Origin: a virus
Lineage: Duplodnaviria > Caudoviricetes
Reading direction: 5' to 3' (one strand)
IMG/VR virus record: IMGVR_UViG_3300014169_000010
Coordinates: 1 to 48,471 of that record
DNA length: 48,471 nucleotides
The translations under genes and the position numbers were made by a program. The notes below the pieces were generated by a model. That model saw only the letters and a list, made by a program, of their open reading frames with translations. It did no database searches and had not been told where the DNA came from. Positions 1-48,471 of this stretch are shown piece after piece. Position 1 is the stretch's first letter, and each line of letters begins with the position of its first letter.

Positions 1-168
1 ATGTTCGCTCACCAGTTGAATCAGCGCCAGTTTCTTTTCGTCAAGCTTTGCCTGGGCATCGCGCTGCGCCAGCACCGCAGTAAACACTTCATCCTTGAGC
101 TTGGTGAACTCCTCGGAGAGCGTATCCACTTCCGCCGGCATGGGCGCTTTCATTTTTTCGGAAGTCAT
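1..168 (-). CDS. Hypothetical coiled-coil protein, cut by the window edge
   Basis: Hand-translated MTSEKMKAPMPAEVDTLSEEFTKLKDEV...; GAGGAG RBS; ATGA overlap with the stop of the 165-521 gene. Confidence 0.6.
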   Translation of the reverse strand, partial: MTSEKMKAPMPAEVDTLSEEFTKLKDEVFTAVLAQRDAQAKLDEKKLALIQLVSEH

Positions 169-521
169 TGTTTGCTCCTCACTTCGATGTGGCCGCAGTC
201 GCGCGCGAATTCCACCTGGACTCCAGCCAACTTGGCTTCGCTCATTTTCGGCTGCCCATCATCGTCAAGGGGAGCTTCGAGTTTCAGAGCCTCGGATTTA
301 TGGACCGCCTTGATGCACATGGCGTCCCACACCATGACCGTGTACTGCCGCGGGATGCACTTCCATCCGCCGCGAATATCGGCGACCGCGCATTCGTCGC
401 TATGGCATTCGCCGTTCTCCACGCAAGACTGAACGGTCTGGGCCCGGCCGCGAGCGCCGACAAGCGCCATGCCGAGGAGGAGCGCGAACGCGAGGACAGT
501 GAGAATACGAACGGGCATCAT
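165..521 (-). CDS. Small secreted Cys-rich hypothetical protein
   Basis: Signal-peptide-like N-terminus (RILTVLAFALLLGMALVGARGRAQ), 6 Cys; overlaps both neighbours. Confidence 0.65.
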   Translation of the reverse strand: MMPVRILTVLAFALLLGMALVGARGRAQTVQSCVENGECHSDECAVADIRGGWKCIPRQYTVMVWDAMCIKAVHKSEALKLEAPLDDDGQPKMSEAKLAGVQVEFARDCGHIEVRSKQ

Positions 522-916
522 GGCGCCGGTTTGCTCCGGATTTCCAGCGTGTGGATGTAGGGAATCCCGTTATACAAAATGGGGTCAAAGAGCACGACAT
601 CCGATTGCGTCTCGGGAATAAACATCCCGAATACCTGCTCGGTGGTGCCGTTCGCGTCGGTCATTAAGCCAATCTGCGGGATGACGACTTCTTTTTTGTC
701 CGGCAGGAAGTATGCCGGCTGGTCGCACTTATCCCACCCGCCGGTCACGCAGCGCGTATGGATCTCGAGCCATTCGCCCTGCAACACGTTGATGGTGACC
801 TGAGACGGTCCCCACGAATCCCATTCTGTGAAGTGAATCTGATTGGACGGCGGCGGCGCGCTCTGTGCGATGGCGCCCATTGCGAAAAGCAGAAGGCAGG
901 GCCACAGGCGTTTCAT
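518..916 (-). CDS. Secreted hypothetical protein, probably on a leaderless mRNA
   Basis: MKRLWPCLLLFAMGAIAQ signal peptide; ATG at 916 lies 7 nt after a TATTAT -10 box. Confidence 0.65.
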   Translation of the reverse strand: MKRLWPCLLLFAMGAIAQSAPPPSNQIHFTEWDSWGPSQVTINVLQGEWLEIHTRCVTGGWDKCDQPAYFLPDKKEVVIPQIGLMTDANGTTEQVFGMFIPETQSDVVLFDPILYNGIPYIHTLEIRSKPAP

Positions 917-918
917 GC

Positions 919-952
919 GCGGCATAATAGGCCCGTACGCAAAAAACGCCAA
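919..952 (-). promoter_or_regulatory. Sigma70-type promoter, copy A of a shared 21-bp element
   Basis: TTGGCG-N17-TATTAT on the minus strand; 919-939 is identical to 17910-17930. Confidence 0.65.
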
Positions 953-997
953 GTGACTGTCAATATACTGACAGCCACCTGGCGCTTGTTAATATCT

Positions 998-1180
998 TTA
1001 CACGAACGGGTTTGGCGACTCGCTTTCGCAATAATCGATGATCGCCTGCAAGTTGGGTTGAATGTCCTGCTGCCAGATGGCATACAGGTAATATTCGCCG
1101 ATACGGTTGATGTCGCCCCGGACCTCTTCCGTCCCACAGTCCGCCATCAACTCGGCGTACCATTGTGGAAAGGTAATCAT
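998..1180 (-). CDS. Small hypothetical protein
   Basis: 60 aa ORF in the operon direction; TAGCAT -10-like box 6 nt upstream of the ATG. Confidence 0.5.
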   Translation of the reverse strand: MITFPQWYAELMADCGTEEVRGDINRIGEYYLYAIWQQDIQPNLQAIIDYCESESPNPFV

Positions 1181-1245
1181 TCCACAATGCTATTCCCGCG
1201 CTTGCACGGCTTTCTGAGCAGAAACGCTCACTGTAAGGTAAAACT

Positions 1246-1584
1246 TTACAGCTTGCCGGCGGCGTTTTTCAGCGCATCCGCAGCCGATTTGACCTTGGCG
1301 ATGAGCGTCTGGTCGAGGCTCACGCTCAGTCCATTTTCGCTGGCCGCAGGACCGGCGGCTTCGACCGCATCGGCCACGGCTTCCAGCACGTCAAGCGCTG
1401 CCTGCTCGACGGCAGCGGAGCCGGGGAACGCGAGATTGACGATCGCTTCCACTTCCGGCGCGTCCTTTTCGACATCCTGCACGATGGTGGGCGCCTGCGC
1501 GGCGACTTTCAGCACGTCCGCCTTAAAAGCCTTCGCGGCATTGACCAGCTTTGTGGCCAGCCCTTTGAAACTGAAATTGCTCAT
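1246..1584 (-). CDS. Hypothetical Ala-rich helical protein in the lysis region
   Basis: AAGGAG RBS, ATGA coupling with the upstream gene, amphipathic helices. Confidence 0.7.
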   Translation of the reverse strand: MSNFSFKGLATKLVNAAKAFKADVLKVAAQAPTIVQDVEKDAPEVEAIVNLAFPGSAAVEQAALDVLEAVADAVEAAGPAASENGLSVSLDQTLIAKVKSAADALKNAAGKL

Positions 1585-1898
1585 GATTTTTTCTCCTTAG
1601 ATTCGGACTCGAATCGGCTTAGATTGTTGGGGTCGAGGAGATCCCTGGGCACAGTCAGCGTGAGGAACCCCGGTTTAAGTTGGTCTTTGAGCGCGAGATA
1701 CATCACGGTGGCCGCGTCTTTTAATGCCTGCCCTTCGCCCGTCCAGTCGGCCCATTTCGCCGCGCCGCTGCGCCACATGCCGGTAATCGCCGCGGACACT
1801 GAGGCGGAAACCAGCGCATCGGCAACCTCGCGCTCGAGCCCGGCATTCTTCGCCGACTCGAACATCGAGACAGGATCGGGAATTTCGAACAATCCCAT
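1581..1898 (-). CDS. Hypothetical protein in the lysis region
   Basis: Tightly packed ORF between the holin candidate and the next gene. Confidence 0.65.
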   Translation of the reverse strand: MGLFEIPDPVSMFESAKNAGLEREVADALVSASVSAAITGMWRSGAAKWADWTGEGQALKDAATVMYLALKDQLKPGFLTLTVPRDLLDPNNLSRFESESKEKKS

Positions 1899-1901
1899 CG
1901 G

Positions 1902-2060
1902 TTAGGCCCAGGGACTCTTCGACAGGATGCCCAGCACTGCAGTGGCGCCGGCGGCATACTTCGAACTCGGACATTGCGAGACGTAAAGTGTCAGTCCGGC
2001 GATGACCAACCCGGCGATGGTTGTAGAGGGGTGCTGCCAGAAGTTCTTGAAAATGGACAT
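1902..2060 (-). CDS. Putative holin (52 aa, two hydrophobic segments)
   Basis: Not in the ORF track; hand-translated MSIFKNFWQHPSTTIAGLVIAGLTLYVSQCPSSKYAAGATAVLGILSKSPWA; GGAG RBS; directly after the endolysin. Confidence 0.55.
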   Translation of the reverse strand: MSIFKNFWQHPSTTIAGLVIAGLTLYVSQCPSSKYAAGATAVLGILSKSPWA

Positions 2061-2093
2061 GGATATTGCTCCGGTTGAATTCCCACCACGGGA

Positions 2094-2229
2094 AACTAGG
2101 AATGTAGGAAGCGTAGGAAGTGTAAGAAGTGTTACACCTAAGGTACCTAAGGTGCCTTAGGTGCAGCCGGTGCAGATGCGGCCGATGGTGCAGATGAACC
2201 TTTGGTACCCTTTGGTACCAATTGGTACT
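2094..2229. repeat. Degenerate ~9-bp tandem repeat tract over the endolysin 3' end and the intergenic gap
   Basis: aagcgtagg/aagtgtaag, cctaaggta/cctaaggtg/ccttaggtg and (c)tttggtac units. Confidence 0.6.
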
Positions 2230-2662
2230 CGCGGTAAATCGCCAGCACCTTGTCCGCGCGCTTCGGGTCGGTTGCCCAACTCGCCGAGACTTCCCGTATA
2301 TACGTTTCCGCATCCTTCGCGGTGACGGCGGCGTGATAATGCGGCAGGAACGGCGCCAGAGTGAACAGCGTTTTCATGCGGTCGAAGAAGCACAGCGCCC
2401 ATCCGGGATAATGCACCCAGAGCGCGACGACCGTAATCCATTCGCCGTTCTCAAATTCCTTGGTGGGCAGCGCATGCGTCCCGTATTCGGCATGGCGGTG
2501 CTGCTTCATGCCGAAGAGATTGTTGTCCTCGCGGGCCAACTGCGAGAGCCCAAAGCCCGATTCCAGCGCGGCTTCGCAAGCCGCCATCTGCGGAAAGATG
2601 TGGCGCGCGTTGTCAGCGGCCATCGCCGCCTTATCGAGAAATGCGATCTGTTGCGGTGTCAT
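2147..2662 (-). CDS. Endolysin, glucosaminidase (GH73/FlgJ-like)
   Basis: AALESGFG catalytic Glu, NNLFGMK and WATDP motifs; follows the tail genes. Confidence 0.9.
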   Translation of the reverse strand: MTPQQIAFLDKAAMAADNARHIFPQMAACEAALESGFGLSQLAREDNNLFGMKQHRHAEYGTHALPTKEFENGEWITVVALWVHYPGWALCFFDRMKTLFTLAPFLPHYHAAVTAKDAETYIREVSASWATDPKRADKVLAIYREYQLVPKGTKGSSAPSAASAPAAPKAP

Positions 2663-2665
2663 GTT

Positions 2666-4822
2666 TTAATACACTCCCAGAGTTCCGTACTGCGAATATT
2701 CGCCTATGTCGAAGTCCCACACATCTGTGTTGGTTTCGCGCAGGATCAGGTCCACACCCAAAGTCGGAGAATCGCCATCGTGAGTCAAAACCAGCGTGAC
2801 GCTGGTGACCAGAAAAGTTGTGGGCGGCGCCGGCGAAAGTCCATTCCACCGGTCATGGATGAAAGTCACCGTGTCCCCGGCGCGCACCCGATATGCACTC
2901 AATTTGCAAGCCAAATGCAAGGTGACCTGGTGCCGGATGGTTTGCAGAATAATCTTCGCCAACCGCTGCGCGGTCCACAGCGAACTGGTAAAACTGAGGC
3001 GGACGTCCTTCCAGATAATCTGGCCGCCGTCATCTTGGATCCAGTTGGGATGCCCTTGCAGCCCGTTCCCCTGGTACGGCGGGAAGTCGGTCGATCGCCA
3101 TGTGCCGGGCTGCGCTTCCGTGGTGTTCGTCGGAATGTAGCTGGGCATGAACTGGCCGCGGACGCCGTTGCAGGTGTCGCGCCGCGAAAGCCGGAAGTCG
3201 CCCTTAATGGGCCCACGCAGGTCCGCATCGGTAAGCGTCGTCGAAGGCGCGTTGTACGAACCCGCTTGCAAATGCCATTCATCGCCTGGCGGCACAATCG
3301 TTCCCGCCATGGACGCGACCAGCGCTTTCAGCACTTCCACGCGCTCCGTGCCGTAATCGAAGATCCCATTGCAGCTATAGAGATATTCCTTGATCGGCTG
3401 GCCGTTGGCGGCGATGCAGACCGTCACCGTCTCATCGCAGATGTTCGCGGCCGCGTTCACTGAGTCAATGTCAATATCGTCGGGGTCCACGCCCATGCCG
3501 TATTCCTGCGTCGGCGACGTCAGCCAGTCATAAACGCAGAGCGCATTATTTGAAGGATTCGCCGCGGCTCCGTAGGTTGTGGGCGCGCCCAGGCAGAGCC
3601 ATGTAAACCGGCGCCCGACGGGCATGCCCTTGATGATGAAGTATTCGCCGTCTCCCGTTTCCTGCCCCGGCTGTCCCCAGGTCGGCTCGGTGCCCTGCGT
3701 GATCAGCGGTATGCCATCGTCGCTTCCCGGATTCAGCAACATCTGCAGGTTGCCGTTCGGATCGGTAAAGACGTAGGGATAGGTGACGCCGCGATTGGGC
3801 CCAGGCCATCCGCCGCCGATAATGGGCCCGGCGTCGAGCCAACTGCATTGATTGTCTTGTTGGGCGTCTCCGGGCTCGGCCCACGCGGGAATTGAGTTTC
3901 CGGTAATTCCGCTGGGCTGCGTCATCTGGGCTTCCACGCGGGAGTTGCCATCCATCACAAATTGGGCGAAGGCGAATTTTGTGTTTTTCAGCCAGGTCCC
4001 GTCAGGAGTGTTCGAGCCTCCGCTGACTCGCGTATCCACGATCGGCTTGCCGACCAGCGGGAAACGGAAGTTGGGAACGCGGCCGGATACAAAGACTGGC
4101 TCCGACGTTTGCAGGGTGTACGGGTAAGGTCCGTTGGAGTTGCCGACTTCGCTGCCATCGGCGCCGCAGTCGTACTTCATGGCGACGTGAACTTTGGCGC
4201 AGCCGCGCTGCACCGAGACGCCGGGATTCCAGTCCGGGCAGGCGGCGGAAAGATTAGGGAAGGCTGTCGTCGCGCCGGGATTGCCGGTATCAAACTCGAA
4301 GAGAATGTGCGGCCCGTCATTGCCGCCGTAAGGCCAGATGTTATTGTCCGGCGCGTAGTAGCCGCTGCCGATGTCCTCCAGTGTGGTCAGTACGTTGTCG
4401 ATGACGACGCACATCTTGCCGCCCTTGCCGAAGGCCGTAATCTGGTGCGCTGCGACGGTATAGACCTGGTGCCGCCAGTTCGCCTGCGGCCCCTGATTTT
4501 GATAATTCCCGCTCCCCGACGGGGCGCTGTCATAGGTGAGCACGCCTCCAACTTCGACAATGCCATAGCAGACGCGCCGGTAGGCCGCCGAGTTCTGCAG
4601 GTTCGCCTGGCTGCCGGCGACGGCCGTGTCCTGCGGCGTAAGGATGGTTTGCAGCAGCCCGAAAGTGCCGGAGAGTCCCACGCCCACCCCGAGGCTGGCC
4701 ATGGTCGAGAGTTCGCCCGCAGTGATGCCCCACACCGCGGGCAGCGTGATCGCGCCAAAGCCCGTGGCGGCGAGCAAAGCGCCGCCGGCAATTTCACCGA
4801 CTTCGAAGGCAGTTTTAGACAT
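2666..4822 (-). CDS. Tail tip / central hub protein (lambda J-like)
   Basis: RRVCYG..VGG, NNALCVYDWL...YGMG, AANICDE.V, YSCNG, NGVRGQF and AQRLAKI.L pattern of siphovirus tip proteins. Confidence 0.85.
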   Translation of the reverse strand: MSKTAFEVGEIAGGALLAATGFGAITLPAVWGITAGELSTMASLGVGVGLSGTFGLLQTILTPQDTAVAGSQANLQNSAAYRRVCYGIVEVGGVLTYDSAPSGSGNYQNQGPQANWRHQVYTVAAHQITAFGKGGKMCVVIDNVLTTLEDIGSGYYAPDNNIWPYGGNDGPHILFEFDTGNPGATTAFPNLSAACPDWNPGVSVQRGCAKVHVAMKYDCGADGSEVGNSNGPYPYTLQTSEPVFVSGRVPNFRFPLVGKPIVDTRVSGGSNTPDGTWLKNTKFAFAQFVMDGNSRVEAQMTQPSGITGNSIPAWAEPGDAQQDNQCSWLDAGPIIGGGWPGPNRGVTYPYVFTDPNGNLQMLLNPGSDDGIPLITQGTEPTWGQPGQETGDGEYFIIKGMPVGRRFTWLCLGAPTTYGAAANPSNNALCVYDWLTSPTQEYGMGVDPDDIDIDSVNAAANICDETVTVCIAANGQPIKEYLYSCNGIFDYGTERVEVLKALVASMAGTIVPPGDEWHLQAGSYNAPSTTLTDADLRGPIKGDFRLSRRDTCNGVRGQFMPSYIPTNTTEAQPGTWRSTDFPPYQGNGLQGHPNWIQDDGGQIIWKDVRLSFTSSLWTAQRLAKIILQTIRHQVTLHLACKLSAYRVRAGDTVTFIHDRWNGLSPAPPTTFLVTSVTLVLTHDGDSPTLGVDLILRETNTDVWDFDIGEYSQYGTLGVY

Positions 4823-4855
4823 GAACAGGTGTGAGAAGTATTAGAAGTGTGACTC

Positions 4856-5275
4856 TTAACCGACCAGCCACGCGCGTTTCCAGCGCTTCATGGTCAGCCG
4901 CGCCATCCCCTTGTCACTGGCGGCCCAGGCGAAGCGGCCGCTGAGATCGACGAATCCGAGCGCTCCGCTGGGCGTGCCGTTGTCGGCCAGAACGATGTCG
5001 CCGCGCCGTCCGAAGGTGGGACGCACTTCTTTGGCGCCGATGGTTTGCGCGATCGAGGCCGCGAAGTTGCCCAGGCTCGCGCCGAAAAGCGCTTGCGCCT
5101 GCGCTTCGGTCGAATACTTTCCCCGCACCGATGCGGCGGGATCCTCGCCGGTGATGGCTTGCGCGGCGCCGCAGGCCGCCAGCGCGCAATCGAATGTGCC
5201 CCAGGCGAATTTCTGCTTCTGCGCCGAGGCCGTGTAAGCCGCCAGCCGCGCTTCCCAATCGGGGAACCGTTTCAC
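4856..5275 (-). CDS. Tail-associated NlpC/P60-like protein (DUF6950-like)
   Basis: R.PDWE.RL..Y...FAWG..DC and RRGDI motifs; GTG start at 5275 overlaps the upstream TGA. Confidence 0.8.
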   Translation of the reverse strand: MKRFPDWEARLAAYTASAQKQKFAWGTFDCALAACGAAQAITGEDPAASVRGKYSTEAQAQALFGASLGNFAASIAQTIGAKEVRPTFGRRGDIVLADNGTPSGALGFVDLSGRFAWAASDKGMARLTMKRWKRAWLVG

Positions 5276-6234
5276 TCCGTCACCTGAATGGTCACCGAGG
5301 CTGTCACAGTGTTCGAAGGTTTGTTGGCGCCGCCGCCGAGGAACACACTTTGCGAAAAGCGTTTGGTGATGACGCAAAAGCCCTGGGCCACGCCGGTTAC
5401 CAGTCCGTTGCCGTCCACGGTCGCAATGCTGGGGTCGCTCGAATAAACAATGCCGCCCCAATTATCCCCGTTGCCGTTTCCCGTCCCCATGACGATGACC
5501 ATGGCGCCGTCAGTGCGTTCTTCCGTGGCCGTCAATTGCACAGTCTGACCGGTGCGCACCGGGACCGGTTGGGTCTGCCCTGGCTGGATGGTGAGTGTGA
5601 GTGGCGGCGGCGTGGTATCTGTCCCGCCATTCTGCGGCACCGGGCTCGGCCATGTGACCAGATAGTCCTGCAAGAGTTGCACTTGCGCGAACCCCGTATC
5701 GCCGGGATAAATGAATTGCTGGTCAATGTCCGTATACAGGCGTTCCGGCGCACGGTGCAGGTCAATCAGCGGATTTTCCACGGTGATCGAGATGGTGCAG
5801 GTTTCGGCGCCTTCGGTAATCGTCGGCACGTCGCAGCTTCCCTGATAAATCTGAATAGGGTCGGCGAGCAGATTGTTGGATTCGTCGAAGAAGCCGAGCC
5901 ACAACGTCGCGGCGGAATCCTGGCGGACGCTGCTGATCGCATCCGTCACCAGCTCCACGGGAATGCCGGCCAACACCAGCGTAAGGTTTTGGGCAACCGC
6001 GTCCGCAACTTCGGGAACGGCTTCAATCTTTCCCATCCACCCCGCACCCTGAAATGTCTGCTGATAGGGGAACGCCGAGGACGGGTCGTAAGCTGGCCCT
6101 GGCGGCGTGACGCTGCCATAGCCGCCCCACATGAGCACGACGTCCGTCAGGAAATTGATTTGCAGAAAGAGCGCAGGCCGCACCGCACCCGAGGTCATGG
6201 CGGCCAGCACCGCGGGACTGGCGTTTCTAGGCAT
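5272..6234 (-). CDS. Minor tail protein (hub, lambda L-like) with a C-terminal Ig-like Big_2 domain
   Basis: YTD.DQQ..YPGD.GF motif; C-terminal YSSDPSIATVDGNGLVTGVAQG. Confidence 0.8.
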   Translation of the reverse strand: MPRNASPAVLAAMTSGAVRPALFLQINFLTDVVLMWGGYGSVTPPGPAYDPSSAFPYQQTFQGAGWMGKIEAVPEVADAVAQNLTLVLAGIPVELVTDAISSVRQDSAATLWLGFFDESNNLLADPIQIYQGSCDVPTITEGAETCTISITVENPLIDLHRAPERLYTDIDQQFIYPGDTGFAQVQLLQDYLVTWPSPVPQNGGTDTTPPPLTLTIQPGQTQPVPVRTGQTVQLTATEERTDGAMVIVMGTGNGNGDNWGGIVYSSDPSIATVDGNGLVTGVAQGFCVITKRFSQSVFLGGGANKPSNTVTASVTIQVTE

Positions 6235-6403
6235 TGCCGACCTGCACGATCACGGCGCCCACTGCGTCCTTCCATGCCTCGCGCACAATGGGAGGCACCT
6301 GTGCCCACGGCCTGGCGAATGGCGGCCGTTCCCCGTCTCCGGTAAGGCGTTGCAGGAAAGCTTCGTAAGCTTTCTCGGCGAGCTCATCAAGGTTCGGCAT
6401 CAT
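6227..6403 (-). CDS. Small hypothetical protein
   Basis: 58 aa ORF overlapping both neighbours. Confidence 0.55.
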   Translation of the reverse strand: MMPNLDELAEKAYEAFLQRLTGDGERPPFARPWAQVPPIVREAWKDAVGAVIVQVGNA

Positions 6404-7380
6404 CAGATCGCCTCGCGGCACTTCATCTGGAATTTGAAAGTATTGGTTGTGCCCCGCGCCGGAGCTTCGCGCGGGTTTTCCCGCAGCCGGAAGGTTCCCA
6501 CCGGGTTGGTCACGACGAGCGGATTGCCGTTTGGCACTTCACGGATAAACGGCCAGATGTCGAGCGTGGCATTGCCGCCGCCATCGGCCGCAAGCGGCAT
6601 CTGCCCCATGTATTGATGGAGCCGGAAGGGCGAGGCCTGGTAGAGCAACCCATTGTTGCGTGGCTCATACGTCATGCCCTGATTCGGATAGCTCACCGGC
6701 GCCGAAATCAGGATGGTCACTGTGGCGCCGTTTTGTCCCGTGCCTGTGAAATAGGACGCGATGGTGACGGGGACGCCGTTCAGCCATAGGTTCCCCGGCT
6801 TCAACAGCCCATAGGTGATGACCTGTTCGTCGATCAGGGCATTCGCGGCCGTGTCCGAGAGCAATTCCGAAAGCGACAGGTAGAGCAGACCACTTTCCAC
6901 TTCCACGCCAAGCCCGACAAGCACCTGTATTCCGCCGACTTCGCTGGTGGATTGCAGAGGACAGACAGTAGCCGACGGCCCTTCGAGTTGCACATAGTCG
7001 CCAGGAAGCAGCAGGCCCGATGCGCTCGGAGTCCATCCGGCGGTGTAGAGCACGTTGCTGCGCGCCGTGTTGAAGGGCGCGGCCGCCATGGTAGGATTGC
7101 CCTGCGGCGAACCTTGCGGCTGTGCACCCCAATACGGTCCCCAGGTGAACGTCCCCCACTTGCCGTGGAGCGCGGCGACAAAAGCATCCAGCGCGGCAAA
7201 CTGCGCCCACGTCATTTCCGGCCACTCGAGGTCTAGTTCCCAATGCTGGTCCTGCCACTGCTGCAACTCCGACGAGCCGTCGAATTCGCCGATGTTCTCG
7301 CCGACCAGTTCGGTCTTTTTCAGGTTCGCGGTTGCGGCACCGAGCAGACCTGGCGGAAATGAAAGCGGGTAGTAGATCAT
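6403..7380 (-). CDS. Distal tail (Dit-like) protein with an inserted domain
   Basis: Follows the tape measure; W..DL.WP.M...AF.AAL.G..GTF, LLPGDY.QL and I.P..RE.P...P.GTFRL motifs flank an insertion of about 120 aa. Confidence 0.75.
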   Translation of the reverse strand: MIYYPLSFPPGLLGAATANLKKTELVGENIGEFDGSSELQQWQDQHWELDLEWPEMTWAQFAALDAFVAALHGKWGTFTWGPYWGAQPQGSPQGNPTMAAAPFNTARSNVLYTAGWTPSASGLLLPGDYVQLEGPSATVCPLQSTSEVGGIQVLVGLGVEVESGLLYLSLSELLSDTAANALIDEQVITYGLLKPGNLWLNGVPVTIASYFTGTGQNGATVTILISAPVSYPNQGMTYEPRNNGLLYQASPFRLHQYMGQMPLAADGGGNATLDIWPFIREVPNGNPLVVTNPVGTFRLRENPREAPARGTTNTFKFQMKCREAI

Positions 7381-7466
7381 GGGATTGGGTTTTCCACAGC
7401 CGGATGTTCGTCCGTCACAGACAGGTGCCGTTCGCCGTCATACGATGCGTTCAAAAAAGGAGTCTT

Positions 7467-7658
7467 ATGGCAACGGCTTGGCAGCGGATGCGAGATGAAT
7501 CACGGGCGGAGTATCCGCGAAGCTGGGCGCAGCAACTTAAAATCGGCGACCTCTACACCTTCTCGCTGAAATTGATTGTCGCGCTGGCGCTGGCAGCGGC
7601 GACCTTATTTATTCCCGGACTTATTCTGGTGATGAGCCTGCGGGAAATTATCGGTTAG
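7467..7658 (+). CDS. Antisense small membrane protein (moron-like)
   Basis: AAGGAG RBS, ATG at 7467, 63 aa with a C-terminal TM helix; TACGAT -10-like box at 7441. Confidence 0.65.
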   Translation: MATAWQRMRDESRAEYPRSWAQQLKIGDLYTFSLKLIVALALAAATLFIPGLILVMSLREIIG

Positions 7659-10174
7659 CGCGTTTGTCCGCGGCGCGGCGCCTCTTGCGCCATACTCACG
7701 GCAGCGGCCACAGCCTTGCGGGAGCTCATCGCCATCATGCGCGCGGCATCGCCCTTGCGCAGCAGGTCGTCGGTCACGACGGCGCCGCGAAAATCATAAT
7801 TGTGGACGTGCGTATCTCCTCCACCGGTCTTGAATCCGAGCGGCGTAACATGCGCCCGGCCGGAGCCGTCAAGGTCCACGCGCTCCGCGCCCGCTTCGCC
7901 GGAAATGAAAGACGAGCCTGGCACCGCGTCGCCGCCATCTGCGAGTAGCGGGGTGATCCCTTGGGCGGTCGGTGTGCTTGCGAATGATGGTGTGAATGAA
8001 TCAAGGTCGCCGCCGCCGGCAGCGGTGCTGGTCCCCGCACCACCAAAGCCGAAGAATCCACCGCCGCCGGCGGCCGGCGCTGGCGCAGCGGCCGATGCTG
8101 GCGCAGCGGCCGATGCGGCTCCGCTTTTCGCCAGAATTGCGGCAGTCAACCTATTCAGCGCGGCAGTGTTAGCGTTTTCGGCCGCATCTTTTCCCCCGGC
8201 ACCGCCCAGCACGCCCCCGATCTTCGCGCCGATGCCGTGGCCGAGTGCGCCCCCAAGCGAAGCAATGCCCTTGGTGAGCGCGAACTTGATGCTCATTTCC
8301 TCCAGGCTGCGGAAGTAATTGGCCCACATCCGCCGCAGTTGCTCATGTTCGCCGGCCGTCGCGGTAATCGTCTTGGCGATGCCGTCCTCGAAATCCTTGA
8401 ACGCGGTGCTCAGAATATCGAAGGCAAACTTCCCGTTTTCGGATCCATCATGCTGCAATTGGAGCCAGAAGGCGTGAACACCATCTTGCATACGCCGGCT
8501 CGAGGCGAGCGCTTTTTCCTCTTCCTCGGTAATTTTGCGCATCGCTTCGGCGTAAGCTTTTGCGCCCTCCGCGCCGGCGATGAAGGTGCCGTCAAAATGT
8601 CCTTGCGCGTCTTTATTTTTTAGAGCGTTATCCAATTCGGCGACGGCGAGCGTGTACCGTTGTACCGGCGTCAGTGCCTCAATATAAGCCTTGCTGATAA
8701 GCTCCTGTTCTTTTCGTTCCCGCTCCTCTGCCGTAAAGTGTGCGAGCTGGCCCGCCACCGCGCTGCCGGATGCCAGGACAGGCGAGGATGTGGGCCCTCC
8801 CAGCGGGAACGGAAAGCCGCCGGCATCTTCGCGGCTGCGGCCTTCCCGCCGGCTATGCTCCTCTTGCAGCAGCCGTTCCATCTCGATGACCGCGCCCTGC
8901 TGGATATTAAGTTCGTGCAACTTGACGGCGGCTTCGTCCGCGCTCATGCCCAGCAGTTTGTATACGCCGGTTTCGCCGACCAGTCCGCGCAGGGATTGCA
9001 GATCGCCAAGCTGCTTCTCCAATTCCTCATCCAACTTGCGTAGCGGATCGCCCTTGTCCATCGCCTCTTCGAGAGCTTTTCCGTATTGCTTCGCCTCTTC
9101 CGCCGCTTTGCGCTGCGACTTCTCGACTCCGCGCAGCAGCCGGTTCATCTCCTCTTGATGTTCCCGCGCCGCGCGCGCGGCTTCTGCGGCATCGCGCTTG
9201 GCATCGGCCGCATCCTGTTTTCGCTTATCGGCGCCAGCCTTGTCCTCATCCAACTTTGCCGAGGTCTGCGATGCGTGTTTCAGTTGCTCGACTTGTTCAA
9301 GTTGGACGATCAGGTCCCGCTGCCGGTTCAGTTCATCGCCGCTGTAAACATTCGGCAGTTGCCGCATGATGTTCAGCAGCAGTTGCGCCTGTACGACCTG
9401 GCGATCGATGAATTCTCCGGACTTGTTGGTGTGGGCGAGAACGTCTTTCTGCGATAGCGTGTCGAAGGTCTGCCGGATCTTCTCAAAGCGGTCATTGATG
9501 CCTTCGACGCCGAGAGTGCTATTGAACGAAAATGTTTGATGCAAAATTCCGCCAAGGCCGGCGAGGAAACGCGTCGTCCAGCTATTCGCTTCCGCAGCAG
9601 CGCGGGATTCTTTAAGCATGGCCTCGGCCAGCGCATCCACTTTCTTCGCGGCTTCGTCTATGCTCTTGCTGTCGATTTCCTCCAGGCGGTAGTTGTATTC
9701 CGCGTTGTGGTCACCGCCGAGCGCGGCCAGTTCCGAGCGGGTTTTCGCGTCATGCAGCGCGTAATAATTCTTGCCTTCGGCCAGGACGCTGTTGGTCTTG
9801 ACCACCGCATCCTGAAATTCCTTTTCTTTTTTCTCCGCCTCATCGATCTTGCGAAGTCCCGCTTCAAAGGCTGAAAACAGCGCATAGCCCAAAGCGGAGA
9901 ATGCTACGCCCGGCAGGATGCCGGCAATCGCCTTCGATAGCGCGGGGAACGTCTGCGAGATAATGCGCGCGACGGGGCGCGCTACGTGGATGCCCAGCGC
10001 TTCGTCAATGATGCGCAATCCGGCCTGGCCATCCCGCGCCGATTGCTTCCACTGCCGCGACATTTCTGACGAGACGAAGCCGTTGAATCCCTGGACGCCC
10101 TTCATCTTCTCCAGAAATTCGCTGGGGTCGAGCCCCAGCCGTGCTGCCATCGCGCCTACGTTTAATGTGGCCAT
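7655..10174 (-). CDS. Tail tape measure protein
   Basis: 839 aa, Ala/Glu/Lys-rich and helical; N-terminal ARLGLD, C-terminal A.GG...G...GE.G.E motif; expected position. Confidence 0.9.
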   Translation of the reverse strand: MATLNVGAMAARLGLDPSEFLEKMKGVQGFNGFVSSEMSRQWKQSARDGQAGLRIIDEALGIHVARPVARIISQTFPALSKAIAGILPGVAFSALGYALFSAFEAGLRKIDEAEKKEKEFQDAVVKTNSVLAEGKNYYALHDAKTRSELAALGGDHNAEYNYRLEEIDSKSIDEAAKKVDALAEAMLKESRAAAEANSWTTRFLAGLGGILHQTFSFNSTLGVEGINDRFEKIRQTFDTLSQKDVLAHTNKSGEFIDRQVVQAQLLLNIMRQLPNVYSGDELNRQRDLIVQLEQVEQLKHASQTSAKLDEDKAGADKRKQDAADAKRDAAEAARAAREHQEEMNRLLRGVEKSQRKAAEEAKQYGKALEEAMDKGDPLRKLDEELEKQLGDLQSLRGLVGETGVYKLLGMSADEAAVKLHELNIQQGAVIEMERLLQEEHSRREGRSREDAGGFPFPLGGPTSSPVLASGSAVAGQLAHFTAEERERKEQELISKAYIEALTPVQRYTLAVAELDNALKNKDAQGHFDGTFIAGAEGAKAYAEAMRKITEEEEKALASSRRMQDGVHAFWLQLQHDGSENGKFAFDILSTAFKDFEDGIAKTITATAGEHEQLRRMWANYFRSLEEMSIKFALTKGIASLGGALGHGIGAKIGGVLGGAGGKDAAENANTAALNRLTAAILAKSGAASAAAPASAAAPAPAAGGGGFFGFGGAGTSTAAGGGDLDSFTPSFASTPTAQGITPLLADGGDAVPGSSFISGEAGAERVDLDGSGRAHVTPLGFKTGGGDTHVHNYDFRGAVVTDDLLRKGDAARMMAMSSRKAVAAAVSMAQEAPRRGQTR

Positions 10175-10253
10175 AAGTCTATTTGGGTAGAACGTCTATT
10201 TGAATGGAATCAACGAATTAAGCGAAGTGGTTAAACTGAACAAAATGCTTGAC

Positions 10254-10841
10254 TCAAATTCCCAGCGCCGCCAGCCGTTCGCGGATGGTATCCGCGATCA
10301 CTTCGACCGCGTGGTCTTTCGTTTGCTCGAATGCCGGCTCGAGCCACGGATACGGCGGCGTGCTCAGGTTTCCATAAGCGCGTGATGACGGATCCGTGTA
10401 GGTGTTGAGCTTCTTACCTTGCTTCCGCGCCCGCGCCGAATCGCGCTTGAACGCCGCATTGTGCGCCAGCCCTTCGCCCGGAGAGCGGTGCCCGACTTCC
10501 AGAAAATATCCGTAGATGCCAGGGTTCGTGGTTTGGTCGGGACGCACATCCATGCCATGCGCCATGCGCCGCGGCGCGACGCGCCGGTAGTTGCCGGGGT
10601 CCCATCCGGGGCCGATCAGCACATACTTCGCCGGGCCATCACTGCGCGCGCGAGTGACCACCACAATGTCGCGCATCAGCACGCCAGTCAGCCGGTGCAC
10701 CAATTCTTCGGCGCGAATCTGTACCACTGTGCCGCCCTTTTCCAATGCCTCTTTGGCAATCGGATTCGCCACGATCATGGCGATGCGGTCTAGCCGGTCA
10801 TTGAACGGCGTGACATTCATGTTGAAAACCGCGTTCATCAT
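10254..10841 (-). CDS. HK97 gp10-like tail completion protein
   Basis: TG.L.RDI, YG.FLE.G and PPYPWL.PAF motifs. Confidence 0.8.
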   Translation of the reverse strand: MMNAVFNMNVTPFNDRLDRIAMIVANPIAKEALEKGGTVVQIRAEELVHRLTGVLMRDIVVVTRARSDGPAKYVLIGPGWDPGNYRRVAPRRMAHGMDVRPDQTTNPGIYGYFLEVGHRSPGEGLAHNAAFKRDSARARKQGKKLNTYTDPSSRAYGNLSTPPYPWLEPAFEQTKDHAVEVIADTIRERLAALGI

Positions 10842-11278
10842 GGCTTTTGTCCAGGCTTTTTGAACCCGTGTACCAGGGATTGCTTATAAGCTTCCAATTC
10901 GGCGTCGGATGGGGCGCGCTCATTTTCCTTTTCCGCGAGGGCTTCGCGGCGCAGCCGCGCCAGCCGTTCTTCCGGAAACTCGGGCAGGAAGTCGCGGGCG
11001 CGAAACGGCTCCGGAACCTTCTCCCGGTCGCGATGCACGTTGTAAAGTTCCGCGCTCACCATGGCGCCGGAGAGCATGTAGCGGCGGTCGCGGAATTCCA
11101 GCCGCTTCATCAGCAGATGCAGCGCGGCCGGGTAGATGGAAAGAAATTCGTAATCGGACAGGCCCAGATCTATTCTGGAAATTGACCAGAGCTTGCCGGT
11201 GACGTCAACGGACTCGTCATGATGTTCAGCGTCTTCTTCTCCGCCGGAGCTGTCGTCTCCGGCTTCGGCGCGTTTGGG
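10838..11278 (-). CDS. Tail assembly chaperone gpGT-like C-terminal extension, read via -1 frameshift
   Basis: The -1 frame is open from the slippery site: ...KLWSISRIDLGLSDYEFLSIYPAALHLLMKRLE... and runs into ORF 10838..11110. Confidence 0.8.
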   Translation of the reverse strand, partial: PKRAEAGDDSSGGEEDAEHHDESVDVTGKLWSISRIDLGLSDYEFLSIYPAALHLLMKRLEFRDRRYMLSGAMVSAELYNVHRDREKVPEPFRARDFLPEFPEERLARLRREALAEKENERAPSDAELEAYKQSLVHGFKKPGQKP

Positions 11279-11877
11279 TCCGCGTCCTCTTTTGCCACAT
11301 CGTCATTCTTGATGTGGGCATTAAGCGCTTTGGTCAAGGCAACGGCGACGGCTTCCGTGTTCCCGAAATTTATGAGACTTGCCAGCGATTCGCGGTCGAT
11401 TTGCGGCCGATATTCCTTGCCCGTGAAGGTATGCGTTCCCACCCACACTGCCAGGATGAACCGCTCGGCATCGGTGTCGGGATCCATCTTCTGCCAGTTG
11501 CCGCGGTCATAAAGGCTGTCGCCCTTGCACTCCTCTTCGTCGATCGCTATTTTCAGCAGCGTGGCTTCTTCGAGGAGTTCCTGAAATTTCGCCCAGGCGG
11601 CATCTCTTACCGCGCCCTCATCATCCTTGTTTGGCGCAGCATTGCGCGCCTCGGCAATAACCGTTCGCCGCTTGCTCCGAAGGTCGCGCAACTCTTCGCG
11701 CGTGAGCGCCGGGATGCCCTGCTGCCGGCGTTCCTCGCGTCGCTGGCGGTCGAGCTTCGCCGTCTCTTTTTGATACAGAATGACGGCAGCCACCGGAAAG
11801 GCGACGGTGTAGGACTTGCCGCCGAGCGAGAGCGTCACGGCTTCGCCCGTCAGGGCTTCCTGTAAAAGCTGGTTCAT
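11170..11877 (-). CDS. Tail assembly chaperone (gpG-like)
   Basis: GGAG RBS; lies between tail tube and tape measure; slippery site near the 3' end. Confidence 0.75.
   Translation of the reverse strand: MNQLLQEALTGEAVTLSLGGKSYTVAFPVAAVILYQKETAKLDRQRREERRQQGIPALTREELRDLRSKRRTVIAEARNAAPNKDDEGAVRDAAWAKFQELLEEATLLKIAIDEEECKGDSLYDRGNWQKMDPDTDAERFILAVWVGTHTFTGKEYRPQIDRESLASLINFGNTEAVAVALTKALNAHIKNDDVAKEDADPNAPKPETTAPAEKKTLNIMTSPLTSPASSGQFPE
11243..11278 (-). other. Programmed -1 ribosomal frameshift signal
   Basis: In-frame C-CCA-AAC heptamer (11278-11272), 8-nt spacer, then hairpin GCCGGAG-N7-CTCCGGC. Confidence 0.8.
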
Positions 11878-11917
11878 GGATTTGACTCCGAAAAAATCTT
11901 TTGCCCGGCCCTTCGCG

Positions 11918-12301
11918 TTACGGCGATTTTGGCGTTTTCGCTTCCGCCTTGGCCGCGGGCGGCACGATGCCCGCTTTTTGCAGATCGCACTTCACATCGT
12001 CGGACCATTTGTTCTCAGTCTTAATCTGGCCGCAGACCGCGTTGAAGTTCGCCAGCGCCGTTTGCAGCCCATCATTGGCGAGAAAAAATTGCAGTTGCGC
12101 CTCGTGCAGATGGGCCCGTTGTAATTCGGTCATTTTGTATTCCGGGGCCGGTGTGGATGTGCTCGTTGACGAAATCGCACGCGGAGTCGCCTTCGCTGGG
12201 ACATTCGCGGACGCAGCGGACTGCGACAGCGCGGCCGTCCCCATGAAGCATCCGACGAGCGCGATAAGTACGCAAACCGGTTTGAAGATCTGAATTCTCA
12301 C
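11918..12301 (-). CDS. Secreted/periplasmic hypothetical protein inside the tail module
   Basis: GGAGG RBS with GTG at 12301; signal-peptide-like FKPVCVLIALVGCFMGTAALSQ. Confidence 0.6.
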   Translation of the reverse strand: MRIQIFKPVCVLIALVGCFMGTAALSQSAASANVPAKATPRAISSTSTSTPAPEYKMTELQRAHLHEAQLQFFLANDGLQTALANFNAVCGQIKTENKWSDDVKCDLQKAGIVPPAAKAEAKTPKSP

Positions 12302-12388
12302 TTGGCATTGCCTCCAATCGCTTTCTACCACGGTCACCCTCCGGCGGCAATTGCCGCCGAAGGGTACAGCGGTCCAAGGAGAATGCAG

Positions 12389-12850
12389 TTACTCGCTGAT
12401 CGCCGATCCGCCTTCCGGCGTCAGGGTTTCGATACCGAACACGGACACTTCAAACTTGTAGCGGTTGGCTTTGCGGACTTCCACCGTGGGCGCCTCAAAG
12501 TTGCTGATGTAGCACAGGCCCACGAAGGTTGTGCCATCCGTCAGCGTCACTTTGTAGCCGAGGAGCGCCATCGACTGGAAGTAGGACTGCATGGCGGTGA
12601 TGGTGGGGTTTTGCGCGTCATACACGCCCTCGCCCTGCCACTTGCCGTTATCCACCAGCGTGGGGAACGGGAAGGCATTCGTGCCTGGCGAATCCAGACA
12701 GGTGATGTCATCCATATCCACTTTGGTGCTGCCCTTGCTGAATTTTTCGAGTTGAGCCATCGGCGTGTATGCACTGTTGACCGAGCCTCCGGCAGTCGTG
12801 GCAAAAGCAATTTGCGTACCACGGCCCTGATAACCTACGGGGTTTCCCAT
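12389..12850 (-). CDS. Major tail tube protein
   Basis: Y.GRGT and DIT.LDSP...P...D.G motifs of lambda gpV-like tubes; AAGGAG RBS. Confidence 0.85.
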   Translation of the reverse strand: MGNPVGYQGRGTQIAFATTAGGSVNSAYTPMAQLEKFSKGSTKVDMDDITCLDSPGTNAFPFPTLVDNGKWQGEGVYDAQNPTITAMQSYFQSMALLGYKVTLTDGTTFVGLCYISNFEAPTVEVRKANRYKFEVSVFGIETLTPEGGSAISE

Positions 12851-12907
12851 AATTGTTCTCCTTGGATTTGTTTGGGGTTTACAGCGGTAAAAGCGTGAAG
12901 CGAAAAG

Positions 12908-13384
12908 CTAGACCTTGACGATCTGGAAAGCGTCCTCTTGGAATGCCGACGGCTGGAACGCGGTCTGCGGACTGGTCATGCCGCCGACAATGCGCAGCGT
13001 CCCCGAAAAGCGGTAGGCCCGCGAGACTTTCACTTCCCAGAAAACGAAATGGCTGACATACGCTGCATAGGCATAAATCGATCCGTCCACCAGAATGATG
13101 CGCCAGTTCACCAGCGTCAGGTTGGCGTGGAATTGTTGCAGCGTCAGGTACGTCAGGTCGCCGGGATCGAGCACGCCGGCAAAAGTAATTTCTCCGGCCT
13201 TGATGCGCGTCGGGTAAGGACGGTCGAAGTTATCCGGCGTGGCCAGGTTCGTCTGGTCCACGAAGTTTTGCTCGGAGCCGCCGTGTTTGAACTCGGTCAA
13301 CTGCGCGACCGGGGTATAGTTCACCTGGTCGAGCGAATAGAGAAGCTGCGAACCGCGGCCGTTGTAAGTGGTGGGATTCCCCAT
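12908..13384 (-). CDS. Second tail tube paralog
   Basis: Colinear similarity to 12389..12850 (MGNP..Y.GRG.Q, YTP.AQL..F..G, L.DG, A.Y.F); C-terminal AFQPSAFQEDAFQ. Confidence 0.8.
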   Translation of the reverse strand: MGNPTTYNGRGSQLLYSLDQVNYTPVAQLTEFKHGGSEQNFVDQTNLATPDNFDRPYPTRIKAGEITFAGVLDPGDLTYLTLQQFHANLTLVNWRIILVDGSIYAYAAYVSHFVFWEVKVSRAYRFSGTLRIVGGMTSPQTAFQPSAFQEDAFQIVKV

Positions 13385-13896
13385 TAGGTTGTTTCCACAA
13401 AGACGAGTTCTACGTGCAGGGAGCGCCGCAGAAGATACCCTCCGCCGCCAAGTTCGTAGTGGGCATCGTATTCATCCAGAATCCGGACATCATGGATTTC
13501 GACGTTCCCTTCGTTCACCTCGCCGTATTGCACTCCCGGCAGTTCGGCGGTGCCCGTCCCCAGGCCCTCAAACTGCCTCCGGATAGCGCGCGCGAGGTAT
13601 GCGGCCGTCAGGTAGCCGGAATAGACCACAGGGTTGCTCTGCGCATCCTGGGCCACGCAGCCAAATTGAAAGTAGCCGCGAATTTCCTGCCCGGGCTGTG
13701 CGCTTCCGACGTCCAGCGTCTCCGATTCATTGGGAGATTTCAGGCGGTCGATGATCACCGCCGGCAACGGCGATGGCTGCTTCGGCAGAAACGAAAAGCA
13801 GCACGACTTCGGGTCTGCCTTTCCCGCCGTCTGCGCGAGGCACTGGCTTATGGCCGGGTTGGAGAGGAACCATGCGACGAGAGATTGTTCGATCAT
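13384..13896 (-). CDS. Tail terminator / tail completion protein
   Basis: MIEQSL..W, LP...LPA..I and FQF.C.A pattern; immediately before the tail tube genes. Confidence 0.7.
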   Translation of the reverse strand: MIEQSLVAWFLSNPAISQCLAQTAGKADPKSCCFSFLPKQPSPLPAVIIDRLKSPNESETLDVGSAQPGQEIRGYFQFGCVAQDAQSNPVVYSGYLTAAYLARAIRRQFEGLGTGTAELPGVQYGEVNEGNVEIHDVRILDEYDAHYELGGGGYLLRRSLHVELVFVETT

Positions 13897-14135
13897 GCCC
13901 GTGGATGTTCGACATACTGCGGCGCTGGCAATCCCGTGAGCATCACCGCCAGCCGGACCGCCTTTGAACCTCTTTCAATGCCGGCTTTGCGGTACATGCG
14001 CATAAGGTGCGCCTTCACGACGCCTTCGCAGATGCCGCGCGCGGCGGCAATGTCCTTGACGCAATAGCCCTCCACGAGCAGGTCGGCGACGCGGCGTTCT
14101 GCCCGGGTAAATTCGATGTAGGGATCGGCATTCAT
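13893..14135 (-). CDS. LuxR/GerE-type HTH DNA-binding protein
   Basis: FT.AE.RV..LL.EG...KDIA...GI....VK.HL.RMYRK.G. Confidence 0.85.
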   Translation of the reverse strand: MNADPYIEFTRAERRVADLLVEGYCVKDIAAARGICEGVVKAHLMRMYRKAGIERGSKAVRLAVMLTGLPAPQYVEHPRA

Positions 14136-14136
14136 G

Positions 14137-14180
14137 GCTTTTTAATTGCCTTAAAATTGCCTTTTAATTGCCTTTTAATT
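14137..14180. repeat. Four tandem 11-bp repeats (consensus GCCTTTTAATT)
   Basis: gctttttaatt gccttaaaatt gccttttaatt gccttttaatt. Confidence 0.9.
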
Positions 14181-17100
14181 ACAGGCAGTTGGGATTCGTC
14201 GAAGCGTTGTACACGCAGCCCACGGTCCCCGTGCTCATCGGGATGTAGCTGTAGGCGCCCATGTCCCATGTGCTGCGCAGGTTGCCCATCAGGTCATAAT
14301 TAAACGGCGACGCCTCTGTCACGCCCGCGCCGTTCGTCGGTGAGTTCGCCGTCGGGCGAAAATCCAGCGCGTATCCCGTCCCTGGGCAGGCATAGAATGT
14401 GTTTCCCGTGTAGCTCCCGGTATAGCCGGTGCCCACCGGCGGCATCTGGTCATTCTCGTTGCAGCTTCGCAGCAGGTTCATCAACTTGGTTTCGCTGATG
14501 ACCGTCGCGCCCGCCTGCATCGCGCCGTCGAATTCGTTCTGCACCAGGTCGGGATTGAGTTCGTTGATGTGCTGGAAAAAGCCAATCGGCCTGCCCCACA
14601 GCGCGTTCTTGAAGGCGTCTGCCGCCATCACATTGCGCATGCCGGCATAGCTGAGATTCTGTAGCGAAGGAACGCTGCCCTGGCTGAGAATGTTGAATAC
14701 GTTGTAGCCGTTGGCCAGCGTGGTATTCGCGGCGCAGCAGGGCTTGAGCGATGCCGTCCCGCGGACTCCCGTGTACCCAAGCGATTGCGCGATGGTTTCG
14801 GTCTGCGGATCTCCGTAGCTCGAAGGCATCACATAAATGCGGTTGGTCGGCATCCCGGTCATGAAGTAGTTCATCCAACTTCCGGCCCACTGCATTTCGT
14901 CGGTTTCGAGATAGTTTTCGAGAAAATCCAGTTTCACCGGCGAGGCTTTCACGTCGCTGATAGTGACGTCATTCAATCCCCAGGCATGGGCGTCGCCCTT
15001 GGCCAGCGAATCCACCGAGACGGTGTACTTGCCGCTCGACACCAGGGTGGAAACGATGGCGCCGAGCGTCCCAATCTCGGCGCATCCGCTGGGCGGAATG
15101 TAGGCATTCTGGCCCGGCGGAATCGGCGTCAGGTCCCAACAGTGATAAGCCGCCGGGTCCGCGCTGTACGGGCTGGGCGAGAGCGTCAATGTCGGCGCAC
15201 CCGACGCATGCGTGATTGTCAGGCTCACCGTGGTGGCCAGTCCGCCAATGTATTGCAGATTGATGAGCGCGTGGCACGGAACCGTAGTAGCCGATGCCGA
15301 ATAAAGCGAAGCGCCGGAATCGTCGCCGCAGTTCGCCGCGGGCGGCGCCCAATATTCGTGCGAGACGGAGTGCGTGACCACATCCCAGCCCGCGTCAATC
15401 CACGAGTCCTGCACCCGCGGAATAATGCCCGCGAGCGGGCCGCTTTGCGCATCGCCCGAATAATCGCTTCCCGTAACTACCGCAATCGAGTAGTTATAGC
15501 AGGCCACATTCGACGGACCGCAGTTCGTCCCATTCGTGCCCAGCCGCGTGGCGATTGGCAGCAGTTGATTCACGAATTCATCGGAGTACGGCACCAGGCC
15601 AGGGTCATCGTAGGTAAAAGACACGTAGGCCGGAAAGCGCCGCCATTCCTTCACGAAGGGCGAGACGAGATTGCCATAGAAATTGCTGGTGCTCTCATTG
15701 GCCAGATCGGCGAAGGCGAGGTTGTGCGTGCCTTTGTTGCCGCTTGAAACCGTAATTGCGCCGCCGCTGTCCGAGGATGCCGGGCACGCCCACGACGCAT
15801 TCGCGGGATTCTGCCCGAGCAGCACCGTCACCGCGCCGCCGGAAGTGGAAGTCGAATTGATGACGTAATTGGTGGCGAAGCCGGAGTGCGTCAGCGTCCC
15901 CGCGCCCGTGCCGCTGCCTTTCGTGCTCACGCTGAGGAATTCTCCCGCAATCAGCCCCGTCGGAGATCCGCCGTTTGTCCAGGTCATCGTCACCACGCCC
16001 GGAGTGCCCGCGCAACTGAATCCGCCGGAAGGCGCGTTGAAATTCATCTGGACGTCCGTCTCTAAACCTGTCGCCAGATTGTTGGCAAACAGATGCGAGT
16101 AATCGAAGGCCGCGGCGCCGCCGAGATTGTCCTGAATCCCATAAGTGCGGTTGGCATAGGAGCGGTTGTTTTTCAGATCGATCACGCAGGCCGAGCACGG
16201 CTGCCCGGTGCCATTGGCGAACTTGTAACCGACATAATTGCCGATCGCGTCCGTGTTCCAAATGTGGATGTCGCTCGGCGTCCCCGACGTGCTGATGTAA
16301 AAGCCAATCTGGGTGTACTGTTCACAGTAGCCGCTGGCCGTGATGTAGGTCTGCGACGGGCACACCGCGCCGCTGTAGTTATCGCGGAAGAGGCCATTTT
16401 CCACCAGCGAATCGGACGCCATGTTGGCGAAATAAATGTGGTCGCCAGAGGCATTCGCGTCGTAGGGAATCTGCACGCCGATGCCGTCGAACCAGTCAAT
16501 CTGCAAGTGCTGCACATGGATGTAGCTCAATGCCCCGGTGGCGCTGCCGAGTTGCAGCATGACGCTGCCGCCATTCGCCGGAATTTGCGCGTTGCTAATG
16601 GCGATGGGCGCGACCTGGCCGTAGTACGTCGTGGGATTCGACGGGCTATAGACGAAAAGCCGCTGGTAGCCGGTATCGTTTGCGGGAGTCGCAAGCGCGA
16701 ACGATCCCGTAGCGCCCGTCAGGCTGATGTCCGAAGTCGAATAAGTGAAGGTGATGGTATTGGCTGTGACGCCGGTGACTGTCTCCGAGAGTCCGTTAAG
16801 AAGGGTGGTGCTGGTCCATCCCGAGCCGGTGTAGGGCGCGCCGAAGCTTCCCAACTTAATGGTTTGCCCGTTCAGCGCCGTCTGCTGCGCTGACGTCAGG
16901 GGAAAGTTCAGATAGAGCGTGACCACATCCGAAGCGATGCTCACTTGATTCACGGCGAATGTTCCGGAATCGAAATACCAATCCCCGAGGCAGGGCGAAG
17001 TGCCGCTGCAAAATGTGTTGGCCTCGAGCGCGGCCAGCGAGCCGAACTGGTTTCCCCAAACATACCCCGCGCCGCCGGGGTTGCCGAATTGCACAAAGTT

Positions 17101-17901
17101 GATGACGTTCGCCGGAAGGTCGAGGCAGGAGTAGTGCGTCCCCGCCGTCGGGCAATCCACGCAGGCCGAGCCGCTGGCGCAGCCAGGAGTCCCAACGTAA
17201 AGCGGCGCCGACTGCCAGATGTTAGTCGCGCCCGAGACGGCCGACCATGCAATTGCGGGAAGCGGCAAAAGTCCCGTCAGGTGCGGCGGCTTGCCGGAGC
17301 CGAAGGGCCCGTTACCGCCATAGGATTCGATGATGATGGAGTGGCTGCTATTGCCATTATTGGGGATGCCAGTGCCTTCATCCAGCCAGGTGCAGTTATT
17401 GTCCGAGACGGAAGTGCCGTTGGTCGGGAAGGTTGGGGTGCTGCTGTAACTGGTGCAGGGACCGGCTGCGGTTTCCTGATAGTAGTGGCCGTTGGCCGAG
17501 GCGGGGACAATATAGGAATTCTGCGAATACTGCGTACTCGCCGTCCAGCCGCCGAGCGGAGACAGCAGAAGCCCATCGCGCCAGGTGCAATCGCGGCGCA
17601 GGAGAATTTTATCTCCGGCGGCGAAGGCATGCAGCCCGATCTCGAGCGGTGTCCGCCACGGCGCATCGATCGAACCGGCGTTGCCGTTCGAGCCGCTAAA
17701 GCAGTCCACGTAGCAGGCACCGGCGCCGCCGCCGAGCGTGGAGCACGCGGCCGCCGGCGTTCCAGCGGCATGACCATAGATGGAGCACAGCAGCAGGAGC
17801 ATGGCGAAGACGAGCCATGCCGCGCGCGGGTGATTTTCAAAGTACATTCGCATGGGATTAGAAGGTGATTTTTTCTCTTTTCTCCCGCGCGATGTGGTCA
17901 T
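14179..17901 (-). CDS. Large secreted protein with a parallel beta-helix and a NodB-type polysaccharide deacetylase domain (start at 17901 or 17853)
   Basis: Signal peptide (WLVFAMLLLLCSIYGHA); YVD...G.N.N.GS...PW.T; SFTYDD and THSVSH deacetylase motifs; C-terminal DFRP...SP...G..D..G..R..DMGAY. Confidence 0.75.
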   Translation of the reverse strand: MTTSRGRKEKKSPSNPMRMYFENHPRAAWLVFAMLLLLCSIYGHAAGTPAAACSTLGGGAGACYVDCFSGSNGNAGSIDAPWRTPLEIGLHAFAAGDKILLRRDCTWRDGLLLSPLGGWTASTQYSQNSYIVPASANGHYYQETAAGPCTSYSSTPTFPTNGTSVSDNNCTWLDEGTGIPNNGNSSHSIIIESYGGNGPFGSGKPPHLTGLLPLPAIAWSAVSGATNIWQSAPLYVGTPGCASGSACVDCPTAGTHYSCLDLPANVINFVQFGNPGGAGYVWGNQFGSLAALEANTFCSGTSPCLGDWYFDSGTFAVNQVSIASDVVTLYLNFPLTSAQQTALNGQTIKLGSFGAPYTGSGWTSTTLLNGLSETVTGVTANTITFTYSTSDISLTGATGSFALATPANDTGYQRLFVYSPSNPTTYYGQVAPIAISNAQIPANGGSVMLQLGSATGALSYIHVQHLQIDWFDGIGVQIPYDANASGDHIYFANMASDSLVENGLFRDNYSGAVCPSQTYITASGYCEQYTQIGFYISTSGTPSDIHIWNTDAIGNYVGYKFANGTGQPCSACVIDLKNNRSYANRTYGIQDNLGGAAAFDYSHLFANNLATGLETDVQMNFNAPSGGFSCAGTPGVVTMTWTNGGSPTGLIAGEFLSVSTKGSGTGAGTLTHSGFATNYVINSTSTSGGAVTVLLGQNPANASWACPASSDSGGAITVSSGNKGTHNLAFADLANESTSNFYGNLVSPFVKEWRRFPAYVSFTYDDPGLVPYSDEFVNQLLPIATRLGTNGTNCGPSNVACYNYSIAVVTGSDYSGDAQSGPLAGIIPRVQDSWIDAGWDVVTHSVSHEYWAPPAANCGDDSGASLYSASATTVPCHALINLQYIGGLATTVSLTITHASGAPTLTLSPSPYSADPAAYHCWDLTPIPPGQNAYIPPSGCAEIGTLGAIVSTLVSSGKYTVSVDSLAKGDAHAWGLNDVTISDVKASPVKLDFLENYLETDEMQWAGSWMNYFMTGMPTNRIYVMPSSYGDPQTETIAQSLGYTGVRGTASLKPCCAANTTLANGYNVFNILSQGSVPSLQNLSYAGMRNVMAADAFKNALWGRPIGFFQHINELNPDLVQNEFDGAMQAGATVISETKLMNLLRSCNENDQMPPVGTGYTGSYTGNTFYACPGTGYALDFRPTANSPTNGAGVTEASPFNYDLMGNLRSTWDMGAYSYIPMSTGTVGCVYNASTNPNCL

Positions 17902-17909
17902 CGCAGGGA

Positions 17910-17943
17910 GCGGCATAATAGGCCCGTACGGTTTCCGCCGCAA
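17910..17943 (-). promoter_or_regulatory. Sigma70-type promoter, copy B of the shared 21-bp element
   Basis: TTGCGG-N17-TATTAT; 17910-17930 is identical to 919-939. Confidence 0.65.
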
Positions 17944-17971
17944 GTCTACTTTTGGATAGCTACGAAAGTAG

Positions 17972-20900
17972 CTAGTTCGTCATCTGGTAGGTTATCGCGG
18001 CAATAGGCGCGTAGTTGCTGCCGCTGCAGGAGCCTGATGCCGTCGTAACCTTCACGCGAAGCTTGTGGCCAGACGCCACTCCGGTCGAACCTGTCACCGG
18101 CGAATAGAAGTTCGTGGCGTTGTCCATCGTGATGGTATAGCTCCCCACTTCCGCACCGGAAGTCCCATCCCAAACTTGCACAATTGGATACGTGCTGCAG
18201 CTAGTTGGATAATTGACCGTCGAGAGGTCAAAGCTGGTGATCGTGATGCCAGCCGGCAGCGTCCAATTGCAATACTGGACGCTGGAAGAAAGGTAACTGC
18301 CGCCGGCCGTGTTCATCAGCGGACAGGTGAATACAAACTGCGGTTCTTTCTGAACGTATGCGGTGCTCGCCGCATTCGTGGAATTGTCGCCCGCGCTCTG
18401 CGTCGGCACTTTAATGGTGGCGGAAGTGAAATCGTCTGTGCCGGAGCTATAGGTGTTGGACGCATCTATCCGGGGCACGTTCGCTGTCGTGCCAGTCCCC
18501 ACCGTGAATCCGCCGACGCTCTGCAACGGCTTCGCGCCCGTGGTCGGCGGCGTTCCTTGCCATCCTGCCGGCGATGATGCTGTGAAGGAGGCAGTCAGCC
18601 CCGCCGCGCCCGAGACGTCAAATGGCGTAGTCGCCATCTGCACATCATTGTCCGAGAAGTTGGCAGGACCCGTGATCGACCAGTTGCACTGCCGCGAAGA
18701 TCCGCCGCAGGCCGTCGAGCCGCTGGCATTGTTGATCTTAATGCCGTCATCCAGCGTGGATACCGAGCCCAGCGCGCCGTGATTGTTGTGGACGTCGAGG
18801 TTTTCTATGGTTGCGCCATCTTCGTTGGTGGCTGCGCCCAGAAGAATTTGCACGACGTATCCCGCGTCGGTGCAGTAATTGTCATGGATCTTCGAGTCGC
18901 CCTGCGTCGCGGGAAAGGTGGAATCCGTGGTGTCGTAGACCACGTCAAGCACAACGCACCCGCTGCCATTGTTCTGCACCGCGCCGCTCGAATTGACGTG
19001 AATCAGGCGTTGGATGTTGTCGTGAATGTCCAGCCCGGTGCCCGAAACCGCGATGCCTTCGTTGTAGGTGTTTTGGACCTTATTCCCCGCGACTTCGCTA
19101 TCCAGCGTGGAGAGCACCTGCATGCCGCCGACGCAGCCCGTGGATTGCGCGGAAGCCACCGCGCCCGAGCAGACATCGATCGTGGCCGAGTTATCGCAAC
19201 CCGTGCCGGCGGTGCAGGCAAAATCGTTCATGATGGTGTTATTGAGAACGTGGACGTTGCGCGTCAGTCCCCATCCGCCGGAGGAGACGACGTTCAACTC
19301 ATAGTTGCCGCCGGGAATCGCCGAATAGGTGCCGTGGCTGATGTATGACGTGACCGCCTCATAGACTTCATTGTCCTGAATGGTTTTCTTTCCGAGGTAG
19401 GGACCGCCGGTCGAAGAATTCACGTTGATGCCCGGACCGGAAGTCTGAATCGTCTTGTTGCGCTGGATGGTGAAGCTGTCGGAGTTCGACATGAAAATGC
19501 CCATCGCGCCCGATTGGGTGACGGTATTGTCCTCGACCAAGCCGCCCGTGGTGCCCGAATAATAAATGGAGTTCGCGCCAGAGTAGGTGTCGCCGGAGGC
19601 GATGCGGTTGCCCTGAATGGCGCAGCCGCGAATCCGCACATTGTTGCCGGTAACGTAGATGTTCGATTGGCTGCCGATCTGCGGCGTACCCGGCGTCCCG
19701 CTGCCCGTGCCGGCAGTGAAGTTGAAAGCTGTGCCAGCCGTGCCGCGCAGGCAGTTCAATTCCACATCAGAGCCGGAAATCGTAATCTGCGTTCCGGACG
19801 TCGGGGTGAATGTCTCTTGCCCGAAGTCGATCGCCACATGGCTCTGCGTAATGTTCAGCGTGGTGGAAGGCGAGTTGGTGGCAGGAAGGTTCGAGGCATC
19901 GCAGCGTCCGCCAGTGCCGGGGAGCGCGGCGAGGCAGGTGTTCAGCTTGGCAAAGGAATCGGAACCGCTCATATCCGAAGCGTCAAGGTTGCCCGCGCCA
20001 ACGGCGACGGTGCCCGTGGTGGATCCGCCAGCGACTTTGCCGCCCGTGGTGATTCCGGTGAGATAGATATTGTGAATCAGGTGCGTACTATCGCCGAGAT
20101 CGTAGCTGTTGGAGGCATACGGCCGGAACTGGTAAGGAGAACCAGCGCTGTTAATTTCCCACTTAATGCTGCCCCCGGTCTGGAATGCCAGGTTATGCTG
20201 GGTCCCTGTCCCTGCGGCTTCGCTGGCGACAATAAAATCGCTGGAACCGTAATAAAACTCCATCCGGCTATAGTCGCTCGAATCGGTGAGCACCTGATAG
20301 ACGCGAAGCGCCTGCGCCGTGGCTCCATTTTCAATTTCCACGGTGTTGCTGGCTCCGTTGCCGGTCGAGCCCGTGTCCGCGTTGTAGATATTGGAATAGG
20401 CGTTGAAGGTGAGCGGTGTCCCGCCATCATTGGCGTGAAGCAGATGGTCGGTGCCAAACCACACCACGCCGTAGCCGCTGGGCGCGGTCTGGGTGCTCAC
20501 TTCCTGCATAAGCATGGTGTTCGAGTAGGCGCAGTTGGCATTGCCATTCGCCGCAATGCCCTGGGCAAAGCCGTTGCCGCTGCATTGCGTCGGGGTGGCA
20601 GCCAGCGCGGAAGCGGTGCCGGAATTGCCCGTGATGGAAGATGTCAGGTTCGCCAGCGTGTTCGTCGGTCCACCGTTGAAGCTATAGAGAAACACGCCGC
20701 CCACGCCGCCGACCAGCGAAATAGTGCCGCTGCTGGAATTCGCCAGCGTGTCCCCATACTGGCCTTCGATGTGAAGGCTGTTTGCCGTCTGCTGCGATGT
20801 ACCCGTGGCGCCCGCGACGAATCCGCTGTTGGCATAGACCGTCCCGCTGAAAAATCCGTTATACGGGTTGCCGGTTTGCACTCCCGCGCTCACGCCGAGG

Positions 20901-21889
20901 TTGCCAGGCGTCGCGCCGCCGTAGCCGTTCAGGTTCCAGATGAGGTTGGCAGAAGAATAAATATCAATGCTGCCCTGGTGATTGCTGGATGAGTCCGCTT
21001 CCAGAATGATCAGGCCCGCCGGACCGTTTCCGCCGGCGACCGGCGAGATGATATTCACGTAGGAGCCGACCGCATAGCCGTTGCTCTGCCCGGCTTCCAG
21101 CGTAAGGATTCCTGGCGGCTGCGTGGATGTGCCTTTGCCTGCGACTATCCCGATCGAGCCTGCGCCGATCGACGAAGAATCATTGGCGTTCTCGCCGAAA
21201 ATATCGATCAGATCGCCGCCAATAAAGACCGAATCGACGCAGAAGCTTTGCAGTGGGGCAGTGCCCAGCGCCATGCCCGCGGCCAGCAATTCCACGCAGC
21301 CGACCGAATTCGAGTTGGTAAGAGTTCCATACGGCGCCGTCACAATCACGCTGCCAGGGCTGTTATTTCCGGAAGCCACAGGGCCGCCGGCAATATAAAC
21401 ATTCCCCGCCATGGCCCCCGTTCCAGTCGATCCGTTATTCTCGCCGCCCGTAATGTAGACGTTGCCGGCGGAGGTATCAATTTCCGTGTTGCTTCCCGGC
21501 GCGATATTGATGTTCTGCGAAGCGTGGGACCCGTCGCCGTTCGGCGTCCCCAGGGTGAGCGTGTCGCCCACGGCCGAAACCAGCGCGGCGTTGATGGCCA
21601 CGCTCGCCAGGTTGCCGAGCGATTGCGTGGCGCAGGTCGAGCAAGTCGAGCCGCCGCCGCTGCTGCCCAGCGCCACCCACTGCCCGGACGAAGTGCAATA
21701 AGGCGAGTGCTGGCACTGGTAAAGGCCGCTGCTATCCGTGAGTGTAAAAATGGACCATAGCGGCGCATTGACCGGCAGCACAGAGCCGTAGCGGATAACG
21801 GTAGCTACGCCGCCCTCTTGCGCGTGAAGCGCGACGGCGCAGCAAAACAGGCTCAACGCAAAAGCGCAGATGACAATAAGTTTTCGCAT
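17972..21889 (-). CDS. Large fibre/tailspike-like protein with Gly-rich repeats, a right-handed beta-helix and an N-terminal signal peptide
   Basis: MRKLIVICAFALSLFCCAVALHAQ; repeated G.V.I.GG units; beta-helix repeats (V.DN.V, I..N); PTQSAGDNSTNAASTAYV fibre-type motif. Confidence 0.7.
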   Translation of the reverse strand: MRKLIVICAFALSLFCCAVALHAQEGGVATVIRYGSVLPVNAPLWSIFTLTDSSGLYQCQHSPYCTSSGQWVALGSSGGGSTCSTCATQSLGNLASVAINAALVSAVGDTLTLGTPNGDGSHASQNINIAPGSNTEIDTSAGNVYITGGENNGSTGTGAMAGNVYIAGGPVASGNNSPGSVIVTAPYGTLTNSNSVGCVELLAAGMALGTAPLQSFCVDSVFIGGDLIDIFGENANDSSSIGAGSIGIVAGKGTSTQPPGILTLEAGQSNGYAVGSYVNIISPVAGGNGPAGLIILEADSSSNHQGSIDIYSSANLIWNLNGYGGATPGNLGVSAGVQTGNPYNGFFSGTVYANSGFVAGATGTSQQTANSLHIEGQYGDTLANSSSGTISLVGGVGGVFLYSFNGGPTNTLANLTSSITGNSGTASALAATPTQCSGNGFAQGIAANGNANCAYSNTMLMQEVSTQTAPSGYGVVWFGTDHLLHANDGGTPLTFNAYSNIYNADTGSTGNGASNTVEIENGATAQALRVYQVLTDSSDYSRMEFYYGSSDFIVASEAAGTGTQHNLAFQTGGSIKWEINSAGSPYQFRPYASNSYDLGDSTHLIHNIYLTGITTGGKVAGGSTTGTVAVGAGNLDASDMSGSDSFAKLNTCLAALPGTGGRCDASNLPATNSPSTTLNITQSHVAIDFGQETFTPTSGTQITISGSDVELNCLRGTAGTAFNFTAGTGSGTPGTPQIGSQSNIYVTGNNVRIRGCAIQGNRIASGDTYSGANSIYYSGTTGGLVEDNTVTQSGAMGIFMSNSDSFTIQRNKTIQTSGPGINVNSSTGGPYLGKKTIQDNEVYEAVTSYISHGTYSAIPGGNYELNVVSSGGWGLTRNVHVLNNTIMNDFACTAGTGCDNSATIDVCSGAVASAQSTGCVGGMQVLSTLDSEVAGNKVQNTYNEGIAVSGTGLDIHDNIQRLIHVNSSGAVQNNGSGCVVLDVVYDTTDSTFPATQGDSKIHDNYCTDAGYVVQILLGAATNEDGATIENLDVHNNHGALGSVSTLDDGIKINNASGSTACGGSSRQCNWSITGPANFSDNDVQMATTPFDVSGAAGLTASFTASSPAGWQGTPPTTGAKPLQSVGGFTVGTGTTANVPRIDASNTYSSGTDDFTSATIKVPTQSAGDNSTNAASTAYVQKEPQFVFTCPLMNTAGGSYLSSSVQYCNWTLPAGITITSFDLSTVNYPTSCSTYPIVQVWDGTSGAEVGSYTITMDNATNFYSPVTGSTGVASGHKLRVKVTTASGSCSGSNYAPIAAITYQMTN

Positions 21890-21914
21890 GTGATTTATTT
21901 CCGAAGGAGGCGGC

Positions 21915-22328
21915 TTAGTTGCCGATCGCGTCCCAATTGGTGCCGTTGTACATGAACTTCACCCACTGCCACTGATTGCTGAGTTGGTAGGCGGGCTGCC
22001 CGTTGATGGTCGCGCCATTCAGATCTTCGAAGATGATGGGGCCCGTCCCGTTATCGATCTTCATGGCCGTGTATTCCTGATAGATGGTGACTTCGCCATT
22101 CGGCGTCTGCGCCTGAAAGCTTCCTGGCGTCAACAGAAGCGTGATGCCGCCCCCGCCGCCGCCCGTGCAGCGCAGATAATCGGCCGTAGTCGGCACGGTG
22201 CCATTCGCGCTGTAGTTTGAGGGCGATGGTCCCGCCTGGTGAACGTCGTTCCAGTTGCCGGAGCTGGTTTGCCCTGGCTGTGCGCCTGCCGGCGACGTCG
22301 GGTTTACATAGGTGTGGGCTATTTTCAT
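21915..22328 (-). CDS. Putative virion structural / fibre-attachment protein
   Basis: N-terminal S.NWN..H motif and C-terminal KID...TING...L...Y.G.NW domain recalled from phage fibre-associated proteins. Confidence 0.55.
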   Translation of the reverse strand: MKIAHTYVNPTSPAGAQPGQTSSGNWNDVHQAGPSPSNYSANGTVPTTADYLRCTGGGGGGITLLLTPGSFQAQTPNGEVTIYQEYTAMKIDNGTGPIIFEDLNGATINGQPAYQLSNQWQWVKFMYNGTNWDAIGN

Positions 22329-22334
22329 GTGGCC

Positions 22335-22697
22335 TCAGCTTTGCTGGCCGGCGTTTTGGCCGACTTCGGCGCAATAGATGTCGAGAAAGACTTTCATTTC
22401 GTCCGAGTCCTCGATGTACTTGATCTGGAAAGTGCGCTGGTCCCAGACAATCAGCATGTTCCCGGTAATCCCCGGCTGGTACGGGATGCAGCACAGATGG
22501 TCAATGTCCTGGTCGATCTGCGCGGCTTTGTCCCGTTCTTCGCCATGCAGCGCGGAGATGCTTCCCCACGCCGAGATTGTCGGACTCGGAGGCGCAGCCC
22601 CGCCGCCGGGATTCGGTGCGCCCGGCGCAAGAAATTGCACGTAGGCGCGCATTCCTCCAATGGAGTGCGGAGCGGCGTTGAGGCGGCGAAGCGGCAT
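22335..22697 (-). CDS. Head closure (head-tail adaptor, SPP1 gp16-like)
   Basis: G.MR..V.F, W.SI..L.G.E and Y.PGIT..M.I....RTF.I motifs. Confidence 0.85.
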   Translation of the reverse strand: MPLRRLNAAPHSIGGMRAYVQFLAPGAPNPGGGAAPPSPTISAWGSISALHGEERDKAAQIDQDIDHLCCIPYQPGITGNMLIVWDQRTFQIKYIEDSDEMKVFLDIYCAEVGQNAGQQS

Positions 22698-23131
22698 TAG
22701 TTGGTGCGGAGGATGGAGAAGTTGAGCAGGTTGGAACTGCAGGCGAGCGTGATGACCTGCCCGGTCCCGGCCCAGCCTGCGAGGTTCTTCATCTGGATGG
22801 CGACAATGCCCGGACTGACCAGCACCGAATAACCGGTAAGGGATGAGTCGGTTCGCCCCAGGCCATCAGCCACACTGTTGACGGTGAAGGTGTGCGTCGC
22901 GGAGTCCGTGTTCTGTACGAGAATGATTTCCGTACCCGTGGCCGCGAAGGAATTGCCGTTGCTGGGATCGCAGGCGGTAAAGGCGACAGTCAGGTCCCCG
23001 GCCTGCACCGCATAGTTATTGACTTTCAGCGGATGCACGGTGAGAGCCGTCTGGCTGGCGAAAGCCAGGTTGGGAACCAGCGCCGAAGCGATGACGCAAA
23101 GAACAGCAAGCGATTGGCGAACAAATTTCAT
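22697..23131 (-). CDS. Neck/head-associated beta-sandwich protein with an N-terminal signal-like extension
   Basis: AAGGAG RBS; D..NGN.F..TG.E...V.N.D and D..GR motif; hydrophobic N-terminus. Confidence 0.6.
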   Translation of the reverse strand: MKFVRQSLAVLCVIASALVPNLAFASQTALTVHPLKVNNYAVQAGDLTVAFTACDPSNGNSFAATGTEIILVQNTDSATHTFTVNSVADGLGRTDSSLTGYSVLVSPGIVAIQMKNLAGWAGTGQVITLACSSNLLNFSILRTN

Positions 23132-23666
23132 GGAATTCTCCTTGGAGGTTTGGGTTTAGGGTTTCAGCGGGAATAGCCGCTCGAACATCTCGTCGGCCGT
23201 TTCGTTTTCTGGAACGTCGAACGGAAGATCCATCTGCATTACAGGCATTACGCGCATAATGCGCACTGCACGGCGGCGCGGAGACACGGCCTGCTGTCGC
23301 GCGGAGCCCTTCGTCTGATTCGTAGGGTGAGAGGCTGCCGACTTTTTCCGTGTCTCCGTCCCGCCATCGGAATGACGAAAAGGCTTATCAGGGACATAAA
23401 ATCCCTCCGCAGCAAGTCCGACCGCCACCATCGAGCGCCATGACGGCCGGATTTTCTTCAAATTCCGGAGTTGGAAACTGCGGTTGAACATAAAAAGGCG
23501 GCTGCCCAAAGGGAATGACCGCCTCCATTCCCCGGCGTGACGAGCCGCCACCGATCTGCCGGGAATTTCCGGGACAAATTCTGTACAGGATGTACAACTC
23601 GTACAAAACACTGCGAGGCCAAACGAACCGTACCGGGCAAAGTCGGGAATTTATTCCCAGGGAACC

Positions 23667-24953
23667 TTACCCAAGCACTGTCGAAGATGCGCCGCTGCCG
23701 AAATCCCAAACGCGGTAGTTGGAGCAAATTTGACTGACGCTGTGCGGCACGTCCGCGACCTTGCCTTCTCTGCCTTCCACCACCGGTTCGCGGTTGTAAT
23801 AAAAGTGGGAAAGCATGAGCAGGACGGCCAACTTGAGATCTTCGGGAATCCCGCTCGCGGCCTGGTACTGTACAAGCTGGTTCGGTCCGGGCGTCGTTCC
23901 CCCTGGCGCTGCGGAGAATTCCGGTCCGGGATCTTGCGGTGCGCCGAGGAATAGCCAACTCCCGCCGTTGTCGGCAGTCACGGTGCCCAGAGGCGCATTG
24001 GACGCAGGCCACGCTGGTGCGCTGCCGCCGCTGGTGAGCCCGTTCTGGGTGAACTCGATGTTCCCGTTGCTGTCCAGCACCAGCGACGGTCCGGGATAGA
24101 CGTGTCCCGTCTGGTAGGCGGGCGGCGCGATCGCCGTATCGGAATCGACGTTGCCGGTATCGTCATCATCGACGGCCGTGCTCACGCCTGCCGGTCCAGC
24201 GTTGAACCACGAACAGCCGCCATCCGGAGAGGCGATTGTGTGTCCGACCGCGGCATAGGTGGGGACATCGCTGCCGGAAAGCGGACTCCCCGGCGCCATC
24301 TGAATCTGCATGTTGCCGGAGCCGTCGATAATGTAGGAGTATTGCGGGAACACTTCGTAAGGTTGCCACTGCGCGCCGATCGTCTCGCTCGCGGTGTCCG
24401 TCGCCAGTGCCGTAAAGCCGGCGGTAAAAAATATCTGGACGCGGTTGAGCCCGTTGATGGATGGCGCCCAGAATTCGTTCGGAAAGAATAGCTCCGGCCA
24501 GAATTGCCCGAGCAGAAGCGCAGGCCAATCCTGTCCTGGCAGCGGCGTGATTTTCCCCGGCCTGCTGGCGTAATCGACTGCGAAATCCTGCCCTGGCAGC
24601 ATCCCGTGCAGATTGCCGTCGGTGCCGACATACACAATCTTTTGCACGGACGCCAGCGGCGAGCGTAGAAGCGAGAGGCGCTGGTCCCGCCGGTTGACCA
24701 CCGGAACGCGCGCCTGGTCGAAGGCAAATGGCCAGACCGTGAGAGGGAAGCGTTCTTCGTACTGCGCGAACTTGCGCTGCGCCAGCACCAGGCCCGTCAT
24801 GCCTTCGATGTAGCGACGCGCGGCCGGGATCCATGCCGACTGAATGAGCGCGGAGTCCGGGCCGTTGGGATTGGTAATGCGCAAAAAGGCAAGCGCTTCC
24901 GTCAGCGATACGGCATCGACAGCCGGCGGACCGAGTTCGAGGATTGCCGACAT
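23667..24953 (-). CDS. Head-tail connector (HK97 gp6-like) with inserted Trp/Gly repeat modules
   Basis: PP..AVSL.EA..FLRI, AAR.Y.E..TG, and C-terminal PEDLK.A.LL...HFY.NRE. Confidence 0.85.
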   Translation of the reverse strand: MSAILELGPPAVDAVSLTEALAFLRITNPNGPDSALIQSAWIPAARRYIEGMTGLVLAQRKFAQYEERFPLTVWPFAFDQARVPVVNRRDQRLSLLRSPLASVQKIVYVGTDGNLHGMLPGQDFAVDYASRPGKITPLPGQDWPALLLGQFWPELFFPNEFWAPSINGLNRVQIFFTAGFTALATDTASETIGAQWQPYEVFPQYSYIIDGSGNMQIQMAPGSPLSGSDVPTYAAVGHTIASPDGGCSWFNAGPAGVSTAVDDDDTGNVDSDTAIAPPAYQTGHVYPGPSLVLDSNGNIEFTQNGLTSGGSAPAWPASNAPLGTVTADNGGSWLFLGAPQDPGPEFSAAPGGTTPGPNQLVQYQAASGIPEDLKLAVLLMLSHFYYNREPVVEGREGKVADVPHSVSQICSNYRVWDFGSGASSTVLG

Positions 24954-24956
24954 TTT

Positions 24957-26009
24957 TTAGGCTACGACCGTTTCCGCGGCGGCAGCAGCTTTCCGGCGCG
25001 ATTCGGACTTCGATTCCGTCTTTGTTTCGGTCTTGGCTTCGGTCTTTGTTTCGGTCTTTGTTTCGGTGTTGGCTTCCGCGGCTTCCGTCGCCGGTTTCGC
25101 TTCCGCCGGCTTCGACTCTTTCGATTCTGCTGGCTTCGCCTCTTTTTCCTTGCCCTTCGTGGTCACTGCTTCCGCAATGCCGGATTGGATCCATGCTTCG
25201 GCGAGGTTGGGATGGACTTCCACAATGTCGCCAAACGCATAGCAGTGATCAGGCAGGTCGTACATCGGGTTGGCGAGCCCGGCGATGCTGGTCAACATTT
25301 TTACTTCAACTTTTTTCATAAGTCTCCAGGGGTACGGTTCCTTCGCCAGTGGACACGCCAGCCCTTTCATTTCCGGCTTGCGGGTTCTGGTGAGGTAGTA
25401 GTAAAGGGTTTCGTCCAGATAGTGTTCCGTCCGAACGATGGAAAGCTTGCGAATTTCATCGGCCCAGCGAATGTCCTCTGCCGGCCATCCGGTCATGGGG
25501 ACAGCCAGCGCCAACTCCCGCCGCATCGGATTGATGTGCGAGATGTCGCGGAAGCGCTCCGCGCCGATGCGCCCCACACGCCCGAAACGCAGCGATCGCC
25601 GCTCGATGCAGATGAACGCGCCATCTATGTGTTGCTCCTGATTGAACCCGACGTAATCCACCCCGTCGAGACAAGGCAGGATGCGTTCCACAAAATGCGG
25701 CGGCACCAGGTCGTCGTCGTCAAGAAACGAAATGTATTCGCCTCGCGCGCGCTGGCGGAGGGCTTCGCGGTTTTCGCCGACGGGCAAATTCGCGTCCGAT
25801 TCGCGGATGATTAGCTCGACTTTTTCTGGAAAACCAGACCGCTCGGCAGTCCCTTCACGCATCGCGCGGTTTGGCCCTGCATCGCGCTGCGCTTGCACTC
25901 CGCTATTTGCCGCTTTTACTTGCGGCTCGAGGACGTCCATCAGCCGCGCCAGCATCGCCGCGCGCGGCGGCATGGTGAGAATCAGGATGGACCAGACCGG
26001 ATTTTTCAC
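24957..26009 (-). CDS. GT2-family glycosyltransferase fused in frame to a small capsid-neighbour protein domain
   Basis: WSILI.T, ARGEYISFLDDDD and EDI.W motifs; C-terminal GDIVEV....A.AWI.SGIAE plus ETKT repeats; possible internal GGAG/ATG at 25319. Confidence 0.8.
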   Translation of the reverse strand: MKNPVWSILILTMPPRAAMLARLMDVLEPQVKAANSGVQAQRDAGPNRAMREGTAERSGFPEKVELIIRESDANLPVGENREALRQRARGEYISFLDDDDLVPPHFVERILPCLDGVDYVGFNQEQHIDGAFICIERRSLRFGRVGRIGAERFRDISHINPMRRELALAVPMTGWPAEDIRWADEIRKLSIVRTEHYLDETLYYYLTRTRKPEMKGLACPLAKEPYPWRLMKKVEVKMLTSIAGLANPMYDLPDHCYAFGDIVEVHPNLAEAWIQSGIAEAVTTKGKEKEAKPAESKESKPAEAKPATEAAEANTETKTETKTEAKTETKTESKSESRRKAAAAAETVVA

Positions 26010-26683
26010 TGTCCGGTCAGGCGCAGGCGTTGCGCGGCGAACATCATCGGAGCCTCGTACTTGTGGCCGCTATCCGAAAGGTGGCATGAGATCTGGTGGT
26101 TCGTCGGGAGCGGCGGCGCTTCCTTGAAGCTGTAGGTGCTGCCCATCGAGTACCGCGAGTCGTCAACGATGGGAACGCGGCGCCTCGCCATCACCAGAGC
26201 GACCCATTGATCTTCCAGTTGCTCGCTGCCAATGTCCGCCGCCAGAATCAGGTCGGTGGCCCTCGGCGAGAGCCAGTAGCCAGGACCGCCATGGACGAAA
26301 TCGCACCCGCGGCATCCCTTCACGCCCTTGTTGCCGACGTAATCGCCCTTTTCGAAGCCACTGTTGAGCAGCCGTTCGGTGTCAATATAGGTGTCGGTAA
26401 AGCATTGGAAAATATAATCGTAGCCGCGCTTCCGCGCCCAGCGATGGCCTTCTTTCGTCTTGAACGGCAGCGAAAGATAATTGTCGGCCACGGGCAGCAC
26501 GATCTCATCCGGTGCCGGCTTAAACGGAACTTCGCCCGGCATATACGTCCCCGGCGGATTGCGCTGGCCGAGGATGAAGAAGAAGGGGATGGCGCTGTTT
26601 TTCCCCCACGTCTCGCGGATCGCCTGGTTCAGATGGTTGTCGGCATCCTTGCGGCACGAACTGACTAGGATGACTGGCCTCAT
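26006..26683 (-). CDS. GT31 (beta-1,3-glycosyltransferase/Fringe)-like glycosyltransferase
   Basis: AIRETWG, DNY.SLP.KT, YDYIF, GGPGYWLS and EDQWV motifs; ATG 26683 coupled to the upstream stop. Confidence 0.75.
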   Translation of the reverse strand: MRPVILVSSCRKDADNHLNQAIRETWGKNSAIPFFFILGQRNPPGTYMPGEVPFKPAPDEIVLPVADNYLSLPFKTKEGHRWARKRGYDYIFQCFTDTYIDTERLLNSGFEKGDYVGNKGVKGCRGCDFVHGGPGYWLSPRATDLILAADIGSEQLEDQWVALVMARRRVPIVDDSRYSMGSTYSFKEAPPLPTNHQISCHLSDSGHKYEAPMMFAAQRLRLTGQ

Positions 26684-27429
26684 TCGATGAACCCCAAGCC
26701 TTTCCGGATCTCCGGGATGCGCTCCATGTACGCGCGGTCCTGTTCGGTCCACTCGCCCGTCAATTCTTTTCGCTGTTCCTGGCGCAGCCAGTCGGAGTTC
26801 CAGTTGTGGATGTCGAGCGTTCGCTGAAAATACTGCTGATAATTCGTCCAGAGATGGTTGGTGATATTGCTGTTGTGCTTGCTTACCCCGCCGCGCATGG
26901 AGCAGTGGTCATAGCGGCTGTCATGGTAGCCGGCCACGCCATGCTTTCTCATGACGCCGCCGACCATGATGTCCTCTGAGGTGGCGCCGCCCGTGCCCGC
27001 TCGCAGCAGATGCCGCATAAAGTCGGCGCGCATCCAGTAGCCGCTTCCCCCACACGGATAGCCTTCGTAAACACCGTGGAAGTAGAAATTTCCCACCACT
27101 TCCTCGTCCAGAATCTTCCAGAAGGCGTCAATCAGCCGCGGGATGCTGATGTAGGTGTCGCGGAATCCCTGAAAAATAAAGTCATAGCCGCCGCTCAGGG
27201 CAAACTCGATATTTTTCAGGGTCTTGACGGGCAGGTTATTCCAGTTGTCATTCACTCCGGCGTAGTGGAGTTCGTGTTCGCGGAGTTCGCGCGGTTCGCC
27301 GCCCATGGCGAGGATGTACTGGATGCCGAGGTCATCGGCCGTCTTTCCCCACGTCTCGCGGATGACGTCATGGTCGCCATGATTCGCATCGTCATGGCAC
27401 GAACTGATGGCGATAAGGAATTTAGGCAT
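26680..27429 (-). CDS. GT31-like glycosyltransferase (paralog of the adjacent gene)
   Basis: IRETWG, DNW.NLP.KT, YDFIF, GGSGYW and EDIMVG motifs. Confidence 0.75.
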   Translation of the reverse strand: MPKFLIAISSCHDDANHGDHDVIRETWGKTADDLGIQYILAMGGEPRELREHELHYAGVNDNWNNLPVKTLKNIEFALSGGYDFIFQGFRDTYISIPRLIDAFWKILDEEVVGNFYFHGVYEGYPCGGSGYWMRADFMRHLLRAGTGGATSEDIMVGGVMRKHGVAGYHDSRYDHCSMRGGVSKHNSNITNHLWTNYQQYFQRTLDIHNWNSDWLRQEQRKELTGEWTEQDRAYMERIPEIRKGLGFIE

Positions 27430-28309
27430 TCGCCTTCACCTTCACGGATGGGAACGAATCGCGCAGAATTCGCTCCATTCCAATTTCGGCGATGAAGCCC
27501 AGGTCTTGTCGCGCTTTCGACGGGTCGCTCACGATGGTTTTAGCGTCGCCCGGCCGCGCCGGAACATACACCGGCTCCGTGCCCAGCATGGCGCAGACTT
27601 CGTTCATGGATGTGAGCTTGCCCGTCGCCACGTCGTAGGCTTCGCCCGGCGTTCCTTTGGTGAGCGCCAGTTCGAAAGCGCGGGCAACGTCGGCCGCGTG
27701 GATGAAATCGCGCGTCTGCGTGCCGTCGCCCGTGATCTTGAAATGGCCTTGCTTCTCGAACGCGATGTCCATTCCGGCGAAGGCGCACGGCTGGTATTCG
27801 GTGCGCGATTGCCCGTCGCCGGCAATGTTGCAGGGACGCAGCGCGACCGCGCTGACTCCCATGCGGGCGTAGGCTTTCACCAGAAGTTCGGCGGCCACCT
27901 TTGTCGCCTTGTAAACCGTCATGTCAGGGCAGAGCACGATATTGCTGCTGCAGACCACGACGCGCTTGATCTTCTCCGGATTCTGCCGCGCGATTTCGAG
28001 GACGTTCAGAGTGCCGCCGACATTCACGTCCCAGGCCAGCTTCGGATTGTCCTGGCAGGTGAGATTACGGCCGAGCGCGGCCAGGTGGATGATGGCATCG
28101 TATGGGTCGCACAGCGCGACCGATGCAAGCTGCTCGAAGTTGGTCACGTCGCCGGGAATGTGCGCAAAGTTTCCGTCCGCGCCGCACAGCATTTCGCCGT
28201 TGTCGAACGCGCGAACGTAGTGTCCGCTATTTTCGAGGAGTTTTACGACGTGCCGGCCGAGGAAGCCCGCCCCGCCGGTCACCAAAACCTTTTTCAGAAA
28301 TTCGGGCAT
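27422..28309 (-). CDS. NAD-dependent NDP-sugar epimerase/dehydratase (extended SDR)
   Basis: VLVTGGAGFLG, IHLAA, YKATK catalytic motif, GDGTQTRDFIH. Confidence 0.95.
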   Translation of the reverse strand: MPEFLKKVLVTGGAGFLGRHVVKLLENSGHYVRAFDNGEMLCGADGNFAHIPGDVTNFEQLASVALCDPYDAIIHLAALGRNLTCQDNPKLAWDVNVGGTLNVLEIARQNPEKIKRVVVCSSNIVLCPDMTVYKATKVAAELLVKAYARMGVSAVALRPCNIAGDGQSRTEYQPCAFAGMDIAFEKQGHFKITGDGTQTRDFIHAADVARAFELALTKGTPGEAYDVATGKLTSMNEVCAMLGTEPVYVPARPGDAKTIVSDPSKARQDLGFIAEIGMERILRDSFPSVKVKANA

Positions 28310-29058
28310 CCCGTTCCCTCCCAAAGAAGTTTCAGATCTCCGGCATTGAAATATGCGCGAAGGCGGTCGAGCGTGACGCCGTACTTTTCGGCGAACACCA
28401 GCAGCACATCGTCCGGCTTTTTCCAGTCAGGACCGCCGGCGCGCTTGAATGTCGTCGGACCGCCGCCGGGATGGGCTTCGTGCAGCACGGTCACCGCATT
28501 GGTGACGGCGCACTTGTATCCCGCGAACTCCGCGCGGACGCAATAATCGAAATCGTCGCCAAAGGATGTGAAGCGCTCATCCCACTCGCCGACGGCGTTC
28601 AGGCACTCCCGCTTGAGGTACACGCAGGGAAACCACATATCGACCGGCGGAACGTAATCGCACTCTGAGAGCGGATTCGCCAGCGGCGCACTGGCGCGGC
28701 CTTGCAGCCGCGGCGAAAGGATCCCGACATCGGGATGCTCATAGGCAACCGCCTGCAGCCGCTCGACGACATTGGCATCCAGAAAGCGGATGTCGTCGCC
28801 GCAATACAAAATGTCGCAATCGGGGTAAGCGGCCGAAGCCGCCCTTACGCCCAGATTGGCGTTACGCGCCATGGCAAAGGACGTTGGCGCCGCGACTGTG
28901 AGCCAGCCAGGCGTTTCTATCGGCCCAGGCCATTTTTCATCGCCAGGGTCGAGCACCAGAATCTTGGGCGCATTGGGAGCGAACCGTTCCGCGCTTTCGA
29001 GAAAGGCGCGGAATATCTCCCAATAGCGGGAAAGCACGACGATGGCGACAGGTTTCAT
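28294..29058 (-). CDS. GT2-like glycosyltransferase
   Basis: A.NANLG, ILY..DDI and VG.WDERF..FGDDFDYC.R....GY motifs. Confidence 0.85.
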   Translation of the reverse strand: MKPVAIVVLSRYWEIFRAFLESAERFAPNAPKILVLDPGDEKWPGPIETPGWLTVAAPTSFAMARNANLGVRAASAAYPDCDILYCGDDIRFLDANVVERLQAVAYEHPDVGILSPRLQGRASAPLANPLSECDYVPPVDMWFPCVYLKRECLNAVGEWDERFTSFGDDFDYCVRAEFAGYKCAVTNAVTVLHEAHPGGGPTTFKRAGGPDWKKPDDVLLVFAEKYGVTLDRLRAYFNAGDLKLLWEGTGCPNF

Positions 29059-29083
29059 AATAAAAATAATAAAAATTATTCCA

Positions 29084-29137
29084 TTCATCGCCGCAGTGCC
29101 GGGGCAGGTTCTCCCCGGCAATGCTGATGGCGATGAA
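29084..29137 (-). terminator. Strong hairpin after the major capsid gene (terminator/attenuator)
   Basis: TTCATCGCC/GGCGATGAA outer and TGCCGGGG/CCCCGGCA inner stems, followed by an AT-rich tract. Confidence 0.6.
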
Positions 29138-29143
29138 ACTGGC

Positions 29144-30445
29144 TTAGGACGCCGAGTTGGCGAACGTCTTGACGGCGTTCGGGTTGAGGATGCGACCGTC
29201 ATGCCGCGAGAAGGCCAGGAAGGTGACCTGACCGAGCAGGGCATACAGTTCGACGAGGCGCACGATGGTGATGTCGCGGCAATCGCGGATCACGTACTTG
29301 CTGAAATCGCCGAACGCGACCGACGTGGCATTGGCAGCCATCGCGGGCATGTCCTGGTTGATCTCGTAGGCGTAGCCGTCGATGGTGTCGGGCACGGGGT
29401 TTGCCATGCCAGCCAGCGCGGGTTGCCACAACATGCGGCCCGTGGTGTCCTTGAGCTTTTTCAGGACTTTCAAGGTGGAATCGGCAAACATCCACTTCGC
29501 GTTCTTGGTGCGGTATGCCGGGTCCACGGAGTGCTCAAGGTTGTACAGATCGTCGGTGATGATCGACGTGGTTTCGCCAGTCGCGCCGGTGGTGCCGAGG
29601 TCGGCGCCGACGGTTACGCCTTGCGGCTGCCCCGTGCCCGTTCCCACCGTGAAGTGGTTATTGGTGATACGGCCAATGCGGACGGCCAACAGTTCGGCAA
29701 TCAGGCTGTCGATGTCGAAGAAGCTGTCTTGCAGCAATTCGACTGACACCGGAATGTACTTCGAGCTGTATTTGTAGGCCGTGAAGGTCACCTGCCCGAA
29801 CGCAAGATCCTGTTCGGTGGTGGTGACGTTTTCTCCGATGATCACGCCGCTGTTCGCGGTGTCATCGACCGTCGGCCAGGGAATCGACCGGCCATCGGGC
29901 GTCGGGAAGATGCGCGAGACTGCCCGCATTCCGCCGTATGCCTTGAGGAAGGTTTCGAGCAAGCCGCTGAATCCCGTCGGGACCAGGTAGCCGCCCTGCG
30001 ATCCGGTGCCCACATCCTGTGCGGCGCGGATTTCGACCGGCAAGCCGGCATCAATGGCCCGACCGTCCAAACTGCGGCGGCTGGTGGCCATGACCTGCTT
30101 CTGTTGCAGCGACATCCCGGCTTCGCCGAAACGCAGCCAGTTGGTGAAGGCAGTCTTGCGCTGCTTTTCGAATTCCTCTGTGCTGAGGGTTTCGGTGCCA
30201 GCCTTCGGGCGCACTTCCGTGGGAGCGGTAATCACGCGGCCCTCGAGTTCGGCGGCCTGCGCTTCCAGTTTTTCCCGGCGGTTAACTTCGGCGCGGGTTT
30301 CGGTGTAATCCGCGTCCATCCGGTCCCACGCTTCGTTCTCTTCCTTGGTCATCTTGCGGCCTTCGGAATCCGCTTTCTTGGTGAGAGCGGTCATTTTGTC
30401 GTGCAGGTTGCCAAGTTGCTGTTTGAGTTCTTTGACTGTCGTCAT
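29144..30445 (-). CDS. Major capsid protein (HK97 fold, N-terminal delta domain)
   Basis: GGYLVP, VS.ELLQDS, G.GTGQP.G, LK.LKD..GR.LWQP and FGDFS.Y.IRD motifs; start MTTVKEL with AAGGA RBS. Confidence 0.97.
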   Translation of the reverse strand: MTTVKELKQQLGNLHDKMTALTKKADSEGRKMTKEENEAWDRMDADYTETRAEVNRREKLEAQAAELEGRVITAPTEVRPKAGTETLSTEEFEKQRKTAFTNWLRFGEAGMSLQQKQVMATSRRSLDGRAIDAGLPVEIRAAQDVGTGSQGGYLVPTGFSGLLETFLKAYGGMRAVSRIFPTPDGRSIPWPTVDDTANSGVIIGENVTTTEQDLAFGQVTFTAYKYSSKYIPVSVELLQDSFFDIDSLIAELLAVRIGRITNNHFTVGTGTGQPQGVTVGADLGTTGATGETTSIITDDLYNLEHSVDPAYRTKNAKWMFADSTLKVLKKLKDTTGRMLWQPALAGMANPVPDTIDGYAYEINQDMPAMAANATSVAFGDFSKYVIRDCRDITIVRLVELYALLGQVTFLAFSRHDGRILNPNAVKTFANSAS

Positions 30446-30585
30446 GGGAATTTCCTTGTTGCGAATGCCCGTCGGCGCGCGCTGCAATGAGCGCGGCGTC
30501 AGTGCTTTCCCATCGCGCCGTGGACGGACCAATACCGTCGCCTGAACTTGATCAGGACGGAGCGTGGGCAAACTTGTTTTTGGAA

Positions 30586-32517
30586 CTAGAGCGCGGCCAT
30601 CCGTACGCGGCGGGAAATTTCCTCGCCGGCGGATGCGTAGAGCGCGGCTGCGCGCTCGAGGTCGCCGTGGATGCGTTCCACATCCTGCAATCGCGCAGTG
30701 GCTTCCTCGGTCAATTTGTTCGATTCCGGCTTCGCGGCAGGCGTTTGCAGTTGCCCGGCTTTCGCTTCCGCCATCCGTGCTCGGCGCGGCATCTCTTCCA
30801 TCGCGGTTGTCAACAGGTTGCGTGCCTCGCCCAACTTCGACTGGATGCCTAGCGCGGCTTCCATGTGGGCCGTTGCTTGCTTCTCGCGGGATTCCTTCGC
30901 GGCTCCGGCCGCAGCCTCAGCCTCCGCCACATCCGAGAGCAGTCCATCGGCCGCGACTTCCGCAGTGCGCGAGCGGCGCGGCAGATCGTCGGACGCGGCC
31001 ACGCAGACTTCCGAGGCTTGCTTGATTTCCGACACCAGCGACTCAATCCATCGCATATTCGCCTGGCAGTATTGCGCGTGGGCCCTCTTCTCGTTGACAA
31101 GGCTTGCCTGCGCCCTTTCCAGTTCTCCCTGGATTTCAGCGCATCGGGATACCGACGCGGCCAGCAGGCGCGGCAGTTCCTCCATCGCCGCGGCATAGAC
31201 GGCGCTGGCCTGCCGGAATTCTCCGAGGGTGCGTTCAATCCATTGGGCATGTCCTTGCGCGTCCTCGGCATGGGCCTTTCGTTCCGCCGCCAAATCCCCC
31301 TCTGCCATTTCCAGCCTCATGGTCAAAGCCACGATCGACTCACGAGTCGCGGCCGTGAATCGCGGGAGGTCCTTCAATGCCGCGGCGAGTTTCGAGCCCT
31401 CCTCGAGCTCTGCCGCGATGCGCTGCATCCATCTGGCGCTGGCATCCGCGTCGGTTTTCTTTTCCGCGACGACGCCTTTTTTCTCTTCTTCCAACTGCGT
31501 CAGTTTGGCATTCAGCGACCGGATGGTTTTGTTGGCATCATCAATTTGCTGTTTGAGCGATGCCGTTGCTTTCGCCTTCGCCTGCATCGGGCAATCTTCA
31601 CAGTCGTCATCCATGCAATCGGCGTTGGCGCAGTCCTGGCAGTTGTTTTCCTTGCTGCACGGCAGGCATTCGCATCCGCACTCTTCGGCGCCTTTTTCGT
31701 CCGCTTTTATTTTTTTGGCTTTGGCCTTGGCAAAGGCCAAGGCTTGCATGGCGCAATCGGTGCAATCCTCATCCGCGCAATCGGCGTTGGTGCAGTCCTG
31801 GCAGTTGTTTTCCTTGCTGCACGGCAGGCAGGAGCAGCCGCACTCGCTGGCGCCCTTTTCGTCTGCCTTGACCGGAGCGAAGCGCGCCGCGATCTGCTGC
31901 GGTACTTTGCGGAACTTCGCCAGCATGGGAGCGAAGTTGGCGGCAACGTCCGCGTCATCCCCCTCGGGCGTTATGACTTTTTCCGCGAATCCCAGGTCCA
32001 CCGTCTCTTGCGCGGTCATCCAGGTTTCCGCATCCATCAGCGCGGCCACTTCTTCCGCCGATTTCTTGGTGTGGCGCCGGTAGGCGGGAATCATGGACGC
32101 TTTCACTTTGTCCAGCGTCTCCGCCATCTTCCGCATGTCGTTGGCGTCTCCCCCTACGCTGGTGTAGGGGTTGTGAATCATCATGATGGCGTTCTCGCCC
32201 ATGCTGATTTCGCTGGCGGCCATGACAATGACGCTGGCGATCGAGGCGGCGAGGCCGTCCACTTGCGCCGTGACCTTCGCGCCATGGGAAAGCAGCGTGT
32301 TGTAAATGGCGAGGCCGTCAAACACCGCTCCGCCGGGCGAGTTCACCCGCAGATGGATCTTGGTGACAGGGCCAGCGGCCTTTAAGTCCTCAGCAAAAGA
32401 CTTCGCTGTGGTACCTTCGCCCGTCCAAAAGTCCGTCCCGATCATCTCGTAGAGCAGGATTTCGATTTCGCCGCCGGCTTTGGCGGTAATGGTCCACGGC
32501 TTATGGTTCTTGATCAT
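30586..32517 (-). CDS. ClpP-type prohead protease with Cys-rich repeats and a long coiled-coil (scaffold-like) tail
   Basis: NSPGG.VFDG.AIYN, DGLAASIAS, MMIHNP and MDAETW motifs. Confidence 0.92.
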   Translation of the reverse strand: MIKNHKPWTITAKAGGEIEILLYEMIGTDFWTGEGTTAKSFAEDLKAAGPVTKIHLRVNSPGGAVFDGLAIYNTLLSHGAKVTAQVDGLAASIASVIVMAASEISMGENAIMMIHNPYTSVGGDANDMRKMAETLDKVKASMIPAYRRHTKKSAEEVAALMDAETWMTAQETVDLGFAEKVITPEGDDADVAANFAPMLAKFRKVPQQIAARFAPVKADEKGASECGCSCLPCSKENNCQDCTNADCADEDCTDCAMQALAFAKAKAKKIKADEKGAEECGCECLPCSKENNCQDCANADCMDDDCEDCPMQAKAKATASLKQQIDDANKTIRSLNAKLTQLEEEKKGVVAEKKTDADASARWMQRIAAELEEGSKLAAALKDLPRFTAATRESIVALTMRLEMAEGDLAAERKAHAEDAQGHAQWIERTLGEFRQASAVYAAAMEELPRLLAASVSRCAEIQGELERAQASLVNEKRAHAQYCQANMRWIESLVSEIKQASEVCVAASDDLPRRSRTAEVAADGLLSDVAEAEAAAGAAKESREKQATAHMEAALGIQSKLGEARNLLTTAMEEMPRRARMAEAKAGQLQTPAAKPESNKLTEEATARLQDVERIHGDLERAAALYASAGEEISRRVRMAAL

Positions 32518-32531
32518 CGGTAAACCCCTTT

Positions 32532-34154
32532 TCAGTCGTCATTCCCGCCCAGCAGCTTGATTACGCGGTCCAACTCAGCGTTCAGATTTTCGGCCTCGAG
32601 CACTCGCGCCGTCAGCACATTGGCGCAACATTCCAACAGGTCATGGTCGGCGGTAACTTCGAGCGCAGCCGCCAGCGGTTCGACCAGCAGTCCCCTGAAT
32701 TTCGCGGTAGCGCGCTTCGGACTGAAAGAATTCCAGCCTCGGATTTCGCCGGCAATGTTGGCCAGAAGCACCTGGAAACCGGCCCAATTCGCATCCGATT
32801 TGCGGCGCTTTGGCGCCGGATTAGCAGGCGATTGGCTGGGATTCGATTCGTCCGGTTCGGCCGGATTGGGTTCGTCGGGATTCGTCTTTACGTCGCCCGG
32901 CTTGGCCTTGGGCTCCGGCGGAGGCGGCGGAGCATTCGCATCCACGAAGTTCATGGGGACGTAGTATTTGTTCCCGCTCGGCGCGGTGATGGGATTCTCG
33001 CCTTCATCGGCGCGGATCTCGTTGGCCGAGATCGAACCGGACTGCCAGCGCGCATTCCAGTATTGGGCGCGAGCCACCGAATCGCCGCGCAGCAGATCGT
33101 TCAGGTCGAAGGCGCAGAGATGATCGCCGTCGGGGAAAAGCTTGGAACTGAATTCGTTCTCCCACATCGTGCAGTCGTCGCGCAGCGTGTAATCCACCAG
33201 TTGCCGGTTGAATACTTCGCTGGACGCATACGTCGCCGCTTTGTCGTCGGCGCCAGGCACCAGCATGGGAGGAATGCGGAAGAGTCCCGCGATCTCGGCC
33301 CGGCTCATTTGCTTCGAAGCGATGAACTCCGCGTCGGACAAGGGCATCGAGAGCGGCTGGTACTTCGCGCCCTCTTCCAGCAGGATGGTGCGGCCGGCGT
33401 TTTGCGAACCAGCGTACTTTTCCTGAAATGACGAACTGAGCTTTTCTTTTCCTTCCGGACTCAATCGGCCGGGATAGGTGAGCACCCCGGAAGTCTTGGC
33501 GCCGTTCTTATAAAAGCTGCTGGAAAAGATTTCCATGGCCACGGCCAGCCCGAGGCCGCGGCGGTAATTCTGAATCGGCGAGATGCCTTCGATGCCCTCA
33601 TAACAGAAGCCGCGCAGGTGCAGCATGTCCTCCGGCAGCACCTTCATCTGGGAGAAACCGCCGTCCTGTGCCTGCCCGGTCACGACGTAGTAATAGTCGC
33701 CGCGCTGCGTGCCATAGTGGACGCGCACATTCGTTGGATGGTACGGCCAGAGATATTTCAGGGCGCCGCGGCCATCGGTTTCAATCAGCGCATAGGAGTT
33801 GCCCCACAGCAGCCAATTGACCGCCATCTTGTGCCGAAGCGAGTACGAGGTATCTTCGGGGCTGGTCCTGTCGTGCAGGATGGTATGCTCCCGCCGGTTC
33901 AGCGCCAGCTTGCGTCCGCCGTTGCTGGTGCGCGCGTAGAGGTTGAACGGCAGCGATGCCAGCAGTCCGGCGCGGATGTTCACGCAGGTCCATACCGCGG
34001 ACAGCGATACCGCGTTGCGCTCGGAAATGAGCACTCCGGCTTCGGAAGGCACCATGCCGAAGGAGTCGAACAGCCATCCCGCCGGGTTCGCCAGCGTGGT
34101 GGTGCCCAGGCCGTTCGCGTCCGCGCGCATGTCGAGCAGAGATTGCAGGATCAT
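32532..34154 (-). CDS. Portal protein (HK97 family)
   Basis: SAVW.CV, LLWGN.Y, LH.RG...G.SPI, LEEG.KY, EIA..FRIPP, LLRGD...R and NEIR..E motifs. Confidence 0.97.
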   Translation of the reverse strand: MILQSLLDMRADANGLGTTTLANPAGWLFDSFGMVPSEAGVLISERNAVSLSAVWTCVNIRAGLLASLPFNLYARTSNGGRKLALNRREHTILHDRTSPEDTSYSLRHKMAVNWLLWGNSYALIETDGRGALKYLWPYHPTNVRVHYGTQRGDYYYVVTGQAQDGGFSQMKVLPEDMLHLRGFCYEGIEGISPIQNYRRGLGLAVAMEIFSSSFYKNGAKTSGVLTYPGRLSPEGKEKLSSSFQEKYAGSQNAGRTILLEEGAKYQPLSMPLSDAEFIASKQMSRAEIAGLFRIPPMLVPGADDKAATYASSEVFNRQLVDYTLRDDCTMWENEFSSKLFPDGDHLCAFDLNDLLRGDSVARAQYWNARWQSGSISANEIRADEGENPITAPSGNKYYVPMNFVDANAPPPPPEPKAKPGDVKTNPDEPNPAEPDESNPSQSPANPAPKRRKSDANWAGFQVLLANIAGEIRGWNSFSPKRATAKFRGLLVEPLAAALEVTADHDLLECCANVLTARVLEAENLNAELDRVIKLLGGNDD

Positions 34155-34501
34155 AGGAGTCTTTTGGTGAGTTCGCTGACCACGGCGTCCCATCCTGCTT
34201 TGTAGGCCGTGGCTGCGTCCTGGGCGAGAATTTCTTCACTCGGCACGGGCATTTCGGGGCAAATCTTTTTTATCGTCGGGACCATGTGGCGCGGTAATTC
34301 CCCATCTTCGAGGAGTTCAAATTCCGCGCTGCGAATGAGGAGTTCGATGGTGTTTAGCCAGCCATGCCGGACATTCACCAACTCCGCGTCCTCGGGCAAC
34401 CCGTGGACGACCGCGTATCGTGACAGCGGATGTTCCCCCGTGCGGAAGCAGTCAAACAGGAAGTCGGTCGAGAATGTGATAATGCGCAGCCGGTCGCTCA
34501 T
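34151..34501 (-). CDS. Hypothetical protein
   Basis: ATGA-coupled to both neighbours; GLPEDA.LV motif. Confidence 0.65.
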   Translation of the reverse strand: MSDRLRIITFSTDFLFDCFRTGEHPLSRYAVVHGLPEDAELVNVRHGWLNTIELLIRSAEFELLEDGELPRHMVPTIKKICPEMPVPSEEILAQDAATAYKAGWDAVVSELTKRLL

Positions 34502-34701
34502 GGGCGTCCTTTCGTATCAGGTTCGGCAGTCTTGAACGGCGCGGACTTTGCGGCTTTGTAGGCACAGACGTAGCCGAGCGCGATGAGCGCGAAACCAAAG
34601 GCGAGAAGGCCCAGCGGCTTCCAGATCAGGGCCAGTGCGATGATGACGAGCACGACGCCAATCAGCACGAGGATGTCGCTGGCGAGTTCGAGTCTTTTCA
34701 T
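34498..34701 (-). CDS. Small two-TM membrane protein upstream of the portal
   Basis: DILVLIGVVLVIIALALIWKPLGLLAFGFALIALG; coupled start at 34701. Confidence 0.75.
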   Translation of the reverse strand: MKRLELASDILVLIGVVLVIIALALIWKPLGLLAFGFALIALGYVCAYKAAKSAPFKTAEPDTKGRP

Positions 34702-35192
34702 AGAGTGAATTCGCTTTCGCGCTCCGCCATCTCTCTCAGCGCCTTCACTGCCGGCGGCAATGGCGGCACCAGCTTTTCGTCCCACTTGCCGGCGTTTTCG
34801 AGTGCCGTCTTGTGGGAGTGGCATGCGTCGCAGCATCCGCGCAGGTTCGCATGATCGTAGAAGAAACTCTCGTCGCCGCCGTGCTCCCCGATGTAAACCT
34901 CGGCGCGGATAACGTGGTCAACCGTGGTGCTTCGTGCGCGACCGTCGCAGAGAATCCCGATGGTGCAAAACGGATCGCGGGTAAGAATCTTCCGCCGCGT
35001 TCCCCGATGTCCGCGCCAGCGCCAGGAGTCGTACAGCCGTTTCAGTTCCTCTTGCCGCCGTCGCCGGTTGCGGTCCGCCTGCGCAGTCAGCGCGCGGTTA
35101 TTGTTCTCATGCGCCGGACAATACCGTTTGCCCGGCTCCGTGGCCTTCCCGCACTCCGGACAAATTTGCCGCGGGAGTAGATTAGGTTCCAT
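34698..35192 (-). CDS. HNH endonuclease (terminase-associated, HK97 gp74-like)
   Basis: CPEC...YC..H, RDPFC, VDH.I and NL...C..CHS.KT motifs. Confidence 0.9.
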   Translation of the reverse strand: MEPNLLPRQICPECGKATEPGKRYCPAHENNNRALTAQADRNRRRRQEELKRLYDSWRWRGHRGTRRKILTRDPFCTIGILCDGRARSTTVDHVIRAEVYIGEHGGDESFFYDHANLRGCCDACHSHKTALENAGKWDEKLVPPLPPAVKALREMAERESEFTL

Positions 35193-35577
35193 CAGTTTTC
35201 AGCTTTGGCATTACGGAAAGGTCGATGTAGGGCCCTTCGATGCCGTCCGGCTGCAGATAGAACGACCAAGCGAGTCGCCCACAATCCTTTTGCGTGGGAT
35301 TCGGGTCCCCTTCTCGCATCCTCGCAGTCCCGATGATCCGTTCCGCAGTTAGCCGGATTTGCTCGGCCACATAATGCGCGTCCGGCGCAGAATCACGCCA
35401 TGGAACGGCGATCAGGTCAATATCCGTTTTGAGGCTTCCGTGTACGGCCAGGGCATAGCCGCATTGCCGCGCCACAAAGCGCAACGCGGGCATCATCGCT
35501 TCCAGAAATTCGCGCGTCCGGTCCGCGTAATTGCACGGACGTTCCTTACTGCTTTGGCAGCTTTGACAGGTGCTCAC
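35182..35577 (-). CDS. Hypothetical protein with a nucleotidyltransferase-like motif
   Basis: GYALAVHGSLKTDIDLIAVPW. Confidence 0.55.
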   Translation of the reverse strand: MSTCQSCQSSKERPCNYADRTREFLEAMMPALRFVARQCGYALAVHGSLKTDIDLIAVPWRDSAPDAHYVAEQIRLTAERIIGTARMREGDPNPTQKDCGRLAWSFYLQPDGIEGPYIDLSVMPKLKTDGT

Positions 35578-36278
35578 AGCAATATCACTCCGCGCGTCTC
35601 ATAGACGCTGCCGCCGCTGGCATCGGGATTCGCGCTTGCCCGTCCCACGGCCATAATGCTGGCCTGCGCCGGATCGATCTTCCGCGGACTATTCGGGTTC
35701 CCCGGCTTCTTCGTGGATAGATTGCCCTTCGGGTCCGACTCGACTACCAGGTTATCCACCGCGAACGTCAGCAGCGGATTGTTGCCGTGAGCAAATTCCC
35801 GTCCGAGGATCTGCCGCTGGAATTCCTTGATGGGGCCCGTCATCGAAAACGAACCCTGCCCGTGCTGCACCATGTTCACGCCCTCAGCGATTAGCCGCTG
35901 CACAAGTTGCGTGATGTACGCCTTATCGTAGGCGAGCTCCATGATGTTGTAATCCGCGTGGCATTGCAGGATGTCCTCTTCCAGAATGTCGTAGCGGGTG
36001 ACCGGGCCCGGCATCAGCTTGAGAAAGCCACCTTTAACCCAATCGTCGTAGCCGAATTTTTCTTTCAGGACGCGATGGTGTTCGACGTCCGCCGGCGCCC
36101 ATGCCCACACCAGCAGCACCGCCTTTTCCACGCCCTTCTGGACCGGGAAGTAGAGCGCCAGCGAACTTAAATCGTTGACGACGCCGCCGTCGAATCCGCC
36201 GAAGCAGGTGCATCCCTTAAGCGCTTCAATCTTGTGCTGGCGCCACGCCGCCGGATTGCCAATGTAGGGAGCCGGCAT
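35574..36278 (-). CDS. terL: Terminase large subunit, C-terminal nuclease part
   Basis: L.G..C.GG.D....DLS, AYD, QG...M..P.K, H..NP.L and KID motifs. Confidence 0.9.
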   Translation of the reverse strand: MPAPYIGNPAAWRQHKIEALKGCTCFGGFDGGVVNDLSSLALYFPVQKGVEKAVLLVWAWAPADVEHHRVLKEKFGYDDWVKGGFLKLMPGPVTRYDILEEDILQCHADYNIMELAYDKAYITQLVQRLIAEGVNMVQHGQGSFSMTGPIKEFQRQILGREFAHGNNPLLTFAVDNLVVESDPKGNLSTKKPGNPNSPRKIDPAQASIMAVGRASANPDASGGSVYETRGVILL

Positions 36279-36313
36279 GTGGTTGTAGCGTTATAACGTA
36301 ATAATGCGGTTAT

Positions 36314-36514
36314 TTACTGCGTCCGCGCCAGCACCGCCGGATAGCGGTCCGGGTCGCGCAACTCCGTAATCTTCGTCAGTTCGCGCCGCCAATTCTCATA
36401 TGGCGCGGCGAGAATCCCCATCGAGGAGCACCACGCGACATAGGCCGCATACCGCCGCGATTCGCCAGCGGTTCGCAGCAGCGGGTCTTCGAATTTAAGG
36501 GTTATATGATTCAA
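36314..36514 (-). CDS. Small hypothetical protein between the two terL halves
   Basis: 66 aa ORF with TTG start. Confidence 0.5.
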   Translation of the reverse strand: MNHITLKFEDPLLRTAGESRRYAAYVAWCSSMGILAAPYENWRRELTKITELRDPDRYPAVLARTQ

Positions 36515-36547
36515 GTTGCACTCTCATCGGCATTTAGATGGTCTTCA

Positions 36548-37729
36548 CTAAGCCGCCTCTTCCCACGCGCATGCCCGCCACGCATCCGGCGAGATAAATC
36601 GATCTTCCGATTGCGTCCAGGTGCAGAAATTTAATCGCAGCACCAGGTTGCGGCCGGATGGCTTATCCATCGCGTCCTTCACCTGATTGCGCAGATACTC
36701 TTTGGTGACAATCACATCCAGCGCCGGATTCGTCTTAATCCAGCAAGCCTCATCCAGCCAGTTGTCACAGTTGTCACAAGTGGGCATGTCCTTGCCCTTT
36801 TGCCGGCACTCAGGGCAAACGTCAAGGTGGCAAACATAGGCAAAGAACGTATCTTTTTTGATGACTCTCTCGAGCACGCGCCGCGCGAGCTCATGATCTT
36901 CCCAGCAGATCGTCTCGCGGTCCCATCCGCTATTCGTGATTTTGAACGCCAACGGCTGCCGGCGCGCCTTGAATCCGGCAATCAGCTTGCCGACGACCTG
37001 CGGATCCTTGTGTTCGTGCTCCTCATCCACGATGACGATGTGCGGCCGTGGGCCGTCCAGCGTATCGCGGTCTGCCGCGACCGGGCGCATGAACGACGCA
37101 CCGTGGCTCAGGTTGCCGCTGGTGTACTTGTTGCTGCACCCGAACTTTTTGATCAGCTTGCGCAGTTCAGGACAGCCATCCACCATGGTGGCCGCATCCT
37201 TGAACGCGATCGCCGCCTGGTCTTTGGTCGGGGCGACAATGTAAACTTCCGCCGCCGGCTCCTCATCCGCGATGATGCCGTAAATGCCCACGCCCGCCGC
37301 CAGCGGCGTCTTGCGGTTGCCCTTCGCAATCTCGATATACGACTCGGTGAATCGCCGGAAGCCATCCGCGCGTTTCTTCCATCCGAAGAGGTTGGCGACA
37401 ATGAATTGTTCGTAGCCGATCAGCGGCTTTGTGTGGAACGCCAGGTCGCGGTAGAACTTGATGATGGCGACGGCGCCGCCCTGGTCGAAGTAATACGGAA
37501 ATACTGCTGCTTGAGCGCTCACGGATGACAAATCCGCATTCGCCGCAGTCTCCGACTGCTTTAAGTCATTCAGGAAGCGCTCCACCGCGAGGAACACCAT
37601 CCTGCCGGTTGGAACATTTCCGGTGAGCACATCCAGCGAATACCGCGCCACCGTCGGGATGCGGCTGCAATGCTTTGCCAGCAACTTCTCGGCGACGGCC
37701 GTTTTCCATTCGCTCTTATGCACTATCAA
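36548..37729 (-). CDS. terL: Terminase large subunit, N-terminal ATPase part
   Basis: LFGW...G.RRF, Walker A-like AKGNRKT, Walker B IVDEEHEH, R.QPL...ITN.G and W.K.NP motifs. Confidence 0.92.
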   Translation of the reverse strand: MIVHKSEWKTAVAEKLLAKHCSRIPTVARYSLDVLTGNVPTGRMVFLAVERFLNDLKQSETAANADLSSVSAQAAVFPYYFDQGGAVAIIKFYRDLAFHTKPLIGYEQFIVANLFGWKKRADGFRRFTESYIEIAKGNRKTPLAAGVGIYGIIADEEPAAEVYIVAPTKDQAAIAFKDAATMVDGCPELRKLIKKFGCSNKYTSGNLSHGASFMRPVAADRDTLDGPRPHIVIVDEEHEHKDPQVVGKLIAGFKARRQPLAFKITNSGWDRETICWEDHELARRVLERVIKKDTFFAYVCHLDVCPECRQKGKDMPTCDNCDNWLDEACWIKTNPALDVIVTKEYLRNQVKDAMDKPSGRNLVLRLNFCTWTQSEDRFISPDAWRACAWEEAA

Positions 37730-38268
37730 TGGACAATCTCATCCTTCGCGCTCTTTGCATGCAGAATCTTCTCGATCGCGCCCCTTGGCTGCGCAGTATC
37801 CTCGCCAGCCTTCGGCGGCTTGTCCATCACCTGAATCCCGGACCGCGAAACTGGATCCAATCCAAACGCTTGCCAGCAAGCGCGCATGTGTTTGAGCGCA
37901 TCGCTGCGCACTCGCACTGCCGGCGCCGTTCGCAATTCCCCGATGCCCGTCTCTTCGTCCACCGTGGAGTGAAGCGAACCGAACTTTGCGATCGCCGCAT
38001 CCGCCTGCTGAAAGAGCGCGATGCTCGAGCACAACGCGGCGATGGCGATGCCATCCGTCTTGAACAGGACGTCGTTATCGGCGAGTATTTCCACGATCTC
38101 CGGCCACAGCTTTTTCGCCGCCGGGTTCGTCAGAAAACTCGGCATCTTCGGTTCGCCAGGATGCGATGGCGGCGCTGCCTCATTGATCTCACGGCGTCCG
38201 CGATTTCCCTCGGCGATCTTCTGCTCCGTTGGCTTCCGATTTTTCCCGCCCGAACCTTTGCCGCCCAT
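37726..38268 (-). CDS. terS: Terminase small subunit (P27 family)
   Basis: KPT..K..EGN.G.R.IN, P.FL...A...W, PAV and FGL.P.SR motifs. Confidence 0.92.
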   Translation of the reverse strand: MGGKGSGGKNRKPTEQKIAEGNRGRREINEAAPPSHPGEPKMPSFLTNPAAKKLWPEIVEILADNDVLFKTDGIAIAALCSSIALFQQADAAIAKFGSLHSTVDEETGIGELRTAPAVRVRSDALKHMRACWQAFGLDPVSRSGIQVMDKPPKAGEDTAQPRGAIEKILHAKSAKDEIVH

Positions 38269-38273
38269 TCAAC

Positions 38274-38606
38274 TCACCGATTCCGTTTCATTTCGGGAAA
38301 ACCAGCGAACGGTCGTTGTCGAGAGGAGTTCCTGCTAACGACCCCCCTACCCCTAGTGGCCACATTCCACGTTGTTCTAGCATTCATCTCAAGTTTTGTC
38401 TCAACGATGTTGAAATCGCCGTTTGTGAGCGCGACCAAACGAAAATCGCGATCGGGAAACGCCTTCTCCGTCTCGTCGACGCGATGCGACAGCATTTCAT
38501 CGATTCCTCTTTCGGTAAAGCGCTTGCCGGGCGGTGCGGTTGCGCGTGCGCGCACGCGAACGCCGTTGAGGAAGATCGTAGTTATCTTGAAGTTTTTGCG
38601 CGTCAT
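38274..38606 (-). CDS. Hypothetical protein, paralog of 46799..47101
   Basis: Shared IFL.G.R.R...A.PG.R.T..G.D..L....E..FP.R.FRLV.L...FN.VE pattern. Confidence 0.7.
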   Translation of the reverse strand: MTRKNFKITTIFLNGVRVRARATAPPGKRFTERGIDEMLSHRVDETEKAFPDRDFRLVALTNGDFNIVETKLEMNARTTWNVATRGRGVVSRNSSRQRPFAGFPEMKRNR

Positions 38607-38869
38607 TCTCGTTAGAATGAAGGGATGGTGCAATCAGTAATAGAGTTTGCGAATGGGACTGGCTTTGCGAGCATCGGCTGCGATCGTTGCGGCAAGAGGA
38701 TGTATTTGCAGCCGTCTAATTATGAAGACCTAGCCGAACATCAGAAGCAAGAGCTTAGTCGGCTCTGCGCCGAGGGATGTCAATGCCCATCCACAACCAA
38801 GACCTAGTATGTGCCTTTTGCCGCCTCATGCGCTTTCAGCAGCGCCGCGAATCCGGGTGGCGCATTTTG

Positions 38870-39151
38870 TCATTTGCCAATGGCGGATGGGAAAAAGTAT
38901 CGGGCGACGAGGCGCCACTTCTGCACCCCGAGCGAGCGATCTTCCTCGGTTTCATCGTCTGTGAGACGGAAGAATTTTATTTCTCCGCTCGCGTCGAGCC
39001 GCACGGCGCCTTCGTGCATCGCCCAACGATCGAGATAGGCAAGAATGTCGACTTGGGCGTCGAATGCTGGGTCAGATAGAAGGACCGAAGAATAGCGACG
39101 GGTGATGGTGCAGGCTCGGCTAACATACTGTTTTTCATCAATGAGCGTCAT
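38870..39151 (-). CDS. Hypothetical protein
   Basis: 93 aa; TAGAAT -10-like box and GAGG just upstream. Confidence 0.55.
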   Translation of the reverse strand: MTLIDEKQYVSRACTITRRYSSVLLSDPAFDAQVDILAYLDRWAMHEGAVRLDASGEIKFFRLTDDETEEDRSLGVQKWRLVARYFFPSAIGK

Positions 39152-39168
39152 TTCCTCACATTCTACAA

Positions 39169-39632
39169 CTACGAATTACTTGGGAACATTTCGGTTTGAG
39201 AAACCGGCCGGAAGCCTGCCTTATTTCGAATGATCGAGCCCACCCGGTCGCCCAGCTCCTCTTCATTCGGCCGTAGGTACCATAGGGGCGTTTCTAGCGA
39301 TTTCCAGCCTAACCAGCCCATCAACTCGTCTACCGTGGCTCCCTCGCGCAACAAATGCTTACAAATGGTGTGTTTTAGGGTGTGGCTCTTGCACTTGCGC
39401 CGCGGGATCCCGGCGGCCATGGCATATCGGTGAACCACCCTCCAAAATTGGGACCTATGGATCGGGAAAAGGCGGTCATCGGCTTGTTTTGGTGAAAATG
39501 CATCAATCTCCGTAGATTGTTGCATTTTTAGGGGGTTAACCCGCTTTCGAGATCCCTTTTTGGCCGCGCCTTTGACTCCGTAGTCCGCTCGATCCGCAAA
39601 CCACCCCTCAATCGCCGCCCGTTCGTTGAAGA
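39169..39632 (-). pseudogene. Tyrosine recombinase C-terminal half (5'-truncated)
   Basis: LFP..R, HTLKHT, LGW.SL.T..Y catalytic Tyr; no N-terminal GLR..E segment found in any frame upstream. Confidence 0.75.
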
Positions 39633-39639
39633 AAAAAAA

Positions 39640-39725
39640 CTTTTGCTGCGAAAGTGTGCGCGTGAGACTCAATCGGTCGCGGCGTTTTGGCCGGCAGAGA
39701 TTTTGACCGCCTCCCCTATCCCATT
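39640..39725 (-). other. Putative cos (packaging) region
   Basis: Minus strand GGGGAGGCGGTCAAAATCTCTG...CGCGACCG...CACGCGCACACTTTCGC resembles, from memory, cos regions upstream of P27-type TerS. Confidence 0.4.
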
Positions 39726-39907
39726 GAAAATATAGGGACTTACAACACAAAACGCCGTCGAAAAACTGGCCGCCGGAACTGTCCGGAAAATCGGTTGCGA
39801 ATCGGTTGCGAATCGCCCGCCGATTGGCCGCCTATTCCCGTGGCCGCGCCGACCGCGCCGATCGCGCCGGAATCATGCCTGGTTTTTTCCACAGATATTT
39901 TTTTCCA

Positions 39908-39954
39908 ATTGTGACGTACGTCACAATGTTATTTAACCTATCCATGATAGGTTA
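39908..39954. promoter_or_regulatory. Two adjacent operator-like palindromes upstream of the plus-strand block
   Basis: Perfect 20-bp ATTGTGACGTACGTCACAAT (TGTGA-N6-TCACA) at 39908-39927; TAACCTATC-N3-GATAGGTTA at 39934-39954. Confidence 0.7.
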
Positions 39955-39980
39955 TCAGCGTAGCAAGAAAGAGAGACTAT

Positions 39981-40685
39981 ATGGAACTGTTCGCCGATTC
40001 GATTCCTTTGCCAGATGCGTCGCCGATGGCGCAAGCTGGATTCGATTTTCCCGTGCCACTAGCAGAGAAGTACCGACCGCGCCGCATTGCCGATTTTATC
40101 GGCATTGAAAAAGCGAAAAAGATTGCCGCGAACCTTGTCCGCCGTCCCATGCTCGGCAGCGCATGGTTCTTCCTCGGCAAGAGCGGAACTGGCAAGACTT
40201 CGCTTGCACTCGCCATTGCCAATGAGATGCCAGCAGAGCTACACCATATACCAGCGAAGGAATGTACTCTCGAAGCGGTGCAAGCCGTATGCCAGCAATG
40301 CTATTTCATGCCGCGTATGCTGGATAACTTCCGTCCGCTTCCCGCTCACATTGTCCTAATAGATGAAGCGGATCAAATGTCCTATCCGGCGCAGCTTGCG
40401 CTATTGTCCAAGCTGGACGCGACGGCGTTTCCGCCGAATACGATCTTTATCTTTACGGGAAACGATACCGCGAACCTAGAGGCGCGTTTCATGTCCCGTG
40501 TTCGCGTAGTGGAATTTTCCAGCTATGGCATAGCTGGCGAAACGTCCGCGTTACTCCAGCGCATCTGGACGGCGGAAACGCAAAACGCTGGCACCTTGCC
40601 AAACTTCGCCCGCATGGTGAAGGATTCAGCCAATAACGTCCGCGATGCCTTGATGAATCTCGAAGTGGAAATTATGTCCGCCTAG
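39981..40685 (+). CDS. Clamp-loader-clade AAA+ ATPase (RFC/DnaX/RarA-like, short)
   Basis: LAEKYRP, Walker A GKSGTGKT, Walker B LIDEAD, SR arginine finger, VRDAL sensor. Confidence 0.88.
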   Translation: MELFADSIPLPDASPMAQAGFDFPVPLAEKYRPRRIADFIGIEKAKKIAANLVRRPMLGSAWFFLGKSGTGKTSLALAIANEMPAELHHIPAKECTLEAVQAVCQQCYFMPRMLDNFRPLPAHIVLIDEADQMSYPAQLALLSKLDATAFPPNTIFIFTGNDTANLEARFMSRVRVVEFSSYGIAGETSALLQRIWTAETQNAGTLPNFARMVKDSANNVRDALMNLEVEIMSA

Positions 40686-40744
40686 TTCCTGAATACCGCG
40701 TCCGGCGCAGCTTGGCGCGGTCTTGAGCAACTAGCTCACGGAGC
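40679..40744 (+). repeat. Intergenic palindromic repeat, copy 1
   Basis: CGCCTAGTTCCTGAATACCGCGTCCGGCGCAGCTTGGCGCGGTCTTGAGCAACTAGCTCACGGAG. Confidence 0.95.
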
Positions 40745-40752
40745 AAAACACA

Positions 40753-41106
40753 ATGGAAAAAATACCAGTTCACGGTTTGGGATTGCATCTTCTACCTAAT
40801 CCCGCGAAAACATGGTCATTCACTGGCACCGTTCCAATCTCCCTAGTCTATCGGCGCAAAGATGGACTGCCGCTATCCGAGATTGATGCCACGAACATTC
40901 GACAGTTTGGCGCGGGATTGTTTCGCGCCGAGATTGGATGCCGCGTGTTCGCCACAAGGCAAGATGCCGTAGATGCCGCTGGTGCGATTGGATGCGCCGT
41001 TTGCTCCATTTCCACTTGCGCGTGTGCCAAGTATGACCCAGCGCGATTGGATGCGATGCAGCAGGTTATGCAATCGCGCCGCAGTCAATCGCCTAACTTC
41101 GCCTAG
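40753..41106 (+). CDS. Hypothetical protein (cassette between repeats 1 and 2)
   Basis: GGAG RBS supplied by repeat 1; TAG stop lies inside repeat 2. Confidence 0.8.
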   Translation: MEKIPVHGLGLHLLPNPAKTWSFTGTVPISLVYRRKDGLPLSEIDATNIRQFGAGLFRAEIGCRVFATRQDAVDAAGAIGCAVCSISTCACAKYDPARLDAMQQVMQSRRSQSPNFA

Positions 41107-41164
41107 TTCCTGAATACCGCGTCCGGCGCAGTTTGGCGCGGTCTTGAGCAACTAGCTCACGGAG
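41100..41164 (+). repeat. Intergenic palindromic repeat, copy 2
   Basis: Differs from copy 1 by one loop base (CAGTTTGG vs CAGCTTGG). Confidence 0.95.
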
Positions 41165-41173
41165 AAAACAACA

Positions 41174-41590
41174 ATGGCAAAACTTTCAGCGCATGGCCGC
41201 GAACTGCTACGGCTTGAGCATGAGCGGGAAATACCGGACGCGGAAGATCGCCTCTGCAATTGGGAACGGAAAACCCGCGCGTACATGGCGGACGGCAAAA
41301 TTCTAGAAAAATGGGATGTACGATTCAAACCAGATTCCCTAGACCTAGCCAATGGCCGCGCCGCTGGCCGCCTACATTCCTACGGTTGGAAATTGACGGC
41401 AAAACTCAAGACTGGATTCGCAATGGAGCAACACGCCGCAAAAGTTTTGCGCCTGTTAGCGTCCGCGCCGGAACGGGCAAAATGGCGAATCGTTACGCCA
41501 GCGTCCGCGTATGCCCACTTGCTCAAGCTGGAAATTCCGCCAGCGTCCGCGAATCCGGCGCGGCAAGAGGCATTGCCATTAGTCGCATAG
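41174..41590 (+). CDS. Hypothetical protein (cassette between repeats 2 and 3)
   Basis: MAKLSAHGRELLR...; RBS from repeat 2, stop inside repeat 3. Confidence 0.8.
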   Translation: MAKLSAHGRELLRLEHEREIPDAEDRLCNWERKTRAYMADGKILEKWDVRFKPDSLDLANGRAAGRLHSYGWKLTAKLKTGFAMEQHAAKVLRLLASAPERAKWRIVTPASAYAHLLKLEIPPASANPARQEALPLVA

Positions 41591-41663
41591 TTCCTGAATA
41601 CCGCGTCCGGCGCAGCTTGTCCTAGAAACGCTTGGCGCGGTCTTGAGCAACTAGCTACAGGAG
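41584..41663 (+). repeat. Intergenic palindromic repeat, copy 3 (15-nt loop insertion)
   Basis: Same arms; TCCTAGAAACGCTTG inserted in the apical loop. Confidence 0.95.
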
Positions 41664-41672
41664 CACAACACC

Positions 41673-41849
41673 ATGATGCTCGAAGCGTACGACACGGACG
41701 TTGAAATTCTAATCCGCTTTGACCACGAACCGACCGCGCCGTTTTCCGTACTGCGGCAATCGCCCGTGGTAATAACCACCGTTTTGCATCAGCGAATTTT
41801 CGACCGCGAATTCTATTCCCAGAGCGGACAGGAGATTGAACCCCGATGA
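41673..41849 (+). CDS. Small hypothetical protein (58 aa)
   Basis: Not in the ORF track; MMLEAYDTDVEILIRFDHEP...; AGGAG RBS; ATGA overlap with the next gene. Confidence 0.65.
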   Translation: MMLEAYDTDVEILIRFDHEPTAPFSVLRQSPVVITTVLHQRIFDREFYSQSGQEIEPR

Positions 41850-42133
41850 ATACCACCCCGAACCAGGCACCAGGCACGCCGCGCCGCCCCATGACGCGCG
41901 AAATCCTACTTGAGATGATCCGCGCCAACATGCTTCGCTACGCCGATCAACTGGAAAGCATTTCCCGCTTCCACTGGACGCTGCCGGAAATGGAAGGCTA
42001 TCTTCCCGCCTTCACCTTGTCCGACTCGCAACGCGCCGAAGGCATCGCCTTCGCCCGCGCCATGCGCCGCAAGTATCAGGGCGAAGCATGGAAGCACGAG
42101 CACGAAAACCGCAGCGCAAACCGCGCCGCCTAG
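41846..42133 (+). CDS. Hypothetical protein
   Basis: Coupled start; stop lies inside repeat 4. Confidence 0.7.
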   Translation: MNTTPNQAPGTPRRPMTREILLEMIRANMLRYADQLESISRFHWTLPEMEGYLPAFTLSDSQRAEGIAFARAMRRKYQGEAWKHEHENRSANRAA

Positions 42134-42197
42134 CCGCTGAAACCCGCGTCCGGCAAACCAGCTTGGCGCGGCTTTGAACGGCTTAGAAAAAGAGGAG
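42127..42197 (+). repeat. Intergenic palindromic repeat, copy 4 (diverged)
   Basis: CGCCTAGCCGCTGAAACCCGCGTCCGGCAAACCAGCTTGGCGCGGCTTTGAACGGCTTAG...GAGGAG. Confidence 0.85.
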
Positions 42198-42204
42198 TAC
42201 AAAC

Positions 42205-42441
42205 ATGCCAGTCCTACTACACGCCGCCGCTGGACTCGACGCCTGCGATGCCGCCTGCTATATGGCGAAGCACCAGGCTTGCCGCTGTATTTGTGGCGGC
42301 ATCAATCACGGCGTAGGACTCAAACGCGCCGCCGAAAATACGCGCCGCTATAAAGAACGGCACGGCCAAACCTCTTTATTAGACCTCATGGCGCAGACCG
42401 CGCCAACCGAAGCACCGGAGCAAACCCCATGCCCACGATAA
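42205..42441 (+). CDS. Small Cys/His putative Zn-binding protein
   Basis: CDAACY.A...C.C.CGG.NHG. Confidence 0.75.
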   Translation: MPVLLHAAAGLDACDAACYMAKHQACRCICGGINHGVGLKRAAENTRRYKERHGQTSLLDLMAQTAPTEAPEQTPCPR

Positions 42442-44480
42442 CCGCGACCTACTCGCCCGAAGATAACAAACTGCGCATCTATGCCACTTCGCGCCTAGAC
42501 CCCGACACATACGCGAAGGTAAAAGCCGCTGGTTTTATATGGGCGCCGAAACAACAATTATTTGTCGCGCCTAGCTGGACGCCCAGCCGCGCCGATCTGT
42601 GCGAAGAACTTGCCGGCCAGATTGACGACGAGGATACTTCCCTCGTTGACCGCGCCGAGGAACGCGCCGACCGCTTCGCCGACTACAGCGAAAGCCGAAC
42701 CCAGGACGCGAACGCCGCCCATAAAGCCGTTCACGCTATCGCCGACAATATCCCGCTAGGGCAGCCCATTCTAGTCGGACACCACAGCGAACGCCACGCC
42801 CGACGCGATGCCGCGAAAATCGAAAATGGAATGCGCCGCGCCGTAAAGATGTGGGAGACGGCGCAATACTGGAAAGACCGCGCAGCCGGAGCCATCGCAG
42901 CCGCGAAATATAAGGAACGTCCCGACGTTCGCGCCCGACGCATCAAGGGACTGGAATCCGACATTCGCGTCTATCGCGCAAAATTCACGCCGGACCCGAA
43001 GCAGCCGCCGATTCTACAGCACCGCTGGAATGACCCTTCCCGCGACGACGCAACGCGAATCCCGCATGTATGGTGCGCCCCGCGAGGCGGCCGAGGCGGA
43101 ATGTGGACGCCCGTTGACGATCTGCCGGGAATCGAAAAGCACTATAGCCGCTGGATTGCCCACTGCGAATTGCGCTTGGAGTACGAACGCGCCATGCTGC
43201 AAGAGCAGGGAGCGACCGACCTCCTAAAGCCGAAGCCGCGCAGCGCAGCCGCGCAATTGCCGCTATGCAACTATGCCGCACCCGGCGGCCTTGAGATCGA
43301 GAACATCTACCACCGCGGCGAAATGCTCCATTACCCGCAAGTGGAAATGACCCAGGCCGAATACGCCAAGATCAACGCCGACTATAAAGCGACTCGCGTA
43401 GTAGGCAACTCGCACCGCGTACGCACGGCCATGCAAAAACACACTTTAGTGTGTGTGTTCCTCACCGACGCCAAGACGCACGAGCCGCCAGCCGCGCAAC
43501 CGAAGCCGGAAGCCGAACCGCGCTGCATCCCCGCGCCCTATATCGCGCCAGCTCCCGACCCAATCGAAAGTTACGGAATTTACGTCGGCAGGAGATTAAT
43601 CAAAAACTTCTGCACGGAGCAATTAGCTAATAGCGCGCTCGCCGAATATCTAGACGGGCACCAGCACTACGGCGCACCGTCCGCAACGCCGGAAGTACGT
43701 CCAATCCCACGCGCCGCCGACTACCAGGCCATGCGCGAAACCCTCAAAGCCGGAGTGCAGATTGTCACCGCGCCGCAGCTATTCCCGACGCCGCCCGAAC
43801 TCGCCGACCGCATGGTGCGCGAAGCCGACATCCAGCCCGGTCACAGCGTCTTGGAACCGTCAGCCGGGACCGGACGCATCATTTATGCCCTCGCCCGCGC
43901 CGGAGAACTCCGCGACCGCCCCGTTACCGCCGTCGAGATCAACTACAGCATGGCCGATGCACTGCGCCGCAGCTTCCCCGAAATGGAAACCGCCCAAGCC
44001 GATTTTCTGGACGTGAAAGGACGCCAGTTTGACCGCATCCTTATGAATCCGCCCTTCGGCGACGCGCAGGACATCAAGCACATCACCCACGCGCTGGGAT
44101 TGCTGGCACCAGGCGGAAAACTTGTTGCCGTCTGCGCCAACGGCCCACGCCAGCAGGAGCGACTCCGCCCACTGGTAGAGCAATACGGCGGCACTTGGGA
44201 AGAACTCCCCGCCGACACGTTCAAGGAATCCGGCACCAGCGTACGCACCGTGCTTCTCACGATTGACGCCGACGACGCGCCAGCCGAGCCCGACGACGAC
44301 GACGAAAGCAACCGCATGGATAACGAGCCGGAGCCGGAGCCAACCGAGCCGGACGCAACCGAAGAAGAAACCGAGCCGGAACCCGTAGCGGTTTTAACAA
44401 ATAACGACCCACAACCCGCCGATTTTGCCCTTACCGGAGAATCGGCACCCAGGCATTTTGCACAGATGAATCTATTTTGA
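42429..44480 (+). CDS. DUF3560-domain protein fused to an amino (N6-adenine-type) DNA methyltransferase
   Basis: ATYSPEDNKLR.Y and GQPILVGHHSER.AR (DUF3560); FPTP, LEPSAGTG and MNPPF (MTase). Confidence 0.88.
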   Translation: MPTITATYSPEDNKLRIYATSRLDPDTYAKVKAAGFIWAPKQQLFVAPSWTPSRADLCEELAGQIDDEDTSLVDRAEERADRFADYSESRTQDANAAHKAVHAIADNIPLGQPILVGHHSERHARRDAAKIENGMRRAVKMWETAQYWKDRAAGAIAAAKYKERPDVRARRIKGLESDIRVYRAKFTPDPKQPPILQHRWNDPSRDDATRIPHVWCAPRGGRGGMWTPVDDLPGIEKHYSRWIAHCELRLEYERAMLQEQGATDLLKPKPRSAAAQLPLCNYAAPGGLEIENIYHRGEMLHYPQVEMTQAEYAKINADYKATRVVGNSHRVRTAMQKHTLVCVFLTDAKTHEPPAAQPKPEAEPRCIPAPYIAPAPDPIESYGIYVGRRLIKNFCTEQLANSALAEYLDGHQHYGAPSATPEVRPIPRAADYQAMRETLKAGVQIVTAPQLFPTPPELADRMVREADIQPGHSVLEPSAGTGRIIYALARAGELRDRPVTAVEINYSMADALRRSFPEMETAQADFLDVKGRQFDRILMNPPFGDAQDIKHITHALGLLAPGGKLVAVCANGPRQQERLRPLVEQYGGTWEELPADTFKESGTSVRTVLLTIDADDAPAEPDDDDESNRMDNEPEPEPTEPDATEEETEPEPVAVLTNNDPQPADFALTGESAPRHFAQMNLF

Positions 44481-44499
44481 ACCGAGGAGAAACCACCCC

Positions 44500-44709
44500 A
44501 TGAGAAAGCCAAAAGACCGCGCCGAACGCATCGCAAAACTATGGCTGGAATCGTCCATTGGCCCGGAGCCAGATTTTATTATCGATCTGCTGACCGACAT
44601 TCGCCACTACTGCAATAGGTTCGGCATTGACTTCGCCCATCAGGACGCCATCGCCTATTCGCATTACATCGAGGAAAACGGCAAGCACCGCGAAGAGCTA
44701 GAAAGCTAG
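44500..44709 (+). CDS. Small hypothetical protein
   Basis: GAGGAG RBS; DLL.D.RH.C...GIDF motif. Confidence 0.75.
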   Translation: MRKPKDRAERIAKLWLESSIGPEPDFIIDLLTDIRHYCNRFGIDFAHQDAIAYSHYIEENGKHREELES

Positions 44710-44743
44710 CAAAATAGCACGACACAAAAAAGGAGAAACCCAA

Positions 44744-46057
44744 ATGGCAACGCAATTCGCAATTCCACTGACCGAACCGCCCGCGCCGTCCTATCAGGAA
44801 GAACGCACCGAGCTTTACTTCCGCGAAGGCAGCAGCGACAAGGTTTACCACTGCAACCTAACCCAATCCGAAGCCGGATGGACGTTCCTTGTCGAACGCG
44901 GCCCCAGGCGCGGCCCGATCATCCACGACGTGAAACTTTCCGGTGTTTCTTATGAAGCAGCGAAAAAACTGTACGACAAGACCGTGCGCGGCCAACTGTC
45001 GAAAGGCTACCAAGACCCTCGCAACTCCCCTCAAAATGGGGAGGAGAAAAAACCCGCAGCGAGTTCAGGCGCGATTGACTCTTTGCTTATGCAACGGCCC
45101 GTAGCCGTTCGTCCTGAAAAAGCCCCACCCCTCACATCTTCACGCGGCCCGGTGTCCCACGAAATCGTATTCCAGCCGGAGCTTCTGACCCGCGTCACGG
45201 AAAAGGAAGCGCAAGACCTGGCGCGCAATCCGCAATACTTTTTCCAGACCAAACAGGATGGCGACCGCCTCACCATCCGCGTCGCCGGCAGCCTCATTCA
45301 CGGCTTTAACAAGCTGGGACAGATCGTCCGGCTAGACCAGCGATTGCACGATGCCATCCACCGCCTGACCGTCCCCAATGGCATTACCTCGCTCACCATG
45401 GACGGCGAATGGGAAGCGGACGGCTTCCACGCCTGGGATTTAATCGAATGCCGCCGCGCTTCGGATACCGAAGAAATGCCGTCACTCCGGCACATTGCCT
45501 ACGAATATCGCCTGGAAACGCTGGAAGTGTTTCTATCCGACCTGGTGCCGGAACTTGCCGGCCTGTTGCATCTGACCTACACGGCGCGATCGACAGAAGA
45601 GAAGCAGGCACTCCTCGCCCGCACCGATCTCGAAGGCGTCGCCATCAAATTGCGCTCGGCATCCTTCCGCCCCGGCCGTAACGGCCAGCACAAAAAGTAC
45701 AAGCATGAGCAGGACGCCAGCTTCATCGTCGGCCCGAAACCGCCGGACAAATTAAACGACGGCAAGCGCAGCGTCGCGCTCTACATTCACGACCCCGAAG
45801 CCAAATGGCATAGCGACTGGCAGTTGGAAGGCTCTGCCAGCCTGCGCTACGTCTGCACCGTGAAGGTGCCGGAGAAGTACGAAATGCCAGGCGTCATGGG
45901 CACCGTGATCGACGTGCGCTACCTCTACGCCTACCACGGCGGAGGCATCGCCCAGCCCTGCTACTTCGGCAAGGTGCGGAACGATGTCCGCCGCGAGGAT
46001 TGCACCATTGCCCAACTGAAATTCAAACGCGAAGGCGACACCGACGACGAAGCCTAG
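44744..46057 (+). CDS. WGR-like domain fused to an ATP-dependent DNA/RNA ligase-like domain
   Basis: LYFREGSSDKVY...KGY (WGR-like); KQDG, DGE, AWD, EG..IK and KYK ligase motifs; C-terminal OB-like VRYLYA. Confidence 0.85.
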   Translation: MATQFAIPLTEPPAPSYQEERTELYFREGSSDKVYHCNLTQSEAGWTFLVERGPRRGPIIHDVKLSGVSYEAAKKLYDKTVRGQLSKGYQDPRNSPQNGEEKKPAASSGAIDSLLMQRPVAVRPEKAPPLTSSRGPVSHEIVFQPELLTRVTEKEAQDLARNPQYFFQTKQDGDRLTIRVAGSLIHGFNKLGQIVRLDQRLHDAIHRLTVPNGITSLTMDGEWEADGFHAWDLIECRRASDTEEMPSLRHIAYEYRLETLEVFLSDLVPELAGLLHLTYTARSTEEKQALLARTDLEGVAIKLRSASFRPGRNGQHKKYKHEQDASFIVGPKPPDKLNDGKRSVALYIHDPEAKWHSDWQLEGSASLRYVCTVKVPEKYEMPGVMGTVIDVRYLYAYHGGGIAQPCYFGKVRNDVRREDCTIAQLKFKREGDTDDEA

Positions 46058-46157
46058 CCCTTGAGCGTAGGGCACCGTGCGGACTGCTTTTAATCAAAAT
46101 AAAAGCCGCCCACTGTGCCCCTCGTTGAACGACTATACACAAAGGAGGAATAACCCG

Positions 46158-46526
46158 GTGCACAACACTATCGGAAAGCCTGCGCCGCTGTCCGGCGGCG
46201 CGGGCGCCTTGCAGGAGCAAAAACGCTTTCTCGCGGGAATGTTCACGCGAGCGGTTTTAATCAGAACAATGGAACACGCGGTCACGAACGCTGCGCTGAT
46301 GCTGGCCTTTACGCTACTATGGGACGTGGTAAGCGAACCCATCGAACGCGCGAAGGCCCGCGTCCCCGTGGCCATCATCGCGGCTTTCCTCTACAACTAC
46401 TGCCACGCTGGCGCGCATGAAGCCTTACACGCTGGCTTGCACTATTTAATGCACACCGCTCACGGCCTATGCCGCAGGACGCTGCACCGCGGCGCAGGCT
46501 ACGAGAAAGGAACCCATGCCCACTAA
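46158..46526 (+). CDS. Hypothetical hydrophobic protein
   Basis: AAGGAGG RBS with GTG at 46158; two hydrophobic stretches. Confidence 0.55.
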   Translation: MHNTIGKPAPLSGGAGALQEQKRFLAGMFTRAVLIRTMEHAVTNAALMLAFTLLWDVVSEPIERAKARVPVAIIAAFLYNYCHAGAHEALHAGLHYLMHTAHGLCRRTLHRGAGYEKGTHAH

Positions 46527-46812
46527 ACCGCATTGCAAAAAGCACCCGAAGGTAAAGCCGATCGTGATGAAAATATGCCCGGCTTGCGTGGGCTCGGCCA
46601 CCAGCGAAGCCAAAGCGCGATCGAGCGCGGCCAACGGCAAACTTGGCGGACGTCCACGCCTGCCCGAACACCTGCCATCATGCCAGCGGACGAAAGAAGA
46701 AACGCCGCGAGGCACCCTGATTATCGCCGATCAGAATTGCCCAGGCTGCGCGGCGCGAAACAAAGCGGCGCGCCAAAGGCATTTCGAGGAAAGCGAACTC
46801 AGCCGCAGGTAG
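46516..46812 (+). CDS. Small basic putative DNA-binding protein
   Basis: C..H, CPAC, TSEAKA.S..ANGKLGGRPR and CPGC motifs. Confidence 0.7.
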   Translation: MPTKPHCKKHPKVKPIVMKICPACVGSATSEAKARSSAANGKLGGRPRLPEHLPSCQRTKEETPRGTLIIADQNCPGCAARNKAARQRHFEESELSRR

Positions 46813-47101
46813 CCGCCGAGGTTTTCTCCGCGCACTCTGCGCCCTCGGCGGCGACAGGTTTTTCGATCTCCACGAAATTGAACTGGCCAGCGTCGCGCAG
46901 CGGCACCAAGCGAAACTCCCGGCCCGGAAAAAACGCTTCCACGCGCTCGGCTTCCGTTTCCAGCAGCATATCCACGCCGTCCGGCGTGAGCCGACTCCCA
47001 GGCGCAGCATGGACCGTGCGCCGCAGCCGCTTGCCATCCAGAAAAATGACGCACAATTTTATGTTCCGCACCAGCCCTAAGCTGGTAGGAGAAACCCTCA
47101 T
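46799..47101 (-). CDS. Hypothetical protein, paralog of 38274..38606
   Basis: GGAG RBS, ATG at 47101; motif alignment with the paralog. Confidence 0.7.
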   Translation of the reverse strand: MRVSPTSLGLVRNIKLCVIFLDGKRLRRTVHAAPGSRLTPDGVDMLLETEAERVEAFFPGREFRLVPLRDAGQFNFVEIEKPVAAEGAECAEKTSAATCG

Positions 47102-47112
47102 TTTCGACTCCG

Positions 47113-47376
47113 CTATTTTCCCGCTTTCAAAACAATCGGCCCGAGCCAGGAGATTATGCCCCAGGCGACAACCATCCCCGCCGTGAGCACCCGGATCCAG
47201 ATTCGCTGCACGTCCACCTTGCGTTCCAGCCGGCACTTCATGTCAAAGGCGCGCATGACATCCAGCGCGAGTTGCTCCGGCTTGCGTTGCAGGTAGTTGC
47301 GGATCCATGCTTCCGGAAGCCGCCGCGGGTTTTCGTAATTCTGAAAACCGCTGCCGTCTTTACAGTCTTTATTCAT
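47113..47376 (-). CDS. Hypothetical protein with a C-terminal TM helix
   Basis: IWIRVLTAGMVVAWGIISWLGPIVL. Confidence 0.6.
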   Translation of the reverse strand: MNKDCKDGSGFQNYENPRRLPEAWIRNYLQRKPEQLALDVMRAFDMKCRLERKVDVQRIWIRVLTAGMVVAWGIISWLGPIVLKAGK

Positions 47377-47560
47377 AAGAACTTCCCGCCGCTGACCGTT
47401 CCTCCCTTGATGGAAACAGCAGGTAGCCGTCAAACACCACCAGCGTGAGTATCAGCGTCATTTCGCCGGAAATCGCCTTTGCCGCCATTGCCCGTATATG
47501 CGCCACATCGGCCGCGCATACGGCAAAGCTTACAAACCGCTCAAGCGCGTCCGATACCAC
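47369..47560 (-). CDS. Small hypothetical protein
   Basis: Fills the gap in the operon direction; no recognisable motif. Confidence 0.35.
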   Translation of the reverse strand: MVSDALERFVSFAVCAADVAHIRAMAAKAISGEMTLILTLVVFDGYLLFPSREERSAAGSSYE

Positions 47561-47566
47561 AAATGC

Positions 47567-48061
47567 CTAAGACCCCACCGCATAGCTGCCAAACGCCAGC
47601 GGCGATCGATCATCGTATGTCCCCAATTCCCGCCGGCCGATCGCGCGGATCTTCTGTTGGGCCCGTTTCACCACAGCGCGGTTTGCCGGCCGGTCCGGCT
47701 CATCTTCGGTGATGCCGACATTCGCCTTCATCTCCGCCGTGGATATTGTCGGCTTCGACCCGGGCGACTCGCTCACCTGAAAAGTGCGCTGGCTGCGCGG
47801 CGATCGATCGAACAGGCGAAAGGTTTTGCCGTTGTTTTCATACTTGCCGCGGCCCTCGCGGCGCATGCCCCGCGCCTGGGCGCGCGTCAAAACACAGCAT
47901 GGTGTGTCCGTGGCGTCATCCTGGTCAAAATAGAAGGTATTAATCGTCGGTTCTTCGGACTGCACCGGCGCAACTGCAGGTGCCGGCACGTAGCGGCCGT
48001 CCGCTTTGGACAGCACGCAGCCGCGCCGCCGGCACTCCCGGTTGCAGATGTGTTGAGACAT
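47567..48061 (-). CDS. Hypothetical protein
   Basis: 164 aa ORF with N-terminal H.C...C...C; co-oriented with neighbours. Confidence 0.6.
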   Translation of the reverse strand: MSQHICNRECRRRGCVLSKADGRYVPAPAVAPVQSEEPTINTFYFDQDDATDTPCCVLTRAQARGMRREGRGKYENNGKTFRLFDRSPRSQRTFQVSESPGSKPTISTAEMKANVGITEDEPDRPANRAVVKRAQQKIRAIGRRELGTYDDRSPLAFGSYAVGS

Positions 48062-48302
48062 AAGAATTTAAGTGGGAACCGCGCGGGAAAGCCAAGATAT
48101 TGCGGACGCTGGAAAACGCCAGGACTGTGCTTTGGTTGCCGGGCATCCACCGGCTCTTGCAGGGAACCGCGCGTTTGGGAACCGGCTTTGCCGTGAATTG
48201 GACGAAACGGCAGAGGATCCGGCGAAGTTCTCCTAGATTCTGCCTGTTTTCCGAGAGGATAGCCTGATTACGAAGGTGCCGCAACTACCATATTTGATAC
48301 CC

Positions 48303-48471
48303 TCAGTAATTCCACGGCTCAGGCAGCAGCCCGTACGGCAGGTAGAGCGGATGCGCCGGCGAACCGTCCTTGTTTTTGTTTAAGCAATCCAGCCGCAGCC
48401 CCAGCGTGTCGCGGAGGAGCCAGCCGCGGTCGGTCTTGAGCTTTCCCCAGCAGGCGACAACCTTTTGCACC
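48303..48471 (-). CDS. DUF1643-family protein, C-terminal part (5' end outside the window)
   Basis: Hand-translated ...VVACWG...LDCLNKNKDGSPAHPLYLPY... Confidence 0.7.
   Translation of the reverse strand, partial: VQKVVACWGKLKTDRGWLLRDTLGLRLDCLNKNKDGSPAHPLYLPYGLLPEPWNY

Follow-up and report, generated by a model that had tools for sequence, protein, structure and literature searches.

Stop-codon hairpins without an Rfam match punctuate a likely early phage operon

Introduction

Integron attC sites are characterized by an RYYYAAC / GTTRRRY core with a conserved AAC and by extrahelical bases (PMC5027507). In the T4-type phages RB49 and phi1, PeSL cassettes are intergenic repeats that extend from stop codon to Shine-Dalgarno sequence and contain a stem-loop; they include a sigma70 promoter as well as a terminating stem, and mini-circles have been demonstrated (PMC2839356). 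The DUF1874 RNA motif is a structured multistem motif in consecutive intergenic regions without an integrase, for which a role as attC was considered without being decided (PMC5737381). Substrates of E. coli RNase III are described as typically comprising two helical turns, in which internal loops can restrict the enzyme to one bond, so that a protective 3' hairpin stays in place (PMC1540722). The T7 early mRNA signals (R1.1 and others) are described as imperfect stems of about two turns between polycistronic phage genes (PMC1540722, PMC8708148). Clustered hammerheads flanking prophage genes are reported to cleave in vitro and were proposed as cutters of long transcripts (PMC3088659), and the reason for self-cleaving ribozymes between small accessory phage genes is presented as an open question (PMC6765202).

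The window analysed here is the whole 48,471-nucleotide stretch of an uncultured wetland virus of the Caudoviricetes (IMG/VR record IMGVR_UViG_3300014169_000010). The original prediction for it was a gene-cassette array punctuated by an attC-like hairpin, with RNA-level elements such as T7-like processing sites or homologous gene exchange as alternatives.

Results

Hairpin copies and operon genes in the window

All four predicted palindromes, near 40682, 41103, 41587 and 42130, are present (Table 1), and their shared core pattern matched four times in the window and never in 100 shuffles. Copies 1-4 start inside the TAG of an ORF with a terminal Ala and are followed by ATG and, just behind the stem as predicted, by the GGAG of the RBS; the single loop-base difference of copy 2, the 15-nt loop insertion of copy 3 and the paired changes of copy 4 also proved to be as described. 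The T described as bulged forms a T·G wobble pair in a stem without bulge. The count of four had overlooked a longer variant past the ligase gene, which was assigned by eye through the common basal box and gave no match with covariance model R1. On the sense strand, RNA folding gave z-scores of -3.6 for copy 1, -3.1 for copy 3, -3.6 for copy 4 and -6.1 for the long variant. No sigma70 promoter-like site was found at any of the five window copies, which ruled out a hidden promoter at the repeats; stop-codon readthrough was ruled out by downstream starts in all three frames.

Table 1. Coordinates of the hairpins, genes and flanking elements in the window.
Feature	Position	Strand	Remarks
Tyrosine recombinase, 5'-truncated	39169..39750	-	first catalytic Arg missing
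Conserved non-coding element, terminase-ATPase gap	39630..39720	.	shared with L175, L194, L183, L190
Inverted repeat, likely promoter region	39935..39953	+	L017 has a similar dyad
AAA+ ATPase, clamp-loader/RarA-like	39981..40685	+	first gene of the operon
Hairpin copy 1	40682..40734	+	TAG 40683-40685 is the ATPase stop; covariance model 64.6 bits
117-aa ORF	40753..41106	+	domain of about 80 aa, also within proteins of 1000-4000 aa
Hairpin copy 2	41103..41155	+	one loop change from copy 1; matched by covariance model
138-aa ORF	41174..41590	+	11 other homologous clusters
Hairpin copy 3	41587..41654	+	15-nt insertion in loop; matched by covariance model
58-aa ORF	41673..41849	+	homologs in arrays of L153 and L179
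95-aa ORF	41846..42133	+	L017 homolog directly 3' of ATPase
Hairpin copy 4	42130..42186	+	diverged; paired changes, G·G retained; matched by covariance model
78-aa Cys-rich ORF	42205..42441	+	homologs in L017, L170, L163, L180
DUF3560 plus methyltransferase	42429..44480	+	hairpin ahead in L163 and L180, none ahead here
69-aa ORF	44500..44709	+	frequent member of these arrays
Probable relic of hairpin 3' end	44696..44709	+	ahead of ligase RBS; predicted from sequence
ATP-dependent DNA ligase-like gene	44744..46057	+	hairpins on both flanks in L158, L182, L196
Fifth hairpin, long-stem variant	46054..46135	+	starts at ligase TAG; basal box shared, including G·G; then GGAGG
98-aa Cys/His, basic ORF	46516..46812	+	homologs are array ends in L153, L179, L182, L193, L194/L196

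Small ORFs sit as units between the repeats, as had been claimed, except that the third unit consists of two ORFs (41673-41849 and 41846-42133). The C-terminal tail of the 117-aa ORF lay outside the coverage of every other match, and no viral locus was found for the 138-aa gene. In one contig of run X2, a hairpin with family-like end letters occupies the place of the relic. The operon is likely an early operon. In T7, the early operon lies at the genome end that enters first. The conserved element ahead of the ATPase presumably represents the packaging (cos) region, an assignment that we make partly by resemblance, and the inverted repeat may be an operator. The truncated recombinase stands outside the hairpin system.

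The hairpin family and its fold

The family comprises 67 distinct copies from phage, integrated-element and metagenome loci, and relatives of the ATPase point to Acidobacteriota as the probable hosts. The element is about 54 nt long (53-68 nt for the window copies) and folds into a bulge-free 22-pair stem: in a register of 22 columns without gaps, each of the 67 copies has 16-20 pairs, mismatches between the arms are 1x1, and stem length and register stay constant with loops of 6-22 nt. Three non-canonical pairs are nearly invariant, namely G·G (60/67), C·U (66/67) and U·C (45/67). The first three stem bases are the in-frame TAG stop of the upstream gene in 57 of 63 scorable copies. Ala before this stop, a feature of window copies 1-4, precedes it in just 35 of the 67, and of the CTAG ends originally described the left TAG is usually the stop but the right end reads CTAA more often than CTAG. 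No RBS follows the hairpin in L093, and in L160 the next one is 50 nt away.

Both sides change at 11 of the 22 pairs (90 cells versus 29 in shuffles), and six slid registers all fell far below the true register in covariation score. Compensatory changes occur also at columns left free by the search pattern, and one column shows four pair types. The fold is conserved by covariation, and these changes at free columns, the four pair types and the conserved mismatches together require selection on structure. GAGCA is read from the G·G in both arms of many copies. The apical half is replaceable, as seen in variants from relatives and the window, and variants of L180, L166, L158, L182 and the window retained the basal box and G·G alone. 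Identity between copies is 0.875 within an array versus 0.768 between arrays, and the similarity reaches a few bases into the upstream codons.

Every copy found is oriented in the direction of its genes, also in the two divergent arrays of L149. Folding is more stable for the sense RNA in 49 of 67 copies; for DNA, the top strand gives the stabler fold in only 24 of them. G·T wobbles number 151 on the sense strand versus 53 on the bottom strand over the 67 copies, and 65 versus 49 without two pattern-fixed columns, a bias that is reversed in 4 of 14 groups, the window among these. A U-tract past the stem, as in an intrinsic terminator, was present in 0/67 copies in sense and 4/67 in antisense direction. 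Rfam gave no match at E<=5 within positions 39500-48471 of the window and none at the gathering cut-off across 20 repeat loci, and in 10 loci the repeat stayed unmatched at E<=5; the hairpin thus matched no known family in these searches.

Gene content and breakpoints in relatives

Relatives carry different genes between the hairpins, at times differing exactly from repeat to repeat, so that the predicted variability of the units was borne out. L161 is without two whole repeat-bounded units that L194/L196 carry, in keeping with the repeat-bounded gene gain and loss of PeSL cassettes. Site-specific capture found no support. Two indels are exact from repeat to repeat, divergence starts 26-100 nt past the stem in L183/L190, L176/L183 and L017/L170, half repeats and microhomology fusions were observed, and several breakpoints fall inside genes. 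Nor were units commonly reordered, gene order being kept in 139 of 152 pairs and changed in 13. The hairpin kept company with its upstream neighbour once and with its downstream neighbour in other cases; for travel with the 5' gene 20/28 pairs and for travel with the 3' gene 21/44 pairs were above background, and these non-independent pairs do not decide between the two. One three-gene module has hairpins in L158 and L167 and none in L183 and L190.

The excised circles that had been envisaged would join copies 1-4, and no such joint was found in the contigs of four runs; a single X2 contig has an ambiguous back-joint from the fifth hairpin to the ligase start. In runs X1 and X2, one contig each passes into unrelated-position sequence precisely at the T of the TAG of copy 4. 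One RNA contig is without 42530-44178, and the ends of this skip are not at repeats. The RNA runs are contigs and hence carry no RNA-end information, and the X3/X4 RNA contigs cover parts of the region, also beyond the operon, and hence are no evidence of its transcription.

An RNA-model scan of 151 genomes gave a weak negative, with just 37 candidates scored per genome; a pattern scan, which superseded it, found 1 positive among 401 host-class genomes, with two copies, both 3' of the ATPase and inside mobile elements. Annotated phages and plasmids gave no useful match (one 30-nt phage match, E 0.7). A fixed-loop pattern had no match in viral contigs; the core-only pattern hit 11 stretches there, regarded as chance matches, nine of which were dropped with E>=0.16 or no score with model R1. 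L145, L148, L165, L171, L178, L185, L192 and L197 were dropped on the same grounds.

Ribozymes in the position of the hairpin

Among 57 ATPase loci, a ribozyme lies directly past the stop in 3, the present hairpin in 3 and neither in 51, and many of the 57 are without a long stem in this slot. The ribozymes are a Twister-P5 in L027, above the Rfam cut-off, and type II hammerhead cores in L096 and L021; the two hammerheads score 35.7 and 25.3 against a cut-off of 37. In a quick ATPase tree, rows with the hairpin fall at three positions and those with a ribozyme likewise at three, and each kind may have had a single origin. Ribozymes that share the slot of the hairpin point to cleavage; slot sharing alone is no proof of common function.

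RNase III features of the stem

With 22 columns, 16-20 pairs and about two turns in sense orientation, the stem has the helix expected of an RNase III substrate. A simplified proximal box fits 44/67 copies in the best of 35 registers, under a loose rule by which one fit is expected by chance and with an assumed strand orientation of the G-C pair. In this register, the E. coli antideterminant stands at box position 2 in 13/67 copies, and position 3 is the G·G. The two-fold symmetry of the stem is centred on a pair, unlike the staggered cut of RNase III. Judged on these letters, the box fit of the family appears weak.

Discussion

The reading that we favour, and hold to be somewhat probable, is that the hairpin acts as a stem in the sense-strand RNA, where host RNase III cuts it in the way of T7 early mRNA, and doubles as homology for gene exchange. 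Its working form would be the sense RNA, and the cut would split the likely early operon into short messages, of which the upstream one would keep a protective stem. The cut would be centred near pairs 11-12, where each side has one helical turn, and the stem base may be opened by a ribosome that terminates at the UAG and so gates the cut. The near-identical copies could provide homology by which ordinary recombination deletes or swaps whole units, as in PeSL elements, with illegitimate joins operating beside it. T7-like RNA processing and gene exchange, both named as alternatives in the original prediction, fit better than the attC-like site that it put forward.

A stem that works in RNA uncut, setting gene levels by blocking 3'-5' exonucleases, by pausing or partly terminating transcription or by binding a protein via the G·G dyad, appears unlikely: protection alone needs no fixed 22-pair register, a U-tract is absent from all copies, and cleavage is suggested by the ribozymes that take its slot, although L093 and L160, with no RBS or a distant one, suggest a 3' element, and the variants reduced to basal box and G·G as well as the GAGCA on both arms agree with this reading. 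The shared slot, the near-invariant G·G, C·U and U·C and the imperfect RNase III fit are also what would be expected if the stem cut itself as an undescribed small ribozyme, or were cut by a phage-encoded or other non-RNase III nuclease reading the G·G dyad. We give this a slim chance, given that the hairpin is one helix whose loop varies and which has no conserved unpaired core, that its apical half is replaceable and that no nuclease gene was seen travelling with it. A wider proposal, which we rate as quite unlikely, makes the G·G-centred stem the object of an activity not yet described, be it a new self-cleaving RNA or phage-specific nuclease replacing hammerhead and twister ribozymes, or an integrase-free gene capture at stop codons by the folded strand, to which the clamp-loader-like ATPase at the head of these arrays might contribute.

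At the DNA level, a dedicated enzyme that recombines the folded single strand at a fixed point of a non-canonical attC-like site, and so captures and reorders cassettes, would explain the cassette-like layout, the overlap with the stop codon, the two exact indels, the 13 changed gene pairs, the joints of X1 and X2 at copy 4, the X2 back-joint and the rarity of a more stable top strand. It has become very unlikely, as none of the 67 copies has the RYYYAAC / GTTRRRY core with its AAC, extrahelical bases or an unpaired central spacer, G·T wobbles are not in excess on the bottom strand, the breakpoints are scattered and the linkage polarity is inconsistent. Moreover, the adjoining recombinase is without the Arg motif present in 7/7 aligned homologs and scores 24 bits versus 265 for an integron integrase; two of three other viral records have no gene of this kind and the third has one about 16 kb away, and none was found in 49 searched loci other than copies of this phage. 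An integron-type enzyme may act on the arrays from elsewhere. We see very little chance that a MITE-like element entered stop codons at TA or CTAG and was retained afterwards because of what it does in RNA, as in Correia or ERIC elements. The TA at both ends, the terminal inverted repeats, the stop-codon position, the module found with and without hairpins and the link of known TA-flanked elements to regulation by RNase III or RNase E, as reported in PMC2229807, speak for it; REP and MITE families have many dispersed chromosomal copies in both orientations and target duplications, but here two copies occur in 1/401 genomes, within mobile elements, the orientation is single, only one operon kind is occupied, no filled/empty pair with target duplication was found among relatives, and copy similarity continues into the upstream codons. 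That the repeats are mere homology linkers whose fold has no function is scarcely credible; the closer likeness within arrays and the gain and loss of units agree with it, but the structural selection evident from the compensatory changes does not.

Comparison with known systems

The present repeats share with integron attC sites (PMC5027507) an imperfect hairpin, here 53-68 nt long, whose loop varies and which occurs once per unit in one orientation, and are without the AAC/GTT core, the extrahelical bases, the unpaired central spacer, the bottom-strand G·T excess and an integron integrase. They resemble the DUF1874 motif in being structured, in recurring from one intergenic region to the next and in lacking an integrase; unlike that multistem motif, they are a single stem without Rfam match. 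Like PeSL cassettes, proposed sites of homologous exchange (PMC2839356), they reach from stop codon to Shine-Dalgarno sequence with a stem-loop and bound variable small genes, but they show no promoter consensus, no U-tract and, in the contigs of four runs, no mini-circle joint between copies 1-4. The repeats would show how expression signals can double as gene-exchange joints without an integrase.

The hairpins differ from the T7 signals in forming a repeated family in one genome, in starting at the stop codon and in their near-invariant G·G, and, unlike the T7 signals, match E. coli RNase III boxes only in part; cleavage here is proposed by analogy. The family offers 67 natural variants of a 54-nt element, small enough for one cleavage assay. 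As in the prophage clusters of hammerheads and twisters described in PMC3088659 and PMC6765202, single genes or short blocks of changing identity are bounded, with anti-restriction neighbours, and ribozymes occupy the very slot of the hairpin in L021, L027 and L096; the hairpin itself has no ribozyme core and no Rfam match. Should RNase III cut the hairpin, sites for host enzymes and ribozymes would be interchangeable operon punctuation, and the slot after one conserved gene, filled by a hammerhead, a twister, the present stem, another stem or nothing, provides a natural comparison.

The hairpin and its conservation

The hairpin is a real structured repeat. All four proposed copies were present in the window, and their core pattern did not occur in 100 shuffles. 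The predicted fold had to be corrected, since the T read as bulged pairs with a G; no bulge remains and the arms are symmetric. A longer variant with the same stem base begins at the TAG of the ligase gene (z -6.1).

A metagenome scan yielded 49 stretches, to which viral scans added loci L017, L146 and L149. Six chance-match metagenome contigs, the window's own record, an identical contig, loci overlapping or duplicating others, a single half repeat and copies truncated at an edge were left out. The final family comprised 78 copies, of which 67 were distinct, from 27 oriented loci. In a 50-copy alignment, both sides change in 11 of the 22 stem pairs, with 90 cells against 29 ± 4 in shuffles; these are counts and not probabilities because the copies share ancestry. 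Most covarying columns were unconstrained by the search pattern, and sliding the register by 1-3 columns in this alignment lowered the paired fraction from 82% to 30-49%. Non-pairs are kept as well (U·C in 45, G·G in 60 and C·U in 66 of 67 copies), and variants from L180, L166, L158 and L182 retain the basal box and the G·G with an altered upper stem.

In 57 of the 63 scorable copies, the hairpin supplies the in-frame TAG stop; for several of the others a relic TAG lies upstream by a few bases. Within 45 nt downstream of 65 of 67 copies there is a match to a loose SD-plus-start pattern. No Rfam family matched the repeat. Genes carried by the arrays include DUF932, LPD29, a MoxR-like ATPase with DUF3150 and DUF2201, and ligases. 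In viral locus L149, two divergent arrays, led by ATPase and DUF932 genes, flank a short non-coding region. Locus L172 has two matches resembling c-di-GMP-I riboswitches, both weak at 22-23 bits (cut-off 35), one of them directly behind a hairpin copy.

Coordinates of features in the window and in two compared loci
Feature	Position	Strand	Remark
Glycosyltransferase and epimerase cluster	24957-29244	-	within head gene module
Large terminase, split	36548-37729; 35574-36278	-	gap 36278-36548; single ORF in L017
Portal, Clp protease, capsid, tail tube (with terminase)		-	head/tail module
Tyrosine recombinase fragment	39169-39750	-	adjoins operon
AAA+ ATPase, clamp-loader/RarA-like	39981-40685	+	leads repeat operon
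Internal ATPase stretch	40596-40607		matched by PNFA end
PNFA end of 117-aa ORF	41095-41106
Hairpin copies 1-4	40682-40734; 41103-41155; 41587-41654; 42130-42186
Long (fifth) hairpin	46054-46135
Unrelated strong hairpin	46810-46856		also starts at TAG; 3' of last operon gene; z -4.6
L149 divergent arrays	2604-6058
L172 riboswitch-like matches	254-301; 475-522

Genome setting

The 48,471-base virus record encodes HK97-like head and tail proteins on its minus strand. Downstream of the plus-strand ATPase the operon contains small ORFs, a DUF3560-methyltransferase, a ligase-like gene and a small basic protein. The closest genome relatives of this ATPase are mostly Acidobacteriota, and the three runs holding at least half of the region are all wetland metagenomes, one of them possibly its source. 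Between terminase and ATPase lies a non-coding element that is kept in L175, L194, L183 and L190, and of the 39 best viral loci, 12 start 35-432 bases upstream of the ATPase; together these suggest an operon start near a genome end. As in lambda, this putative end may be the first to enter the cell. The glycosyltransferase and epimerase cluster suggests glycosylation of the virion or of DNA.

Elements behind the ATPase stop codon

The region behind the ATPase stop was surveyed in 57 related loci, all with the descriptor and 35 also with Rfam scans. This hairpin occupied it in three of the 57, two of them in one genome. In L027, a Twister-P5 scoring 43 bits against a cut-off of 37.6 follows the stop at a distance of 13 nt. 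In L096 and L021 the descriptor found hammerhead cores of type II at 6 and 8 nt behind the stop; their Rfam scores, 35.7 and 25.3 bits, are under the cut-off of 37. Other ribozymes or hammerhead-like cores, in L030, L034, L047 and L101, lay outside this slot, and the remaining loci had mostly other hairpins or no hairpin there. No ribozyme was found in 20 hairpin-bearing loci or in the window. Perreault et al. (PMC3088659) describe hammerheads that flank variable prophage genes and are active in vitro, and suggest processing into short mRNAs; the purpose of such phage ribozymes is called unresolved in a 2019 review (PMC6765202).

Directly after the ATPase stop, a structured-looking motif of ~60 nt is common to two phages (L026 and L034/L035); it had no Rfam match at E<=1 and is a candidate for another intergenic RNA. 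In L018, L019, L020, L022, L031, L036, L043, L045 and L049 a short GC-rich hairpin with an RBS recurs upstream of the ATPase and of subsequent genes, an unrelated second repeat grammar in the same operon type. In L044, a unit of promoter-like hexamers, a stem and an RBS occurs four times 1.1-5.1 kb upstream of the ATPase and is close in anatomy to PeSLs, the intergenic promoter/stem-loop repeats of T4-type phages.

Gain, loss and joining of units

The units do move: the post-ATPase gene varies by lineage, and L161 lacks two complete repeat-bounded units of L194/L196. Reordering is confined to 13 exceptions, eight of them from a single module placed before or after the ATPase; order is kept in 139 of 152 comparable gene pairs, which are not independent. 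Breakpoints vary among relatives. L183 and L190 remain 99% alike through the first 100 nt beyond the stem, L176/L183 come together again 61 nt past a stem and L017/L170 diverge 26 nt past one. Two hairpin types are fused at short shared sequence in L173 and L166, and L158 holds half a repeat. Likeness between copies fades within 0-7 bases upstream of the TAG. Counter to scattered breakpoints, one contig each from sequencing runs X1 and X2 has foreign sequence joined exactly at the TAG of copy 4.

In one X2 contig (depth 4.8) the fifth hairpin leads back into the start of the ligase. By an arithmetic estimate ~88 of its first bases match nothing here, so a strain carrying a hairpin upstream of the ligase is the more likely source and an excised circle the less likely one. 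In the contigs of four runs, a form of data that drops rare variants, none of the joints listed connected copies 1-4 with one another.

In L018 the last 13 ATPase codons and a hairpin are duplicated at another gene's end (98% over 85 nt; 40 nt before and 924 nt after the ATPase stop), which indicates that gene ends are copied together with intergenic elements. The PNFA end of the 117-aa ORF matches the ATPase at 11 of 12 nt, and other matches of this ORF align no further than residue 98; this is possibly a trace of gene-to-hairpin joining.

DNA recombination or RNA processing

Site-specific DNA recombination at the repeats is very improbable. PMC5027507 defines the integron site attC by its core sequence, bulged bases and bottom-strand G·T excess; the proposed likeness failed on all of these, with the core in 0 of 67 copies, no bulged bases and no such excess. 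The window's recombinase fragment looked promising at first as the array enzyme, but the N-terminal region bearing the first catalytic Arg, present in 7 of 7 aligned homologs (homologs span 259-282 aa), is missing from it and was not found elsewhere in the window. Among 49 loci searched, matches to this recombinase or to the L093 integrase occurred only in copies of this phage. In three other viral records (31-76% complete), a tyrosine recombinase was absent from two and lay ~16 kb from the arrays in the third. The integrase gene 0.4 kb downstream of the single L093 copy and the resolvases nearby in L160, L162 and L177 are read as belonging to the integrated elements. The window recombinase and proteins P0122-P0129 form a tyrosine recombinase subfamily in which H-x-L-K-H and W replace the usual catalytic R and H.

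The working strand leans modestly towards sense RNA. Putative cleavage of the hairpin by RNase III is slightly favoured; such a site would be the simplest protein-dependent equivalent of a ribozyme. In a weak RNase III box test, with a pair orientation that we presumed, one of 35 registers fitted 44 of 67 copies, and in this best-fitting register the E. coli antideterminant occurred in 13 of 67. An RNA stabiliser or binding site that stays uncut is unlikely. For RNase III cleavage, PMC1540722 gives substrates whose length fits the stem, and by the same source the upstream message would end in a 3' hairpin after a one-sided cut. RNase III sites have no strong shared consensus according to PMC8708148.

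No description of this motif was found in the literature searched; the supplement of PMC5737381, outside that search, may list non-Rfam motifs. The hairpin is apparently undescribed, and most likely it is a variant of known phage mRNA punctuation. Gene exchange through its repeats resembles PeSL shuffling as presented in PMC2839356, but the hairpin repeats carry no promoter.
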